64,000 nt of DNA from a virus: IMG/VR virus record IMGVR_UViG_3300019888_000003, positions 14,344-78,343 of that record, one strand, 5' to 3'. Under the pieces are notes generated by a model, which had not been told where the DNA came from, made no database searches, and saw nothing but the letters and a program-made list of their open reading frames with translations. The translations under genes were made by a program, and so were the position numbers. This document shows positions 1 through 64,000 of the stretch, piece after piece; positions within the stretch are counted from its first letter, which is position 1; every line of letters starts with the position of its first letter.

Positions 1-2
1 TG

Positions 3-2549
3 CGTCCCGAGGGTACCTGGATGCTGGTCGGGGCAGACCCCGCCGTGCTCGCGAACTGGATTCAGACTTCCAATCCTGCTGGTGGCGTGCAGATGGTCAA
101 CGGCCAAGTCGGGATCATCACGCTCTCTGCGGTGGATGTGGGAGCGCGAAGCGCCGACGTCGCCGTCCCCATGAACGATGTGAACGGTCTTACTGCCGCG
201 TTGGCACTCAAGGCGACCACTACTGCCTTGGCGACGACGAACACCGGACTCGCGATTCAGACGGGGCGCATCGACGCGCTCACTACCAGCCTGACGACGT
301 TGGACGGGGTGGCGGTAAAGCTCGTCGGGGGCGTCATTAACACCACTTATCTTGCTGCGGACGTGCCGCGCGTGGACATCAACAACCAGTTCCTCCGTAA
401 GGATGGCACCGTCATTCCCATCGCGGGTGGTGGTGGCGGCGGTGACGTCACGATGGTCAACGGCAAGACCGGCAACGTGGTGCTTCAGCCCTCTGATATC
501 GGCGCACGGTCGGCATCGGTGCCTGTTCCACAGGCTGACATCGACAACCTCGCTGCGACACTATCGCTCAAGACCGATGTCGCCACCACGCAAGCACTCG
601 CCACTCGTGTTTCGCGTAACGAGGTGGACATCGCCGACCTTCAGGCTGGCGGCGGAGGGACGGGAGGCGTGTCGTCCAAGACGACGGTGTCGTGGGTGGC
701 CGATGCGGGTACTGCTCCGCAGAACGTTCTCGTCAAGTCGCCGTTCGGTATCGCTGCGGGTTCTCCGTACTACGATCCCAACGGTGCACTGGAGGGTGAG
801 GCGGCCTATCCCTACATCGATTCGAACGGTCATCTCACGCTGCGCCAGCTCGACCCACTGGCCACCCCGGAACCAGCTCCAGTCAATCCGACCGATTTCA
901 ACACTCTGACGGGCCGTGTCACGTCTTTGGAGACGGGCAGTGCAAAGCCTGCGGGAGGATGGCTCAAGGCCGACCTCGTCCAGGCGGTGCAGGACGATCT
1001 GACGTCGATCGAGGGCGCTACGTCTTCCTCTACGAACAACTCGATTGTGGTGCGCAACGCAGCAGGTACCTTTGCGGTGACGGAGCCTACTGCCACTGGA
1101 CATCCCTCGACGAAGAATTACGTCGACACCGCGCTCGCCCTCAAGGCCACTACGGCGAGTGTGACTGCGCTGACGACCACAGTGAACGGCAAGGCACTCG
1201 CGAGCGATCTCACCACGCTCACCGGGCGCGTGACCAACGTCGAGAACACCATGCCCACCAAGGCCGACTTGGATGTGTCCAGTCACGTTCCCTTGGGGCA
1301 GATTCCGACCTTGCCGGGATCACAGGTCACCGGATTTTCTCTCAAGGCCGATCTGGACGGTGCGGGTGGCAAGTTGTTGCTCACTCAGGTGCCCACCGGC
1401 ATTCCACAGGCTTCCATCTCGGGGCTCGTCGCTTCACTTACCGCCAAGGCCGACTTGGTGGGTGGATTGATACCGACTGCCCAGATTCCGGCGTTGGCGA
1501 CGCAGGAGGTCTATCCGGTGGCCAACCGTGCGGCCATGCTGGCACTGAGTACGGCACAGGTGCAGCGCGGCGACATGTCGGTTATCACCAGTGGTGCAGA
1601 CCAGGGTTCCTACATCCTCAACTCCTCGGACCCCAGCCAGTTCGCGAACTGGGTGCTGCTGCAAACTCCGGCTGGCTCGGTGCAGACGGTCAACGGTCAG
1701 TCCGGCACTGTGGTGCTGGGGGCCGCTGACGTGGGAGCGCGTCCGAGTGCTACCCCGATTCCCGAATCCGACATCACCAACCTGGTCACCGACCTGGCAG
1801 CGAAGTCGGCGACGACCTATGTCGACGCCCAGGTGGCGACTCGGACGACCCCGGCTGCTGTCTCGACGCAGATCGCGGCCCAGGGGCAGTCCAAGTTCGC
1901 CGCCGACGTAGTGGCGACAGGAGCGGTGACGCTCTCGGGTGCTCAAAGTATCGACGGTGCATTGCGTGGCGCGGGTATCAAGGCGCTGCTCACCGCGCAG
2001 GCATCCTCGGCACAGAACGGATTGTGGACCATCGCGGCGGGCGCGTGGACACGTGCGACCGATCAGGTGAGTGGGTCGACGTTCATGCCTGCCAGCCTCG
2101 TCATGATCAAGAGCGGTACGGCGAACTCGAACTCGATCTGGCAGCTCACCACTGTCACGTCAGGTTCGGTCGACACCAACGCGCAGGCATGGTCCAAGAT
2201 CCTTCAGGGTGGTCCGCCTTCGGTGTACACACCGGGTAACGGCATCGACATCACCGGCAACGTCGTCAGTGTCAAGAATGGTCCCGGCTTGATCGCGGAC
2301 GGCACCAACCTTCGCCTCGACACCACGGCGGTGATGCGCGGTATCGCCGTGGACGTTCCTGCCGGGTCGACCACTCCGACGATCACACACAACCTGAACA
2401 CCTTGAACATCTGGGGGTTCGTGCGGGAGAAGTCCTCCGGCGACATTCAGTTGGTCGGCACCACGGCGGTGTCGGTGAACAGTGCGTCGATGGAGTTCGG
2501 TGCAGCTCCGGTGGACCAGCAATATTCGGCGATTATTTTTGGCTGGTGA
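3..2549 (+). CDS. Tail fibre / minor tail protein (5' end truncated by the window edge)
   Basis: The frame is open from the window edge. It has repeated VxxVNGxxGxVxLxxxDVGAR and KADL modules typical of actinophage fibres, and a C-terminal T-I-T-H-N-L-N-T motif. Confidence 0.8.
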   Translation, partial: RPEGTWMLVGADPAVLANWIQTSNPAGGVQMVNGQVGIITLSAVDVGARSADVAVPMNDVNGLTAALALKATTTALATTNTGLAIQTGRIDALTTSLTTLDGVAVKLVGGVINTTYLAADVPRVDINNQFLRKDGTVIPIAGGGGGGDVTMVNGKTGNVVLQPSDIGARSASVPVPQADIDNLAATLSLKTDVATTQALATRVSRNEVDIADLQAGGGGTGGVSSKTTVSWVADAGTAPQNVLVKSPFGIAAGSPYYDPNGALEGEAAYPYIDSNGHLTLRQLDPLATPEPAPVNPTDFNTLTGRVTSLETGSAKPAGGWLKADLVQAVQDDLTSIEGATSSSTNNSIVVRNAAGTFAVTEPTATGHPSTKNYVDTALALKATTASVTALTTTVNGKALASDLTTLTGRVTNVENTMPTKADLDVSSHVPLGQIPTLPGSQVTGFSLKADLDGAGGKLLLTQVPTGIPQASISGLVASLTAKADLVGGLIPTAQIPALATQEVYPVANRAAMLALSTAQVQRGDMSVITSGADQGSYILNSSDPSQFANWVLLQTPAGSVQTVNGQSGTVVLGAADVGARPSATPIPESDITNLVTDLAAKSATTYVDAQVATRTTPAAVSTQIAAQGQSKFAADVVATGAVTLSGAQSIDGALRGAGIKALLTAQASSAQNGLWTIAAGAWTRATDQVSGSTFMPASLVMIKSGTANSNSIWQLTTVTSGSVDTNAQAWSKILQGGPPSVYTPGNGIDITGNVVSVKNGPGLIADGTNLRLDTTAVMRGIAVDVPAGSTTPTITHNLNTLNIWGFVREKSSGDIQLVGTTAVSVNSASMEFGAAPVDQQYSAIIFGW

Positions 2550-2555
2550 TGAGTT

Positions 2556-3275
2556 GTGTCAAGTTTAAAGTACATCGGTAAGGCCATCGACGTTGCTGCT
2601 GCTCTGTCGACGAAGTCCTACGTGGATTCCGTGCAAGCGACGTCGTTGTCGCAAGCGGCAGTGGACACTTCGGTCAATTCGCAGTTCGCCTCCTACGCGG
2701 TCAAGACCTATGTCGACTCTCAGGATGCGCTCAACGCTCTGACGAGTTACGTGGACAGCCAGGACAATCTTCGACTCAAGCTTGCGCAGAAGAACGTGGC
2801 GAACGGAGTTCCGGGGCTCGACGCGAACGGCAAAGTGTTGGCCAGCAAGCTCAACGTCGCGGTCACGCAGCGCAACAATCGAATGTTCTGGAGTCCCTCG
2901 TCCTACCCCGGTTCGAACATCGATGTTTTCAGCGGAACGACAGTCCTCTACACCTGTGCGGTCAGTGACCCAGGCTATTCGTACAAGATGCTGTGTTTCG
3001 CCAGTCACGAGGTGCACTCCGCCGATATTTCCACCTATCCCATTGTCGAGGTTCGGGTTGGCAGCTCCGGTGGACAATTGATTGCGCAGGGGTGGGGGCC
3101 AGCCGATGCGACTTACTGGACCGGTGTGAGCGTCGAACCGTTTGCCGTGAACACTCAGACGATCAAGACTGGCGCAACGACGCTCTATGTGACGCTGCAT
3201 CAAGGCGGGAGCAATGGTCAGGTGACTGTCTCGACATACAAGCCGTATTTCTACGTGATGGCCATACCTAGCTAG
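2556..3275 (+). CDS. Minor tail protein (paralog 1 of 3, MSSLKY family)
   Basis: N-terminus MSSLKYIGK, KxYVDxQD repeats and ANGVPGLDANGKV, shared with the 3968 and 4709 genes. Confidence 0.75.
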   Translation: MSSLKYIGKAIDVAAALSTKSYVDSVQATSLSQAAVDTSVNSQFASYAVKTYVDSQDALNALTSYVDSQDNLRLKLAQKNVANGVPGLDANGKVLASKLNVAVTQRNNRMFWSPSSYPGSNIDVFSGTTVLYTCAVSDPGYSYKMLCFASHEVHSADISTYPIVEVRVGSSGGQLIAQGWGPADATYWTGVSVEPFAVNTQTIKTGATTLYVTLHQGGSNGQVTVSTYKPYFYVMAIPS

Positions 3276-3285
3276 GGAGGAAGAT

Positions 3286-3876
3286 TTAAATATGTGTCCA
3301 GGTCTTTCTCTTGATCACGTTGTGAATGCATTGGTAGCTGACATCGAATGTTCGGCCAAGTTCGGCCTGAGTGATTCCTCCGGCGCTGTAGATGCGACGG
3401 ATTTCGAGCACGTTCTCTTCGGTGAGCCTGGCATGAGGGTGGTCGATCCCTTTGCACATCAAACCGCGTTCGGTGGCCTCGGCGATATTTTCTCGGTGAG
3501 TCCCAAGGTGGAGGCATCGAGGGTGAACGCAGATTGGCCTATCACAGTGATGAAGAATGTAAAGACCTTGAGGGATGGGGCCGTGGTAAATGCGGTAAGA
3601 GGCTCTGATTGCTGTAACTACATGGTTTTCTGCCCAAAAATGTCCATATCCTTTGTCATTCGTTCCTCTTGTCCAGTCCCAGCATCCGTTTTCGGGGGGT
3701 TCACCGGGCATGAACCAAGCGAATGCTTCAGCCTCGGTCAGTCCCGAAGGTGCACGAAGTGTACCGGGGTTCATCGGGTCACCTCGGTAGTACCAGCGCT
3801 GATAGTGCATACCGCACCAGCTTCGGGCAAGGACCGGCTTGAGGCAATTTGGGATGGAGCACGTAGAATCAGTCAT
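3286..3876 (-). CDS. HNH homing endonuclease
   Basis: CSIPNC...WCGMHYQRW zinc motif, GCWDWT...GYG, HHCDRPICVHPRCLHLGTHREN, and a C-terminal HTH. ATG at 3876 has an AGGTGAG RBS; the track start at 4065 overlaps the next gene. Confidence 0.9.
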   Translation of the reverse strand: MTDSTCSIPNCLKPVLARSWCGMHYQRWYYRGDPMNPGTLRAPSGLTEAEAFAWFMPGEPPENGCWDWTRGTNDKGYGHFWAENHVVTAIRASYRIYHGPIPQGLYILHHCDRPICVHPRCLHLGTHRENIAEATERGLMCKGIDHPHARLTEENVLEIRRIYSAGGITQAELGRTFDVSYQCIHNVIKRKTWTHI

Positions 3877-3967
3877 ATCGACACTCACCTGTCGGTCGTG
3901 CCCCGGCCTGTTTCCGCAGGTGCGGGGCGTTCTACTCCCATAGTAGTCGTGAGAGGAGGGGTGAACC

Positions 3968-4702
3968 TTGTCCTCACTTAAGTACAAGGGGAGGCCAGCT
4001 GATACCGACTTCTCTATCCCCAGCAAGCAATTCGTAGACGACCGATTCGCCACGATCGGGGTCAACCAGGCCTATGTCGATGCTGCCGTGGCGGCGCAGA
4101 CCGGAGTTCTCGCTCTCAAGACCTATGTGGACACTCAGGATGCCACCAAGGCTAGGAAAACTACGGTGGACACGGCGGACACCGGGTACATCCTGGCGAC
4201 CGCACGCGGGGCCGCAAGCGGCATAGCATCCCTCGGCGCGGACAATCTGGTCCCGGCTGGGCAGGTGCCAACGTCTATACCCGACCGCTCCATAGTCGTT
4301 GTTCCTACCGGAACGCAATATCTCAGCGGTACGCAGGGAGTGTCCAGCACGACAGTGAAGACCTATCGCGCGGCCAGTCTGACCATTACTGATCCCGGTT
4401 GGCCGTATGTGATGTTCTCGTTCGCCACGGTGCGGGGGTTCGCTTCGGCGGCAGGCAATTGGGGTCAGGGTGTCATTCTCGACCCCTCGAACAACGGCTG
4501 GACGGGTGTAGGCGTTACCGGGGACAACACCAATATTCAGAGTTATCAGATCATGCCGTACGCAGCGGCTTCACAGGCGGCTTATGGATTGAGTGGCGGG
4601 AGGACACTGGAGTTGTGGCTTTCGCTGTACTCCGGGAGTGGAACCTTTTATTTCCAGAGCACAGGTTTCGTCTTTTATGCGCTACTACTGCCATCGCTGT
4701 AA
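3968..4702 (+). CDS. Minor tail protein (paralog 2)
   Basis: MSSLKYKGR, KTYVDTQD and GIASLGADNLVP motifs; GAGGAGG RBS upstream. Confidence 0.75.
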   Translation: MSSLKYKGRPADTDFSIPSKQFVDDRFATIGVNQAYVDAAVAAQTGVLALKTYVDTQDATKARKTTVDTADTGYILATARGAASGIASLGADNLVPAGQVPTSIPDRSIVVVPTGTQYLSGTQGVSSTTVKTYRAASLTITDPGWPYVMFSFATVRGFASAAGNWGQGVILDPSNNGWTGVGVTGDNTNIQSYQIMPYAAASQAAYGLSGGRTLELWLSLYSGSGTFYFQSTGFVFYALLLPSL

Positions 4703-4708
4703 GGGGAG

Positions 4709-5455
4709 GTGAGTAAGACGGGGAGTTTAAAATACGTCGGCAAGGCTCCAGCAGCCGCCAAAGACATGACCAATCGTCTAGCTATCGACGCGGCGTTCGC
4801 AGGAGGAACTCAGCGTTCCTATGTCGACAACAAAGTGGCAACCGTGGTGTCGACACTGTCGCGCAAGGATTACGTGGACGGACAGGACAACGCTTATGCC
4901 ACCACTGCCTACTATCAGGCCGGGGATGCGCTGCTGATCCCGAATGCGCAGAAGGCAGCCGTCAACGGTGTCGCCAGTCTCGACTCCGGTTCCAAGATTC
5001 CCATTGCGCAGATTCCCGCATTCGGGGCGGGGAACATTCAGGGTCCGTACGGTACGACCTCTCGCACGACAGGCACAGCGAACCAGGGAAGTTCCTTCAC
5101 CATCGCGAACTGGACTCTCGCAGCTCCCGGATTCTCCTGGCGACCGCTCGTCTTCGCCTCGGTGATCATCAGTGGGGCGGGTTCGACCAGGCCCTGTCTC
5201 GAAGCACGACTCAGCGGTACCCTCATCGGGTTCGGCTGGGGTAATGCCTACAACGGATACCAGGCGGTCTCGCTTCACCCAGCCCCGGATATCACATCTC
5301 AGTCGGGCAATCCTCCGACTTCGTATTCGGGGGCCAGTACCCCGAGTATCTCGTTGAACATCGTGGAACCGTTCAACAATTCGGGGATGTCGGTGACCTT
5401 CGGCGCTACCGGGTACCTGGTGACGGCGGTGGTGTATCTCGTGAAGATCGGTTGA
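4709..5455 (+). CDS. Minor tail protein (paralog 3)
   Basis: GSLKYVGK, KDYVDGQD and NGVASLDSGSKIP motifs. Confidence 0.75.
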   Translation: MSKTGSLKYVGKAPAAAKDMTNRLAIDAAFAGGTQRSYVDNKVATVVSTLSRKDYVDGQDNAYATTAYYQAGDALLIPNAQKAAVNGVASLDSGSKIPIAQIPAFGAGNIQGPYGTTSRTTGTANQGSSFTIANWTLAAPGFSWRPLVFASVIISGAGSTRPCLEARLSGTLIGFGWGNAYNGYQAVSLHPAPDITSQSGNPPTSYSGASTPSISLNIVEPFNNSGMSVTFGATGYLVTAVVYLVKIG

Positions 5456-5501
5456 TGAAAAGGCTGAGGAGCTGAGAAATAAAATGGGTATCATTACGGA
5501 G

Positions 5502-6110
5502 TCAATTGAGGTGACTCCATCTTCTACTGCTGGCTGCGTCGTAACACGTCCACTTGTTGATCCCAAGTTCCTCGGCGATCTTTTTCACGGTTTCTCCGGC
5601 CTCTTTACGAGCACGTATCTGGAGGACGATGGATTCTGTCAAGACAGACCCTCCGTGACGTTCACCTATAGCGGATCGCTGATGTTCGACCATGTCTCTG
5701 GAGTTGTCGGCTTCGTAACCGATGTCCAGATGTTCTGGGTTGCAGCACGGTGGGTTGTCGCATACACGATGGCGAACCAACATCCCCTCGGGGATCTCTG
5801 CTTCGTGATGAAGCTCCCAAGCCATACGGTGAGCGATGATCCGTTGTCTTCGGTAACTGAAGAATCCGTATCCCTCGGATTGGGAGCCAGTCCAGAGCCA
5901 ACATTCGTTGGGGGCACCTACTCGAACCCGACTCCAGAATCTTTCTTCACGAGTCATGGTGGTCGGAACATATGCCGGGGGTCTTGGAACCTCAGGCTTT
6001 CCGTCTCGGAGCCATCTCTGATAGCAGGAACGACACATGCCGTTAACGATGGTGGTGTCTCTCCGATTGCATTCGAAGATGACGCAGGAAACAGGATCGG
6101 ACAGAATCAC
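5502..6110 (-). CDS. HNH homing endonuclease (probably leaderless)
   Basis: ERFWSRV...ECWLWTG...GYG, AHRMAWELH, VRHRVCDNPPCCNPEHL and a C-terminal HTH. TACAAT lies 7 nt upstream of the GTG start. Confidence 0.92.
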   Translation of the reverse strand: MILSDPVSCVIFECNRRDTTIVNGMCRSCYQRWLRDGKPEVPRPPAYVPTTMTREERFWSRVRVGAPNECWLWTGSQSEGYGFFSYRRQRIIAHRMAWELHHEAEIPEGMLVRHRVCDNPPCCNPEHLDIGYEADNSRDMVEHQRSAIGERHGGSVLTESIVLQIRARKEAGETVKKIAEELGINKWTCYDAASSRRWSHLN

Positions 6111-6136
6111 AAACTACATTGTATAGGACAACCCCA

Positions 6137-7648
6137 ATGGGTATCGTGACGGAAAATGGATGGCCTCAAGTTGATGCCGATCAGCTTGACAGGGGTTTGA
6201 TTCCTGGGACTACCGCTGTCTGTGAAACTCTCGAAGGAGATGTCAACACAATCCTTAAGGGGTTCGCAGCCTGGTATCACAGGAACGTGGCACCGATAGA
6301 TATCGGTCCAAGAGATGAGTGGAGCTGGAGTCGGACGAACGATGTCTGGAACTCCAACCACCTCTCCGGCACCGCGATGGACATCAATTCCAGCCAGTGG
6401 CCCTGGCAGGAATACACCATGCCGCAGTGGATGATCGACAAGATTCGCGTCGGACTGGGACTGTTCGAGGGCACGGTTTTCTGGGGTCGGGACTGGGACC
6501 GTCCCGACGAGATGCACTTCCAGATTCAGGGCAACGCGGAACAGATTGCTCCGTTCGCCGCGAAGCTACAGGGTGGTTACCTCAACATCTGGGCGGCACC
6601 GGACCCCAACGACTTTCCGCTACCGCTCGGTTATTACTACGGACCGCAGGACGGTCCCGACGAGTCCGTCTCGGGTGAGTGGAGCGGCGATTCGCAAGCG
6701 GCCAAGGACGGCTTGGGTCGCTGGCAGGAGGCTCTCGGTCTTCCGGTCACGAAGAAGTGGAACGACGGTGCCACCTCGAAGGCCGCGACCCTGCTTCAGC
6801 TCGACAAGGGCTGGGCACCGCACGGTCACGTCGGATCGTGGGAATGGGACGCCGTCATCAAGGACGGTTGGCGACTCAAGGCCCCGCTCTCCGTCATCTC
6901 GGACCCCGAGCCGGTCGTGGTCAAGTGGGGCGACTACAGCCAGTATCAGGACGCCTTCCTGGACGACTCCTACCCCTATCCGGTCATCGCCTTCCGGCTG
7001 TCCATCGGTGACACTGTGGATGAGCACGCCGTCGAACAGATGCAGAAGGCGCGCGATGCCGTAGCGAGCGGGAAGCTCCAGAAGGTCATCGGCTATCACT
7101 TCTTCGTTCCGGGAGTCGACAACCTCGGCACGTTCACCGGGGTCATCACGCAAACAGGTGGGGTGTTCGCCGAATTGTGCGCGATGGTCGACGTCGAGGA
7201 CGGCGGGGCCAAGTGGGGTATCTCCGGCGATCAGAGCGCGGAGGTCAACGAGCTGATCTCGAAGATCAACGATTATTTCAAGAATCCACAGGCCACAGCG
7301 GGGTATCTCAACTTCAACTCCAACGCGGAGTTGTGGCAAACAAGGCCCAACGGCATCAAGCTCGTCGTTCCTGCCTACAACGGGGCCGACAACGAGCCCT
7401 ACAGCCCGGACCCACTCTTCGTGCACCAATACACCGACTCCGAGGACACTCCGCCGTTCGGTCCTACCGACATGAACATCTCCAAGATGCCGCTGCACTC
7501 GTGGTTGTCGGCCTGGGGTGTCAACGAGGGAGCGCCGAGCCTGGCTCCGCGCGCCTCGGAAGCGGTGATACCCCCAGCGGTGATATCTTCGGTGTCCGTC
7601 ACTGAAGACGACTTGGTTGATCTCATCGCGAGGCAATTCGATGCCTAA
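6137..7648 (+). CDS. lysA: Endolysin LysA (M15-type peptidase + peptidoglycan-binding region + GH25-like domain)
   Basis: TENGW N-terminus, SNHLSGTAMDIN and WGRDWDRPDEMHFQ peptidase motifs; C-terminal DYSQYQ...YHFF...MVDVE...HQYTD...DMN pattern is GH25-like. Confidence 0.88.
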   Translation: MGIVTENGWPQVDADQLDRGLIPGTTAVCETLEGDVNTILKGFAAWYHRNVAPIDIGPRDEWSWSRTNDVWNSNHLSGTAMDINSSQWPWQEYTMPQWMIDKIRVGLGLFEGTVFWGRDWDRPDEMHFQIQGNAEQIAPFAAKLQGGYLNIWAAPDPNDFPLPLGYYYGPQDGPDESVSGEWSGDSQAAKDGLGRWQEALGLPVTKKWNDGATSKAATLLQLDKGWAPHGHVGSWEWDAVIKDGWRLKAPLSVISDPEPVVVKWGDYSQYQDAFLDDSYPYPVIAFRLSIGDTVDEHAVEQMQKARDAVASGKLQKVIGYHFFVPGVDNLGTFTGVITQTGGVFAELCAMVDVEDGGAKWGISGDQSAEVNELISKINDYFKNPQATAGYLNFNSNAELWQTRPNGIKLVVPAYNGADNEPYSPDPLFVHQYTDSEDTPPFGPTDMNISKMPLHSWLSAWGVNEGAPSLAPRASEAVIPPAVISSVSVTEDDLVDLIARQFDA

Positions 7649-9011
7649 GATCAGAAACCTGAACCCTCTACCCGAGCTTCCCCGACCAATCGGTGGAACG
7701 GATCTTGCCATTCCCTTTCGGGCGTTCGGTGTCGTGGGGCTGTGCTACGGCGACAGCTTCGGAAAGAACGGCAACTCTCTCGTTCCTCAAGTGGGAGGCG
7801 ATGATTGGCGCTCTCCGATTATCGTATGGACAGAGTCTTCGTCCGATCTCGGCAAGCCCATTGTCGTCACTGGTGCCGTGAGAGATGGCGCGCAGCTCTG
7901 GGATTATCCCCACGACAATGATCAATTCAGTACGGTGCTCCCTACCGATGTGATCGAGATCGACGGGTCGCTCTACATCTGGGTCATGGTCACCAAGGGA
8001 CTTGGCCACGAGCAATGGTGTGAGCTGGCGCGCTCCGATGATCATGGGATCACTTGGAACAACAAAGGCATACGGTGGTCGACGTCGGATTTCGGCTCCA
8101 AGCGCGTCATGGTCACCTTCGACCGCAAGCCCGGTTCGAACATCGTGGACATCTTTTCTACGGGTGGACTCGCGAGGGACAAGGGGATGCTTCGGTGGCG
8201 TTGTCACAAGGATTCCCTCCAGGACCCCGCCGCGTGGGATGGGTGGGGTTGGGATGGTCAGACCTGGGATTGGGGTCGTCCCCCGAGCGAGATTCTGCCG
8301 GGGTGGAAGTTCGGCGAGATCGGTTTCCGCTGGATTCAAGGCAATGCTGTGCTCTCGGGGTTCGATGCCGGTAACTATTCGATTTTCGTCAAGGTCGGCG
8401 AGAGCACCGATGTCAATTGGACCAAGATCACGACATACCGTCCCATCACTGGTCTTCCGCGTGGTGTCGATACGGTGTCCCGGCTCTACGGTGGATATGT
8501 ACACCCGAACTCGAAGTTCGACGGCACATTCGCGGTGATCGTCTCGGAATGGGCTTCCTCTGGTAACCCATACCGAGCCATGCAGTTTCAGGTCTTCGGC
8601 ATCAAGGCCGCAGGTCCGATTGTGGAGGACATACCAAGCGTGAGTGTCGACTCGGCTGCACTATCGAACGAAGGAATTGACATGTCCGCAGAAGAAGCCC
8701 TACAGAAGATCGCTCAAGAGCTGTCGGCGTCGGGGGACGTCAAGCTCACTTTGGCAAATGGGCGCAACGTATCTCTCCGTCAAGCGTTGGCAGAGATCCT
8801 ATGGAAGTGCAACGCCCGATTGGCCGTATCTGGTGACGTCAATATCAAGCGTCCGGTGGCCGCGACCGAAGGTGATGATCAGTTCGGTCATGTGTTGTCT
8901 GCGCGCGGAGAACTGAATATCTTGATTGCGTTGCAACGCAAAGCATCCGAGCTGGGTCGACTTCTCACCGTCGCTGAACACGACGCCGTCGTCACGGCGA
9001 TGACGAAATGA
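7641..9011 (+). CDS. DUF4185 (GH183-like endo-D-arabinanase) lysis-associated protein
   Basis: GGTDLAIP, YGDSFG, WRSP, VLPTDVI, SDDHGITW and LYGGYVHP motifs; lies between the endolysin and the holin. Confidence 0.8.
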   Translation: MPKIRNLNPLPELPRPIGGTDLAIPFRAFGVVGLCYGDSFGKNGNSLVPQVGGDDWRSPIIVWTESSSDLGKPIVVTGAVRDGAQLWDYPHDNDQFSTVLPTDVIEIDGSLYIWVMVTKGLGHEQWCELARSDDHGITWNNKGIRWSTSDFGSKRVMVTFDRKPGSNIVDIFSTGGLARDKGMLRWRCHKDSLQDPAAWDGWGWDGQTWDWGRPPSEILPGWKFGEIGFRWIQGNAVLSGFDAGNYSIFVKVGESTDVNWTKITTYRPITGLPRGVDTVSRLYGGYVHPNSKFDGTFAVIVSEWASSGNPYRAMQFQVFGIKAAGPIVEDIPSVSVDSAALSNEGIDMSAEEALQKIAQELSASGDVKLTLANGRNVSLRQALAEILWKCNARLAVSGDVNIKRPVAATEGDDQFGHVLSARGELNILIALQRKASELGRLLTVAEHDAVVTAMTK

Positions 9012-9547
9012 GTATGGGCGAAGGGCAGCAGGGCAACGTTCCCGTTCCTCCTGCGGCTGTGTCTCCTGTCGGTGCACAGGCTGACTTCCTCGACACCGTG
9101 CGCAAGGAGGCAGCAGCAGCCGCAGAGGCGGCGTGGAAGCAGAATCAGGCGGCGTTCCAGGAGCAGATCGTCAATTATGCACAGCAGGCCGCGATGGGGG
9201 CGGTGTTGGGCAAGGGTGTCCCGAATGCCATCCCTACAGTCACCGGGAGGACGATCACCGGAAAGGATCTCAAGATCGCCTCTGCCAAGAATCGCAGTTT
9301 TCGCACATTCGTTCAGGGGTTGGGTATCGACCTAGGGTTCGCATTGGTCACTCTGCTGGGGCTGGCCTTCATGAACTTCGACTTCTTTTCCAAGACGGCA
9401 TGGGTCACATTGGCCGCGCTGGTGGTCAAGACCGTTATCCAGACTGCCGTGTCGTATGTAGCTCGAATGAAAATTACGCCGACGTACGACCTCGAACCCG
9501 AGGGAGTGGGCGTGCAGGAGACAGTCGTCTCCGGTTCCAAGGTCTAG
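9008..9547 (+). CDS. Holin-like membrane protein
   Basis: AKNRSFRTFVQGL followed by two hydrophobic segments and TAVSYVAR; last gene of the lysis cassette. Confidence 0.7.
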   Translation: MSMGEGQQGNVPVPPAAVSPVGAQADFLDTVRKEAAAAAEAAWKQNQAAFQEQIVNYAQQAAMGAVLGKGVPNAIPTVTGRTITGKDLKIASAKNRSFRTFVQGLGIDLGFALVTLLGLAFMNFDFFSKTAWVTLAALVVKTVIQTAVSYVARMKITPTYDLEPEGVGVQETVVSGSKV

Positions 9548-9556
9548 TCTCTCGAT

Positions 9557-12424
9557 ATGCGTGCCAATGGCCAGAAGGATCTGCTGACTGACCTGAAATT
9601 CGACCCTGTGCAGGCGTTTCGGAGTGGTTTGGACCCGAAACCCCAGTGGGATTCGATCATTGAGTTCGCTACGCACCGATCTTTCTGTGGTCTGCGGCTC
9701 TATCCCCGGCAGATCACGCTGCTGCGTCTGATTTACCTCGAAACCGAGACGATGACGGCCTACGACCTCGACGTGATCGAGCAATGGCGAGAGGGTTTCC
9801 TGAATCACGACTCTCCCGAGGGCGTGCAGACCGACATCTGGGACCGGATTCAGTACCTCAAGGAGCGCGGATACCGGCATTTCCCGCATATCGAGGCGAT
9901 TATCGGGCGACGTGGGTCCAAGGGCAAGATCGGGGGCGTTCTCGGTGCTGAAAAGATGGCATATCTCTACAGTCTGGACGATTGGCAGAGCCATTACGGA
10001 GTGAGCCCCGGCAAGGACGGTTTCCTGTCGGTGGTGGCGGTCAACTCCATCCAGGCCAAGAAGTTTCAGTTCGCGGATATTCGCGAAACGGTCGAGAACT
10101 GCAAATATCTTCAGTCCGCCATTGCCACATCGAACGGCTACGAGGTGGCCTTGCGCACGCCTGCTGATCTGAGGCGAATCGCGTACTTGCACAAGAACAA
10201 AATCCCTATCGAGCACCAAATTGCTTCGCTGCACGCGACGGCGATGTCGTCGAACTCCGCCTCCGGTCGTGGTGCGACGGGATTTGCGAACATCTACGAC
10301 GAGTTCGCCCACATGATCACCAACACCGGAAGCCAGCGGTCGAGCGAGGAAATCTACGAGGCCTATCAGCCCTCCCTCGACCAGTTCGGCAAGGACTCGC
10401 TGACTTACATCCCTTCTTCGCCCTTCTGTCTCAGTCCGGAAACTCCGGTGCTTACCGACGATCTGCGCTGGGTACCAGTTGGATCGTTGCAGGTGGGAGA
10501 CAAGCTGGTCGGCTTCGACGAAGACGCACCAAGCCGAGGTGTAGGCCGACGATGGCAGCAGGCAGAGGTCACCGAAACCTCGGTGATTCGCGCACCCCGC
10601 TACACGATCACGATGTCGAGCGGGCGGCAGATCACCTCGACCAGCGAGCATCGCTGGCTTACGTCGTGGGCATCGCAGAAGTCGCGCTGGGATTGGCGTA
10701 AGACCTCCGAGCTAAAGCCAGGCGACCGCATCAAGTCGATTGGTGTCGATCCGTGGGGCACCGACAACACCCGAGAGGGCGGCTACCTCGCTGGCATTTT
10801 CGACGGCGAGGGGCACCTGTCCGGTCAGGTCGGACGCAACATGACGCTGGGCTTCACGCAGAATCGCGGACCAGTGCGAGAGCGCGTCTACGACCTGTTA
10901 ACCGAGCGCGGCTACAAGGTGCAGGACTACACAGGCGAGTCGTCGCGCATCAGCAAAATGCGAATCGGCGGCTCCGTAGGCGACGTGATGCGCTTCCTCG
11001 GCTCGGTTCGCCCCGAGCGTTTGCTGCCGAAGTTCGGCGACATGTTCTATGGCTCGCGCATCTACGGACCAGCCAGTCAGGCAGTCGAGACTGTGGTTTC
11101 CGTCGAATACAAGGACGAGGGCGACGTGATTGCACTCGGTACCTCGACGGCCACTCTGGTAGCCGATGGCTTGCTCAGCCATAACACTCAGGTCGGACAT
11201 TTCTTTTCCCTCTACAAGGAGGGGAAGGTGCTGATGAGCACCTTCGACAAGGAGACCGGAGAGACGCGGCTGGAGGAGAAGACCGCCAGGGAGCTAGGGC
11301 ACAGTGACGGGGATGCGGAGCGCAAGGTCGTTGAACTTGCTGCCAACCCCGAGATGCTGGTTGTTCAGTTGCCGAGTTGGGGGCTCTACGAGGATTGGCG
11401 CAAGTCGCCCACACTTGGTGGGCCTCTGTTCAAGCGCCCCATTCAGGCCTACGACGAGCGCATGATGCGGCTTGAGCGCAGCAACCCGCAGAAGTTCAAC
11501 GTCGAGCGTCGCAGTCAGTTCGCTTCCGTGGTCGATGCGTTCATGGACCCGCGCAAGGTCGAGGCGATGTTCGATCCGGTGCCCTGGCGAGAGAAGCTGG
11601 TTCCCCAAGATCGCGGACGTGTCGACCGTCGCTACTACGTTCACATCGACCCTGGTCTCACCAACGCCAACTTCGCGCTGGCCATCGCTCACTTGGAGTA
11701 CGCGCCCGTCGACGATTACGGCGACGTGTGGCCACACGTCATTATCGACTTCCTCAAAGTGTGGAAGCCTGGGGACTACGAGGACCACACCATCGACTAC
11801 GTTCAGGTGCAGCGCGAGGTCGCTGCGACTCTGCGTAAGTTCCCCTCCACTCACATTTTCTCCGCAGACCAGTGGAACAGCGCCGGAATGCTGGCGGCGC
11901 TACGCGAGGAGTTCGGTGCGTCTATCCAGATCAAGGAAGAGACGTTCACCGACATCTACAACCAGGAGCGCATGGACCGCATGAAGTCGGCCATCAACCT
12001 GGGTTGGGTGCACAGCTACCGCGACAACTTCTACGGTGACGGTGATTGCCTGTTGGAGTTGGAAATGAAGTTTCTTCAGAAAAAGGGCAAGAAGGTCGAC
12101 AAGCAAGAGTTCGGGCCTGTGACGACCAAAGACCTCTTCGACGCGGTGAACGTCGTAACAGATCGAATGCTCAAGGACGACTTGGACCGCTGGCAGGCGA
12201 AGATGCTGGGCACTGTATCGACGGCCATCGGCAGTTCCAACGTCGCCGGGATTCGCAGTGGGCGGGATCTGGATCGGCTCAATGCACTCAAGTCCGGGGC
12301 TCGAAGACTGCAAGGTCCTATGACTGCTCGGGAGAAGCTGCGTGAACAGACTCGGCAGCGCTCCACCACACACGGCATCGGCGTAGGAGGGGGCACGTCG
12401 CGCCTGCGGGGGATCAGGGGGTAG
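9557..12424 (+). CDS. terL: Terminase large subunit, intein-containing
   Basis: LYPRQ adenine motif, Walker A-like GRRGSKG, Walker B IYDEFAH, and nuclease motifs HIDPG, DQWNS and TKDLFD. Confidence 0.92.
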   Translation: MRANGQKDLLTDLKFDPVQAFRSGLDPKPQWDSIIEFATHRSFCGLRLYPRQITLLRLIYLETETMTAYDLDVIEQWREGFLNHDSPEGVQTDIWDRIQYLKERGYRHFPHIEAIIGRRGSKGKIGGVLGAEKMAYLYSLDDWQSHYGVSPGKDGFLSVVAVNSIQAKKFQFADIRETVENCKYLQSAIATSNGYEVALRTPADLRRIAYLHKNKIPIEHQIASLHATAMSSNSASGRGATGFANIYDEFAHMITNTGSQRSSEEIYEAYQPSLDQFGKDSLTYIPSSPFCLSPETPVLTDDLRWVPVGSLQVGDKLVGFDEDAPSRGVGRRWQQAEVTETSVIRAPRYTITMSSGRQITSTSEHRWLTSWASQKSRWDWRKTSELKPGDRIKSIGVDPWGTDNTREGGYLAGIFDGEGHLSGQVGRNMTLGFTQNRGPVRERVYDLLTERGYKVQDYTGESSRISKMRIGGSVGDVMRFLGSVRPERLLPKFGDMFYGSRIYGPASQAVETVVSVEYKDEGDVIALGTSTATLVADGLLSHNTQVGHFFSLYKEGKVLMSTFDKETGETRLEEKTARELGHSDGDAERKVVELAANPEMLVVQLPSWGLYEDWRKSPTLGGPLFKRPIQAYDERMMRLERSNPQKFNVERRSQFASVVDAFMDPRKVEAMFDPVPWREKLVPQDRGRVDRRYYVHIDPGLTNANFALAIAHLEYAPVDDYGDVWPHVIIDFLKVWKPGDYEDHTIDYVQVQREVAATLRKFPSTHIFSADQWNSAGMLAALREEFGASIQIKEETFTDIYNQERMDRMKSAINLGWVHSYRDNFYGDGDCLLELEMKFLQKKGKKVDKQEFGPVTTKDLFDAVNVVTDRMLKDDLDRWQAKMLGTVSTAIGSSNVAGIRSGRDLDRLNALKSGARRLQGPMTAREKLREQTRQRSTTHGIGVGGGTSRLRGIRG
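10427..11185 (+). mobile_element. Intein (253 aa) with a LAGLIDADG-type endonuclease motif
   Basis: Starts CLSPETPVLT, block B TSEHRW, YLAGIFDGEG, ends LVADGLLSHN followed by Thr. Confidence 0.93.
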
Positions 12425-12431
12425 TCATGGC

Positions 12432-12878
12432 CTAGTTCGGATGATGATGTTCGGTGACATTTCCCAATTTTCTTTCCAGTATGTTCAGGCGTTGTAGAAG
12501 TCTTTCGGTTTTTCCGTTCCCGACCTGAGCGATAATGTCGCGCAGGGTGGGTAACAGATCTTGTAGGGCAGTGCTGCTCTGTTGCAATAGACGCGAGGTC
12601 GCAAGCAACTGCTGGCGTGTCTTGGTCAGTTCGGACTCGGTCGCCTCCAGTCTGCCTTCGGTCTGGGTCAGGCGTTTGTCCTGTCCAGTAGCCTGCTTTT
12701 CATATAATTCGATCATGGTGGAGGTGGCATTGGCGATCACTTCTGATGCCTCGGCCCTGATTGTCTTCTGTTCGTCTTTGATTTTGTTCTTGTTCAGAAC
12801 ACCGAGCACGAGCGCAGAGAAACCACCGCTCCCGAACACAGCAACGACGACGGCGATTATTACTTGGGCGGAGTCCAT
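12432..12878 (-). CDS. Membrane protein, N-terminal TM helix + coiled coil
   Basis: Hydrophobic IIAVVVAVFGSGGFSALV followed by a heptad-rich region. Confidence 0.75.
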   Translation of the reverse strand: MDSAQVIIAVVVAVFGSGGFSALVLGVLNKNKIKDEQKTIRAEASEVIANATSTMIELYEKQATGQDKRLTQTEGRLEATESELTKTRQQLLATSRLLQQSSTALQDLLPTLRDIIAQVGNGKTERLLQRLNILERKLGNVTEHHHPN

Positions 12879-12881
12879 GAA

Positions 12882-13436
12882 CTACTCCCCCTTTCCGTCT
12901 TCGGTTATTTCGATCTCTGGCATTTCGCCGGTCTTGGCCTCTTCCGTGACCATCTGACTTCTCTCCTTGGCCTGTTCGACCAGTTGACGCTCTACCTCTT
13001 CGGCCAACTTCTGCTCACGTTTTTTTCTTGTGGGCCATAGCTCACGCACAATACGGTAGCTCCGTCTGAGCATGATGGCACCGATCAGAAACAGGATTGG
13101 TACCGTGAGCGATCCAGCGATCTGGGCAGGGGAAAGGATGATTGCCGTGGCATAGGAGAACAGTAATCCCGCCAGCGTGAGCTGCCCGGACAGCTCCAGC
13201 ATCATTCCCCACTCGTCGTCTGGGATGAGTGTCCCGATGAGAATCACCGCCGATGCGATGACCAGACTCCAGGCCCAAATGGTCTGAAACAGCGGCCCTG
13301 TCGTTGCAGCCAGGGTGGGTGGGACGACACCGTAATAGAGCTGCCCGATACCGGACAGAAAGAACAGGGCGATGAACCCGACTTGCCATTCGTTTCGTGC
13401 CGCCTTGTGCACAAGGTTCGTTGTGCTAATGGTCAT
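12882..13436 (-). CDS. Multi-pass membrane protein
   Basis: About four hydrophobic segments and a charged tail; GGAG RBS upstream. Confidence 0.75.
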   Translation of the reverse strand: MTISTTNLVHKAARNEWQVGFIALFFLSGIGQLYYGVVPPTLAATTGPLFQTIWAWSLVIASAVILIGTLIPDDEWGMMLELSGQLTLAGLLFSYATAIILSPAQIAGSLTVPILFLIGAIMLRRSYRIVRELWPTRKKREQKLAEEVERQLVEQAKERSQMVTEEAKTGEMPEIEITEDGKGE

Positions 13437-13645
13437 GTCGCTACTCCGGTTCTCGGTGGCTGTGTTCGGGAACTGGGGCCGAAGGGACAGTGAACGGCAC
13501 GATGGATAACGTGGTGAGCAATGTGGCCTTGACCGCGACGGTGCGGTAGTTCATGGGATCCATCATGCGCCCTCCGCGTGGACGCTAGACTTCGGATAGT
13601 GTTAACACACTTTCCACCTCCACCAACCTGAGGAGGTTGTTCCAG

Positions 13646-13840
13646 GTGCATCATCGTTTTCTCGACTCGCCCAGTGCCCAGCTCGAAGAAAATATCGTCA
13701 TCCCTCTCGACGAGCAGAAACAGGCCTCCAGGATTGTCGCGGACAAGGTGGCGGTAGTTGTCGACGGACGGGTGAGCAACCCTCAAGAGGTGCTCGGAAT
13801 ACTTCAGATGCTGGGGCTTGCCCCTTCCGATTTCACGTAA
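13646..13840 (+). CDS. Small hypothetical protein
   Basis: GAGGAGG RBS; ends EVLGILQMLGL, a pattern common in small actinophage proteins. Confidence 0.6.
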   Translation: MHHRFLDSPSAQLEENIVIPLDEQKQASRIVADKVAVVVDGRVSNPQEVLGILQMLGLAPSDFT

Positions 13841-13849
13841 GGAAATCCT

Positions 13850-14656
13850 TTGACGATCAACGCCGATTACGAAGAGCTGCTCGATGAGATACTCACTCAC
13901 GGTTCGAGCAAGGGTGATCGCACCGGAACCGGAACTTTCTCGTTGTTTGCGCGACAGCTCCGCTACGACCTTTCCAAGGGATTTCCCCTGATTACCACCA
14001 AGAAAATTTTTACGAAGGCAGTCGTTCACGAGCTGATTTGGTTCTTGTCCGGGGCGACGAATATTAAATATCTCATCGACAACGATGTTCACATCTGGGA
14101 CGACTGGGCTGACAATGACGGTGAGCTGGGTCCGGTCTATGGATATCAGTGGCGGCACTGGGGTCAGGATGACATGGACTGGGAGGGAATCGACCAGATC
14201 GCTGCGCTCATCGAGGGCATTCGCAAGGACCCCGAAGGTCGACGGCACATCGTCACGGCGTGGAATCCCAGCGATCTCTCCCAACAGGCACTTCCGCCGT
14301 GCCATTACGCCTTCCAGTGCTACGTCGCGGACGGCAAGCTGAGTCTGATCATCAATCAGCGCTCGTGTGACATGTTCCTAGGCGTGCCGTTCAACATCGC
14401 CAGCTATGCCCTGCTCACGCACATGATCGCAGCGCAGACCGATCTGGAGGTCGGGGAGTTTGTGTGGAGCGGAGCGGACTGTCACATCTACCTGAATCAT
14501 GTCGCACAGGTGGAGCAGCAGCTCTCGCGCGTGCCCTACCCCTTCCCGACACTGAAGCTAGCGAAGCGAGACAGCATCTTCGACTATCGCTACGAGGACA
14601 TCGTGATCGAGGACTACACGTGCCACCCGGCCATTCGCGCAGAGGTCGCAGTGTAA
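13850..14656 (+). CDS. thyA: Thymidylate synthase
   Basis: [56 protein letters not shown]. Confidence 0.97.
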
Positions 14657-14677
14657 GAAGCCTGAGGAGGCAACGAC

Positions 14678-15184
14678 ATGACGACGATATTGTCCATAGA
14701 CCCAGGCAACACTGAGAGCGGGTGGGCGTTGATCGACGCCAATACTCGGGGGGCGCTCCAGTTCGGCAAGTCCAGCAACAACGACCTGCGTACGTGGTTG
14801 CTCGACGGAGAACTGAAGGCCGATTTCTGCGCTATCGAAATGGTGGCGTCCTACGGCATGGCGGTCGGCAAGGACGTGTTCGAGACCTGTGTGTGGATCG
14901 GTCGGTTTCTCGAATGCGTAGAAGGATGTGTGGAAGGGGGAACGCGGCTCGTCTATCGTCGCCCGGTCAAGATGCACTTCTGCCACAGTGCCAAGGCCAA
15001 GGACTCCAACGTCACTCAGGCCCTGGTAGATCGGTTCGCTCCAGGTCAGCCCAATCACGGCAAGGGGACGAAGGTTGCGCCGGGATGGTTCCACGGCTTC
15101 AGGTCCGACGTCTGGCAAAGTTATGCATTGGCTGTCTACATGGCTGACTTGCTTGAGGAGCGCAACGGAGATCCCATCGCATGA
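14678..15184 (+). CDS. RuvC-like Holliday junction resolvase
   Basis: ILSIDPG...SGWA, AIEMVASYGMAVG, AKDSNV and DVWQSYALAV motifs. Confidence 0.8.
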   Translation: MTTILSIDPGNTESGWALIDANTRGALQFGKSSNNDLRTWLLDGELKADFCAIEMVASYGMAVGKDVFETCVWIGRFLECVEGCVEGGTRLVYRRPVKMHFCHSAKAKDSNVTQALVDRFAPGQPNHGKGTKVAPGWFHGFRSDVWQSYALAVYMADLLEERNGDPIA

Positions 15185-15435
15185 ATCCGCTCTGGAGCTA
15201 CGTCCTGACAGGCATCGGGGTCACCGGGCTGTACGCCGTGACGAACAAGAAGTGGTGGGGTTTCGCTATCGGTCTGTTCGTTCAGCTCCTGTGGGTTGCG
15301 TACGCCGTCACGACGCGGCAGCACGGTTTCATCGGTTCTGCCTGTGTCTATGGGTACGTCAACTATCTCGGATGGAAGAGGTTCCGCCGAGCCGACAAGG
15401 AGCACGTCGGTGTCGCCGAGACCAGGGCCGCGTAG
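15181..15435 (+). CDS. Small PnuC-like membrane protein
   Basis: Three hydrophobic helices, KKWWGF...QLLWVAYA, terminal W-K-R. Confidence 0.55.
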   Translation: MNPLWSYVLTGIGVTGLYAVTNKKWWGFAIGLFVQLLWVAYAVTTRQHGFIGSACVYGYVNYLGWKRFRRADKEHVGVAETRAA

Positions 15436-15616
15436 GCCCCTGTTCGCCGCTCGGGTGGATGCCGAGGATGTGACATGGGCTGAACAGCAGGCGAGGAAAG
15501 AGGGCATTCCCTACGCTGACTTCGTACGACGGGTGGTGAGTTTCTCGCGAATGAACATGCCGCTCGGATGGGAGAAGCCCGACGAGAACGATCATTGCCC
15601 CGCTGATCCTTCCTGA
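15410..15616 (+). CDS. Ribbon-helix-helix-like DNA-binding protein
   Basis: AAGGAG RBS before GTG 15410; PRPGPRRPLFAARV...ARKEGIPYADFVRR pattern. Confidence 0.55.
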   Translation: MSPRPGPRRPLFAARVDAEDVTWAEQQARKEGIPYADFVRRVVSFSRMNMPLGWEKPDENDHCPADPS

Positions 15617-15647
15617 CGCAATAGGTAGAGGACGAGGAGGTTTTCGA

Positions 15648-15935
15648 ATGATCTACATTCGCCTCTACGGTGGCCAGCAAGATGGTCTGTGTTTGCCGAC
15701 CAACCATGCACCAGATGTCGTGTGGGTCTCCACTATCGAAGAGGAACGTCGACAGGCCGCGCTGCGTGAACAGGGCATCGAACCAGAGCCCCTGATTGGC
15801 GTGGAAAACGCCAGATCCACTTTGCTCCCCTACACCAAGTATCGGTGTCTACTGGACACCATGGGCAACACTATTTTCGACTACGAGTTCTCGGAGGCGT
15901 TGCTGCTCTATCAGGACGAGGAGTCGTCCTCGTGA
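15648..15935 (+). CDS. Hypothetical protein
   Basis: GAGGAGG RBS; IRLYGGQQDG N-terminus. Confidence 0.7.
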   Translation: MIYIRLYGGQQDGLCLPTNHAPDVVWVSTIEEERRQAALREQGIEPEPLIGVENARSTLLPYTKYRCLLDTMGNTIFDYEFSEALLLYQDEESSS

Positions 15936-16006
15936 CCTCTACTGGTAATCGGCACTTCCGCCGTACCAATAGATAGAAGGAAGTGTTAACAGGAGAGGAG
16001 AGGCCG

Positions 16007-16582
16007 GTGTTCACCTCCAGGCAGGAAGTTACCGCTCGTGAGGTCGGGTCGGCTCATGCTCAGTTGGTTGCGCTTCTCGCGGCGCGTGATCAGTGGTACG
16101 ACGGAACCATCGCCTCCGTCGACAATCGGATGTCTGCTCTCGCTCGCGCCTTGCCCCTGGTCAGGCGCGTTTCGATGCAGGATCACGAGATGCTGGCCGA
16201 GGCTGAGAAGCTTCGTGTCGAGCACTCCACGTTGATGGCGTTCAAGCGCGAAATGCTGAACCCGTCTCCACCTACCCGTAATTTTCCGCGTAAGTCTTCG
16301 GTCGGCAATCTCACGCCGTGGGGCCGTCGTTTCATCGCCACGGAGATGCGACAGTTCCTCGCCGACAACGTCGACGCGGTAGGTGATCCCGATGAGTTGG
16401 ATACTCGCGCCCAGGATCACGCGGAGATCGCTACCATGCAGCTACCCGTCACCGAAGCACGGAGCGTGGTCGCGCACTTTCGCATGGCGGTGAACTGGAA
16501 TGTGCGCAACACTTCGCGCCCGGTGCCCCGCCAGGCGGCGGTCGTGAATACCGACTTTCCGGACGATGCGCTGTTCGACTGA
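16007..16582 (+). CDS. Hypothetical protein, probably head-associated
   Basis: GAGGAGAGG RBS before GTG; C-terminal DFPDDALFD; candidate late promoter upstream. Confidence 0.7.
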   Translation: MFTSRQEVTAREVGSAHAQLVALLAARDQWYDGTIASVDNRMSALARALPLVRRVSMQDHEMLAEAEKLRVEHSTLMAFKREMLNPSPPTRNFPRKSSVGNLTPWGRRFIATEMRQFLADNVDAVGDPDELDTRAQDHAEIATMQLPVTEARSVVAHFRMAVNWNVRNTSRPVPRQAAVVNTDFPDDALFD

Positions 16583-16646
16583 GAAAATAAATCGAGGGAA
16601 GAGAAGAGGGTAGATTCGATTCCCTGGTACTCATTGAGGGATCGAG

Positions 16647-17342
16647 GTGGTCCCAGTGTCGTCTGGTAGCGGTGGGGAAACCGCAGACAGTCCTTCTGCT
16701 TGGACACCCGACTTGCTGTACCTGTATTTCATCGGACGCCTCAACGCGGTCGAGGAGATTGCGCATACTCAGGTTGCGGCGTCCGAGAAGCTCACTGCGC
16801 ACGAGTTGCTGGCGTTGTCCTCCAAGCTGGACGAACGGTATCAGACGCAAACCAAGGCCCTCGACGCGGCATTCGTGGCTCAGCAGTTGGCCATGACGAC
16901 GGCGTTCACTGCTGCTGACAAAGCGGTAGCAGCCGCACTGGCTGCGCAGGAAAAGGCCGTCGACAAAGCGAATATCGCCAACGAAAAAAGATTTGAGAGC
17001 GTGAACGAATTCAGGGCTCAACTCAACGATATGGTGAATACGTTGATGCCACGCCAGGAGGCAGAGAGCCGATTCCTGGCCATTATCGAGAAATTGGAAA
17101 TGGCGAACACGGCCATCAGCAACATGGTCCCTCGAACGGAGATGAATGCACGGCTGGGGGCACTGATCGAGAAACTGGACCTCGTGATCACTCGTTCGGG
17201 TGTCACGGAACGGGCGATGTCCTCTCGGCTCGACATGTCCCAGGGACAGAGCGCAGGAATGCGTGATTTCTGGGGCTGGATCGTTGGCGGTATCGGTGTG
17301 CTCGGTGGCATCGTTGCGCTGTACTTCACACTGAAGGGGTGA
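16647..17342 (+). CDS. Coiled-coil protein with C-terminal TM helix
   Basis: Ala-rich coiled coil, NEFRAQL motif, C-terminal WGWIVGGIGVLGGIVALYF. Confidence 0.75.
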   Translation: MVPVSSGSGGETADSPSAWTPDLLYLYFIGRLNAVEEIAHTQVAASEKLTAHELLALSSKLDERYQTQTKALDAAFVAQQLAMTTAFTAADKAVAAALAAQEKAVDKANIANEKRFESVNEFRAQLNDMVNTLMPRQEAESRFLAIIEKLEMANTAISNMVPRTEMNARLGALIEKLDLVITRSGVTERAMSSRLDMSQGQSAGMRDFWGWIVGGIGVLGGIVALYFTLKG

Positions 17343-17352
17343 GGTAATCGCG

Positions 17353-17523
17353 ATGCCGTTGTTCTTCGGGCGAAGTCGGCGTAGTGCCGATGCAGATGCC
17401 GAAATGCTACGAGATACCCGCGAGGCGCTCAGTGATCTTCGGGGGCTGTTGGACACTTTGAAGATCGAAGCCGCCGCAGAGCAATATCGCAACGACCCCG
17501 GCTCGAAGGAGTATTACCTGTGA
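17353..17523 (+). CDS. Small hypothetical protein (56 aa, below the ORF-track cutoff)
   Basis: GAGGT RBS; MPLFFGRSRR...EYYL; GTGA overlap with the next gene. Confidence 0.6.
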   Translation: MPLFFGRSRRSADADAEMLRDTREALSDLRGLLDTLKIEAAAEQYRNDPGSKEYYL

Positions 17524-17930
17524 ACGCAAAAGATTCCATCGACAGACCTTCGTTGGTCGAGGCGGTCGACAGACTGGAAGGGGCGATCACCAAGCTGGCC
17601 ACCCGCTCCGACGTGCAAGAGGAATCGCTTCGACGTAATCGCAACGTGCTTCGTGTCGCGATCGTCGGATTGGCCCTCGACCTGCTCTTGACGATTTTCG
17701 GTGGCTATCTGTTCAACGAGATCCGTGGCAACACGACCGATATCGAGACGGTGCAGACACGAACGTCGGTGCAGGTGTTGTGTCCGTTGTATCAGGTGTT
17801 TCTCAATTCGATCAAGGCGAATCCACACCCACCTGGTCTGACGCCGGAGCAGCAGAAGGACCGCGACGATGCGACGATCACCATCCAGGAGGGGTACGAC
17901 ATCCTCCAGTGCACTACCATTCCGCACTAG
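17520..17930 (+). CDS. Single-pass membrane protein
   Basis: Basic RRNR, then a TM helix, then a domain with two Cys. Confidence 0.7.
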   Translation: MNAKDSIDRPSLVEAVDRLEGAITKLATRSDVQEESLRRNRNVLRVAIVGLALDLLLTIFGGYLFNEIRGNTTDIETVQTRTSVQVLCPLYQVFLNSIKANPHPPGLTPEQQKDRDDATITIQEGYDILQCTTIPH

Positions 17931-18005
17931 TTTCGACCTCGGCACGGAACGCAATAGATAGGCGGATGTTCAGCCGGATCGTTCGACAGTGGAAGGCATA
18001 GCGAC

Positions 18006-18509
18006 ATGTCCTACGGAGTTGCGGGGAAGATGTCAGATTTATTTTATGCTGCTGTACGTTCGGATGAGTTCCGGGAAGCGTGCCGTCAGCGAATGTTGGG
18101 CTCGGTGCAATCGGAAGCAACTTGCTCCAGGCGCTCGGTCGCGATGACGGGTGTGGGGGCTGGTACCCGTTCCGATAACCAGACGCCTGCGACTGGTTCA
18201 TACGTCGTGCGCACGAGCGGCTATCGAATGCTCACGCAACAAGAAGGTCATCCGCTGGCCAGTAAGAGCGGTTGTGTGTATGAGCACCGCAAGGTTCTCT
18301 ACGAGCGAATTGGGCCAGGCCCTCATCCATGTCACTGGTGTAGCAGGCTATTGGAGTGGGGCGGAGTCAAGGGAATCATTTCCGACCACTTGAACGACGA
18401 CAAGCTGGACAACAGATCTGAGAATCTGGTACCTGCCTGTAACAGATGCAACGTGAGGCGCTCCCTCGGATTGCCAATCATCGTGATGGAGAGGGAAGTT
18501 CATGCCTGA
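18006..18509 (+). CDS. HNH homing endonuclease
   Basis: GY...HPLA...VYEHRKVL, CHWC, DHLNDDKLDNRSENLVPACNRCN. Confidence 0.9.
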   Translation: MSYGVAGKMSDLFYAAVRSDEFREACRQRMLGSVQSEATCSRRSVAMTGVGAGTRSDNQTPATGSYVVRTSGYRMLTQQEGHPLASKSGCVYEHRKVLYERIGPGPHPCHWCSRLLEWGGVKGIISDHLNDDKLDNRSENLVPACNRCNVRRSLGLPIIVMEREVHA

Positions 18510-19950
18510 TTACGGAATTTTCGAGGCAGCCAGCTCGGACGGTTTGGAGCAGCACAACAGTCGTCGGCAGGCGGAACGCGCCCTGGACGAGGCCGTCTTC
18601 GCGGCGCGGGAGCAGTTCGGATCGTTTTTGGGTGCGGCGACGAACAAGCAGGATTTCGAGGACCGACTGGCGCTGGTCAAGCCGGAGTTGATGAGTACGG
18701 TCGAGGCGCACCTCCTGCCGGTGACCGGAGTGATGCGGCGCGTGTCGCGGGCGCTGAGGCCGGATTTTCGTAGCAAGCAGGCTGCTGATTATGACGAAGA
18801 CTGGGACACTTCGAGTCCTGATTCTCGTGAACCCGATGACGAGGTAGAAGATCCGCGCGGCGATGACTACATGCCGAACTATCAGCGTGATGGGTCTCGC
18901 CGCAAGCAGGCCGACGACCGGGGCACCGATTCCGACACCGGAGCAATTCCTGCACCCGACGATATGAGTGCCGATCCCGCAGCGGGCGGCGGAGACCCCA
19001 CGCCTGGTGCAGACGATGGTTCTGCTGATGTGCAGCAGTCAGTGGCGCGCCACAGGGAATCTGGTGCCGTGGACGACGCTCCCGAGTTGATTCCGAAGGG
19101 CGACTTCGATTCGTACCTCGACGACGTATCCGATCCCGATGTCGAGAAGATCAAGACTCGCAACTTCGAGCCTGCCGATGTGCCACCACTCAAGGCTGGT
19201 AGGGAGAAGACCGCTGTCGACGCCGAGGGCTTGGATGACGCCACGCTGCTGCGGATGTGGCAGGCCATGCAGGACCTGTTCGGCACCGGAGCCATTCCCG
19301 ACAGCTCGGTGGGCGATGCAGCAGCAGTGGGCGCGGAGATGACTAGGCGTGGTCTTGCGTCGAAGAAGTCCGAGTCTCGCCGCAAGCAGGCCGGTGACGA
19401 TGATGTCTTTATCACACCGGAGAGTGTCGTCGAGGACTTCAAGGGTTGGCTCGAAGGGCGATCAGCAGATTACGATACGTACGACGAGTGGATGGACACC
19501 TATGAATACGCCGATCAGGTAGGCGAATCCGAGGATCGTGCCATTGTCGATTACATCGACCGCACTGCATCGCGCAAGACGGCTGGCTTCCAGGAATGGT
19601 GCGAAGAGAACGATGTCGATCCAGAGGCCTCGGGCTCTTACGACCAGTACGCAATTTCACAGCAGAAATCTTCCAACAAGAAAATCGCTTCTGGCTTCTC
19701 TCCCGAGGAGTTGGATGAGATGAAGGGCTGGGCGTACAGCTTCGGGTTCGTCTCGGACTCGATGATCGACAATCTTTCAGCCGAGGACACCATCGCCATC
19801 ATCAAGCGTGATTACCCCGGTGGATTGATTGCATGGCAACAGGATGCGAGCACATCCGATGCCGATCTTCCATCGGAGCCGAATGCTGAGCCGAACGACT
19901 TGGGTGCTGATTCAGGAGTCCCTGCGGGGGTTCCTTCTGGGGCATTCTGA
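18502..19950 (+). CDS. Acidic modular head-associated protein
   Basis: Conserved-looking N-terminal domain, then acidic modules separated by RRKQA, EKTA, RKTA and KKIA motifs. Confidence 0.7.
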   Translation: MPDYGIFEAASSDGLEQHNSRRQAERALDEAVFAAREQFGSFLGAATNKQDFEDRLALVKPELMSTVEAHLLPVTGVMRRVSRALRPDFRSKQAADYDEDWDTSSPDSREPDDEVEDPRGDDYMPNYQRDGSRRKQADDRGTDSDTGAIPAPDDMSADPAAGGGDPTPGADDGSADVQQSVARHRESGAVDDAPELIPKGDFDSYLDDVSDPDVEKIKTRNFEPADVPPLKAGREKTAVDAEGLDDATLLRMWQAMQDLFGTGAIPDSSVGDAAAVGAEMTRRGLASKKSESRRKQAGDDDVFITPESVVEDFKGWLEGRSADYDTYDEWMDTYEYADQVGESEDRAIVDYIDRTASRKTAGFQEWCEENDVDPEASGSYDQYAISQQKSSNKKIASGFSPEELDEMKGWAYSFGFVSDSMIDNLSAEDTIAIIKRDYPGGLIAWQQDASTSDADLPSEPNAEPNDLGADSGVPAGVPSGAF

Positions 19951-20654
19951 TGTCTCTGCATTGGAACACCGATATCGTCCGGCACTCCCTGTTACGGTCG
20001 GCGAATCTTCCTGGCGGTATCGAGCGACTGGGAATTTCCTACGAAGGTCGTGAATTGGCGAAGTTGGTCAGTCGATTCAAAGTCTGGTGCGGGCGAAACG
20101 GCATCGACTTCACCACAGTGCGTGAAGACCGGGACGAGACAGTCGTGTATCGCTATTTTGCAGACGCTGATCTCGATGTGCAGGACGAGCGCGCGATGGA
20201 GGAGTGGATCAACGATCCTGAGTACCCCATCACGAGTATGCGCAAGGGTGCGCCCTTCGCGGATTACGCTGACTTCGATGCGTGCGTCGCTGCCAACCAG
20301 GACAAAGATTCGCCCGAGGCATATTGCGGGACCATCCAGCGGAATGTTGAGGGTGCCGGTATCTCCTCTCGCAAGCGCACCGCCTCGATGTGGGATGAGA
20401 TGGACGCTTCAGCTCCGCGTCATGTCGTAGCGGGCTGGGATTGGGACGAACGGCTCTCGGGTTACGTGACCGATGCCACCTCTGCTCACTTTGCGTGTCT
20501 CTGCGGGGCTAATGTCGAAGCGCCTGGCTATAACACCTGCGTCTGTGGGAAGGTGTGGAATAGCTATCCCATTCAAGCCAACGGCACGACGAAGGTCATT
20601 TGCCGGGAGATTCCCGTTCGCGACCTCTTGCTCGCCTCTAGGAGTTCGCCATGA
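19950..20654 (+). CDS. Modular head-associated protein with C-terminal Cys-rich (zinc) domain
   Basis: PFADYADFDACV...AYCG module; C-terminal CLCG...CVCGKVWN; RKGA and KRTA linkers. Confidence 0.7.
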   Translation: MSLHWNTDIVRHSLLRSANLPGGIERLGISYEGRELAKLVSRFKVWCGRNGIDFTTVREDRDETVVYRYFADADLDVQDERAMEEWINDPEYPITSMRKGAPFADYADFDACVAANQDKDSPEAYCGTIQRNVEGAGISSRKRTASMWDEMDASAPRHVVAGWDWDERLSGYVTDATSAHFACLCGANVEAPGYNTCVCGKVWNSYPIQANGTTKVICREIPVRDLLLASRSSP

Positions 20655-20755
20655 TCTACGGAATCCCCTTCTCGGATATTATTTCTGGTGGGAAGGCAGT
20701 GCTCACCTTGCTCGACATCGCCTATCGGGTTGCTCATTCCTTCGGCATAGTCTGA
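20651..20755 (+). CDS. Very small hypothetical protein (34 aa)
   Basis: AGGAG RBS, ATGA overlap with the upstream gene; fills the gap before 20761. Confidence 0.4.
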   Translation: MIYGIPFSDIISGGKAVLTLLDIAYRVAHSFGIV

Positions 20756-20760
20756 ACGCT

Positions 20761-21111
20761 ATGAGCGAGGTGTGCTGGTGTGGCCACAGACGTGCGGTGA
20801 TGTATCAGGACTCGATCACTCAGCGCGGTTACTGCACCGTCTGCGCGGCTTCGGAGATCACGTCCACCCAGAACGTTCACCTGCAATTTCTCAGTGACCT
20901 CATGCAATACGAGGTCGGTGAGCGCGTCGAGTGCTGGACGATGGGTGAGTTCTACGAGGGCTTCGGTGAGGTAAAAGAAATCTCGACCGAACTGAGGGAC
21001 GGCGGGACGCCGGTACATCCCGCCTATCTCGTTCAGATAGACGACCGAGAGGGACCGTTGTGGTTCACTCCTATCTGTCTCAAGAGAGCGAGGAGTGAGG
21101 TCAATGGCTGA
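20761..21111 (+). CDS. Hypothetical protein (CxC...CxxC plus SH3-like domain)
   Basis: 3' part of the 20473 ORF; YEVGERVECW...GEVKEI...YLVQID pattern. Confidence 0.6.
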   Translation: MSEVCWCGHRRAVMYQDSITQRGYCTVCAASEITSTQNVHLQFLSDLMQYEVGERVECWTMGEFYEGFGEVKEISTELRDGGTPVHPAYLVQIDDREGPLWFTPICLKRARSEVNG

Positions 21112-21538
21112 GACCGTGCGCCAGATTGCCCCCTATCCCTATCCCTTGGCCGATCTCATCGCACAACTGACCTACAAGCGGAACTGGACCTTCGCGCTGG
21201 ATGACATGGACCGTGGACAGGGCAGCAGAGGTTTGACACTCAATGTGCTGATCTACACTCCTGACAGCTATCACCCAGATCAGACACGTGGGGTACGGCA
21301 CTTCTTCATCGTCCCGGCAGCCGCGTACGACATTCGCTCTTGGCGTCGGTGGTTGTTCGATCGCATCTTGGACATCGAGACGCACGAGGCGATGGAGTTC
21401 TTCAAGCTGGACGGTGTGCGCGCTTATGCGCCTTCACACGGTCCGGGAAATGATCCCTACTTGATTCGAGAAGTGGGCACCGACGAGGACGTGCGAACGT
21501 CGTTCCGTGGCGAGCTGAAGGATGAGACGGTTGGCTGA
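21104..21538 (+). CDS. Hypothetical phage protein
   Basis: GAGG RBS; HFFIVP...WLFDRILDIETHEAMEFF motif. Confidence 0.7.
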   Translation: MAETVRQIAPYPYPLADLIAQLTYKRNWTFALDDMDRGQGSRGLTLNVLIYTPDSYHPDQTRGVRHFFIVPAAAYDIRSWRRWLFDRILDIETHEAMEFFKLDGVRAYAPSHGPGNDPYLIREVGTDEDVRTSFRGELKDETVG

Positions 21539-24032
21539 CATCCAGATCACCGACAAGCGCGGACACCGTGGAGACGTCAGTCTGTCAAAGACCGTCGCGA
21601 ACCTGCGGGCACGTGGGTTCTCTCTTCCCAATTCCCCGCCGATGGCGCGTCAGGCCGCCTCCGATGTAAAGACGGCGGTGGCCAATCGCACGCTGACGGA
21701 TTCCATGCGTCACACCGGCTCCAATGTGCAGATGGCGTTGCCCAAGGTGCGCGAGCCGATGTCCAGCTTCAAGGACAAGGGCATCCCCTTCGATACGACC
21801 AAACCCAAGGAGTTGCGCGAAATTCGCAAGTGGGCGCGGCTGTTCTATTCGACTCACGACCTCATTCCACTGATGATCGACATCTACTCCAAGTTTCCTC
21901 TGGTCGGCATGGAGTTCACCAGCAAGGACCCCAAGATCAAAGAGTTCTACGAGTCGATGTACTTGGACAACTTGGATTACGACACGTTCCTTCAGGATGT
22001 GGGGCGTGAGTATTTTATCTCCGGCGAGGTCAACACGTTGGGGCACTTCGACGAGACGCTGGGTATCTGGAGCGCCGAGGAGGTGCTCAATCCCGACACC
22101 ATCTCCGTCAGCAAGTCGATGTTCGTGCAGCGCGAGCGGGTGCAGTTGCTCGTCAAGGATCTGGTCGAGGTATTGCGCTCCGGGACGGAGACGGGAGGGG
22201 AGGACGGGCCCACGCGCTCCGAGCAACTGGAAAAGCGTTGGGAATACGAACAATTGGTGCAGAACTACCCCGAGATTCTTCAGGCGGCAGCCAACGACGA
22301 CGGGTTGGACATCGCGGACGCGCTCATCAGCCGCATCGTCAACAAGGTGCAGCCCTGGGATTTGCGGGGCACGCCACATCTGTTGCGCAGCTTTCGCACG
22401 CTGCTCATGGAGGAGTCCCTCAATGCGGCACAGGACGCAGTAGCCGATCGGCTTTACAGCCCGTTCATCCTCGCCACCTTGGGCATCGCCAACCTGGGCG
22501 ACAACGAACCCTGGATTCCTGATCAGGGTGACTTGGATGCGTGCCGTGACGACATGCAGAATGCTCTCGCCGCCGATTTTCGGCTGATGGTGCACAACTT
22601 CGGCCTGGACATCAAATCGGTTTTCGGACGAGAAGCCGTGCCGCGCTTCGACTCCGACTACAGCCGTGTGGACAAGAAGCTCATGCAGGCGTGGGGTATC
22701 GGTGAAGCGCTCATCTCTGGTGGCACTGGCAACACCTACGCCAGCTCCGCGCTCAACCGTGAGTTCGTCACGCAGATCATGGTCACCTTCCAAAAGGCGA
22801 TCAAGCGTCACATGCGCAAGCGCAGCGAGGTGATCGCGGAGGCACAGGGTCACTACGACTACGAGATGAGCGGCAGTATTCGTAAGCCCATCTTCCGCGA
22901 GATCGTGGAGACCGATCCAGAGACCGGCGAGGAGTACACCCGCAAGGTACCCAAGCTGTTGATTCCCGAGGTCAAGTTCCAGTCGCTCAACCTGCGCGAC
23001 GAGGCGCAGGAGCGCAGCTTCCTCCAGGCGCTCAGGAGCCAGGGCGTGCCGATTTCAGACATGAGCCTGGCAGTGAACATTCCCATCGAGTTCGAGGACG
23101 AGCTGGAAAAGCAATCCGAGGAGAAGGTCAAGAAGCTCATCGCCGAGGCTCAGGCCATGCAGGCAGCCTTTCATGCGTGCTCAGCGCAGGGACTTCCGAT
23201 TCCGCCTGATATCGCCCGCTACTACGCAGCGGGCGCGCAACTCACCAAGGAAGTGGCCGACGCTGGGATCGAGAAGGACAAGGGCGACGTGCTCAAGGAC
23301 ACCGGCACCATTCCCGGTGAAGAGCCTGCCACCAATATCGTGGCTCCCGGAGTGCCCGGTGTACCAGGTTCTCCTTCCGGTGGTGGGGCCCCGAGCGGCA
23401 ACGGCTTCGGTGGTGGGCCTCCCGGCGGTCCCGCTGATAACGGCACCCCCGATTCCAAGGGCATGGACTCCAAGGGTGGCGATCTCGGCGTCGACCTCGA
23501 CAACGGTATCGCCAACGATCAACTCGACAACTCCAAGCCCGATGTACCCGGCGCGCCGCCGATCAACGTTCCAGTGGATGGTGAGGGGAGCAACGACGAT
23601 AACGTCCTGCCCTTCAAACCCAAACTGCCGCAGCGTAATCGCACCCGTCCGGAGGAGAGCGACGAGATGCGCAAGCACTCGCCTCGCAAGGGGAGCTTCG
23701 GTCAGGGACCCTCCTCCTATGGGTCTTCGGAGCGAGTGTCCGAACGCGAAATCGAATCGGCGCTCAAGCGACTGTCTTCTCCTGTGCAGACCGTGCGGGA
23801 CCTGGTGGAGAACGACGAATTCTTCGTTTCGCTCAATCGGCAGTCCTACACCGATCAGATCCGTGCCGACATCGACAGCATCTATCCCAACTTGGAAATC
23901 AGAGGTGACGGGTCGGCGGTGCTGACCATGACGAAGCGGGCTGCGAGCGATGGGACGGACGAGTCGTTCACGGTGCTGTGCGAGATGATTGAGCAGCACG
24001 AGGAGGTCTACGGTTTCCGTCCCGAGTGGTAA
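21531..24032 (+). CDS. Portal protein
   Basis: WARLFYSTHDLIPLMIDIYSKFP, RGTPHLLRSFRTL and AQDAVADRLYSP resemble Bxz1-type portals; position in the head module; Pro/Gly-rich tail. Confidence 0.82.
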   Translation: MADIQITDKRGHRGDVSLSKTVANLRARGFSLPNSPPMARQAASDVKTAVANRTLTDSMRHTGSNVQMALPKVREPMSSFKDKGIPFDTTKPKELREIRKWARLFYSTHDLIPLMIDIYSKFPLVGMEFTSKDPKIKEFYESMYLDNLDYDTFLQDVGREYFISGEVNTLGHFDETLGIWSAEEVLNPDTISVSKSMFVQRERVQLLVKDLVEVLRSGTETGGEDGPTRSEQLEKRWEYEQLVQNYPEILQAAANDDGLDIADALISRIVNKVQPWDLRGTPHLLRSFRTLLMEESLNAAQDAVADRLYSPFILATLGIANLGDNEPWIPDQGDLDACRDDMQNALAADFRLMVHNFGLDIKSVFGREAVPRFDSDYSRVDKKLMQAWGIGEALISGGTGNTYASSALNREFVTQIMVTFQKAIKRHMRKRSEVIAEAQGHYDYEMSGSIRKPIFREIVETDPETGEEYTRKVPKLLIPEVKFQSLNLRDEAQERSFLQALRSQGVPISDMSLAVNIPIEFEDELEKQSEEKVKKLIAEAQAMQAAFHACSAQGLPIPPDIARYYAAGAQLTKEVADAGIEKDKGDVLKDTGTIPGEEPATNIVAPGVPGVPGSPSGGGAPSGNGFGGGPPGGPADNGTPDSKGMDSKGGDLGVDLDNGIANDQLDNSKPDVPGAPPINVPVDGEGSNDDNVLPFKPKLPQRNRTRPEESDEMRKHSPRKGSFGQGPSSYGSSERVSEREIESALKRLSSPVQTVRDLVENDEFFVSLNRQSYTDQIRADIDSIYPNLEIRGDGSAVLTMTKRAASDGTDESFTVLCEMIEQHEEVYGFRPEW

Positions 24033-24113
24033 GCGATTGTGCGGGAGTGCTGTATTCGACCACTGGGAGAGGACATAACAAGTAGATGCCGATGATGATT
24101 CGAGGAGAACCAC

Positions 24114-26324
24114 ATGTCTCAGCGCGTGATGACCGAGTTCGGTCCCGGCGTGGTTGTGGCGACGGAGACAGTCCGTGGTCGAACTCAACATCGAGTCGAG
24201 GGTGAGCATTTCAATATCTGGGTGAGTGCGGCGCAGTACAGCCCTTTCGGGCAGTTGGAATGGGATCAGGGTCTTCCACAGCTTCAGGACAACTCCACGA
24301 CGTTGCCCTACAACCCACAGCCACAGTTCTATCCGCACGGTGGCGAGTCGACGATTCAGCCCAATCAGCATCTCGACACTCAGAAGCGGCTCTCTCCCGC
24401 CGACTCGGTGAGCTTCGAGCCAAGGAGCCTTCCCGGTTCTGGCTCGCGCGACTTTGCCAGTTCTCGACGCACGGCGGGAGACTCCGAAATCGGGTTCGAC
24501 GACAACGATGTGATCCAATTCGTGTCGCAGACCATAGACCAGTACGGCGATGGTGACTCCGGTGACACCCAGAGCGATTGGGAGGAACTGAAGGCAGGGA
24601 TGGACTACGACGAGTTGAACGGGCTCGTCAAGGACGCCTATCAGAACGGCGTGCTGAGCCAGATCAATTCGAGCCGGATGCTCTGGGACCTGGAAGCCGA
24701 CGCGGGTATGGGCAGCTCGTTCTATTCCCATGTCACGGCGACCGACGAGAGTGGCGCTGCCGATACCCAGGTGGATCAGTCCTATTCCCCGACATCCACG
24801 GACGAGGACTACCCCGGAGGGATCAACGTCCCTGACGACCACGAGGTCCCAGAGAACTTCGCTCTGGGCAGTGTGGCAGATACCCAGGCACGGCTCGGAG
24901 AGAAATATATCGACATTCCGGTCGACGTAGACCGCAGTACGCTCCAGGCCCGTCTCGATGACGATCCTGTTCGAGTTGTGTCGGATATAAAAATGCGGAA
25001 CTTCGAGGTTCGCGCGAACCTCGATCCCCGCATCGGTCAGGCTCTGGACCTGGAGGCAGCGGACTCCGTTATTCGCACGGCAGCATGGGCCGATGTACGG
25101 GCTAAGGCGACACGTCTGCGTCGTTCCGGGGCTGTACAGCTCGAAGCGGCCAATCCGACCGCTATCGTGGCGACAGTGACGGGGGATCACGGTGTCTACA
25201 CAGTCGCAGTCCTGCGTGGCAGTGCATTGACCGGAAATTCCTCGGTATCGGAGTGGAGCTGCTCCTGCCCCTGGGGGGATTGGGCCTTCGAACGCGAACA
25301 TACCTACGTCGGGCGGCTGTGCAGCCACGCCTATGCGGCCCTTCAGGAGTTGCGGTCATTGACGATGCGCAAGGAGAAGCCTCGCGACTGGTCGCATAAG
25401 GCTCAGCGCAAAACTGCTGGTGACTGGGACGACGATTGGTCCGAGCCGGGGGAGGGGTACTCCGATACCTTCGGTGACCCGTACACGGCGCTGCTGGACT
25501 TTCAGGGGTGGGCCTACGCGGTAGGCAAACCTGCCGACGAGGCAACGCTGGCCGAATGGGCCGCGCCGAACGGTGCCGCAACCGCGAACCCCAGCGAGGC
25601 AGACCTCGCTTACATTCGCAAGGACATCGCGGGCGAGGGCGACAGCACGTGGCAGTACAACGGTGCCCGTCATCAGGACCCCGACGCAGACCTGGCGACC
25701 AAGCCTGGAACCCTGACACCGGATCTGATGTTCGTGCCGAAGACGCACGAGCGTCGGCGGGTGGACTTGGGTGCCGACACTGGCAATTGGCGTACCTATG
25801 CCCGCGAAGCAGGCTGGGACTTGGGTGAGGTCGAGGCACTGGTCAAGCACGCCATTCAGCCGGGAGGTCTGAGCTGGGAGGAGGTCGACGAATTGCTTCA
25901 GCAGTGCAAGGCCAACGGTACCGATCTCGGTGATGTCTACGACCGGGTGGCGTTTCTGTCCGAGCCCTTCGAGGGCTCCGGCTCCAATCAGCCGGACGGC
26001 TACGAGTCCAGCGAGAGCTACGTCGACAGCCACGAACTCCAGTATCGCGACGATATTGACGGGCCGGGGCTCAACCCTGCTGCACAGAACGCCGACGATG
26101 TGGTGCTATCCAACAGCCACGAGGCCGCTCTTGGCTATTTGCTGGAGAACAACGATTCTTCTGGTTCCAGTGATATAGCCGATGCCGCTGCTGCGTTCCT
26201 TCAGCGCACGGCGGGTCGGAGTTTCACCCTGTCCGAACAGCAGGAGTTGATGGACGAGGACGCGGTTGGTGGTCCCATCGAGGCGTCGGATCTGGATCTA
26301 CGCGGAACTCACTACCTGTCGTGA
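24114..26324 (+). CDS. SWIM zinc-finger-containing modular head protein
   Basis: WSCSCPWG...RLCSHAYA (CxC...CxH SWIM signature); modules flanked by RRTA, RKTA and QRTA. Confidence 0.75.
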   Translation: MSQRVMTEFGPGVVVATETVRGRTQHRVEGEHFNIWVSAAQYSPFGQLEWDQGLPQLQDNSTTLPYNPQPQFYPHGGESTIQPNQHLDTQKRLSPADSVSFEPRSLPGSGSRDFASSRRTAGDSEIGFDDNDVIQFVSQTIDQYGDGDSGDTQSDWEELKAGMDYDELNGLVKDAYQNGVLSQINSSRMLWDLEADAGMGSSFYSHVTATDESGAADTQVDQSYSPTSTDEDYPGGINVPDDHEVPENFALGSVADTQARLGEKYIDIPVDVDRSTLQARLDDDPVRVVSDIKMRNFEVRANLDPRIGQALDLEAADSVIRTAAWADVRAKATRLRRSGAVQLEAANPTAIVATVTGDHGVYTVAVLRGSALTGNSSVSEWSCSCPWGDWAFEREHTYVGRLCSHAYAALQELRSLTMRKEKPRDWSHKAQRKTAGDWDDDWSEPGEGYSDTFGDPYTALLDFQGWAYAVGKPADEATLAEWAAPNGAATANPSEADLAYIRKDIAGEGDSTWQYNGARHQDPDADLATKPGTLTPDLMFVPKTHERRRVDLGADTGNWRTYAREAGWDLGEVEALVKHAIQPGGLSWEEVDELLQQCKANGTDLGDVYDRVAFLSEPFEGSGSNQPDGYESSESYVDSHELQYRDDIDGPGLNPAAQNADDVVLSNSHEAALGYLLENNDSSGSSDIADAAAAFLQRTAGRSFTLSEQQELMDEDAVGGPIEASDLDLRGTHYLS

Positions 26325-26375
26325 CCTGTGGAAGGTCGTGTGTTGTAGCGACAAGAAGTGTAGGAAGGGGATCGC

Positions 26376-29300
26376 GTGAGCTTGAACAAGATCGCTGAGC
26401 TGTACGACGGCGAAGACGGATCGGTCAAGCAATCTGCCAGCACCATTCAGGGCGCTGTCGATCTCGTAGCACAGTGGCAGTCGTTCCCAGATACCGCGAT
26501 CCTGGCCGATTTCACTCCACGCGAGGGCTATATCTACACGGTGACGCGCGCTATCTCTGCACGTGTCAACCAGAACTTCGACGGGTTTCCCTCCGAGGAG
26601 TTGCACAAGAGCTACGCCTCGTTCCTGGGCAAGCCGTGTTTCGTCAACCACGCCAACCACGACCCGCAGCGTGCTCGTGGACGAGTGGTGGCTGCCAGAT
26701 ACGTCGAGAACGGTCTGGACAAATACGTCGATGTCATTCAGGAGATCAGTGCCGTCAAATATCCGAAGCTTGCCAAAGAGCTTCTGGACGGTGGCCTGGA
26801 TTCGGTGTCGATGGGGTGTGAGGCGCAACGAACGATCTGTTCGTTCTGTGGCAACGAGGCCACAGGCATGTTCGATATGTGCGCCCACATACTCAACGCC
26901 AAGGGACGCTACCTTCGCCGTAAGGCCGCCAACGGTGGCATGGAGGACGTGCTCGTCTACGAGGAGTGCCGCGATCTCAGTTTCTTCGAGCTGAGCTACG
27001 TGTTCGATCCCGCCGACGAGACGGCTGTGGTGTCGACGGTGCTCACGGCTAATCGCAAGACAGCGTTCCCCAAGACCCAGAAATGTAAATTTTGCGCTGA
27101 CCATGCCACCCAGCGCGTGATTCATTCCGAGGGTATGGCTTATGTCCCGGCGTGTGACAAGCACTTGACGAAGGCCAGGAACGCTGCCGCGAGTTGCACT
27201 CCGGACGGCAGTCACGACGAATCCAACATCGACCGTGTGGAAGCAATTGCCAAGCACGCCAAGCTTATTCAGCGCGTGTGGTGTGATCTTCCGGGCTGTC
27301 GCCGCTGGACCGTCTACAACTCCGACACATACAACGAGTGGGTCAACGGTCACGGTGAGCTGCGCACCTACGACTACTGCTGTGAGGGACATCGCCAGCA
27401 GTACGAGGATCAATACCCCAGTTGGGCGTTCGAGGCGCGCATTCGCAATCCGCACAAGGCGCAAGCAATGGAGAAGCACGGCTTCGGAGAGGTAGAAGCG
27501 CCCACTCCTGTGGATACGTTGCGTGACGAGTCCGAGGACGAGAAGGACGATTTCCATCGTTACGTCGAATCCCCTCCCGAGCTGAACGAGCCGGATCTGG
27601 ATGCCGCCGGGGAGATCGACCGTCGTCAGGAGATGCCCGAGGGATTCGAGAACTTCGACGACGAGGTGTTCGACACCGTCGACGAAGGGGTGAGCCCCGA
27701 TGCCACTGCGCCGGATGCTCCTGGTGAGCTACCCGGTGTCCCTCCGGGGTCCCCTGGTGGTGTGGGCACCCCTCCGACCATCCCCCGTCCCGGACCAGGA
27801 GAAGCACCGCTGGGCGACGTGCCAGGTGAGAATGCTGCACCGCTGCCTGGCGAAGAAGCATTGCCCAGTGCCGATGCGTTGCCGGGTGTGCCCGAGGACG
27901 TGATGGAAGACCCCGGTGACGCCGAGGAGGAGATTCACCCCGAGATTTTGGAGCTGGACGGTGTCACTCCCGAGAGCACCCCTCCTGAAGACATTCCCGA
28001 CGAGGTAGCCCCTGAGGTGGCACCCGTAGGTCCTGCACCTGAGGATGCCGTTCCTGTCGACGAGGTGATGCAGGACCCCGGTGATCCCTCACCCCCCGTT
28101 CCGGGTGTGGATGCCCCGACGCCCAAGGACATCGTGCCCGCCGACGACGTGTCCGACGATGTCCCGGTCGCTCCTGTCGAGCCACCTGTACCGCCCGTTG
28201 CGGAAGAGGCACCCCAGCCCGACACTGCGGACACCCCAGATGTTCCTGTCGACCCCACCGACACGGTGGACCCCAAGACTCCGGCGACTCCGGCTGTGCC
28301 ACCTACGCCGGATGTCGATGACGATGTGATGAAAGATCCCGGCGATGCCTCTCCCGATGCACCCGGCGATGCTCCCCCTGATGTCTCTCCCGAGGTGCCG
28401 CCCGAGGACGTGCACCCCGAGATAGAGCAGCTCGAACTTCTGCCGGGGGTAGTGCCTCCGCCAGAACCCGAGTCCGACGAACAACATCGTTCTGAGGACG
28501 ACTCCCGAAGTAATGAACAGAGCACGACCCCCACGAAAGGACGACGCAACATGGGAACCAACTCTCTGGCAGAGCGCGGGAGGGTTGCTTCCCGTGGCCG
28601 CGTAGCCGATCAGAGCCGTAATGACCAGGGTGAGAAGGAAGACACCTTCATCACCCAGACCCCACCCCCGGAGCCTGTGGTCGCGCCCAACGAGGACGGG
28701 CCGATCTCCAACACCGAAGAGAACTTGGTGGCAAGCATTCGTGCTCGCCAACGGGCGCTCAAGGAATTGCGCGCCAAGAAGGCTCGTCGCAAGCAGGCCG
28801 ATGAGACCGCTGACGTCGTGAACCCGGAACTCTCGGGCACAGGCGATCAGGATCTCAAGGGCGACTTCGAATCCGCCGATCCCGATGACGGTGTCGAAGA
28901 GACTCAGCCCAAGGACGCTGCTCGTCACGCAGCGCTTGTCAAGCGCTATCGCCATTTCTCGGCGTGGTGCCGTGCGACGCAGGGCAAGTCCATCCGCGAA
29001 GCTCGTCATGCGGGAGAGCTGCGCCGTTGGGCTCGCAGCTATGCCGGAGAGTTCAAGATCGACCCGGCGACCATTTATCCGATGCTCAGTCGCGACATGA
29101 CGGCACTACGCAAGAAGGCAGCCGATGAAGGTGTGTCGGCTCCCGTCAAAGCCGATCCCGCCGCCGTGAAAGACGAGATCACGTCGTCCACGCGCAAGAC
29201 TGCCGGGGACGATGATCTGCCGGACTTCCTCAAGGATGACGAGGACAAGAAGGAATCTCGTCGCAAGCAGTCCGGTGAAGTTCCCGATGCCTTCAAGGAT

Positions 29301-29891
29301 CAGTGGGACAGCGATGATGGAGACGATTCCGGGGACGAGGACGACAAGAAGGAATCGGCTCGCAAGACCGCAGACGACAAGCTGGATGTCGCAGCTCCTG
29401 ACGGTCGCGTCGATGTCGAGGCCCCGACCTCCGACACCACCGACGACGAGGCGCAGGCCTCTCAGTTCGACACCGGAGACTTCGGTGACAATGCCGGAGA
29501 CGATCTCGCCGACCCGGATATGAGTACCGATCAAAACTGGGCACCGGGTGAGGGAAAGAAATCCTCACGTGCCAAGACCGCCACTGGGCTCCAGGCTGTT
29601 CGTCTGGCCGAGGCCTACATCGAGGCGGGATTGGAGCCCAAGGAAGCGCGCTGGAAACTGGCCACATCGTTCCAAGAGATGAGCCAGCCGATCGTGCTGG
29701 ACCGTATTGCCCTTCTGGAACGCGTCGCAGCTGTGCGCGTTACGGAGAGGAAGACTGCCGGAGTTCGCGGGTCTTCACGCATCACCAACGCTGTACCCGC
29801 CAATTTGGGACGCCAGACTGCCACCACCATGCCGCGCGAAGCGGCCAACGGTGCTGGTGTCGGCAATCCCGATTCCGACATGTTCCTCTGA
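26376..29891 (+). CDS. Capsid maturation protease fused to cargo modules and scaffold
   Basis: SARVNQNFDGF, FVNHANHD, VSMGC...CSFC and FFELSYVFDPADETA form the protease domain; then two Cys-rich inserts, an acidic Pro-rich linker and a scaffold-like C-terminus; lies directly before the decoration and capsid genes. Confidence 0.82.
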   Translation: MSLNKIAELYDGEDGSVKQSASTIQGAVDLVAQWQSFPDTAILADFTPREGYIYTVTRAISARVNQNFDGFPSEELHKSYASFLGKPCFVNHANHDPQRARGRVVAARYVENGLDKYVDVIQEISAVKYPKLAKELLDGGLDSVSMGCEAQRTICSFCGNEATGMFDMCAHILNAKGRYLRRKAANGGMEDVLVYEECRDLSFFELSYVFDPADETAVVSTVLTANRKTAFPKTQKCKFCADHATQRVIHSEGMAYVPACDKHLTKARNAAASCTPDGSHDESNIDRVEAIAKHAKLIQRVWCDLPGCRRWTVYNSDTYNEWVNGHGELRTYDYCCEGHRQQYEDQYPSWAFEARIRNPHKAQAMEKHGFGEVEAPTPVDTLRDESEDEKDDFHRYVESPPELNEPDLDAAGEIDRRQEMPEGFENFDDEVFDTVDEGVSPDATAPDAPGELPGVPPGSPGGVGTPPTIPRPGPGEAPLGDVPGENAAPLPGEEALPSADALPGVPEDVMEDPGDAEEEIHPEILELDGVTPESTPPEDIPDEVAPEVAPVGPAPEDAVPVDEVMQDPGDPSPPVPGVDAPTPKDIVPADDVSDDVPVAPVEPPVPPVAEEAPQPDTADTPDVPVDPTDTVDPKTPATPAVPPTPDVDDDVMKDPGDASPDAPGDAPPDVSPEVPPEDVHPEIEQLELLPGVVPPPEPESDEQHRSEDDSRSNEQSTTPTKGRRNMGTNSLAERGRVASRGRVADQSRNDQGEKEDTFITQTPPPEPVVAPNEDGPISNTEENLVASIRARQRALKELRAKKARRKQADETADVVNPELSGTGDQDLKGDFESADPDDGVEETQPKDAARHAALVKRYRHFSAWCRATQGKSIREARHAGELRRWARSYAGEFKIDPATIYPMLSRDMTALRKKAADEGVSAPVKADPAAVKDEITSSTRKTAGDDDLPDFLKDDEDKKESRRKQSGEVPDAFKDQWDSDDGDDSGDEDDKKESARKTADDKLDVAAPDGRVDVEAPTSDTTDDEAQASQFDTGDFGDNAGDDLADPDMSTDQNWAPGEGKKSSRAKTATGLQAVRLAEAYIEAGLEPKEARWKLATSFQEMSQPIVLDRIALLERVAAVRVTERKTAGVRGSSRITNAVPANLGRQTATTMPREAANGAGVGNPDSDMFL

Positions 29892-29917
29892 TCATCAGAA
29901 GGGAAGTGAAATAGACC

Positions 29918-30418
29918 ATGTTCAAAGTCCCCCTAAGTAATCCGTCGCTCAAGCGAACCATTCGTCCGCTCTATGCGCAGCATCAGGCAACACCCCAGGG
30001 TGCATTCCTCGACCCCAACTGGGATCGCTCCATCGACATCTACCCCGGCTCGGTCATGACACGATTGACCAAGGAGGTGTTCGGCCTCTACACCGCAGCG
30101 GCGGGACAGAAGCCCTACGGTCTTTCTGCGTTCTTCGTCGCTCCAACGCTTGGCGTGGACGAAGTCATCGACACCGGCTCCAACCTGTTCGCGGTGTGGG
30201 TCGGCAATGCTGACGCACAGTTCGAGATCCTCGCCCCGGCTTTCGACGCCACTGGGGATTGGTCTCTGCCGACGAACGGTTCGATCAAGCTGCTCACCGG
30301 CAGTGCGACCGGACTCCTGACACCTACGGGTGCCACTGCCGCCAATGCCATCGCGGAGTTGATCGACGTCCCGTCAACGGACAAGATCGTCATTCGCCCA
30401 GTCCGCCCAACGGCCTGA
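29918..30418 (+). CDS. Capsid decoration / minor capsid protein
   Basis: KRTIRPLYA...DIYPGSVM; lies between the protease-scaffold and the major capsid gene. Confidence 0.7.
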   Translation: MFKVPLSNPSLKRTIRPLYAQHQATPQGAFLDPNWDRSIDIYPGSVMTRLTKEVFGLYTAAAGQKPYGLSAFFVAPTLGVDEVIDTGSNLFAVWVGNADAQFEILAPAFDATGDWSLPTNGSIKLLTGSATGLLTPTGATAANAIAELIDVPSTDKIVIRPVRPTA

Positions 30419-30434
30419 GAGTAGGAGAAATAAC

Positions 30435-31433
30435 ATGACTACTCTGGTTGCACAGGGCACCGGCCTCGGTCGCTATGCCAAGGCCTCCGACGAGTACGTA
30501 CAGGAAATTGTCGCGCGCAAGACCGCGATGAAGGGCCGTACGCTCACCGCCAGCGAGAAGAAGCAGAAGCTCGCCTCGATCCTCGCGGATCGTCAGAACG
30601 GCATTCTGCGTCTGGGTCAGTCGATGATCGGCCCGATTCAGCTCCAGCTTCGTTACCAGGGCATCCTGCGTAACGTGCTGCTGGAGGACGCACTGACCCC
30701 CGGCGTACCGATCCAGTACGACGTGCTGGACGACCTGGGACAGGCGTACATCTTGCACGGCAACGAGGGTGAAGTGAAGATCACCCCGTTCGAGGGCAAG
30801 CGTGTCGAGGTACGGCTGTTCCGTATCGCGTCCTTCCCCTCGATCAAGAAGGAGGATCTCTACTACCTCCGTTCCAACTTGGTCGAGTACGCCCAGGACA
30901 TGACCAAGCAGGCCATCATGCGGCAGGAGGACGGCAGGCTTGTCACTCTGATCGAGGCTGCTGCTGCTGCTTATCGTCTGGTGGACGCCACTGCCGGATT
31001 GGGTGGTTCGCTGCCCAACGAGATCACGATCACCGGCACCACGCTGATGCCCGACGATCTCTACACCGCTGTGACTTACACCGATACCCGCCAGTTGGAC
31101 AGCTCGCGGCTCCTGTGTCACCCACAGGAATACCGCGACTTCTATCGGTGGGACATCAACACGACTGGTTGGGCCTTCAAGGATTCCATCGTGGCGGGCG
31201 AGAAGGTCGTCCAGTTCGGTGAGTTCCAGATCGGCAAGTCGATCATGATTCCGCGTGGCACCGTCTACCTCACCCCGGAGCCGCAGTTCTTGGGCGTGTT
31301 CCCGGTGATGTACAGCCTGGACGTGGAGGAGAACCCCCAGGTCGAGCAGTTCCACAAGGGCTGGGTGATGGACGAGTTGGTTGGAATGGCGATCCTCAAC
31401 CCCAGGGGCATCGTCATACTTCGGAAGGCGTGA
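30435..31433 (+). CDS. Major capsid protein
   Basis: GQSMIGPIQLQLRYQGILRNVL, AIMRQED and GWVMDELVGMAILNPRG; strong codon bias; followed by a terminator. Confidence 0.9.
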   Translation: MTTLVAQGTGLGRYAKASDEYVQEIVARKTAMKGRTLTASEKKQKLASILADRQNGILRLGQSMIGPIQLQLRYQGILRNVLLEDALTPGVPIQYDVLDDLGQAYILHGNEGEVKITPFEGKRVEVRLFRIASFPSIKKEDLYYLRSNLVEYAQDMTKQAIMRQEDGRLVTLIEAAAAAYRLVDATAGLGGSLPNEITITGTTLMPDDLYTAVTYTDTRQLDSSRLLCHPQEYRDFYRWDINTTGWAFKDSIVAGEKVVQFGEFQIGKSIMIPRGTVYLTPEPQFLGVFPVMYSLDVEENPQVEQFHKGWVMDELVGMAILNPRGIVILRKA

Positions 31434-31462
31434 AAAGCCTAAAACCGCAAGTAGAACCACTA

Positions 31463-31495
31463 ACAGAGCCCCCGTTTTCGGACGGGGGTTTCTGT
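31463..31495 (+). terminator. Intrinsic terminator-like hairpin after the major capsid gene
   Basis: ACAGAGCCCCCGT-loop-ACGGGGGTTTCTGT inverted repeat. Confidence 0.75.
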
Positions 31496-31603
31496 ATGTC
31501 TACCTGCGAGAATTGCGGGAGCTGGAGGGGTGTGCGGGGCAGGCAGCCTTTCTCTTCGCCCTGCAAGCGACATAAGACGTAGATCGCCTGAAAGGAACCG
31601 AAC

Positions 31604-33712
31604 ATGGCTCGCGTTCTCGTCACCGACTATTCGTTCGACCCTCACGCGGGGACGGTCACGCTGACGGGTGTCGCCACTCCAGTCAAGGAACAGATTCGTT
31701 CGGTCTACAAGGGCACCGAGTTGATCTATTCGGCTTCGGATGCGCGCAACGCCTCGCTTGTCGGCAAGGTGCTCACTCTTCCCAAGGGTGCTGTTGGGTC
31801 GAACTTCAGTGCCTCGGACTCTTTGGTCATCATGTATGACTCCGATCCGGGGTGGGCCAGCAGCGGGACGAAGTACCTGAGGCCCGGTGGTGGCATCCCC
31901 GCGACGGACCTCGCGACGGGTGTGCAGACGTCACTCGGCAAGGCAGATGCGTCGAGTCAGGTCATTGCAGTCGCTACACCGACCGGCGTGGGCGCGACGG
32001 ACAACGCGAATATTGTTGCCGCGCAGGCGGCTGCTGCTGCATTAGTCGCATCCGGCGGTAGGCCTGTAGTCCAGTTCCGGTCGGGCACGTACCAATTGAC
32101 TGCTCCGATTGTTCCCGCTGCGGGAGTGTCGTATCGAGGCATCGCGCCGGTTCAGACGCAAGCGATCGTGGCACCGGGCAGCTACTTGGCGGATGGTGAG
32201 TTCACCGTAGCGGGCGGCACCGTCCTGAAGGGCGACGGCACCTTCGCGTGCTTCCAGGCGAACCAGGCCGACCTCTCCTCTCCCGCTTCGACTCTCGGGC
32301 AGACCCAGATCAGCACTGTCGACATCAACGGTTTCGCGATCGACACCTTCACTTACGGTCTGCGCATCGGTGCCAAGAACGTCATGGGCCTGGTGTGGTC
32401 CAAGTTGGATCAGCTGTACATCAAGAACTGCTCCGTCTGGGGCGTGTATTTGATCAACTTCGTTCATATGGATATTGGAAAAATCGAGACCGTCCTCTGC
32501 CAGAACGGCATGTATTTCGCGAATAAGATGGACGCCAACACCTACCAGTCCGGCAACTCAAATTTTCAGGAGCTGTACCACCTGATCCCGCAGGACGGAC
32601 GCGAACGCCGGGGGTGCCGGGGCATCGTGTTCTCGTCGCTTGCGGGCACCGGCAGCGGCACCACGTCGGCGGCGCTGAACGAACTTGAAGTCGGAAGATT
32701 GCAGGTCAACGGCTACAACCGGACACTGCTGTCGGTCGCGGCGACGTTCACCAACGCCTCCACGTCGGTGGGTGTCCCGGACGGCACCAAGTTCCTGCCG
32801 GGAATGCTGGTCAACTTCACCGCGTCGGCGAACGGGTTCACCACCCCGAATATGTACGTCGTGAAAACCGTTGCAGGAAACGTGCTTACACTGGCAACCT
32901 CGAACACCACCGCGGCCATCGCCTCGACCGGGACCACCGGATTGACTTTGCAGAGCTATGGTTTCCCGAACCTGGAGATCACCAGCGAAAACACCAACGC
33001 CCGTGTCGCAACCTCTCGTTTCGCGCACATCGACACAGAGGGAGTGGCAAGCGCAGGGGTCTACCTCGAAAACGTCAACCAGATCGAGATCGGGATTACT
33101 TCGAATCCGACTACCACGCTGTGCGATGTCGTGACCCGCAACGCCGCCTACAGCCGGATCTATTCGTTGCCTGCGGTATCCACCGACTTCGATGCCAACT
33201 CCTCAGGCTCGGCGTTCTTTGGGGCACGTAAGTCCACGGTCGGGTACCCGATGCGCGGGATCTGGTTGGACACCAGCATCGGCGCGAACGCCATGTCGAT
33301 CGGCAACGGGTTCAACGCCAACCCCGGTGGTGACATCATGACCAGGGCGCAAGGCTTCCTGTACCCGATGTGGGGCATGGGCGAACGTATCTTCCCGCGC
33401 GACACGTCTCTGACCTTGCAGGGCTACCAGGGTGGGGACGTCATCTTCAACGGTGCAACCGGGCAAACGTTCACACTGCCCACCATCGTCACCGACACCA
33501 CACCGGGCACCTCTCACATAGGTTGCTGGTACGACATCTGGAACGTGTCCGCCAACACGCTGACCGTGGTCACTAATGGAACCCAGCTGTTCAACAAGGT
33601 AGCCGCGAAAACGTCCCTCACCATCGCCACGTTGACCGGGCTCAAGATCATCGCCTGCAAGGACAACTCCGGAAACCTGTTCTGGGCTGCGCGAGCGTTC
33701 ACGCTCGCATGA
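31604..33712 (+). CDS. Beta-helix (pectin-lyase-like) tailspike / depolymerase-like protein
   Basis: TDNANIVAAQ...VVQFRSGTYQLTAPI...GVSYRG pattern typical of beta-helix starts; GGIPATDL...VQTSLGKAD fibre linker. Confidence 0.65.
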   Translation: MARVLVTDYSFDPHAGTVTLTGVATPVKEQIRSVYKGTELIYSASDARNASLVGKVLTLPKGAVGSNFSASDSLVIMYDSDPGWASSGTKYLRPGGGIPATDLATGVQTSLGKADASSQVIAVATPTGVGATDNANIVAAQAAAAALVASGGRPVVQFRSGTYQLTAPIVPAAGVSYRGIAPVQTQAIVAPGSYLADGEFTVAGGTVLKGDGTFACFQANQADLSSPASTLGQTQISTVDINGFAIDTFTYGLRIGAKNVMGLVWSKLDQLYIKNCSVWGVYLINFVHMDIGKIETVLCQNGMYFANKMDANTYQSGNSNFQELYHLIPQDGRERRGCRGIVFSSLAGTGSGTTSAALNELEVGRLQVNGYNRTLLSVAATFTNASTSVGVPDGTKFLPGMLVNFTASANGFTTPNMYVVKTVAGNVLTLATSNTTAAIASTGTTGLTLQSYGFPNLEITSENTNARVATSRFAHIDTEGVASAGVYLENVNQIEIGITSNPTTTLCDVVTRNAAYSRIYSLPAVSTDFDANSSGSAFFGARKSTVGYPMRGIWLDTSIGANAMSIGNGFNANPGGDIMTRAQGFLYPMWGMGERIFPRDTSLTLQGYQGGDVIFNGATGQTFTLPTIVTDTTPGTSHIGCWYDIWNVSANTLTVVTNGTQLFNKVAAKTSLTIATLTGLKIIACKDNSGNLFWAARAFTLA

Positions 33713-33763
33713 TGCCGACGACGGACGCGACGTGCTCGTATTCCGCCATGCGTTAGGGAAGAC

Positions 33764-34669
33764 ATGACCCGTCGTATCGTCACCGCCCGCGAGCAGGTCG
33801 AGGCGTGGCAGATCAAGGAGCTGATCCCCTCGGATTTCTTCTGGCTGGAGCCGGAGAAGCAGGAGGATTGGGAAGGTGACGTCACCTATTCTCCGACCGA
33901 GTACGAACGTATCCCTGACCCAGAGCAGGCTAAGAGCAGTCCTCCCTCGGGTAAGTGGTACCACGTTTCACAGAATCCGATCGACGTAGGGACCCGAATC
34001 GTTCCTGCCGGTGGGGAGTCTCCCGACCCCGATTTCTACGACTCCATCGAAGAGGAATACGGTCAGCCCTCGAATCGTCAGACATGGGTCTGGATTGCTC
34101 AGAATCTCGGAGCGGCGTGTTTCTGGTCCTGGGCGCTCAACTGCCCCTACATCTACAAGGTGCACCCCAACCCCACTCCTCAGCCGTGGAACTTCGACGG
34201 CAGCAACGGGTATGTCTGCGATAGTGCCAAGGTCGAGCAGATGCTCACCAGTTCGGGTCCGCAAGGCATGGGTATCAAGTGGGACGAGTACGAGGACCAC
34301 ATCAACGCTTCACGAATCGCTGCCGAGCCCGGTGGTCGTCTTCCGTACCAGCCGAGTGAATTCGGCTACGTGTGGTATCACGACGGCGATGGCTACACCG
34401 CTGTGACGCGGGATGGTAAGAGCGACATCACGCTCATCCCCAACGGCAGCCAGATCGACTGGGAGGTTTGGGACGACCAGGGTCTGGTGGAGCGGGGCAA
34501 CTTCTCGGGCATGGTGCAAGACCTGGACGGTATTTTATATCGGGCAGACCACCTTCTCGCAGAGTTCGACGAGAACCCTGCCATCCCAGCCAAGGGGTTC
34601 GGGTACGACAAGGATTATTCGGAGCAATTTCCCAGCTCATTTCCTGCGCTGGACTTCCGGCAGCCGTAG
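33764..34669 (+). CDS. Two-module protein with an N-terminal ADP-ribosyltransferase-like (Arr-like) domain
   Basis: WYHVS...IDVGTRIVP...WVWIA...A..W...YIYKVHP; RRIVTAREQ leader; SRIA linker. Confidence 0.6.
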   Translation: MTRRIVTAREQVEAWQIKELIPSDFFWLEPEKQEDWEGDVTYSPTEYERIPDPEQAKSSPPSGKWYHVSQNPIDVGTRIVPAGGESPDPDFYDSIEEEYGQPSNRQTWVWIAQNLGAACFWSWALNCPYIYKVHPNPTPQPWNFDGSNGYVCDSAKVEQMLTSSGPQGMGIKWDEYEDHINASRIAAEPGGRLPYQPSEFGYVWYHDGDGYTAVTRDGKSDITLIPNGSQIDWEVWDDQGLVERGNFSGMVQDLDGILYRADHLLAEFDENPAIPAKGFGYDKDYSEQFPSSFPALDFRQP

Positions 34670-34848
34670 GACGGTGTTGTTCTTCGTAGTCAAATGGACA
34701 TGTCGGGTAGCGTTTCATCGGACTCCGACAGGGTCACTCTGGAGATATGCACACCGTTTTGGATGCTATCGACCCGCGTAACGTGCTCTTCCTGATTGCC
34801 GCTCTCGTCTCTCTTCTGCGGGGTGGCTGGTTCATCTAGTCTGAATCG

Positions 34849-35637
34849 ATGACCTTGCTTCGGCAGAATGCCGAGCTGAAGCGCGATCACGTCTGGCAGT
34901 TCAGCCTTCCGGCGTGGGTGACTCGACTTCCTGATGGCCGAACAATCAACGTCTGTCCGCAGGCTGGAGCCTGTGTCAAGCTCTGTTACGCCCGCAACGG
35001 CACGTTCAACTTCCCCGTCGTCAAGGCCAGCCATCAACGCAATTTATTACTGGCCATGGACCACCAAGAAGATTTTATTTCTCAGGTGAACACCGAGCTG
35101 GAGCACAGGCGCTTCCACGCCAACGGTGTCCCTCGATTGCCGGATCTTTCCCGTAGTCACCTGAGTCCCTTCACTGCTGCTCTACTCGACAATGGTGCCG
35201 CCTGTATTCGTATCCACGATTCAGGAGATTTCTTTTCTGATGACTACCTGGCCGCGTGGCTGCGTATCGCTCAGCACAATCCCAGTGTGCTGTTCTACGC
35301 CTACACCAAAGAGGTCACGCGCTTCCGGCACGTCATCTCTCTGACGAATTACCCTCGTAACTTTCTGTGGGTCTACAGCCTGGGTGGCAAGGAGGATCAT
35401 CTGCTCGACCTCGCAGAGGGCGGAGACCGCCACGCCGACGTGTTCCCGAACGAGGCTGCCATCGTGGAGGCGGGTTACTACAGCCAGGATGCGAACGACT
35501 TGCTGTGCGTCCTCGCTCCCTCAACTCGAATCGGTATCCCAACGAACAACATCCCGCACTTCAAGAAGCGCCAGGGCGGCATGACTTTCGGACAACTGGA
35601 AGCCGAGACGAAACGCCACCGCAGAGCGAACGCCTAG
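34849..35637 (+). CDS. Gp88-like protein (Cys-cluster, radical-SAM-like)
   Basis: CPQAGACVKLCYARNG, IRIHDSGDF and FYAYTK motifs. Confidence 0.75.
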   Translation: MTLLRQNAELKRDHVWQFSLPAWVTRLPDGRTINVCPQAGACVKLCYARNGTFNFPVVKASHQRNLLLAMDHQEDFISQVNTELEHRRFHANGVPRLPDLSRSHLSPFTAALLDNGAACIRIHDSGDFFSDDYLAAWLRIAQHNPSVLFYAYTKEVTRFRHVISLTNYPRNFLWVYSLGGKEDHLLDLAEGGDRHADVFPNEAAIVEAGYYSQDANDLLCVLAPSTRIGIPTNNIPHFKKRQGGMTFGQLEAETKRHRRANA

Positions 35638-35722
35638 CCATTGCCAAGTTTCGCCAAGTTTTGACTTTGCAGACAGGCGGCTTCCACTATTATCGGACTT
35701 CGGTCCTGAAGGGGAACCAAGC

Positions 35723-35757
35723 GCAACCCTCTGGAGTGGACATTCCCAGGGGGTTGC
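35723..35757. other. Intergenic 12-bp hairpin
   Basis: GCAACCCTCTGG ... CCAGGGGGTTGC. Confidence 0.55.
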
Positions 35758-35824
35758 TGCTGTTGAGGGGGTGTGGGCGAGATAAGGAATGTCCCTCCCA
35801 CGACCTAAACGACCAGGAGACATC

Positions 35825-36175
35825 ATGACCCTCTATGTGCGCAACGATAGTCACTTCGTCATCACAGCCAATGCAGTCGGAGCCAAGCGTTTCGAGTTGG
35901 CAGCGAACGGCAACTCAGGAGATCGTAAGGTGCTCCCGCTCGCGGTGGCACAGCTTCCCGCTTTCCAGAGAATCTGGGCTGCCGGAGGCAAGGTTACGGT
36001 GTCCCAGAACTCGAACTACTCCAGCCCGGTCACATCGATTCCAGCGGGAGAGATCTCCGGGGATCAACGCAAGGCAGCAGCACAGGTGGACAGTGTCGCC
36101 ACGACTGCGGCGGGAATAGTGACCGACTTCAATGCCCTGCTCGCAAAATTGCGAGCGGCGAACTTGATGTCGTAA
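35825..36175 (+). CDS. Head fibre-like protein
   Basis: CAGGAGA RBS; C-terminal AAAQVDSVATT...DFNALLAKLRAANLMS head-fibre motif. Confidence 0.72.
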   Translation: MTLYVRNDSHFVITANAVGAKRFELAANGNSGDRKVLPLAVAQLPAFQRIWAAGGKVTVSQNSNYSSPVTSIPAGEISGDQRKAAAQVDSVATTAAGIVTDFNALLAKLRAANLMS

Positions 36176-36229
36176 CATCGCGGAATCCGTTCTCGGGGTA
36201 GTGTTTACCTCAGTTCAGTGCATTCCGCC

Positions 36230-36271
36230 CCGCAGGTCCCTCGATTACCCGCAAGGTCGAGGGGCCTGCGG
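36230..36271 (+). terminator. Strong hairpin ending the late unit
   Basis: CCGCAGGTCCCTCGA ... TCGAGGGGCCTGCGG; a second hairpin lies at 36352-36388. Confidence 0.55.
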
Positions 36272-36501
36272 TGGTGTCAGGGCACAATATCTAGGTCGCG
36301 ATCTTGATGACTGCTACTCTATGTAGTGCCCTTCTTGGTCGGAGAGGCAACGCCCCTCACCGCGTACCCGCCTTCTCCGGTGAGGGGCATTTCCGTGGCT
36401 GGGAGTTGTACCCGCACGAATGCTTATAAGTACTGTGTCGTCCGCAAACCCTTGAATTCTTCGATAACAGTTCTGTCACCATTCTTTGGACTCCGAAGTC
36501 T

Positions 36502-36540
36502 GTAACATTTTTTATTTCAAACCTATATAGTAGGTACAGA
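36502..36540 (+). promoter_or_regulatory. Repeated AT-rich early promoter, copy 1
   Basis: GTAACATTTTTTAT...TATATAGTAGGTA with a TATAGT -10 box; near-identical copy at 39615. Confidence 0.75.
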
Positions 36541-36581
36541 ACGTGCTCGCAGAGCAGCCGCCCACCACGAGGGAGATTCAA

Positions 36582-36899
36582 ATGTCCGTACGTTGCGGCA
36601 ACAAAATCCACCAGCACTTCGCAGTCGAGCTGGAGGGCATGGCCCACCACCACGATTCCGTCGCTCAGGTTCGTCTGTGCTACTCCCGCGAGGATGGCAT
36701 TCGTAGCCACGAGGAGATCGGCCAGCTCGAAGAATGGGCCGCTCAGCAGGCCGGGGAACTCTGGGCCGAAAGCGCTTGGCTCCGGCACGCGGAGAACGCG
36801 GGCTGGGAAGATGCCGAATTCGACCGTCAAATGGAAGACGCGCGGGGTGTCGTGCAGTTCGAAGATGCGTATGCCGCCGCTCAGGACGACGTCCGATGA
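36582..36899 (+). CDS. Hypothetical early protein
   Basis: GGGAG RBS; CG...HHDSVAQVRLCY motif. Confidence 0.7.
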   Translation: MSVRCGNKIHQHFAVELEGMAHHHDSVAQVRLCYSREDGIRSHEEIGQLEEWAAQQAGELWAESAWLRHAENAGWEDAEFDRQMEDARGVVQFEDAYAAAQDDVR

Positions 36900-37138
36900 T
36901 CCTCACCATCACCCACGAGGGAAGCTGGCGCGCGGTCGGCTCGACCGTCACATATGACTTTCTCGACATCGGCCCCTACACAGCCGAGGTGTACCTGATT
37001 AACGACAACAAGCCCTTCCCCACCTGGAGATGGATAGTCAGGAAGAACGATCAGTACCTCGCCAGTGGTGTGGTCACCGACTATTACGGCGCACTCGACG
37101 CAGCCGAGACCGCTATCAAGATCGACGCAGGAGTCTGA
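36896..37138 (+). CDS. Hypothetical protein
   Basis: ATGA overlap; 3' part of the 36734 ORF. Confidence 0.65.
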   Translation: MILTITHEGSWRAVGSTVTYDFLDIGPYTAEVYLINDNKPFPTWRWIVRKNDQYLASGVVTDYYGALDAAETAIKIDAGV

Positions 37139-37143
37139 CGAAC

Positions 37144-37818
37144 ATGGGGTATTTCGACAAGTACGAGATCGAGGCCTACGGCCACGTGCTGACGGTGACC
37201 GGCGTCTACCGGAACATCAATCCTCGGGACAAGCACCACGGCGAGTGGACCGCTTTCCGCAATACGGACGGCGGCACGACCACCAAAAGCGGTTTCAAGA
37301 CCGAAGAGGCGGCTCGAAGGCACGTCATCGCGGGACTGCTCAGCGCGGACGAGTTCTGGTGGGAGAAGTACCGCTGGCGGCTCAACGGCGACAAGTCGAC
37401 GGGACCGCGTGGGGGCGGTCTGAGCGCGGCACAGCAGGAGATTGTGGGAGCGCTCAACGGCTCCATTCACGATCACGAACGCACCCCTCACCCCCAGCGT
37501 GACGTGCTCCGCATCGGCGGGCGGCACTACGTGCCCCGCGTGATCGACAAGGAGCCTTCCGGCCCCAAGAGCTGCCGGGGGTTCGGCGGTACGGTGTTTC
37601 GCTGGCGGTGGCTGGACGAGTCGGAGGACACGGTGCACGTCAGCGGGGACGTCTTCACCCAGGGCAACATCCCCGAGAAGTTCCGTCACATCCTGCCCGA
37701 CAACGCGGTGCTGCTGCCGTGGAGCCAGTTCGAGCGCGTGCAACAGGTGGCTCGCGCAGGTCTGGAGCAGATGGCTCAGGGCAAGCCCTTCGACCCCGAT
37801 GACGAAAGAGCGTTCTGA
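37144..37818 (+). CDS. Hypothetical protein
   Basis: AGGAG RBS; RGFGG...F...QGNIPEKFRHILPDNA motif. Confidence 0.72.
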   Translation: MGYFDKYEIEAYGHVLTVTGVYRNINPRDKHHGEWTAFRNTDGGTTTKSGFKTEEAARRHVIAGLLSADEFWWEKYRWRLNGDKSTGPRGGGLSAAQQEIVGALNGSIHDHERTPHPQRDVLRIGGRHYVPRVIDKEPSGPKSCRGFGGTVFRWRWLDESEDTVHVSGDVFTQGNIPEKFRHILPDNAVLLPWSQFERVQQVARAGLEQMAQGKPFDPDDERAF

Positions 37819-38057
37819 TGCAACACGAGGCGCAGGCCGGAGACCTCCAGCCCGGTGATCGGATCGTCGGATTCAGTCGGATGGGCAAGTGGAAGAAAGT
37901 CGACTTCTCCATCGCGAAGATCGAGGGGGACCGCGACAAGATGTTAGTCATCACTGGAGCGGGAACGTCGTTTCAGTGTCTACACCTGTTGTGCACTGTT
38001 CCAGTGCGCTACGAACGGAAGAATGTGAACACCACGAACCCTGAGGAGGGCTCATGA
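37818..38057 (+). CDS. Hypothetical protein
   Basis: TGATG coupling; AGDLQPGDRI beta-barrel-like start. Confidence 0.6.
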   Translation: MQHEAQAGDLQPGDRIVGFSRMGKWKKVDFSIAKIEGDRDKMLVITGAGTSFQCLHLLCTVPVRYERKNVNTTNPEEGS

Positions 38058-38365
38058 TCGCACGGCTGAGTACCAAGTACACGAACGAGGACGTCGAGTT
38101 CGTTTTCGGGCGGTACGCAGACGGCTCCACTGCCATTCAGGCGTTCTCCGAGTACGGGGAGCCGATAGCGAAGGCGACTGTCTGCCTGGCGGCTCAGAAC
38201 GAGCTGCCACTACCCGGCAACGTGTTCATCAAGGACTGGGAGGAGAACGAGGGGGTGTTGGAGTCGCTGGTGTCCTCGGGCATCGTGTCGAGTCCGATTC
38301 GGGAGATCGCCGTGGGGCCATACGGCTGCACTGCTTACGAGTGCAAGGTACTTCGGGACAAGTGA
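38054..38365 (+). CDS. Hypothetical protein
   Basis: GAGGAGG RBS; GEPIAKATVCL...VFIKDWEENEG. Confidence 0.72.
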   Translation: MIARLSTKYTNEDVEFVFGRYADGSTAIQAFSEYGEPIAKATVCLAAQNELPLPGNVFIKDWEENEGVLESLVSSGIVSSPIREIAVGPYGCTAYECKVLRDK

Positions 38366-38508
38366 TGAAAATCCATGTGATAGACGAAGAGTCGGGCAAC
38401 GGTCGCACCTACGAGATTCCGAACGACACCGAGGAGATCACGATCTATGTGACCGGCCACGGAACATCAGACTTTGATTTCGGTCCACCGCAGAAGTATT
38501 CGCGATGA
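38365..38508 (+). CDS. Small hypothetical protein (47 aa)
   Basis: Start/stop overlaps on both sides (TGATG and ATGA). Confidence 0.55.
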   Translation: MKIHVIDEESGNGRTYEIPNDTEEITIYVTGHGTSDFDFGPPQKYSR

Positions 38509-38717
38509 AGGTATGGGCAGTGATTCAACACGATGCTGGGTGTGACGACCCCGATTCGCACGCCGGGGACGACGGGGTGCGGGTGGTGGAGTTGTTCGCC
38601 ACCGAACAGACCGCAGCGCAGTGGGTGAATGCGCATCGAGACTCATGGCTCGGCGACAGCTACCACGTGCGTGAGATGTCGATACACGACAGCCTCAAGA
38701 TCGCGCGGCAGTACTGA
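38505..38717 (+). CDS. Hypothetical protein
   Basis: MKVWAV...ELFATEQTA pattern; translationally coupled. Confidence 0.65.
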   Translation: MKVWAVIQHDAGCDDPDSHAGDDGVRVVELFATEQTAAQWVNAHRDSWLGDSYHVREMSIHDSLKIARQY

Positions 38718-39205
38718 TGAACTACGGAGTACGGCGCGGGTGGAGTCGGCAGACCGTTCCTGCGCCGTATTTCGATCTGTCTACCTGGACCCTGGTGCTT
38801 TACGACTCCGAGGTGCGGGGCGATCCGGCGACACCGATCATGGACTGGATCATGCCGCCCTACGGCAGGGACCCCTACGACTCCGCCGAGGTGCTGGCGG
38901 TACTCAATGCGACGTGCTATCACCTGAACCGCTACCCCTTGCAGGCCCCGTTCATACGGCACGAGGACGCTTGGGAGTGGCTGAATTGTCGGTGTGAGTT
39001 CCCCGGATACTTTGCCAACGGCGAGGACGTGCTCATGGTGCACTGTCCACTGTGTCGGGTGGTATCGGGCAGCGTCTGCACCGTCATGCGCTCGGTGACC
39101 CAGGACGGTCTCGCCATCACCTACAAGATGAGCCCGCATACCGAACGAGTGCTGTGGTATCGGGGGCAGCACAACAGAGGCCTGCTCAATCCACCGAATT
39201 TCTGA
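38717..39205 (+). CDS. Hypothetical protein (Cys-containing)
   Basis: TGATG coupling; HCPLC...C...H motif. Confidence 0.6.
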   Translation: MNYGVRRGWSRQTVPAPYFDLSTWTLVLYDSEVRGDPATPIMDWIMPPYGRDPYDSAEVLAVLNATCYHLNRYPLQAPFIRHEDAWEWLNCRCEFPGYFANGEDVLMVHCPLCRVVSGSVCTVMRSVTQDGLAITYKMSPHTERVLWYRGQHNRGLLNPPNF

Positions 39206-39268
39206 TGAGAAAAGGAGTGGCACTACACAACTGCACGACACAGTTTCATTCGACCAAGGAGTTCAGCA

Positions 39269-39562
39269 ATGGGAACCAATCCTGATTACCCGAAAGACCG
39301 AGTGATCCTGCCCAACGATATGTACTTGCTGCTGTACAGACATCGGCCTCTGATCAAGATCGCATCGAAGTCGCACCGCGTTCTGATCGAGTCGATGCAC
39401 GGCCAGGACAGGTGGGACAATCCGCGTGGTAGCGATGTCATTTTGCGCTGCGAGGAGATCGGTCGGAACAACAGCGATGGCTATGTTCCGACGCCGAATC
39501 GCGAACACCCCGACGACTGGGTGTGCGTACGCCGGTCGGAGCTGATGCTGCTGCGCCGCTAG
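39269..39562 (+). CDS. Hypothetical protein
   Basis: AAGGAG RBS. Confidence 0.6.
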   Translation: MGTNPDYPKDRVILPNDMYLLLYRHRPLIKIASKSHRVLIESMHGQDRWDNPRGSDVILRCEEIGRNNSDGYVPTPNREHPDDWVCVRRSELMLLRR

Positions 39563-39614
39563 GACCCATGGCGCTCCGAAGTTGAGTAGATAGCTTCGGG
39601 GCGTCATCCCGGCG

Positions 39615-39654
39615 GTAACATTTTTTATATTTGGATGTATATAGTAGGTAGAGA
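39615..39654 (+). promoter_or_regulatory. Repeated AT-rich early promoter, copy 2
   Basis: GTAACATTTTTTATAT...TATATAGTAGGTAGAGA, preceded by a hairpin at about 39573-39602. Confidence 0.75.
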
Positions 39655-39695
39655 GGCTCACACGGAGCCACAGGCGCAGCCCACGGAGGCCCATC

Positions 39696-40964
39696 ATGTC
39701 GGAGATTCCCGCCCAGTTCCTAGCCACACCAGCAGAAGTCGAAGACACCAGCTTCCTGGTGCACGCCCACAAACTGGCCATCTTCGTAGAGAAGATCGAC
39801 AAGGCCAACCGGCGCTTGGAGCGCAACGGCCTCGACGGTCGTTTCGCCGCCGTTCAGGTTGGGGAGAAGACGGCCACGCGCGGCAACGGCATCGTGGATC
39901 ACTGGTACCGCTTCGAGCTGGAGCGCCCGGAGTTCAACGCCATTGCGGACTGGAAGTTCGTTGCTACAGTGAAGTTCGAGGAGGGTGGCACGCTGCTCCA
40001 GGTCATTCCCGGCGAGACGTTGCACGGCGCGGTGGATCGCGAGGCACTCGATTCGCACTGGTGCGATCACTGCCACACCGCTCGCAACCGCAATCGTAGC
40101 TACCTGGTTCGCAATACCGAGACCGGAGAGATCAAGCAGATCGGGAGCACGTGCCTGGAGCTGTTCTTCGGGGTGGAGATCAAGGGCCTCTGGGCGCTGG
40201 AATGGACGATGGAGGACTTTTCCGAGGGCGATGACGAGAGCTGGGGTAGCGACAGCTTCTATCGAGTGCCGTTCACCTACAACGTGCGGTTCGTTCTCGC
40301 GCTCGCTCACGTCTTGACCAACGGCGGACAGGGATTCATCAGCCGGGGTGTGGCACGCGACGATGAGCGCAAGACGGCCACTGCTGACGAGGTACTTCAC
40401 AACATCCATTTCCGTCCGCGCTCCTGGCGTGACGCCGACGAGGCTGCTCGGGTTGAGAAGAACATGGCTGCTGCCGCCGCACTGGTCGACACGGACGTCG
40501 TAGACTCCGTCCTGGCGGCGGCGGGGACGTTGTCGGAAGGCGATTACAAGGACAACATGACGGTCGCGGTGCGTAGCGAAAGCATCACCGGAGCGGCACT
40601 GGGTGTCCTGGTCAGCCTGATCACGGTGTGGCACCGCAACAACGAGAAGGCAGCCAACGCCGAGCGGGAGGCCAAGGCCACCGACAAGCTCAACGAGTTC
40701 GTCGGGGCGAAGAAGGAGCGCCTGCGCGATCTCGCGCTCGTCGTTACTCGGGTGCATAGCTGGGAAGGCGACTTCGGGACCACGACGCTGCTGGCCATGG
40801 AGGATGCTCAGGGCCGCTCGTTCAAATGGTTCGCATCCAAGTGGCTCCCGATCGAGGCGGGCGACACACTGAAGCTGACCGGAACAGTCAAGGAGCACTC
40901 GGTCTACCAGGGCCGCAAGGAGACAGTTCTCACGCGCTGCACGCTGAACGTAGCTACAGCCTGA
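39696..40964 (+). CDS. Phage protein with a zinc motif and C-terminal OB-fold-like domain
   Basis: CDHCHTARNR...QIGSTCL; C-terminal FKWF...GTVKEHSVYQGRKETVLTRC. Confidence 0.7.
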   Translation: MSEIPAQFLATPAEVEDTSFLVHAHKLAIFVEKIDKANRRLERNGLDGRFAAVQVGEKTATRGNGIVDHWYRFELERPEFNAIADWKFVATVKFEEGGTLLQVIPGETLHGAVDREALDSHWCDHCHTARNRNRSYLVRNTETGEIKQIGSTCLELFFGVEIKGLWALEWTMEDFSEGDDESWGSDSFYRVPFTYNVRFVLALAHVLTNGGQGFISRGVARDDERKTATADEVLHNIHFRPRSWRDADEAARVEKNMAAAAALVDTDVVDSVLAAAGTLSEGDYKDNMTVAVRSESITGAALGVLVSLITVWHRNNEKAANAEREAKATDKLNEFVGAKKERLRDLALVVTRVHSWEGDFGTTTLLAMEDAQGRSFKWFASKWLPIEAGDTLKLTGTVKEHSVYQGRKETVLTRCTLNVATA

Positions 40965-41113
40965 TTCTCGCCCCAGGTGCCGGAGCACGGCGTTACCCTA
41001 AGACAGACGAAACGCCCCGCTGATACGGGGCGCTCGCCAATGCGTTAGTAGTTTGCCGAACCTCTACGCGCCTCTGATCTTATCAGCGGTCGGAGTGCGA
41101 GGAAGTAATAATC

Positions 41114-41941
41114 GTGATCACTCCGATCTGCCGAGTGGTGGGATCTACCGCCGCTTGTGTCTTCAACGAACTCCAGTCGTATGCATCGCTACCTGACGGT
41201 GCCAGGCCCTCTATCGGGAGGGTGGCAACAGCGCTCGGGTGTTCTCGTTCCACGGTGCAGCGTTCGATACGCCGCCTAGTGGATGCTGGCTACTTGACGG
41301 TTGAGAATCGCTACGCCACAGAGATGGGTCAACTCCCCTCTCGCTACGGGTTCCCCAGCTCAGACCCCCAGGTCATCACTGCTACCCCCGTAGCGCATCT
41401 ATGCCCTACCCCCGTAGCAGAAATGCGCTACGAAACAACTACAACTACTAGTAATAATAATTCTTTAGGTATTGTGGCGAAGCCGAAAATGACGACGAAG
41501 CGTGAGCTAGGGGAGAGAACAGGAACGAAGACGGGGATGGCAGTGCTTGGGCGAGAGAAGAAATTCGGTCCTGGACACTCTGACCCTGAGAAAAGAGCGA
41601 AGGCTGACCGCATCGTCGCTGTGTTCAAGAGACACCGGGAGAGTAAGAACTGCACGATGCCTGGCACGCTGATCGGGTGGAGAAAGACCGCGTTAATTTT
41701 TCTCCAGGAGGGAAGGGGCTGCGACGAGGTGCTTCGGGTGCTGAAATACATACTCGCAGACGAGTTCTGGGAGCCTCAGATAAAAGATTTGTTTCACTTG
41801 CATGATCGTTACGACCAGTTTCGGCTGATGGCGGAGCGGGATCTCGGTACACCTGTGCATCGTGCTGGTTCGGCAGACGCTGACGTTCAGATACCTGATG
41901 GACACGACGTGATGGCGAGGATGCGCTCGGCGGCGAGCTGA
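41114..41941 (+). CDS. Winged-HTH protein, replication-initiator-like
   Basis: PSIGRVATALGCSRSTVQRSIRRLVDAGYL HTH; internal DNA repeats; C-terminal DEFW...L...YDQ domain. Confidence 0.7.
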   Translation: MITPICRVVGSTAACVFNELQSYASLPDGARPSIGRVATALGCSRSTVQRSIRRLVDAGYLTVENRYATEMGQLPSRYGFPSSDPQVITATPVAHLCPTPVAEMRYETTTTTSNNNSLGIVAKPKMTTKRELGERTGTKTGMAVLGREKKFGPGHSDPEKRAKADRIVAVFKRHRESKNCTMPGTLIGWRKTALIFLQEGRGCDEVLRVLKYILADEFWEPQIKDLFHLHDRYDQFRLMAERDLGTPVHRAGSADADVQIPDGHDVMARMRSAAS

Positions 41942-42143
41942 GAATAAAAAATCTCCTTCGGAATTCTGTCTTGGCCTCTGCCTGCGCAAACGAGGTTCTG
42001 GGTTATACCCCTACGAGTAGGCTAGGGAGTTGGACGACAGCAAGAAGGTGAACGTGAGCATTAAATCCACAGCTGTGAAAATAATTCTCATCACCGCCGC
42101 GCTGACCGCACTGAACCGATACCGACGAAAGATGGTGACAGAC

Positions 42144-42947
42144 ATGGGTGTTGTAGCCGATGCTCTCAACGCTGCCAATGCGCAGCTGGTCAAGATCAAG
42201 GGAGAGTTCATCGCCAAGATCGACGACCTCGAAGCTCAGCTTTCTGCCAAGGTCTCCCTTGATGCTTCGGACACGCAGGCGTTGGCCGACCTCAAGACCG
42301 GCCTCGACGACCTGGACAACGTCATCCCCGACGCCGTCACGGTCCCGCTTCCCGATCCGGCCACTCCGCCGACCGACCCGGTCACCGACCCGGCAGTCAT
42401 CGACCCGGCTGCTCCCATCGACACGTCCGGTGGCACCGTCGTGACCACCGACCCGGTCACAGTGGTAGTCGATCCCACGACTGCTCCGGTAGAGGCGAGC
42501 ACGCTGCCCGCCGACACCACGGTGGTCGAAGTTCCTGCCGACGTCGAGACTCCGGTCGTGGTTCCGGTGGACGCCACTCCGGTTGCGGCGGGCGAGGTTG
42601 CTCCCGACGCCACTGTCGTTCCGGTGGTCGTTGCTCCGGTGGAGGTCACCCCGACCGACACCACAGCGGCTCCCGTAGCTGCGGGCGATCTTCCGGCTGA
42701 CACCAACGTGGTCGAGGTTCCGGCACCGAGCGATCCTGCTGCTCCGGTGGAGGTTCCCGCCGACGCGGTGCCGGTGACGGCAGGCACACTGGACGCCTCC
42801 GCCACAGTCATCCCCGTCGACGTGGCAGTGGCAGCGGATGCCAGTGTCGCCGCAGACGGTGCGCCGCTCACTCCCGCAGAAGCCATCGCGGCGGGTGTGC
42901 CGATTCCGGACCCCAACCAGTCGGTACCGCCTTCGGCAACCGGCTAG
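42144..42947 (+). CDS. Coiled-coil protein with V/P/T/A/D-rich repeats (start uncertain)
   Basis: Strong codon bias from about 42144; repeated LPADTxVVEVPA units. Confidence 0.65.
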   Translation: MGVVADALNAANAQLVKIKGEFIAKIDDLEAQLSAKVSLDASDTQALADLKTGLDDLDNVIPDAVTVPLPDPATPPTDPVTDPAVIDPAAPIDTSGGTVVTTDPVTVVVDPTTAPVEASTLPADTTVVEVPADVETPVVVPVDATPVAAGEVAPDATVVPVVVAPVEVTPTDTTAAPVAAGDLPADTNVVEVPAPSDPAAPVEVPADAVPVTAGTLDASATVIPVDVAVAADASVAADGAPLTPAEAIAAGVPIPDPNQSVPPSATG

Positions 42948-43078
42948 GAAAACCACCCCGGCTCTTCGGGCAACGCCGGGGCCACCGACAGGACAGTCAT
43001 CCTCTTTCGCCTTCGCGGAATGGCTGTCCTGTTGTTGTGTGAGCGGGTCGGCATAAGAGGTAGATGAGAGGAGGTCCG

Positions 43079-43240
43079 ATGGCCACACAGCCGATAGCGC
43101 CGCACATCATCGCGATCACCGAGGACGACGGTCGTCTTGACGAGCGCTGGATTCCCGAGCGTTTGGCCGCCGAGAACCTGGAGTCCGACGTCGATCTCGT
43201 CCTGCTCTTCGAAAACGGCATCGCGGGCAAGGTGGAGTAG
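43079..43240 (+). CDS. Small fibre-associated protein (53 aa)
   Basis: GAGGAGG RBS; DGRLDERWIP...DLVLLFENGI. Confidence 0.65.
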   Translation: MATQPIAPHIIAITEDDGRLDERWIPERLAAENLESDVDLVLLFENGIAGKVE

Positions 43241-43381
43241 GTGGGTGGCAAGATCGCACTGGCACAGGATGTGGACGGTCGTCTCCTGGAAGATCAGATG
43301 CCGACATACCTGACCGATTTTCTCGACCCCGTCGTGAACCTGGTCGACTACTTCGATGAAAATCTGGGAGTAATACCATGA
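43241..43381 (+). CDS. Small fibre-associated protein (46 aa), paralog of the preceding gene
   Basis: DGRLLEDQMP...NLVDYFDENL; ATGA overlap with the next gene. Confidence 0.6.
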   Translation: MGGKIALAQDVDGRLLEDQMPTYLTDFLDPVVNLVDYFDENLGVIP

Positions 43382-44055
43382 CTCTGGTCGATCAGGTCAA
43401 GTCGCTCATCGTCCGCGATACGACCGAATTCAAGTTGGTCTACGCCAAGATCGGGTCGCTCGGGTCGTTGACCACCAGCGACAAGACGAACCTGGTGGCG
43501 GCGATCAACGAGGTCGTGGCTGCCGTCGTGGGCGGTGGCGGTGCCAGCATCAACGACACCACGCCCAGCACCTCGTCGGTCTACAGCTCCAGCAAGACCG
43601 AAGCCATCCTGGCGACGGGGCTGGCGCTCAAGCCGGTCATCAACGACTCGACCGCGACATCGACGGATGTTTATTCCAGCTCCAAGGTCGTCGCGGTCAC
43701 CGCCGCAGCGGTGGCCAACAGGCCGATCATCAACGACGTCACCGCAAGCGGTACGGCGGTCTACTCCAGTACCCACGTCGATGCGCAGATCGCCACGGCG
43801 GTCGCCAACCTGGTCAACGGCGCTCCGGGATTGATGGACACTCTCGGTGAAATTGCTACCGCACTGGGCAACGACGAAAGCTCCATCACGACCATCACCA
43901 CAGGACTGACGTTCCGGCTGCGGTTCGATGCCGCGCAGACGTTGTCAGGGCCACAGAAGACGCAAGGATTGACCAACCTCGGGGCAGTGCCGACGACGGA
44001 CATCGGTGATGTGACGTTCGATTTCGTGGCCTACTTCGAGGCCAACCTAGTCTGA
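43378..44055 (+). CDS. Fibre protein
   Basis: LTTSDKTNLVAAINEV, three INDxTxSxxxVYSS repeats, APGLMDTLGEIATALGND. Confidence 0.8.
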   Translation: MTLVDQVKSLIVRDTTEFKLVYAKIGSLGSLTTSDKTNLVAAINEVVAAVVGGGGASINDTTPSTSSVYSSSKTEAILATGLALKPVINDSTATSTDVYSSSKVVAVTAAAVANRPIINDVTASGTAVYSSTHVDAQIATAVANLVNGAPGLMDTLGEIATALGNDESSITTITTGLTFRLRFDAAQTLSGPQKTQGLTNLGAVPTTDIGDVTFDFVAYFEANLV

Positions 44056-44077
44056 GGAATCGGGAGGTAGACAGCCC

Positions 44078-46198
44078 ATGTCTCTGACCGATCAGATCAA
44101 GGCGCTCGTTGTTCGGGAGACCACTGAGTTCAAGTCTGTCCGCACAGCTCTGACCGGTAAGTCCGCTGTGGGTCACAACCATCCCTCCACCGACATCAAC
44201 GACTCCACTGCGGTGGGTCGTTCGCTCGTGGTGGCTTCCACTCCGCTGGCCGCCCGTACCGCTATCGGGGCGGGGACGTCCTCTCTCGTCATCGGCACGG
44301 CAGCTGGTACGGCCAAGGACGGTGCCTATGCTCCGGCGTCGACCGATATCTCGGACAGCACTGCCATAGGGCGTGCGCTTGTCGTGGCTGTGGACGCGAC
44401 CACGGCACGATCTGCCATCGGTGCGGGCACTTCTTCACTGGTGCTCGGATCGTCGGGTACAACGGCGGCAGCGGGCGACCATGTGCACGCCTACAGTTCG
44501 CTGACTTCCATTCCTTCCACGTTCGCTCCGATCATCGGCTCCGGTGCTGCGCAGGCCGTGGCGGGTAACGATGCTCGACTGACGGACGCCCGGACTCCGC
44601 TCACGCACGTGCACGCGCAGAGCGACATCACCGGCCTGGCGGCGTCTTTGGCGGCCAAGGCGGACCTCGTCGGCGGACTTGTTCCGACGAGCCAGATGCC
44701 TCCGCTTGCACTCACCACGGCAGTGCCGGTGGCGTCCCAGGCGGCGATGTTGGCGTTGACGACCGGACAGGTGCAGCCAGGCGATCTGGCCATTCGCAGC
44801 GACGGTGCGGGCACCTTCATCTTGATGGCAGCAGACCCCTCGGTGTTGGGGAACTGGACGCTGTTGAATACGCCCACCAACGTTGTCACGAGTGTCAACG
44901 CCATGACCGGAGCGGTCGTGCTCGGGAAGGCGGATGTCGGTCTGGGGAACGCGGACAACACGTCCGACATCACCAAGAACGCCGCCGTGGCCACGCTCAC
45001 CAACAAGACTCTGACCAGCCCGGTCATCAACACCCCGACTGGCATCGTCAAGGGTGACGTCGGCCTCGGCAACACCGACAACACCTCCGACACCACCAAG
45101 AACGCGGCAGCCGTAGCTCTGACGAACAAAGACCTCACCAGCGGTACGAACACCTTCCCGACCCTGAATCAGAGCACGACCGGAAATGCTGCCACGGCCA
45201 CGAAGCTGACAACGGCACGCAACATCAACGGGGTTGCTTTCGATGGCACTGGCAACATCACGGTGGCCGATTCGACCAAGGAACCCACGATCACGGTGGG
45301 ATCGGGGACGCAGTACTGGCGCGGAGACAAGGTCTGGTCGACGCTCAACGCCGCCTCGGTCGGTCTCGGGAACGTCGACAACACATCGGATGTGACGAAG
45401 AATGCCGCTGCTGTCACGCTGACGAACAAGACGCTGACCAGTCCGGTTGTCAACACGCCGACAGGCATCGTTAAAGGTGACGTCGGTCTCGGGAACGTTG
45501 ACAACACGAGCGATGTGAACAAGCCGGTCTCCACGGCACAAGCTGCTGCTGATGCGACCAAGGAGCCGTCGATCGCGGTCGGTACCACCGGGCAGTACTG
45601 GCGTGGTGACAAGTCGTGGCAGACGTTGCCTGCTGGTGGTGGGGACGCGCTGACGACCAACCCGCTGTCACAGTTTGCAGCGACCACGTCGTTACAACTG
45701 AAAGGCGTCCTATCGGATGAGACTGGTTCCGGCGCACTGGTTTTCGGCACATCCCCCGCTCTTGTTACGCCGACCGGAATCGTCAAAGGCGATGTAGGAC
45801 TCGGCAATGTCGACAACACAAGCGATGCGACGAAGCAGACCGCCAACGACGCTCGCTACGTCCCTCTCGACCCCAGGGTGAACACGGTGGCATCCTCTGC
45901 TACCCCCGCGATCAACACGGATACGACCGATCTCTTCACGATTACCGCTCTCGCTGCGGCTATCACGTCGATGACCACCAACTTGACCGGAACTCCGGTC
46001 AACGGTCAGAAGTTGATGATTCGTATCAAGGACAACGCCACCGCTCGTGCTATCACGTGGGGCGCTAGCTTCGTCGCCTCCGGCGCGTCTGCGCTTCCGA
46101 CGACGACGACCATCAGCAAGACGCACACGGTCAGCTTCATCTACGATTCAGTCGCGGTAAAATGGGTCTGCATGGCTGCTGATTTGGTGGGTTACTGA
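44078..46198 (+). CDS. Long tail fibre protein
   Basis: Five (D/S)VGLGNxDNTSD repeats, TLTNKTLTSP, ARNINGVAFDG and QYWRGDK repeats. Confidence 0.85.
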   Translation: MSLTDQIKALVVRETTEFKSVRTALTGKSAVGHNHPSTDINDSTAVGRSLVVASTPLAARTAIGAGTSSLVIGTAAGTAKDGAYAPASTDISDSTAIGRALVVAVDATTARSAIGAGTSSLVLGSSGTTAAAGDHVHAYSSLTSIPSTFAPIIGSGAAQAVAGNDARLTDARTPLTHVHAQSDITGLAASLAAKADLVGGLVPTSQMPPLALTTAVPVASQAAMLALTTGQVQPGDLAIRSDGAGTFILMAADPSVLGNWTLLNTPTNVVTSVNAMTGAVVLGKADVGLGNADNTSDITKNAAVATLTNKTLTSPVINTPTGIVKGDVGLGNTDNTSDTTKNAAAVALTNKDLTSGTNTFPTLNQSTTGNAATATKLTTARNINGVAFDGTGNITVADSTKEPTITVGSGTQYWRGDKVWSTLNAASVGLGNVDNTSDVTKNAAAVTLTNKTLTSPVVNTPTGIVKGDVGLGNVDNTSDVNKPVSTAQAAADATKEPSIAVGTTGQYWRGDKSWQTLPAGGGDALTTNPLSQFAATTSLQLKGVLSDETGSGALVFGTSPALVTPTGIVKGDVGLGNVDNTSDATKQTANDARYVPLDPRVNTVASSATPAINTDTTDLFTITALAAAITSMTTNLTGTPVNGQKLMIRIKDNATARAITWGASFVASGASALPTTTTISKTHTVSFIYDSVAVKWVCMAADLVGY

Positions 46199-46824
46199 TG
46201 TATCGCGAGGACTGGAACATCGCCAACGTTGCCAACCTGGGACCGAACTTCAGGATGGACGTCAATACCGCGCGCATCTTTTCCACTGTGGCGCTGGGTC
46301 CGACCGGATTGAACTCCGGCGGGTGGAGTACGTATCAGGGCGGCTCGATCAGCGGCAAGATGAACTCCAACGACATGATCGTCAGCTGTCAGCTGATCAC
46401 GCCACCGGACGGCACACTGGGGATAACGCAGTCGGAATTCATGTGCCTACGAAAACCCGATACGTGGTCGACTACCGGCACGGCGGGTACGTTCTTCATG
46501 TTCGGTCAGTCCAGCAACGGCGCGTGGTACATATATTCCTCTGTTCAGGCGACCGCGACTGTCCGTGCCCAAGGCACAGCATCAGGGTTTGCGACGGGTG
46601 ACATTATTTCCTTCGGTGCCTTTGGGACTGTGTACGCCGCGTACCAGAACGGTGTGCTGATCCCTGGCGCGACGTTTACGGATACCGGTAACGCAATCGC
46701 GAGCGTTGGGCCGACCAAGCGGCGCTGGGGGCTACTCACTCAGGTCGCCAACAGCAACATCCAGGGGTTGTCTCCTGACTGGTGTTCTTCGACGGAGCCC
46801 AACCAGTTCTTCATGGCAGCGTGA
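46198..46824 (+). CDS. Fibre tip / receptor-binding accessory protein
   Basis: TGATG coupling to the fibre gene; beta-rich, lectin-like composition. Confidence 0.55.
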   Translation: MYREDWNIANVANLGPNFRMDVNTARIFSTVALGPTGLNSGGWSTYQGGSISGKMNSNDMIVSCQLITPPDGTLGITQSEFMCLRKPDTWSTTGTAGTFFMFGQSSNGAWYIYSSVQATATVRAQGTASGFATGDIISFGAFGTVYAAYQNGVLIPGATFTDTGNAIASVGPTKRRWGLLTQVANSNIQGLSPDWCSSTEPNQFFMAA

Positions 46825-46885
46825 TATCTCTGGCGATAACGGTAGCGTGAGCAGCACGAACGTTCATCGGCCAAGGAGAGGTCCA

Positions 46886-47428
46886 ATGCCACGTGCAGCA
46901 GCGATAAAAAATCCCACCACGCTCAAGGAGATGGAGAAGTACGAAGGCACGCTCTACGTCCGCAACAACACCCCGCACGCGGTGAGTTGCAACACCAAGG
47001 ACCAGCAGTTTCTTCTGGAACCCAGTGGGCACGACGGCAGTATCCAGGTGATGCCCAAGGGATGTCTGACGCAGTCGGGATTCGTGAAGATTTGGAAGCG
47101 AGGAGACCTCACCATCTCACCGGATCTGGAGGACGAAGCCTCGGAGGCATCCGAGCGGGTGGCATTGGCGGAGAAAAAGCGCCTCGATGCCATCTCGGCG
47201 ATGACCGAGGAGAACGCCTCGAACAAGGACTTGGTGGAGGCCAAGTGTTTGATCAGTGGTGAGCTGGTCTTTCAGTCTCAGCAGGATGTGAACGACCTAG
47301 TGCCACCCCTCGCGGAACGGTATAAGAATCGAGCGTACGAGTTCGTCCCGACGCAGGTGCAGCAGCCGGACGGGACGGTCAGAACAACGTTCAACCGCAC
47401 CCAGATCAGTACGGACACGATTACATAG
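46886..47428 (+). CDS. Hypothetical structural protein
   Basis: AAGGAGAGG RBS; TLYVRNNT domain paralogous to the 35825 gene. Confidence 0.7.
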   Translation: MPRAAAIKNPTTLKEMEKYEGTLYVRNNTPHAVSCNTKDQQFLLEPSGHDGSIQVMPKGCLTQSGFVKIWKRGDLTISPDLEDEASEASERVALAEKKRLDAISAMTEENASNKDLVEAKCLISGELVFQSQQDVNDLVPPLAERYKNRAYEFVPTQVQQPDGTVRTTFNRTQISTDTIT

Positions 47429-47439
47429 GGAGGCCAATC

Positions 47440-47868
47440 ATGGCTGACGAGACTACCAAGTTGCCTGATTCGGTTTCGGACCCGGCAGAGGCACCTCTCA
47501 GTGATGCCGATGTCGTAGCCAAGCTCCCCTTCGGAGATTCTCGCCCGGCCAGTGATCCTCCGCCCTTCGCTGAGGAGCACAACGACTCCGTCCGGAATCT
47601 GAACGACGGTGCTGCGGCGAATGCCATGCGAGCGGAGGCCGATCCCGACATCGACACCGACGCCGTTCACCGGATGGCGTACCAGGTCGGGCAGTTCGAC
47701 ACGTCGACGGGAGAGAGCGTGTTGGCCTCTCTCGCCTTCCCGCCGCCCGCAGCAGTGGCATCGGAAAAGGCGGTACTGGATGCCAATGCGGCGCGAGCTG
47801 TCGTGGACCCGAAGTCTCCGGTCGTACGTGAGGACGGCGCTCCCGCTGACTTCGACACCAGGAAGTGA
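47440..47868 (+). CDS. Acidic hypothetical protein
   Basis: GGGAGG RBS. Confidence 0.65.
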   Translation: MADETTKLPDSVSDPAEAPLSDADVVAKLPFGDSRPASDPPPFAEEHNDSVRNLNDGAAANAMRAEADPDIDTDAVHRMAYQVGQFDTSTGESVLASLAFPPPAAVASEKAVLDANAARAVVDPKSPVVREDGAPADFDTRK

Positions 47869-47933
47869 TTCGGTCGTGACGAGGGCCGCTGCGGTGGCTC
47901 TCGTTGCGCGGCTTCCATCGACGGAGGAGAACA

Positions 47934-48872
47934 GTGCCTAGTACGTTCCCGACCACCAACGATGTGTTCACTGAGCCTTCTGCGCCGGAGACCACACCGT
48001 TGTCCTCTGCTGGTACTGGCAGCAAGAACCACCTCGAACACCATCGAGACCTCGGTGACGCCATCGAGGCGTTGGAAACCAACGTCGCGCTCAAGACGCA
48101 CGACCATTCCGGCACTGAGGCTCGTCCCACTTCCAAACTGCTTCAAACCAATACGCACCAGAGTCCCGACACCGACATCGGGCCTACTTCTCTGCACCAC
48201 ACGCTTGGTACCGGAGTGAATCAGGCGGCGCGGGGCAACCACACGCACGACTACAACAGCGCTTCGATCACCGGACAGCCCTACATCATCTGCACGTCGA
48301 CGACTCGGCCTGCTGCGCCTTGGTACGGGATGCAGATCTACGAGACCAACACCAATCGGGTGCGGGTGTGGGCGCAGTGGCCGACCGATGTGGCTCCGCG
48401 TTGGGTGCTGTTGCCGGTGGCGGATGTGCCCTCGATTCGACTGCTCCAGGGCACGCGGCAGCAGATCTATCCGGCGGGAACTCAGATCGAGTTCCGCATC
48501 GAAGAAGAGGACAGTTTCGGCAATTTCAACTCCGTGACTTCGATGACCGATATCGTCATCAGCGAGCCGGGGCTGTACTCCATCGACGCGGCGGTGGCGT
48601 GGAACAACACCGATCTCTTCTCCGACAATGCCATGACCGTCATCACGCTCAACGGGCAGGAAACCACTCGCAAGAATTGGGAGTTCGTTCGCGGTAACTT
48701 CTTCACTCCGGGCTTTCCGCAGAGCGTGCCGGTCTCGGCCAAGCTCAGGTTCGCGACGGGGGATCGGTTGGGGTTGAAGGCCAAGCACAATGGCTTTAAT
48801 TGGCAGTGGAGTTACTCCAACACCAGCGACAAGATGGACACTCGCATGGATGTCCTTTACCTTAAGCCCTGA
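47934..48872 (+). CDS. Minor tail / collar fibre protein
   Basis: GGAGGAG RBS; HDHSG, HHTLG...GNHTH and ICTSTTRP...GMQIYET motifs, then a C1q/TNF-like C-terminal region. Confidence 0.7.
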   Translation: MPSTFPTTNDVFTEPSAPETTPLSSAGTGSKNHLEHHRDLGDAIEALETNVALKTHDHSGTEARPTSKLLQTNTHQSPDTDIGPTSLHHTLGTGVNQAARGNHTHDYNSASITGQPYIICTSTTRPAAPWYGMQIYETNTNRVRVWAQWPTDVAPRWVLLPVADVPSIRLLQGTRQQIYPAGTQIEFRIEEEDSFGNFNSVTSMTDIVISEPGLYSIDAAVAWNNTDLFSDNAMTVITLNGQETTRKNWEFVRGNFFTPGFPQSVPVSAKLRFATGDRLGLKAKHNGFNWQWSYSNTSDKMDTRMDVLYLKP

Positions 48873-49369
48873 TTAGAGGAGGAACGTTGCTTAGTTCTCC
48901 TGTTCGCCTCTGCTCTTCGCTCCCTATCGCGAAGACAGATATGGCAGGTTTTCGTAGGGTTGCGACCTACTCCTCTGCTGACAATCACGGTGTTTTCGGT
49001 AGTGAGTTCGTGGTTGTTGGTGCATCTTGTGCGTTGTTGTTGCCAGTGGTTGCCGTTACGGACGCAATCCTCGTTATTCTGTTTCGGCGTACCCCAGTAC
49101 AAATTTCCAACTCGGTTGTCGGTCTTGATGTCGTTGTGATGAAGCAACCACAATCCTTCAGGCCGAGGTTCGAGGTAGGCGAGGGCCACCAGGTCTCCGA
49201 CTCGCTCGACAGTGGCCGTGGAATCGTCGCCGTAGTAGATCGAGACGCGGGGATATCCCTTAGCTCCGACGTTTTGCTTGAGAGCACGACCGTGCTTCCA
49301 GCGACGATAGGAGATCACCTCTCCCTCAGGGGTGACTGTGTATCCGCTAGTAATGGTTCGTTCTTCCAC
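48857..49369 (-). CDS. NUMOD4-like/HNH homing endonuclease (probably leaderless)
   Basis: YTVTPEGEV, GYPRV, LVALAYL, HHNDIKTDNRVGNLYWGTPKQN, CTNNHE...CHIC. TAGAAT lies 7 nt upstream of GTG 49369. Confidence 0.88.
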   Translation of the reverse strand: MEERTITSGYTVTPEGEVISYRRWKHGRALKQNVGAKGYPRVSIYYGDDSTATVERVGDLVALAYLEPRPEGLWLLHHNDIKTDNRVGNLYWGTPKQNNEDCVRNGNHWQQQRTRCTNNHELTTENTVIVSRGVGRNPTKTCHICLRDRERRAEANRRTKQRSSSNQGLR

Positions 49370-49407
49370 AAGCACAATTCTAGTATTGGCAATGGACGGG
49401 TGACACA

Positions 49408-50388
49408 ATGACTGCACCGTCTCCTTATCAGGGCTTGGGTGTGTTCTCGCCCAAGGTCAATTCGTTCTCCATCGCTCGCAAGCAGATCAGCCAGAATGGT
49501 GCGGGCGTGCTCGGCCTGCGGATTGTCGGCACTGACGGCACGCTGGTTGATGCGACCGGGGTGGCAGTAATAATTTATCTCGACCCGGATTTCGACGAGA
49601 CCAATGCTTTCCCCGACGAGAATCCACTCGGCACGGAGTTGGCCGATTACACCGGGACACAGGTCGTGCGAGAGGGGCAGGGCGTCTACTCGGTGCAGAT
49701 CGGGCAGGACATCAGCAAGGATCGTGGCAATCTCACGGCGGTGTGGAGCTATACCGTCGAGGGGCATTCGTTCCTCTACACCGATTACCTCCAGGTCATC
49801 GAACATATGCCCCATTACGATCTGCTCCGCGAGGACGAGAAGGACATCGTCGAGCAGGTCACTTGGATGTTCGCGGACCTGTTCGATTCCACCAACGGCG
49901 GGCCCAATCTCACTGAGAATTTCCAGACGCACTTTGGCTACGAACGCATCGCGCAGCTGATGAAATTCGCCATGATCCGCATCAACACTCAGGGTGTTCC
50001 ACTGATGAATTTCGGTGTGGGAGAAGGGGATACGCGGTTGCCGGATCAGTTCACCGGGCTCATGGTGATGGCGACCTACCTCGAAGTGATGTTGCATTTC
50101 GTGCGCTCCTACGTTGAGCAGCCCGATTTCAAGGGAATGGCGGTCACTTACACCGATCGGCGTGATTACTACCAGCGATGGAAGCAGCTCTACGACGACG
50201 AGAAAAGAAATTTCGACAAGCAACTCATCTACGCCAAGCGCAAGTTCCTGAGCCTCGGTTCCGGTTCGCTGTTGGTGGCGGGTGGCATCTTCGGCGGGGC
50301 GGGGCGGTACTTCCGCTCGGGCACGTACTCTGCGCAACTCCGGTCTCAGAGGTTCTACCCCTACGCGAGCGCAGTCTTCATCAGGTAG
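49408..50388 (+). CDS. Head-to-tail adaptor (neck protein)
   Basis: Position before the sheath; DLFDSTNGGP and DRRDYYQRW motifs. Confidence 0.6.
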   Translation: MTAPSPYQGLGVFSPKVNSFSIARKQISQNGAGVLGLRIVGTDGTLVDATGVAVIIYLDPDFDETNAFPDENPLGTELADYTGTQVVREGQGVYSVQIGQDISKDRGNLTAVWSYTVEGHSFLYTDYLQVIEHMPHYDLLREDEKDIVEQVTWMFADLFDSTNGGPNLTENFQTHFGYERIAQLMKFAMIRINTQGVPLMNFGVGEGDTRLPDQFTGLMVMATYLEVMLHFVRSYVEQPDFKGMAVTYTDRRDYYQRWKQLYDDEKRNFDKQLIYAKRKFLSLGSGSLLVAGGIFGGAGRYFRSGTYSAQLRSQRFYPYASAVFIR

Positions 50389-50404
50389 GAGGAGGCTGTA
50401 GATC

Positions 50405-51013
50405 ATGGCACGTGTAGACCTCGTCGAACCGTTCGCGATTCGCAGCGCGCGCAAGTGCGTGCGTGAATCGTTGATGGCACATGGTGAGGAAGTCATCGCG
50501 CTCAAGATGTATCACCCGTTCCCCGACGAAGGTGTGCAGCCTCGGTGCCCGAATTGCTATGACGACGTCTACAAGGCGGGCGAGAAGTTCGATTGCACGG
50601 TTTGCTACGGCACCACGTTTCAGGGTGGGGTAAAAGAGCTGTCGCGGATGTGGGCGATGTTCACCAACAACACCGACGACGAGCAGATCAACAAGCGGGG
50701 CGTGTGGCAGAGCACCAATCGCCAGGTGCAGATGGAGGCCAACCCAGGTCTCTGGGAGAATGATTACCTGATTCGTGTCAGGCGCTGGTCACAGGATCAC
50801 AAGCCGTTGGATTTTGCCGATGCCTATGTGCTCGGCGGTGTCACGGAGGAGACGCTGCGCACCGGGAATCAATTCGTGCAGGACAACAACGATCGGGTGG
50901 GCCAGCGCACCAAGGCGGACGGTCTGACTCCCGACCACGTTATCTACAAGGTGATCGGACGGCTCGTCTCCCCTGACTTTCCGGTGCTGCGCACGGACGG
51001 GCTGTCACGATGA
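50405..51013 (+). CDS. Neck / head-closure protein with a zinc motif
   Basis: CPNC...CTVCYGTTFQGG; position in the neck cluster. Confidence 0.55.
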   Translation: MARVDLVEPFAIRSARKCVRESLMAHGEEVIALKMYHPFPDEGVQPRCPNCYDDVYKAGEKFDCTVCYGTTFQGGVKELSRMWAMFTNNTDDEQINKRGVWQSTNRQVQMEANPGLWENDYLIRVRRWSQDHKPLDFADAYVLGGVTEETLRTGNQFVQDNNDRVGQRTKADGLTPDHVIYKVIGRLVSPDFPVLRTDGLSR

Positions 51014-51498
51014 GCCGTATCCCGATCCCGCTTTCCGTGAGCAGACAGATATCGGAGTTGGCCGTTCGGCGCGCTCGGGAGAGTATGCAGCGGCGCAATT
51101 GGTCCCAGCGCGCGCAAGGTGCGCTTCAGCCTTCTGCCGACATCGGCAAGGTGGGCATCCGCACGACGGTCAACTATTTGATGTTTCAGGAAAAAGGTTT
51201 CGGGCCGTTCCTGATGACGTCGCTCGAAGGCAAGACGGTCCCGATCAAGGGCAGGTTCTACCGAGTCAAGGGGGTGGGGCTGCCAGGAATGGGCTATCAG
51301 GACCGCAAGTACGATCCGGTTCGGGGTCCGGTGTGGCGAGCGCAGCGCTGGCGGCATCCGGGCATCCGTCCCGAGCGGTTCATGCAGAACGCCATCAGTC
51401 GGGCCATTCTGGAAAGCCGCGCTACGTTACTGGATCAGGTCATGCACGCGCTGTCGGGAGGTGATACCAATGTCCTTCGCCAGCACCCGCATCAATGA
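51010..51498 (+). CDS. Basic neck / tail-completion protein
   Basis: WRHPGIRPERFMQNAI motif; ATGA coupling. Confidence 0.55.
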   Translation: MSRIPIPLSVSRQISELAVRRARESMQRRNWSQRAQGALQPSADIGKVGIRTTVNYLMFQEKGFGPFLMTSLEGKTVPIKGRFYRVKGVGLPGMGYQDRKYDPVRGPVWRAQRWRHPGIRPERFMQNAISRAILESRATLLDQVMHALSGGDTNVLRQHPHQ

Positions 51499-52180
51499 GA
51501 TTTTTCCGGGTAGTTCCGGTGGTGTGATCGAAGCGGTCAAGCGCGGTCTGGTACTCGCTCTTCGAGAGGCGCTCAACGCCACCACGTTGTCCGACGACAA
51601 GCCCGGTGAGGGCGAGCAGGGCACTCCCATTCATGTCGACCTCGAATACCCCATCGAGCAGACGCAGTATCCGGGCATCTGGGTGCAGTTCTCACTCAGC
51701 ACTCTGCGGCCTTCGGGGTTGGGCATGGCGGTGCAGGATCATGAGTCCGGGGACGTCTTGCAGCAGTGCAGTTACACCGGACGGGTGACGTTGTATCTGG
51801 TAGCGCTTACGTCTATCGCGCGGGACCGCTTGGCCGACTACATCCTGGCGATGTTGGCGTTTTCGCGCATACCCAATCCCAATCTGTTCACCGAGAACGG
51901 TTTCACCGATTCCTTCTCTCCGATCTACTCCGCTTTCCAAGACAATCCCTACATCTCCATGACCGTGAACTCCGACGAGATTCGTCCGGGCGGGCAGTCG
52001 GTCACGGTCGGGGTGCCCTGGGACGACAGTCAGATCGCCTACGAGGACAGTTACAGCTTCGATGTGCAAGGGGAGTTCATGCTGGTGACAACCAACGGTG
52101 GGTACTACCGAATCCAACGAATCGACATCGAGCCACAGCTTGCGTCGGGAATTCCGGTTGACGACGAGGGGTGGATGTAG
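51470..52180 (+). CDS. Tail terminator-like protein
   Basis: EYP...YPGIWVQFS motif; directly upstream of the sheath. Confidence 0.55.
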   Translation: MSFASTRINEIFPGSSGGVIEAVKRGLVLALREALNATTLSDDKPGEGEQGTPIHVDLEYPIEQTQYPGIWVQFSLSTLRPSGLGMAVQDHESGDVLQQCSYTGRVTLYLVALTSIARDRLADYILAMLAFSRIPNPNLFTENGFTDSFSPIYSAFQDNPYISMTVNSDEIRPGGQSVTVGVPWDDSQIAYEDSYSFDVQGEFMLVTTNGGYYRIQRIDIEPQLASGIPVDDEGWM

Positions 52181-52294
52181 GTCGGCGTCCTGTCAATGCC
52201 TGGAGTTTCCGGCACAAGATGAGAGAGCTTCGATATGAACGAAGGTGTGAGCAGTGGTTGATTTCAGCTCAGAGACGACGGTGGGAGCTTCCTG

Positions 52295-53746
52295 ATGGTC
52301 GATTTCAGCAAATATCAGCCTCCCGGTCTCTACACGGAGGCGGTGCCGGGGCCTCAGTTGTCGGTGCAGTCGGCGACCCCGACTGCTGTGGGAATCTTCG
52401 GTATCACGGTGGGCTTTCGTCAGCAGGTCGAATCTCTTGTGGTCGATCCCGATACCCAGAACCCCGATACCACGTTCTCCCCGGCCATCAACCGAAGTCT
52501 TCGGCAGGCCGGTATCCGCACGGACACCATCGCGGTGCGCAATCCCAACAGCGGTGTGGCTTACGTACTCAACACCGATTACACCGTGTTCCTGGTGAGC
52601 GGTGGCCAGTCGTCCATCTCCACGCGTGACAATCTCTACACCATTCAGCGCGTGATTTCCGGTGGTCACATTCTGCAAGGTGACACGATCGAGGTCAGTT
52701 ACAACTTCACCGACGACAACTACTTCACGGCGCAGACTTTCTACGACTACGACGACGTGCGAGATGCCTACGGCACCCCGTTCGACGCGTCGGGCAATAT
52801 TCAGTCCGAGTTGTCCCTTGCGGTCAACATCGCTTTCACCAACGGCGCACAGCGCGTGGTGTGCGCGGCGGTGGACCCTGTGGACAAGGACAATCCCACA
52901 CTCTCGGATTATCAGGCAGCCCTGGACACGCTCAAGGACGTGGACGATGTGTCGGTGGTGGTTCCGGCAACCGGCATCCAGGCAATTCAGTCGGCGGTGC
53001 AGGCGCACGTTCTCCAGCAGTCGCTCAACCGCTACGAACGTCGCGCCATTCTCGGGCGAGACGGGGCGGGTGCAGCAGTGTCCAGCGCTCAGCTCATTTC
53101 CGATGCCAACGCACTCACCGACTCCCGGATCGCGCTGGTGTCTCCGGCCACGATGAAATACTTTGCACCGGAGTTGAACAAGGAAATCGTCATCGGCGGT
53201 CAGTTTCTCGCCGCCGCTGCGGCGGGTATCTCGGTGGCCCAACTTCCTTCGATTCCGCTCACTCGCAAGCAGGTGCGAGGATTCACGGCGGTTGGGGTCA
53301 AAGAGCAACAGGGTCAGCTCAACCTGGAGTCCCAGAACGGGCTCATGGTCACCGAATTGACCCGCCAGGGTGCGTTGCGCATCAGGCACGGTGTCACCAC
53401 GAATGCAGGAGACACTCTGGTGCGCGAGTGGAACGTCATCGGTCAGCAGGACGCGATGGTCTATCGGCTACGGGCATATTTGGACAACGATCAGCTCATC
53501 GGCGGTATCGTCGACGATTTGACCTTGACCAATGTCAAGGCCTCCGCTGACGCAGCGCTTCAGTCTCTCGTCACCGATCGGGTGGTGCGGGGCTATGCAG
53601 ACCTCAAGGTGCGTCAGCTCGGAACGCAGCCTGATGTGGTGGAGATCCGTTTCGCCTGGCAACCCAGCCTGCCACTCAACTACATAGTTGTTCGATACTC
53701 CGTTTCCATCTCGACCGGGGCCTCGACCTCGCTCACGTCGGTCTGA
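52295..53746 (+). CDS. Tail sheath protein
   Basis: YQPPGLYTE N-terminus, ERRAILG, PLTRKQVRGF, IRHGVTT, WQPSLPLNYI. Confidence 0.92.
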   Translation: MVDFSKYQPPGLYTEAVPGPQLSVQSATPTAVGIFGITVGFRQQVESLVVDPDTQNPDTTFSPAINRSLRQAGIRTDTIAVRNPNSGVAYVLNTDYTVFLVSGGQSSISTRDNLYTIQRVISGGHILQGDTIEVSYNFTDDNYFTAQTFYDYDDVRDAYGTPFDASGNIQSELSLAVNIAFTNGAQRVVCAAVDPVDKDNPTLSDYQAALDTLKDVDDVSVVVPATGIQAIQSAVQAHVLQQSLNRYERRAILGRDGAGAAVSSAQLISDANALTDSRIALVSPATMKYFAPELNKEIVIGGQFLAAAAAGISVAQLPSIPLTRKQVRGFTAVGVKEQQGQLNLESQNGLMVTELTRQGALRIRHGVTTNAGDTLVREWNVIGQQDAMVYRLRAYLDNDQLIGGIVDDLTLTNVKASADAALQSLVTDRVVRGYADLKVRQLGTQPDVVEIRFAWQPSLPLNYIVVRYSVSISTGASTSLTSV

Positions 53747-53771
53747 TCAGCGAAAGGTGTTGTGAGACAAC

Positions 53772-54242
53772 ATGAGCCAGTCACAAGTCAGAGTTGGCGG
53801 TAGTGGCTTCACGGTGATGACTTGGCAGGGTCAGCGTCTTGCCTACCTTCAGACCGTCGACGACCGGGCCCCGCAGGCGGTGTCGCCAGCGGAGGCGATT
53901 CAGCCCATCGACGAGGAACACCCCATCGAGATCATCACCTCGCAGGCGGTGCGGGCGGGCACGCTTTCGTTGCGCTTCTACGAAATCTGGAATGCCCCGG
54001 TATGGGCACAACTCCCTGGTTTCGAGGGCACCAACAATTTGCTCGACGTGCTCAAGCGTCAGCTCACCAGTGGGGCCATCACGTGCCGAAAAATTATCAA
54101 GAATCCGAATGGGAGCTACCGGACGCGGGTATACAACAACTGCGTCATCGTCGACTTCGACGAGAGTGAACGAGTGGAGATTGGGACCATGAGTCTCCCC
54201 AAGGAGGTTCGCGTGCAATACACCCATACATCATTCGTCTAG
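53772..54242 (+). CDS. Tail tube protein
   Basis: 156 aa, directly after the sheath; RVGGSGFT and IQPIDEEHPIEI motifs. Confidence 0.85.
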   Translation: MSQSQVRVGGSGFTVMTWQGQRLAYLQTVDDRAPQAVSPAEAIQPIDEEHPIEIITSQAVRAGTLSLRFYEIWNAPVWAQLPGFEGTNNLLDVLKRQLTSGAITCRKIIKNPNGSYRTRVYNNCVIVDFDESERVEIGTMSLPKEVRVQYTHTSFV

Positions 54243-54266
54243 ACGTCTTATGTGTAATATAAGGGT

Positions 54267-55022
54267 ATGACTGATGAGATACCCAGGAAGAAACGTCGTT
54301 CGCCCTCACTAGAAACTAGGGAGAGGATGCGCTTAGCTGCGCTGAATCGGTCCGAGGAAGCTAATGCTCGTCGGATCGCAGGGATGAAGGCGTCAAAGAA
54401 GTATCAGGAGACTCGCAGTATCCCCTCCGAGGCTCGTAAGGGCATGAAGCACACTGAGGAGCAGCGCGTCAATATCTCCGAAGGGCGTCAGAAGGCGAAG
54501 TCCGAGGGTCGGGGTGTCGGCTGGAAGCACACTCCCGAGATGATCGAACACATGAAGGCCAAGCGCGCGGAGATGTGGGCCGAGGGGCGCTACAAGGACA
54601 TGAAGCCAGCGTCCAGACGCCGGGTCTCCAAGACCGAGCGAGCACTGGTTCCGTTCCTGGAGGCGCTCGGCTACGAGCATGTGGACGAGGACAATCATTT
54701 TTATATCCACACTCCCGGCAAGGGGATGGTCCCCGATTTCGTGGACCGCAAGAACAAGCGCGTCTTCGAGTACTTCGGGAATTTCTGGCATCATCCCGAC
54801 GACGAGGCGTTCTGGATCGAGCAGTATCGACTTGCCGGGTGGGCTTGCACTGTTTTATGGGAGTCCGACTTGACACAATATGTAGAAGATCATCGCAACC
54901 TGGTGACCGAAGAGGAGGCCGAGGCTGTGCTCGTATTCGCAAGGATGGACGGCATTCTGTCGACGCGGGGCAATCCCAAGCTACCGGGACCTGAGGAGTT
55001 GTCTGCGAGATCCTTCGTCTAG
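54267..55022 (+). CDS. Homing endonuclease: NUMOD3 repeats + PD-(D/E)xK/Vsr-like nuclease
   Basis: KHTEEQR and KHTPEM NUMOD3 repeats; PDF...EYFGNFWH...LWE. TAATAT lies 6 nt upstream of the ATG (leaderless). Confidence 0.8.
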   Translation: MTDEIPRKKRRSPSLETRERMRLAALNRSEEANARRIAGMKASKKYQETRSIPSEARKGMKHTEEQRVNISEGRQKAKSEGRGVGWKHTPEMIEHMKAKRAEMWAEGRYKDMKPASRRRVSKTERALVPFLEALGYEHVDEDNHFYIHTPGKGMVPDFVDRKNKRVFEYFGNFWHHPDDEAFWIEQYRLAGWACTVLWESDLTQYVEDHRNLVTEEEAEAVLVFARMDGILSTRGNPKLPGPEELSARSFV

Positions 55023-55057
55023 GCGTTTCCCAACTATTTTATTTCCCAGGAGTCACC

Positions 55058-55153
55058 ATGAACCACGACACTGTCCAGGTGATCATTCTCGTTCTCGTCG
55101 CCATCTCGCTGTTGCTTCAGCTGTTCGGCCTGTCGCGGGGCTTCCGGCCATGA
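55058..55153 (+). CDS. 31-aa membrane peptide
   Basis: AGGAG RBS; MNHDTVQVIILVLVAISLLLQLFGLSRGFRP. Confidence 0.55.
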   Translation: MNHDTVQVIILVLVAISLLLQLFGLSRGFRP

Positions 55154-55305
55154 TCGTTCTCGGCATCGTCCTGTTGATCTTGGGGTTCCTGTTGGGGTTC
55201 CCGCTGCTTTGGTATCTGGGCATCATCTTGCTCATCATCGGGGCTGTGTTGTTCTTTCTGGGCTCTACGGGACGTCCGGTTGGCGGACGAGCTAGGTGGT
55301 ATTGA
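55150..55305 (+). CDS. DUF6131-like small membrane protein (51 aa)
   Basis: MIVLGIVLLILGF...LGSTGRPVGGRARWY; start/stop overlaps on both sides. Confidence 0.7.
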   Translation: MIVLGIVLLILGFLLGFPLLWYLGIILLIIGAVLFFLGSTGRPVGGRARWY

Positions 55306-55763
55306 TGCGCGGTATCGAACGGCAGGCTGATTACTACGGCTTCACCGACCCTGCGGTAGCCGAGCAGGCCGTCAAGGTCGAGTCGGCGACCGTACTCCCA
55401 AGTGACGTTGAAGTCGCTGATCTGGTGCGTCCGCACGGTGTCGGTATCCAGGCCGGAATGTTGTGCCGGGAGCGTGGTTCGTCTTTTAGCCGTGGCCTGC
55501 TTCGGCAGGCCGTCTCGGTGGACGTGGAAGATTACTACCAGCTCGAAACGCAAGGGCTTTCCAGAGACCAGGCGCGTGACGAATTGTCCTCTCGTTACGG
55601 CGATCCCGAATTGGCCAAGGCGTTCAAGAAGGGGTGGGCGACCTCAACGAAGGCCAATCGTAAGGACCTTGAGTACTACGAGAAAAGATATTCTGCCCAA
55701 TACGGCGATATGTGGACGACCGCCTTCTCCGATGGCTGGATGATCCCTGCCGCAGTGTTTTGA
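55305..55763 (+). CDS. Hypothetical protein with RQA-delimited modules
   Basis: TGATG coupling; ERQA and LRQA motifs. Confidence 0.6.
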   Translation: MRGIERQADYYGFTDPAVAEQAVKVESATVLPSDVEVADLVRPHGVGIQAGMLCRERGSSFSRGLLRQAVSVDVEDYYQLETQGLSRDQARDELSSRYGDPELAKAFKKGWATSTKANRKDLEYYEKRYSAQYGDMWTTAFSDGWMIPAAVF

Positions 55764-55808
55764 TCAGTAGACTCCGGCTATAACCACGTCTACTGAGGAG
55801 TGACGCGC

Positions 55809-56351
55809 ATGACCGAGACTCCCGTCGATGAAACTGTGGATGAGGGCATTGCTCCTCCTTCCCAGAAGCCTCTCTCCGATCTTCCAGACCGCATCAGGGT
55901 GGACGACGACCCCGATCCCGATGGTGCCGACGAACAGAAGCCGGAAGATACGGTCACCGAACTGACCGAGGAGGAGCGCGAGCAGTTCAAAACCCTTTTG
56001 ACAGTGGGGCGTCGGACCAAGAAAATCACCGTCCTTGATCATGCGATCACCATTGCGTCCCTCAATTGCGACGACGAGATTCGAGTGGGTGCCAAAACCA
56101 AAGAACATCGCGACAGTCAGGCGTACGGACGGGCGTATCAGTGCGCTGTCGTAGCGGCGTCGATTCGGTCGGTGGATGGGCAGAGCTGGGAAAACACCTT
56201 GGAGGCCAATCCCGACCCGGATGTGGTGTTCGAGAACAAACACGAGAAGGTGCGTCAGTTCTATCCGCTCGTCGTGCAGTACGTCTACAGCGAAGTCATC
56301 AAGCTCGATTCCGAGTTCGCGGCCCTCGCGGAGAAACTGGGAAAACTGTAA
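55809..56351 (+). CDS. Tail assembly chaperone (G-like)
   Basis: Lies between the tube and the tape measure; ends at the slippery G-GGA-AAA site. Confidence 0.85.
   Translation: MTETPVDETVDEGIAPPSQKPLSDLPDRIRVDDDPDPDGADEQKPEDTVTELTEEEREQFKTLLTVGRRTKKITVLDHAITIASLNCDDEIRVGAKTKEHRDSQAYGRAYQCAVVAASIRSVDGQSWENTLEANPDPDVVFENKHEKVRQFYPLVVQYVYSEVIKLDSEFAALAEKLGKL
56339..56345 (+). other. Programmed -1 frameshift site GGGAAAA
   Basis: CTG GGA AAA CTG TAA; the -1 frame is open to 56710. Confidence 0.88.
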
Positions 56352-56710
56352 GGCTGGACTCCGTTTCCGAATTGACGGTACGTCTGGCCTCCGAACAGGG
56401 TCTCTTGCAACAGCGTTCGATCAACCCTTATCAATGGTGGGCGCTGACGTACATGATGAGTTACAAGCGGTGGTTCCTGGGCGAAGTGCGGGACGATTTC
56501 CTCAAGCGATTCGTTCTGATGACGGACCCGAAGAGATACCTGGAGGTGTATGCCTCGCCACTGTCGGAAGCGTTGGACGACGTGGAGGAGATGCCCATCT
56601 CTCCGAGCGAGTTCGCCGACATCGACAGCTATCTGAAGGAGCTGGACAAGGTAAGAAGTGTGAGTGGTGCAGATTTCGGCGACGACGACGGAGACGGTGA
56701 CTGGCAATGA
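56345..56710 (+). CDS. Tail assembly chaperone frameshift extension (GT-like)
   Basis: The -1 frame ORF ends with an ATGA overlap on the tape measure start. Confidence 0.8.
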   Translation, partial: TVRLDSVSELTVRLASEQGLLQQRSINPYQWWALTYMMSYKRWFLGEVRDDFLKRFVLMTDPKRYLEVYASPLSEALDDVEEMPISPSEFADIDSYLKELDKVRSVSGADFGDDDGDGDWQ

Positions 56711-59058
56711 CGATGCCACCGAGTGGCAACGGGCCGTTCGATTACACCGAGGACACGGTATCGGCGCGCCTTTCTGTCGAGGTGCCTGCGGACGCCATCG
56801 CCAACCTCCAGCAGGTCACTCGCCAGGCCAACGACTTGCGCACCGTTATGGAGGCGGTAGCGCGAGCACAGGCGGATTTCGCGGAGTACTTACGTCAACT
56901 CCCCGAACTCATGGCAGACGCCGCTACAGCGGCAGAACGTCTCACCAGTGGCACGACGGGGTTGCTGGGTGGACCCACGACGGGGGCAGCAGCAGTGCGG
57001 TCGGGGCGCAACGATGCCACGGCGACGAACTGGGACGAGGATGCCCCCGGAGGGCGCGACACGGATCGAGTGGTCGATCTGGATTCCGCGATGGACGATC
57101 TCGCCCGTCGAGACCCACGGCAATATGGGAACGTGTTGGCTCAGCACGGCGAACGAGTGATCCGGCGAGGGGATAGCGAGGAGGCTCTTCCTGCTCCTCG
57201 CCAGCGGCGTCCGCGTAGTGGAGGGGCGGGGCCAGGACGAACGGGGCCTTCCCCTCAGGACGCACAGCCCACCGACTGGACACAGTCGCTTCAGCGGTAT
57301 TCGGGTCAGGGCACGAACGTAGTGAACTCGATTCTCAACGACACTCAGGCCGGAGGCCGTAGCTCCTTTCTCGACATGGGTCAGCACGCGGTGCGTGGTG
57401 GGATCAGTGGGTATCGCAATGTCCAGGGCCGTATGGCTGCCCGGATTGCCGAACTTCAGGCGGAATCGGCAGCGCACACGATTGCCGGAAATGCTCCCGA
57501 GGCGATAGCGGCGGAGGGACAAGCGGCACGGTTGGGTTCCATGTCCAGCGGACTCGGTATGGCTGCCAAGGGTGCTGGAGTGGTGGGCGTGGGCTTGGCA
57601 GCAGCGCAGGCCGTGCAGTCGGGAGGCCAGTGGTATCAGGGCATGTCGACGCAGGGTATGCAGCGTGGCGGTGGGTTCAGCGAGGGTATGGGGTACGAGA
57701 TGCAGGTCCGCACGATGGCCCTGAATCCCTTCATCTCTCTGGAGCAGAGCCGCAAGATCATGCAGTCTGCGCTCAACGAGGGTTATACCGGCAAGGAGTT
57801 CGACACCGTCACTGAGTTCATGGCCGACAACCTCAAGAAGATGAACGTCGATGTCGCCACCTCGGTCAAGGTGCTCCAGGAGAACGTGCAGAAAGGCGGG
57901 CAATCCATCGGTTCCGCGCAGACCGATATCGGCACCGCGCAACAGCTTTCGGCAGATCCCAACTCCAAGTTGACGGCGGGGCAGTCGGTCGCCGCCTATA
58001 CGGCGAACACGACGGCAGCCATCGGCGTCGGTGCGTCGGGAGTCGACGCCAGCAAGTACGGATTGACGACAGCAGCTCTCGGTGACGAGAGTCAGATACT
58101 TAAAGGTGTACTAGGGACGGGGCTCGTGGGTGCAGCCACGAGCAACCCCATAGTTCAGCAGGCCATCGGTGCCTCTGTCGGGTTCCGGGGAGCACCCGGT
58201 GGTGCGTTGGCCTATGCATTGGCTCAGCCGGGTGGTGCACAGAAGGCAGAGCAGGCACAGGTAGACCAAATGATCGCGATGGCACAGAATTTCTTGCCGA
58301 TGCTGGCCAATCCCCAGACTGCCGGAGCAGCTGTCACCGGGTATCAGCAGGTGCTGGGGTCGATGGGATACAACTTCGACATCCCGACTGTTCAGGAGAT
58401 TTTGAAAGAGATCATGAACGGTACATTCAAGGCTCTCCCCACCAAGGCGGCGGAGGCAGTGAAGACCTCGGCTACTGGTGGTGATATCGCAGGGCCTTCG
58501 GGGGCAGAGCGCACGAAGCAGGTGTCGAGAGGCGTCGGTGGGTTCTTCCAGGAAATCGGCGGCGCGGCGGCCTGGGCGTTGGGCGCTGGTGGACACAACC
58601 CGCTTGCGGACCTGGGCCGGGGAATGATGGGAGCGGGACAGCGCAACGTGGAGCAGGGCTCCGCATTGTCGGGTTCGGCCTCTACCAATTCGAGGATTGT
58701 CGATCTGGTGAACACGTACGGGGCCAGCGGGCAGGTCATGCTCAAGGGCAAGGACGGCAAGGAGATGAAGCTCGACGCCAACGCGCTGTCCAACGAGTCG
58801 GTTGTGCAAGATATCGTTTCGGGTGATACACAGGTCAAGCTTCCGGGCGGTGATTACAGCAAGTTGGAGAACATCTCCACCGCTCAGCAGACGGCTTCCG
58901 GCACTGGCGGTGGTGTCATCGGATTGACGGATGAGGCGCGTCGGTACTTCAACTTCACGCCCAACGATCCCCGCAATCTCACTCAGATAGGCAACGATAC
59001 GGGGACGAACGGGGTCCAGCGCCTCAATCCGATACCCGGAACGAACTACGGTAACTGA
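56707..59058 (+). CDS. Tape measure protein
   Basis: 783 aa, Ala/Gly-rich and helical; follows the chaperones. Confidence 0.82.
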   Translation: MTMPPSGNGPFDYTEDTVSARLSVEVPADAIANLQQVTRQANDLRTVMEAVARAQADFAEYLRQLPELMADAATAAERLTSGTTGLLGGPTTGAAAVRSGRNDATATNWDEDAPGGRDTDRVVDLDSAMDDLARRDPRQYGNVLAQHGERVIRRGDSEEALPAPRQRRPRSGGAGPGRTGPSPQDAQPTDWTQSLQRYSGQGTNVVNSILNDTQAGGRSSFLDMGQHAVRGGISGYRNVQGRMAARIAELQAESAAHTIAGNAPEAIAAEGQAARLGSMSSGLGMAAKGAGVVGVGLAAAQAVQSGGQWYQGMSTQGMQRGGGFSEGMGYEMQVRTMALNPFISLEQSRKIMQSALNEGYTGKEFDTVTEFMADNLKKMNVDVATSVKVLQENVQKGGQSIGSAQTDIGTAQQLSADPNSKLTAGQSVAAYTANTTAAIGVGASGVDASKYGLTTAALGDESQILKGVLGTGLVGAATSNPIVQQAIGASVGFRGAPGGALAYALAQPGGAQKAEQAQVDQMIAMAQNFLPMLANPQTAGAAVTGYQQVLGSMGYNFDIPTVQEILKEIMNGTFKALPTKAAEAVKTSATGGDIAGPSGAERTKQVSRGVGGFFQEIGGAAAWALGAGGHNPLADLGRGMMGAGQRNVEQGSALSGSASTNSRIVDLVNTYGASGQVMLKGKDGKEMKLDANALSNESVVQDIVSGDTQVKLPGGDYSKLENISTAQQTASGTGGGVIGLTDEARRYFNFTPNDPRNLTQIGNDTGTNGVQRLNPIPGTNYGN

Positions 59059-59060
59059 CC

Positions 59061-59687
59061 ATGACGAACGGGATTGCGTCTATTACCCACGGCGGCAAGG
59101 TGTTTCGTTTCCGAACGAATCCCAACTCGATCCGGTGGAGCTACAAGTTGAACACCAACGTAGACCAGACGTACGGTGGCCGGGTTGTGCAGTTGCTCAG
59201 CGCCAACGTCGACGACTTGGTCGTCACGGCAGAAGCGGGTGGGGGTGGATGGGCGTACATTTTCGCCGCCGCGACGTTCTTTCGTGACATGCTCTTCGAC
59301 CAGCGCAACGGCGGAGATGCGGGGATATTCGAGTATTCGCCGCGAGGTTGGAAGATGGGGGTGTATGCGCTCAATTTCCCTTTCGGTGATGACGTGAAGG
59401 CTGTGGCACGGCAGTTCACGATGAACTTCAAGGTCCAGGAGGACATCTCTGGTGTCATAAGTACTGACTCGTTGTCTCTGGAAATGGCTTCGCTCCAAGC
59501 GGGTATCGGATACAAACACAACGAGTACAACACTCCTCCGGGCGACACCGGCACGGCGGCCAATCCTGTCCCCGGTGCGACACCGGCACCGGGTACAACG
59601 CCAGCGCCAGCAGCACCGCCGACCATTCCTGGCGCACCCCGTTCCACCAATCCATCCGGCCCTATCCCCGGTGGCTTGATTCCGTGA
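59061..59687 (+). CDS. Baseplate / tube-initiator-like protein
   Basis: FRTNPNSIRW...QTYGGRVVQLL; follows the tape measure. Confidence 0.6.
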   Translation: MTNGIASITHGGKVFRFRTNPNSIRWSYKLNTNVDQTYGGRVVQLLSANVDDLVVTAEAGGGGWAYIFAAATFFRDMLFDQRNGGDAGIFEYSPRGWKMGVYALNFPFGDDVKAVARQFTMNFKVQEDISGVISTDSLSLEMASLQAGIGYKHNEYNTPPGDTGTAANPVPGATPAPGTTPAPAAPPTIPGAPRSTNPSGPIPGGLIP

Positions 59688-59703
59688 ACGAAAGGATCTG
59701 GTG

Positions 59704-59889
59704 ATGTCCGCTAACTACTCGTCCAACTGCCCCATCTCGCGACCGGCAGAGATTCTGGAGGACAATTACGTCGACGTCGGTGGCATGGCGTGGAGCGACC
59801 GCATAGGCCTGTTCTACGCCTCGGAGAATCCGCTTCTTCCAATCAAGCAGCCGAACGTGACGTCTCTCAATACGACGATGGCGGGGTGA
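59704..59889 (+). CDS. Small baseplate-region protein
   Basis: GAAAGGA RBS; fills the intergenic gap. Confidence 0.55.
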   Translation: MSANYSSNCPISRPAEILEDNYVDVGGMAWSDRIGLFYASENPLLPIKQPNVTSLNTTMAG

Positions 59890-59890
59890 T

Positions 59891-60445
59891 GTGATGTCGT
59901 TGCTCAAACTGTCGTGTCCTGATGTGGGCGACATGTCGTTGAAGTGCACTGCGTTCAGTTCCCCGTTGACGGGGGTCATGGCATCCAGTCAGACCAAGCA
60001 CGCGATGCATCATTTTCCGATCAAAGCAGATCAGCAGAATATTCAGTTCGATTGTGTGTTCCGCAACTGGTCCGAGTATCGGGATTTTCAGGACTACATC
60101 CGCAAACACCAGATGCGGGCACTGACGACGGTGCAGAATCCAGAGATTACGTTGAATTGGCCTGAGCGCGACATCGTCAATTGGTCGGGGGTCGTCTCGA
60201 CGATTAAGGCCGGAGACGATCGCTTCAACATCGCTCCGAAGGCTCAGGTTAATTTTCTGCTTGTGGACTCGATGCTGAGTCAGAAGACGTGGACCTCAAG
60301 TTTTGGCGAGAATTTCACCAAGTGGTTTCAAACCGATATCGGGGACCCTGTGGTCCCACTCATCGTCCCGCCGAGCCCTGGCAGTCTTCCTGGCGTGGGA
60401 GTCATTCCGGGCGTGTTCTCGGGATTGACTGGGCTCGGACATTAA
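59891..60445 (+). CDS. Baseplate-region protein
   Basis: Position and size in the baseplate cluster. Confidence 0.55.
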   Translation: MMSLLKLSCPDVGDMSLKCTAFSSPLTGVMASSQTKHAMHHFPIKADQQNIQFDCVFRNWSEYRDFQDYIRKHQMRALTTVQNPEITLNWPERDIVNWSGVVSTIKAGDDRFNIAPKAQVNFLLVDSMLSQKTWTSSFGENFTKWFQTDIGDPVVPLIVPPSPGSLPGVGVIPGVFSGLTGLGH

Positions 60446-60460
60446 GGTGAAAGAAAAAAT

Positions 60461-63121
60461 ATGACTCTGCCGAATCCCTCTACCGCCCCGTTCAAGACGC
60501 TGGTCTACAGCCCCGAGTGTCGCATTCTGATCGAGGGCGTAGATGTGTCGGCTGATCTCGTACGTGGTCAGGTGTCGCGTATCACTGGCGGAGCCTCGGC
60601 TATCCAGTTCACTTTGAGCAACAAAGACCTGCGCTACAACGACAAGTTCCGTCGTATGGATCGTGTCGTGGTGTGGATGAAGCGGGTTACGCCGGTCCTG
60701 GTGTTCAGCGGTTACCTCGATAGCGTGCCGGGTCTTCAGCTCTATGCCTCGACGGTGGTCATCAAGGCCAGTTGCACGCTCAAGCGGTTGCTCTATACCT
60801 ACTGGGACCCTGGTCTGCCCGCTTCTATCGCGCTGCTCAACATCCAGGCGATAGCGTTCGGTGGTGCAGCGTTCGGTACTTCCCCCAGCGGCAGTACGGC
60901 ACCGACGACACCAGGCGCTCCTGGTTCTTCCACTGCCACCCCAGCGAAGCCGGGTGATGCAGTAGCTGTCCCGCCGACGAGGTCCACCGATATGAGTGGT
61001 CCCATTCCGGGAGGGTTGATCCCGGCAACGCCAGGTGATGCAGGAGCAGCAGGCACTCCGGCAGCGCCGGGATCTACGACGGCGGTCCCTGGTGCTGCTT
61101 CGGTGGTAGGGGGTGACAGTGGCATCGGGAATCTCCTCAAGAACGTATTGGTCAAGGTGGGGGGCTGGGGCGAGGAGAACGTCAAGGTACAGATTTTCCC
61201 GTCGTCGTTCTTGGGATATGTCCAAGGCCAGATACCGGCGATGGCAAACCTGTGGCCGGACTCGTTGACGGAGTTCAGGAAATTGTTCGAGTTCACCGAA
61301 ACGGGTTCTGCGGCAGGAACGGGTGCGGGCGGAGTCGGGGGCAATCTCGGGGCCGCCACGTTCTCCTCTATCGGCCCGCCAGCCAGCGGCAACGCCTACA
61401 GCGATATGGAGATCGTGTGGATTGTCACGCACGCTGGGTGGACCGGGCACGATGTCGTCGTAGGCTCATCCATCATCAAGGCCGAATCGGGTGGTCAGCC
61501 AGGAATTATCAGTCCACCGAACAACGACGGCACCCTCGACAAGGGTCTGTGGCAGATCAACACTGTGCACGACAACATCCTGCCTGGTCAGAATCGTCTC
61601 GATCCTGCCGTGAGCACCAATATTGCTCGCATTCTCTACAACGGTAGGGGTAACTGGGACGACTGGTCCTCGCTCGTCTATCACGGCACTGCGCAGCAGC
61701 ACTTCTCCGAGTTCGAGGCCATCGCGGCAACAGGAGGTACCGCTCCGCCAAATTCCGGCGTGAGCGGTGGTGGTCCCCCTGCACCAGCTCCTGGTCCAGT
61801 TGCGACCCCTCCTGCTCCCGGTGCTCCTGCTGCTCCGACTTACACCCCTACGGCGGGCGAGGCGGGGCAGCTTGGGAATGGCCCCACCAATACCTCGATG
61901 TGGATCGCGGTCAAGACTGCTTTCCCCAATGCCACCCTCAACGCGGGCATGACCGACCATGCCAACGACGGTGGCTACCACCCGATGGGCATGGCCATTG
62001 ATATCGGTGGGGACCTTCAAGCGATAGCCAATTGGGTCTATCAGAACTACCGCGATACTCAGCAGCTCATTTACAGCAACGGGCCGTTTCTGCTCAGCGG
62101 TAAGACCGGACACATCGACCCCTCCGATCAGGCCGGTATCCGGGCAGCCTATGGCGAGAGCACAGTGTCCCAGCACGGTGACCATGTGCACTGGGCCAGT
62201 GATCACGTTGTCGGTCCCGGAGGGCCTGGCGGAGCAGGCGGCGCACCGGGAACGGGATCAGGGACTGGGGCTGCACCGCAGGCCTCGAACAAGTTGGCGC
62301 AGAACATCTTCACGTTCTTGTTCGATACAGCGGGATATGCGCAGCGCAACTCGACCATATATACGGGTCGCTTGGCCAGCGTCAACGACGAGCCGCTCAT
62401 CAATGTCGTGCGCACGTTGTGCGAAGGGCGGATGTGTGAGTTCCAGTCGCTTCCGGACGGAAAGTTTTCGGCGTTTTATCCCGACTATTTCGGTCTCGAC
62501 GGTACGGCTCCAGTCATGAAGCTCGAAGATGTCGAGATGAAGGATGTCCGAATTTATATCAATGACGATGCGCTCACCACTCACGTGTTCACTCAAGGCT
62601 CGAACAGCCTTACCGGAGGCATCACTCTTCAGGGTGAGTTGGGCTATCTGTATTCCCCTGGTGTCGTGACGATCGAGGACGAGTGGTTGTTCAAGCGGGC
62701 AACTGAAGGAGCTTTTTTCAAGCCCGATGTCGCCGATGCGAAGGAGATGCTGAGTCGGTACGGCGTGCGTCCGCTCAAGAAGACCTACCCCAATATTTAT
62801 CAGACTGCGCACCCCGAAGCGATGCTTCTGGTGGCGATCAAGTTGTTCATGCAGAAGTGGGCTGAGCAGTATCAGACCACTATCGAATTGACGTTCATGC
62901 CGGAGTTGTATCCGGGTATGCGTGTCGAGTTGGTGGGGCATGATTTGATCCTCTACGTCAAGGCGGTCAGCCATAATTTCGATTACGAGCAGGGTTTCAG
63001 CACGTCGGTACAGGTGATGGCCCCGATGTCGGTCTCACGCAGTCCATTGACGGGCTCCAATCCGGACGGTTCGACAGGTCCGCTCAACCAAGACATCCCG
63101 AAGCCCTCTGGAGCTGGCTAA
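60461..63121 (+). CDS. Baseplate hub with inserted lytic transglycosylase and peptidase-like domains
   Basis: Hub-like N- and C-terminal parts (FMPELYPGMRV...VSH); IIKAESGG...GLWQIN (SLT); HPMGMAID...HGDHVH. Confidence 0.78.
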   Translation: MTLPNPSTAPFKTLVYSPECRILIEGVDVSADLVRGQVSRITGGASAIQFTLSNKDLRYNDKFRRMDRVVVWMKRVTPVLVFSGYLDSVPGLQLYASTVVIKASCTLKRLLYTYWDPGLPASIALLNIQAIAFGGAAFGTSPSGSTAPTTPGAPGSSTATPAKPGDAVAVPPTRSTDMSGPIPGGLIPATPGDAGAAGTPAAPGSTTAVPGAASVVGGDSGIGNLLKNVLVKVGGWGEENVKVQIFPSSFLGYVQGQIPAMANLWPDSLTEFRKLFEFTETGSAAGTGAGGVGGNLGAATFSSIGPPASGNAYSDMEIVWIVTHAGWTGHDVVVGSSIIKAESGGQPGIISPPNNDGTLDKGLWQINTVHDNILPGQNRLDPAVSTNIARILYNGRGNWDDWSSLVYHGTAQQHFSEFEAIAATGGTAPPNSGVSGGGPPAPAPGPVATPPAPGAPAAPTYTPTAGEAGQLGNGPTNTSMWIAVKTAFPNATLNAGMTDHANDGGYHPMGMAIDIGGDLQAIANWVYQNYRDTQQLIYSNGPFLLSGKTGHIDPSDQAGIRAAYGESTVSQHGDHVHWASDHVVGPGGPGGAGGAPGTGSGTGAAPQASNKLAQNIFTFLFDTAGYAQRNSTIYTGRLASVNDEPLINVVRTLCEGRMCEFQSLPDGKFSAFYPDYFGLDGTAPVMKLEDVEMKDVRIYINDDALTTHVFTQGSNSLTGGITLQGELGYLYSPGVVTIEDEWLFKRATEGAFFKPDVADAKEMLSRYGVRPLKKTYPNIYQTAHPEAMLLVAIKLFMQKWAEQYQTTIELTFMPELYPGMRVELVGHDLILYVKAVSHNFDYEQGFSTSVQVMAPMSVSRSPLTGSNPDGSTGPLNQDIPKPSGAG

Positions 63122-63936
63122 TGGCGATGATCGAGAGCACCTCCAACACCAAGATGATTGCTGCGATCTCCGGCGTAGATCTTGTCAACCGGAAGTGTTC
63201 TGCTGTCAATGCACTTGCCGGAGAGGTTGCCGTTCACCTGAACGTGTTGCCCTCGGGGAATTTCGTCATTCCGTCCTTGGGCGAGCAGTGGATCATCGAG
63301 AGGACTTCCGACTCGTGGTTTCTGTGTGATCGGCTCGACTTCCAGGATGCTCGCGTCAATCTGCCGTGGGAGGAGGGACTGACAGCGCTCGGTGGCGTGG
63401 GCCCGACGTATCTCGTCGGTTCGCGAGTAATTCTTCCAAGTGCGGCCTATTTCGGAGACGGGCAGATTCGGCTTCTGGGTGGTGTGCTCCAGACTCGTCC
63501 GGACGATCAGTCAGCGTGGGTCACTGTTGGCGCTGGTGGTGGCGGTGTTACCACAGGAACCGCCCCGCACAAGGTTTCTTATATCCAGACCCTGACGACG
63601 CGTGCCGTGGGCTACGGTCAGATGCCGGACGGCATTCGCCCTGGGCCGTGCACGTTCACTCGGGCCATCTACACCTTCGGTACACAGGATCAGAGCGGTT
63701 CCTCGACGGTGGAGATGCGCGGCAACTCCGGGGCTGCGTTGGCCGGTAGTTCGCTGACTGTCTCCGCCGCCAACCAGGCTCAGGGTGATGCCACCAAGGC
63801 GGCCCGTACCGTGACCGGAAGCTGGGTATTCGCCGAGGACGATATTTTTTCGGCGTACACCAGCGCAGTCGGTACGACTCCCGGCGACCGACTGACCGTC
63901 CACCTGACCGGCACAGTGAATCTGACTCTCTCATGA
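63121..63936 (+). CDS. Baseplate spike-like / minor tail protein
   Basis: N-terminal OB-like IPSLGEQWIIER; follows the hub. Confidence 0.55.
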   Translation: MAMIESTSNTKMIAAISGVDLVNRKCSAVNALAGEVAVHLNVLPSGNFVIPSLGEQWIIERTSDSWFLCDRLDFQDARVNLPWEEGLTALGGVGPTYLVGSRVILPSAAYFGDGQIRLLGGVLQTRPDDQSAWVTVGAGGGGVTTGTAPHKVSYIQTLTTRAVGYGQMPDGIRPGPCTFTRAIYTFGTQDQSGSSTVEMRGNSGAALAGSSLTVSAANQAQGDATKAARTVTGSWVFAEDDIFSAYTSAVGTTPGDRLTVHLTGTVNLTLS

Positions 63937-64000
63937 GCATGATGGCGGTGCGGCCACCGTCTTCTGCCGTCGTCATTCCTGTCAGCATTACCGAGGACGC
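63933..64000 (+). CDS. Start of the next baseplate gene (truncated)
   Basis: ATGA overlap; frame open to the window edge. Confidence 0.35.
   Translation, partial: MSMMAVRPPSSAVVIPVSITED

Follow-up and report, generated by a model that had tools for sequence, protein, structure and literature searches.

Herpesvirus assemblins cut between Ala and Ser at (V/L/I)-x-Ala-Ser within a precursor whose parts run in the order protease, R-site, scaffold, M-site and tail. In bacteriophage T4, gp21 (MEROPS S77) processes gp22, gp23, gp24, gp67, gp68, IPI-III and Alt at (L/I)-x-Glu. The proteases phiKZ gp175 and SPN3US gp245 (S/A/G-x-Glu) cleave numerous head and ejection proteins (PMC5694885, PMC10052503, PMC7411985). 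For Bacillus phage G, N-terminal sequencing placed the mature gp27 capsid protein at 255 aa (28.2 kDa) from a precursor of 282 aa (31.2 kDa) (PMC5646251, Table 1). This shortening positions the cut after GRVALA27/QAM, and it is the only measured cut in the lineage considered here. We found no published cleavage consensus for phage G in the literature, and no proteomic or N-terminal cleavage data for the present phage or its actinophage relatives.

The window, a stretch of 64,000 nucleotides, carries the head-assembly module of a large actinobacteriophage myovirus, the relatives of which include Gordonia phage Stormageddon, Rhodococcus phages Finch and E3, and the cluster C mycobacteriophages. 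A preliminary description, made from the sequence, proposed that a basic [KR]-x-A motif recurring in four head-cluster genes (18502, 19950, 24114 and 26376, named by their first nucleotide) is the cleavage signature of a prohead protease encoded by the last of them. All four genes exist as described there, and the locus is organized as follows.

18502-19950, + strand, head protein A, 482 aa, net charge -56
19950-20654, + strand, head protein A2, 234 aa
21522-24032, portal
24114-26324, + strand, head protein B, 736 aa, net charge -69
26376-29891, + strand, protease-scaffold gene, 1171 aa
29918-30418, cement protein
30435-31433, major capsid protein

The order portal, B, protease-scaffold, cement and capsid is the same in Stormageddon, Finch and Cane17; the protease-scaffold gene, in which scaffold is fused to protease, is placed between the portal and major capsid genes. 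The start of A2 overlaps the stop of A (TGATG), and in Stormageddon A and A2 form one gene.

Motif counts in the four head genes (2623 aa) were compared with whole-protein shuffles (n=2000). The loose pattern [KR].A occurred 50 times against 27.9 ± 4.8 in the shuffled sequences, [KR][TQ]A 18 times against about 2.5-3, [KR][KR][TQ]A 12 times against 0.24, and [KR][KR][TQ]A[GD] nine times against 0.05; for every pattern, the observed count was reached by 0 of 2000 shuffles. Shuffling inside blocks of 8-20 aa, which keeps local composition, gave the same outcome (12 against about 0.5 for [KR][KR][TQ]A), and RKTA, a pattern not chosen beforehand, was the commonest 4-mer in the four genes. Neither A[TQ][KR] nor A.[KR][KR], the motif in reverse, departed from expectation in these genes. 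The recurrent basic-x-A motif is therefore real and enriched over shuffles, but the loose form first described is only about 1.8-fold enriched; the signal that is both sharp and directional is [KR]-[TQ]-A, in many cases preceded by a further basic residue at P4. The statement that G or D usually comes next is true of 11 of 21 sites, roughly half, and that of acidic modules of 25-80 aa applies to protein A and to the C-terminal third of the 26376 product but not to protein B, the segments of which measure 36-265 aa. The basic residues of these very acidic head proteins are concentrated in the motif.

Within the listed ORFs of the window, 22 of 38 occurrences of [KR][TQ]A fall in the head cluster (18502-31433), and the 14 kb upstream of the window add only 4 more. 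The motif is confined to head-core genes, the cement protein and the tail, lysis and early genes being free of it. Of the 16 hits outside the head cluster, 4 come from the overlapping alternative ORF pair 55083/55305. Two further genes had been credited with the motif in error or on doubtful grounds: gene 33764 has zero [KR][TQ]A sites, and 55305, through its overlap with 55083, is itself an ambiguous ORF. When head proteins are set against tail and early proteins, the motif proves to be over-represented specifically in head-core proteins.

One possible explanation for such repetition is that the motif is a functionless by-product of duplication or recombination of a linker cassette at the DNA level. 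The top direct-repeat family, D1, is the coding sequence of S-R-R-K-Q-A-[GD] (6 copies, 69-83% identity to the reference copy), and one 20-mer is found exactly in two places in gene 18502. However, the codons for the motif residues vary among copies, most of which use different codons for the same residues, and this variation indicates that selection acts on the peptide. In addition, the reversed motif is not enriched, the relatives do carry the motif at aligned joints, and its position is kept in homologues that have no DNA similarity; it is also found in phage G at 30% G+C. We consider this explanation highly improbable.

Recurrent words sought without prior choice among the homologues of 26376 (60) and 24114 (51) gave RR.A and RTA as the top hits. 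Family-wide, [KR][TQ]A numbered 367 against 109 expected and 199 against 41, and the reversed controls did not depart from expectation; the z-scores are inflated because the homologues are phylogenetically related. The top 4-mers in Stormageddon and Finch (RTAG/RRTA, KTAG/RKTA) contain RTA or KTA. In 5 relatives, proteins A, B and C showed motif z values of 3-10, and the relatives that carry the motif infect Gordonia, Rhodococcus and Mycobacterium. In Bacillus phage G (30% G+C, Firmicute host), [KR][TQ]A occurs 14 times against 3.4 expected in gp2-gp21, and 2 times against 3.1 expected in gp22-gp65. The motif is co-inherited with one protease family in hosts from 30 to 65% G+C. Across 51-60 homologues, site positions are kept at the joints of modules, amid otherwise unalignable sequence.

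The candidate sites in A, A2, B and the portal are listed below ("/" marks the predicted cut).

18573 (RRQA/E), 18783 (SKQA/A), 18912 (RRKQA/D), 19215 (EKTA/V), + strand, protein A sites, end of the P1 codon
19392 (RRKQA/G), 19569 (DRTA/S), 19584 (RKTA/G), 19689 (KKIA/S), + strand, protein A sites, end of the P1 codon
20252 (RKGA/P), 20384 (SRKRTA/SMW), + strand, protein A2 sites
24476 (RRTA/G), 25082 (IRTA/AW), 25418 (QRKTA/GD), 26213 (QRTA/GR), + strand, protein B sites
21639..21677, + strand, candidate sites of the portal N-terminal leader, ARQA/A (P1 residue 45) and VKTA/V (P1 residue 52)

Protein A has the densest motif load (12 against 1.0 ± 1.0, z 11), with predicted pieces of 5-101 aa. 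Its N-terminus matches phrog_2922, and BLAST detected no similarity between protein A and its positional counterparts in relatives. The A2 site SRKRTA/SMW lies directly 5' of a conserved Cys-rich C-terminal domain and has counterparts in Finch (SKRKTA/SMW) and Stormageddon (GSRRTA/GSL). Residues 1-40 of protein B form an N-terminal beta domain, and a SWIM zinc-finger domain covers residues about 260-430. RTA heads the recurrent tripeptides in the 51 homologues of this protein (134 against 15 expected). Of the 51, 49-50 retain [RK]698-T-A-G-R702 and 28-43 the site R432/K433/T434/[AS]435; a conserved C-terminal tail of 36 aa (nt 26214-26321) comes after QRTA/GR. In the AF2 model of B, three of the four sites fall in low-confidence linkers or at helix ends; the fourth, IRTA323/AW (321-323), is inside a confident helix and may, judging from the model, be structural. 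The portal leader sites lie upstream of the conserved portal core, and their conservation across 5 phages is partial. The motif that had been noted in the portal shows weak enrichment here (5 against 1.5, z 2.7) but none in four relatives.

Gene 26376 contains the following features.

26439..27002, + strand, prohead serine protease domain (residues about 22-211, AF2 pLDDT about 90)
27054..27065, + strand, release-type candidate site N-R-K-T-A230/F, directly after the protease domain in a low-confidence linker
27066..27470, + strand, variable insert of about 135 aa with two Cys/His-rich modules (pLDDT 56-71)
28551..29891, + strand, scaffold-like C-terminal 446 aa, from in-frame M726
28589 (RGRVA738/S), 28607 (RGRVA744/D), 28799 (RRKQA808/D), 29204 (RKTA943/G), + strand, scaffold sites
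29273 (RRKQS966/G), 29372 (ARKTA999/DDKLDV), 29582 (AKTA1069/T), 29759 (ERKTA1128/G), + strand, scaffold sites

The assignment of a prohead protease to this gene is upheld by the fold match to T4 gp21, by homology to phage G gp19 and by PHROG. With VIA-align, the rank-1 match of the protease domain was T4 gp21 5jbl (Z 8.2, rmsd 3.1 Å over 125 residues), and the next matches were herpesvirus assemblins (VZV, PRV, HSV, KSHV and HCMV proteases, Z 4.5-6); Foldseek alone, with the full-length 26376 model, gave only E 0.05. The domain shares 37% identity with phage G gp19 (E 3e-32) and matches phrog_18299, 'head maturation protease' (E 6e-17). Residues H92, S145, H171, E196 and D214 are invariant in 60 homologues, and the domain has an invariant C155/C158/C169/H171 cluster. 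To judge from the sequence, His92 and Ser145 are likely active residues, with a 53-residue spacing that we take to resemble that of T4 gp21.

Homologue coverage falls from 59 to 16 exactly at RKTA230, and many homologues read [KR][KR]x[AG]/[FY]GE(V/T)EAP at the same offset. A crude count of this post-protease site (34 of 60, against 27 of 60 for reversed segments) was not significant, and the N-terminal sites of 26376 likewise did not stand out from the reversed segments. The 135-aa insert lies between RKTA230 and a conserved GFGEVEAP block; most homologues are without the insert, and in other homologues the gene has different domains in its place (L5_gp82, DUF7249, HEAT, intein, NlpC/P60 or methyltransferase). 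In line with the idea that modules are gained and lost at the motif, variable passenger modules adjoin motif sites. Downstream of the release-type site is a long acidic proline-rich linker, and the scaffold half has helical domains at 781-918 and 1065-1125 (AF2), then RKTA1128 and a 43-aa C-terminal tail that ends in DSDMFL. R742, A744 and D745 are kept in 48, 49 and 55 of 60 homologues, and the 997-999 site in 88%; 53 of 60 have a [KR][TQ][AS] among their final 70 residues, usually KTAG.RG. All eight strict sites are in low-confidence linkers or no more than 4 residues from helix ends in the AF2 model, although low pLDDT is no proof of disorder and polar basic motifs are likelier in linkers anyway. 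Although the sequence around it is poorly conserved, M726 is kept in 41 of 60 homologues, and its ATG is preceded, at a distance of 9 nt, by the end of GAAAGGA; this sequence context suggests that the scaffold part may be separately translated.

One interpretation of the variable modules is that these genes encode cargo polyproteins, the cleaved modules of which would stay in the capsid, be injected as effectors and be swapped between cut sites. The differing passenger domains of the 26376 homologues fit such a scheme, as do LysM in some protein B homologues, the start of the Cys/His insert exactly at RKTA230, the succession in B of SWIM domain, conserved site and unalignable sequence, and a short DNA segment common to 18502 and 26376 (families D5 and D6); cell-wall-binding or hydrolysing passengers (LysM, NlpC/P60) are plausible as ejected proteins. 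On the other hand, the window's own proteins have no recognisable enzyme or toxin domain beyond their SWIM and Cys/His modules, the pieces between sites are for the most part acidic and predicted as disordered, as expelled scaffold or core material typically is, and the scheme itself presupposes cleavage. We regard it as possible though rather doubtful. The earlier description of polyproteins releasing many small peptides fits protein A and the scaffold half of 26376, but for the 26376 product as a whole, an assemblin-like fusion of protease and scaffold is a more fitting description than a cargo polyprotein. The suggestions that effectors are injected and that fragments are retained in the capsid are unsupported. 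A related and unlikely proposal is that of a loading platform made up of the essential protease-scaffold gene and the core genes beside it, in which foreign domains placed next to [KR]-[TQ]-Ala would be cut free in the prohead, kept, and ejected with the DNA; if true, actinobacteriophages would possess a virion cargo system that is modular and coded by cleavage.

The measured phage G cut allows the maturation site of the capsid protein to be placed by alignment.

30609..30617, + strand, predicted capsid maturation site R59-L60-G61/Q62, aligned with the measured phage G cut
30471..30527, + strand, sites of the preliminary description, GRYA15/K and RKTA31/M, inside the putative 61-aa propeptide

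At the aligned position in 90 family members, P1 is A or G in 81, P2 is L, I or V in 79, and P3 is K or R in 51. Sequence alignment makes R59-L60-G61/Q62, and not RKTA, the likely capsid maturation site. R13 and A15 of GRYA15 are invariant in 4 close phages; the capsid RKTA is not conserved, other phages reading RKQK, RRSK or AKQR. The motif agrees with the family-wide position aligned to the measured cut in P1 (small) and P3 (basic), and the capsid P2 is hydrophobic, not Thr or Gln. Because the phage G cut itself reads A-L-A/Q, only its P1 is common to the RKTA form.

One could also envision that the motif is not cut but is a binding or targeting patch, such as a basic anchor that fixes acidic core proteins to DNA, to the portal or to the inside of the capsid. 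The gathering of basic residues of very acidic proteins in the motif is in keeping with this, and so are the copy inside a helix and the adjacency of the best conserved [KR]TAG(x)R copies to conserved C-terminal tails that resemble docking peptides. Such a patch would leave unexplained the invariant small residue after the basic ones, the strict directionality, the match in P1 and P3 to the measured cleavage position, and the co-inheritance with one protease family in hosts from 30 to 65% G+C; we therefore think it improbable. Cleavage is the best reading because of the motif statistics, the conservation, the protease fold and the phage G cut on a [KR]-[LIV]-[AG] position. We consider it likely that [KR]-[TQ]-A is the cleavage signal of the 26376 protease, as first proposed; the motif is directional, written in varied codons, conserved at joints and matched in P1 and P3, and from this we infer the cutting itself.

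According to this cleavage model, the protease would act inside the prohead and cut after a small residue (Ala, sometimes Gly or Ser), preferring Thr or Gln at P2 (Leu, Ile or Val in the capsid protein) and Arg or Lys at P3 and often also at P4. The 26376 product would comprise, in order, the protease, the release-type site RKTA230/F, the acidic proline-rich linker, the helical scaffold, the maturation-type site ERKTA1128/G and the C-terminal tail. Its scaffold half and the acidic core proteins of 18502, 19950 and 24114 would be chopped at the joints of folded parts, and the conserved C-terminal tails of 24114 and 26376 would be detached. The capsid protein would be trimmed at the predicted G61/Q62, and the portal leader probably trimmed as well. 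Most acidic pieces would then exit the shell, freeing room for DNA; which pieces would persist in the virion, and the use of M726 as an internal start, we likewise infer.

If confirmed, the model would give the large clade of head proteases of the phage G and Bxz1 type a specificity, basic P3/P4 and small P1, that differs from the cut-after-glutamate rule of T4 and phiKZ and is closer to that of the herpesvirus assemblin, and a group of bacterial viruses would join the herpesviruses in having protease, R-site, scaffold and M-site laid out in this way. It would then be possible to predict from sequence the mature virion proteins, the mature capsid N-terminus among them, of hundreds of actinobacteriophages, some of which are in teaching collections or considered for therapy, and passenger domains that are packaged-protein candidates could be flagged.

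Among the known systems, phage G provides a true homologue of the protease (gp19) and a homologue of the capsid protein (gp27), and the motif is enriched in its head module; its protease, unlike that of 26376, is a stand-alone protein of 300 aa, and its capsid site is A-L-A/Q. The phiKZ and SPN3US systems resemble the present one in having many head proteins with one motif, and there the removal of propeptides and the keeping of some products as internal or ejected proteins are demonstrated; their motif is another one, and the capsid here is much smaller and has no inner body. T4 gp21 (5jbl) is the best structural match (Z 8.2), the genes lie similarly between portal and capsid gene, and, as proposed here, a single protease both trims the capsid protein and cuts up a number of acidic core or scaffold proteins. 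Unlike gp21, which cuts after Glu, the enzyme here has a predicted specificity of basic-x-small and forms a fusion with the scaffold, and the candidate targeting tails are C-terminal, not N-terminal. Herpesvirus pUL26/pUL26.5 (assemblin, MEROPS S21) has the same protease fold class (Z 4.5-6) and, at the level of sequence and model, the same order of parts as 26376, namely protease, site, linker, scaffold, site and tail; a nested scaffold start of the UL26.5 type is plausible in 26376 too (M726), and P1 Ala, predicted here, is common to both. The two differ in that 26376 has no detectable sequence similarity to the herpesvirus protein, its protease domain has an extra invariant Cys3-His cluster, P3/P4 are basic, not hydrophobic, with P1' mostly Gly, Asp or Ser, and many more sites, all of them predicted cuts, are distributed over four proteins.

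The head module of this large actinobacteriophage spans 18.5-31.4 kb of the window, whose G+C content is about 59%. Among annotated phages it is closest to Gordonia phage Stormageddon, Rhodococcus phages Finch and E3, and the cluster C mycobacteriophages, with approximately 50% identity in protein C, the product of gene 26376.

Features of the head module (window coordinates)
18502-19950, protein A, 482 aa, acidic
19950-20654, protein A2, 234 aa, acidic
between A2 and the portal gene, two small ORFs
21522-24032, portal protein
24114-26324, protein B, 736 aa, acidic SWIM-finger protein
26376-29891, protein C, 1171 aa
between C and the major capsid gene, cement protein (PF23968)
30435-31433, major capsid protein

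A large terminase gene and an HNH gene lie upstream. The best stretch of the terminase ORF (9557-12424, 955 aa) against the PHROG terminase profile covers only residues 11-254, and the ORF may contain an insert, for example an intein. Gene 19950 overlaps gene 18502 in the sequence TGATG (19948-19952) and is in a different frame. Since Stormageddon and Finch have the counterparts of A and A2 as a single gene (712 aa and 526 aa, respectively), that gene is here either split, with its two parts coupled in translation, or made continuous by a frameshift. A homologue search with A returned itself and one partial match only, and BLAST gave no match between A and its positional counterparts in the relatives.

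The preliminary description had reported a basic motif, [KR]-x-A, recurring in the head genes, and had read it as the cleavage signature of the 26376 protease. The recurrence is borne out and is sharper than described. In A, A2, B and C together, [KR].A occurs 50 times against 27.9 expected from shuffled sequence, [KR][TQ]A 18 times against 2.5, and [KR][KR][TQ]A 12 times against 0.24, counts that were reached by none of 2000 shuffles; the commonest 4-mer of the four proteins is RKTA. The enrichment was unchanged by shuffling within blocks of 8-20 residues, which keeps local composition, and reversed motifs occurred at expectation, which indicates a peptide signal with a fixed order and direction. 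The head cluster accounts for roughly one fifth of coding residues and for 22 of the 42 [KR][TQ]A matches in the scanned 78-kb contig, of which the window is the last 64 kb. The motif is nearly absent from cement, tail, lysis and early genes. Genes 33764 and 55305, also listed earlier as motif-bearing, were rejected from the set, the former having no [KR][TQ]A site and the latter being an ambiguous ORF.

Five annotated or viral-contig relatives (Stormageddon, Finch, E3, a metagenomic viral contig and Cane17) show the same enrichment in their counterparts of A, B and C; their cement and capsid proteins show none, and their portal proteins are at expectation. When no pattern was chosen in advance, RR.A emerged as the most recurrent gapped word in a non-redundant set of 60 C homologues (258 against 42 expected), with RTA and RK.A ranking close behind, and RTA (134 against 15) as that in 51 homologues of B. 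Under local shuffles, [KR][TQ]A occurred 367 times against 109 in the C family and 199 against 41 in the B family, with reversed controls of 97 against 108 and 42 against 41, respectively, although family-wide z-scores overstate independence because the homologues are related sequences. The reverse of the looser [KR][KR].A was enriched as well in the C family, probably owing to Arg/Ala-rich helices, and we therefore took [KR][TQ]A as the core motif. Bacillus phage G (30% G+C) provides the best independent replication. Its capsid protein is homologous, and its gp19 protease shares 37% identity with the protease domain of C. In gp2-gp21 of this phage, [KR][TQ]A is found 14 times where 3.4 are expected, and in gp22-gp65 twice where 3.1 are expected.

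These observations bear on two alternatives to a cleavage signal. One DNA repeat family encodes S-R-R-K-Q-A-[GD] six times, and one could envision that the motif is a mere by-product of DNA repeats. The copies, however, are directional, use varied codons (ACC, ACG, ACT and ACA for Thr, all four for Ala and five for Arg) and are replicated across phyla, which makes this explanation very improbable. The same three properties fit poorly with the motif being a binding patch that is never cleaved, an alternative that we consider unlikely, if less remote.

An AlphaFold2 model of C, built on the 60 homologues, contains a confident domain (residues 22-209), two Cys/His modules of moderate confidence (257-350), an acidic proline-rich disordered stretch of about 400 residues, a helix (781-807), helical domains (845-918 and 1065-1125) and a disordered tail. 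The first structural match of residues 23-211 was the T4 gp21 protease (Z 8.2, rmsd 3.1 Å, 125 residues), and herpesvirus assemblins ranked next (Z 4.5-6). No Pfam model matched the protease domain, and a PDB sequence search with the protein, as a single sequence or a 60-sequence profile, gave nothing useful. Invariant in the domain are H92, S145 and the cluster C155/C158/C169/H171 (window 26838-26890), and this cluster is present in 60/60 homologues and in phage G gp19. Its conservation suggests a structural zinc site; we know of none like it in T4 gp21 or herpes assemblins.

The strict sites of C have their P1 residue (that preceding the putative cut, marked ↓) at positions 20, 230, 808, 943, 966, 999, 1069 and 1128. 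In the model, all eight lie in low-confidence linkers or no more than 4 residues from a helix end; for instance, RRKQA808 closes helix 781-807, AKTA1069 lies just before helix 1071-1083, and RKTA1128 comes after helix 1104-1124. Scoring by column in the 5388-column alignment of C homologues misses sites that lie in variable regions, and conservation was therefore judged from anchored offsets and local contexts. Among the best-conserved sites is RGRVA↓SRGRVA↓D (734-745), with R742 in 48, A744 in 49 and D745 in 55 of the 60 homologues; ARKTA999↓DDKLDV is kept in 88%, and KTAG.RG near the C-terminus in 53/60. For the site within residues 1-30 and the one directly after the protease domain, a crude presence test did no better than a reversed-segment control, and we make no claim that they are conserved family-wide. 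RRTA121 of B is followed by a helix; RKTA435 of B comes immediately after the SWIM domain, with unalignable sequence behind it. IRTA323↓AW of B lies within a confidently modeled helix and may be structural. In A2 of this phage, and likewise in Finch and Stormageddon, RKRTA↓SMW stands before a Cys-rich domain that is conserved. Both B (26214-26321) and C (29760-29888) end with [KR]-T-A-G-(x)-R and a conserved tail of 36-43 residues, which reads ...AEQQxLxDE...LDLxGTHY in B and ...IPxNL...DSDxF in C. In B the site ([RK]-T-A-G-R, 698-702) is kept in 49-50 of 51 homologues and its tail has 36 residues. The two tails may be capsid/portal docking peptides that are removed after assembly.

The number of homologues covering C drops from 59 to 16 precisely at RKTA230, and coverage returns at GFGEVEAP (residue 369). 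In many homologues the sequence runs uninterrupted as [KR][KR]x[AG]↓[FY]GE(V/T)EAP, which places the window's 135-residue Cys/His insert directly after the RKTA230 site. In other homologues the C gene carries L5_gp82, DUF7249, HEAT, intein, NlpC/P60 or methyltransferase domains, and some B homologues have LysM; in four protease-scaffold/SWIM relatives (P0070, P0112, P0120 and P0147), an intein, NlpC/P60, methyltransferase-like or LysM domain lies between conserved ends. The coverage drop, the insert position and the varied domains support the view that passenger domains adjoin motif sites. The stronger reading, under which such modules would stay in the capsid and be injected, seems doubtful to us. 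Genes 18502 and 26376 also share two short DNA segments in the same order (19096-19144; 28857-28890; 17 nt at 94% and 15 nt at 93% identity), both encoding K-G-D-F-[DE]-S...D-P-D, which hints that A took a piece of the scaffold region from gene 26376.

The phage G capsid protein has 282 residues (31.2 kDa), and its mature form, determined by N-terminal sequencing, has 255 (28.2 kDa) (PMC5646251, Table 1). These figures fit only a cut after GRVALA27↓QAM (computed 28,170 Da). At the aligned position in 90 family representatives, P1 is A/G in 81, P2 is L/I/V in 79 and P3 is K/R in 51, with a further Arg at P5 in 39. The window capsid reads R59-L60-G61↓Q62 here, invariant in four close relatives. 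The measured site and the repeated motif thus share a basic P3 and a small P1 and differ at P2. The capsid sites proposed earlier, GRYA15 and RKTA31, are both upstream of this position; the former is conserved among close relatives, and the latter, which is not, was rejected as a maturation site for that reason.

The most economical reading, and in our view a likely one, takes [KR]-[TQ]-A (in looser form, basic-x-small) as the signal recognized by an assemblin-like 26376 protease. Cuts by this enzyme would separate it from the scaffold, break up both the scaffold and the acidic core proteins, remove the candidate docking tails at the C-termini, and shorten the capsid protein and possibly the portal. 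Some of this is already known: GenBank annotates Stormageddon gp13 as a protease, and multi-substrate head processing occurs in T4. Such processing is also established for phiKZ/SPN3US (PMC5694885, PMC10052503). The literature searched, of which coverage was incomplete, contained no earlier description of a basic-x-Ala (K/R-x-A) code in these actinophages and no cleavage data for Bxz1, Myrna, E3 or related phages.

Within gene 26376, the in-frame ATG of M726 lies 9 nt downstream of the end of GAAAGGA (window 28534-28553), and this Met is kept in 41/60 homologues in surroundings of low conservation, which makes a separately translated scaffold (28551-29891) plausible. Nested scaffold genes are represented by herpes UL26.5 and lambda Nu3. 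With its putative nested gene starting at M726, C has the layout of herpesvirus UL26/UL26.5 and, in a looser sense, that of lambda C/Nu3.
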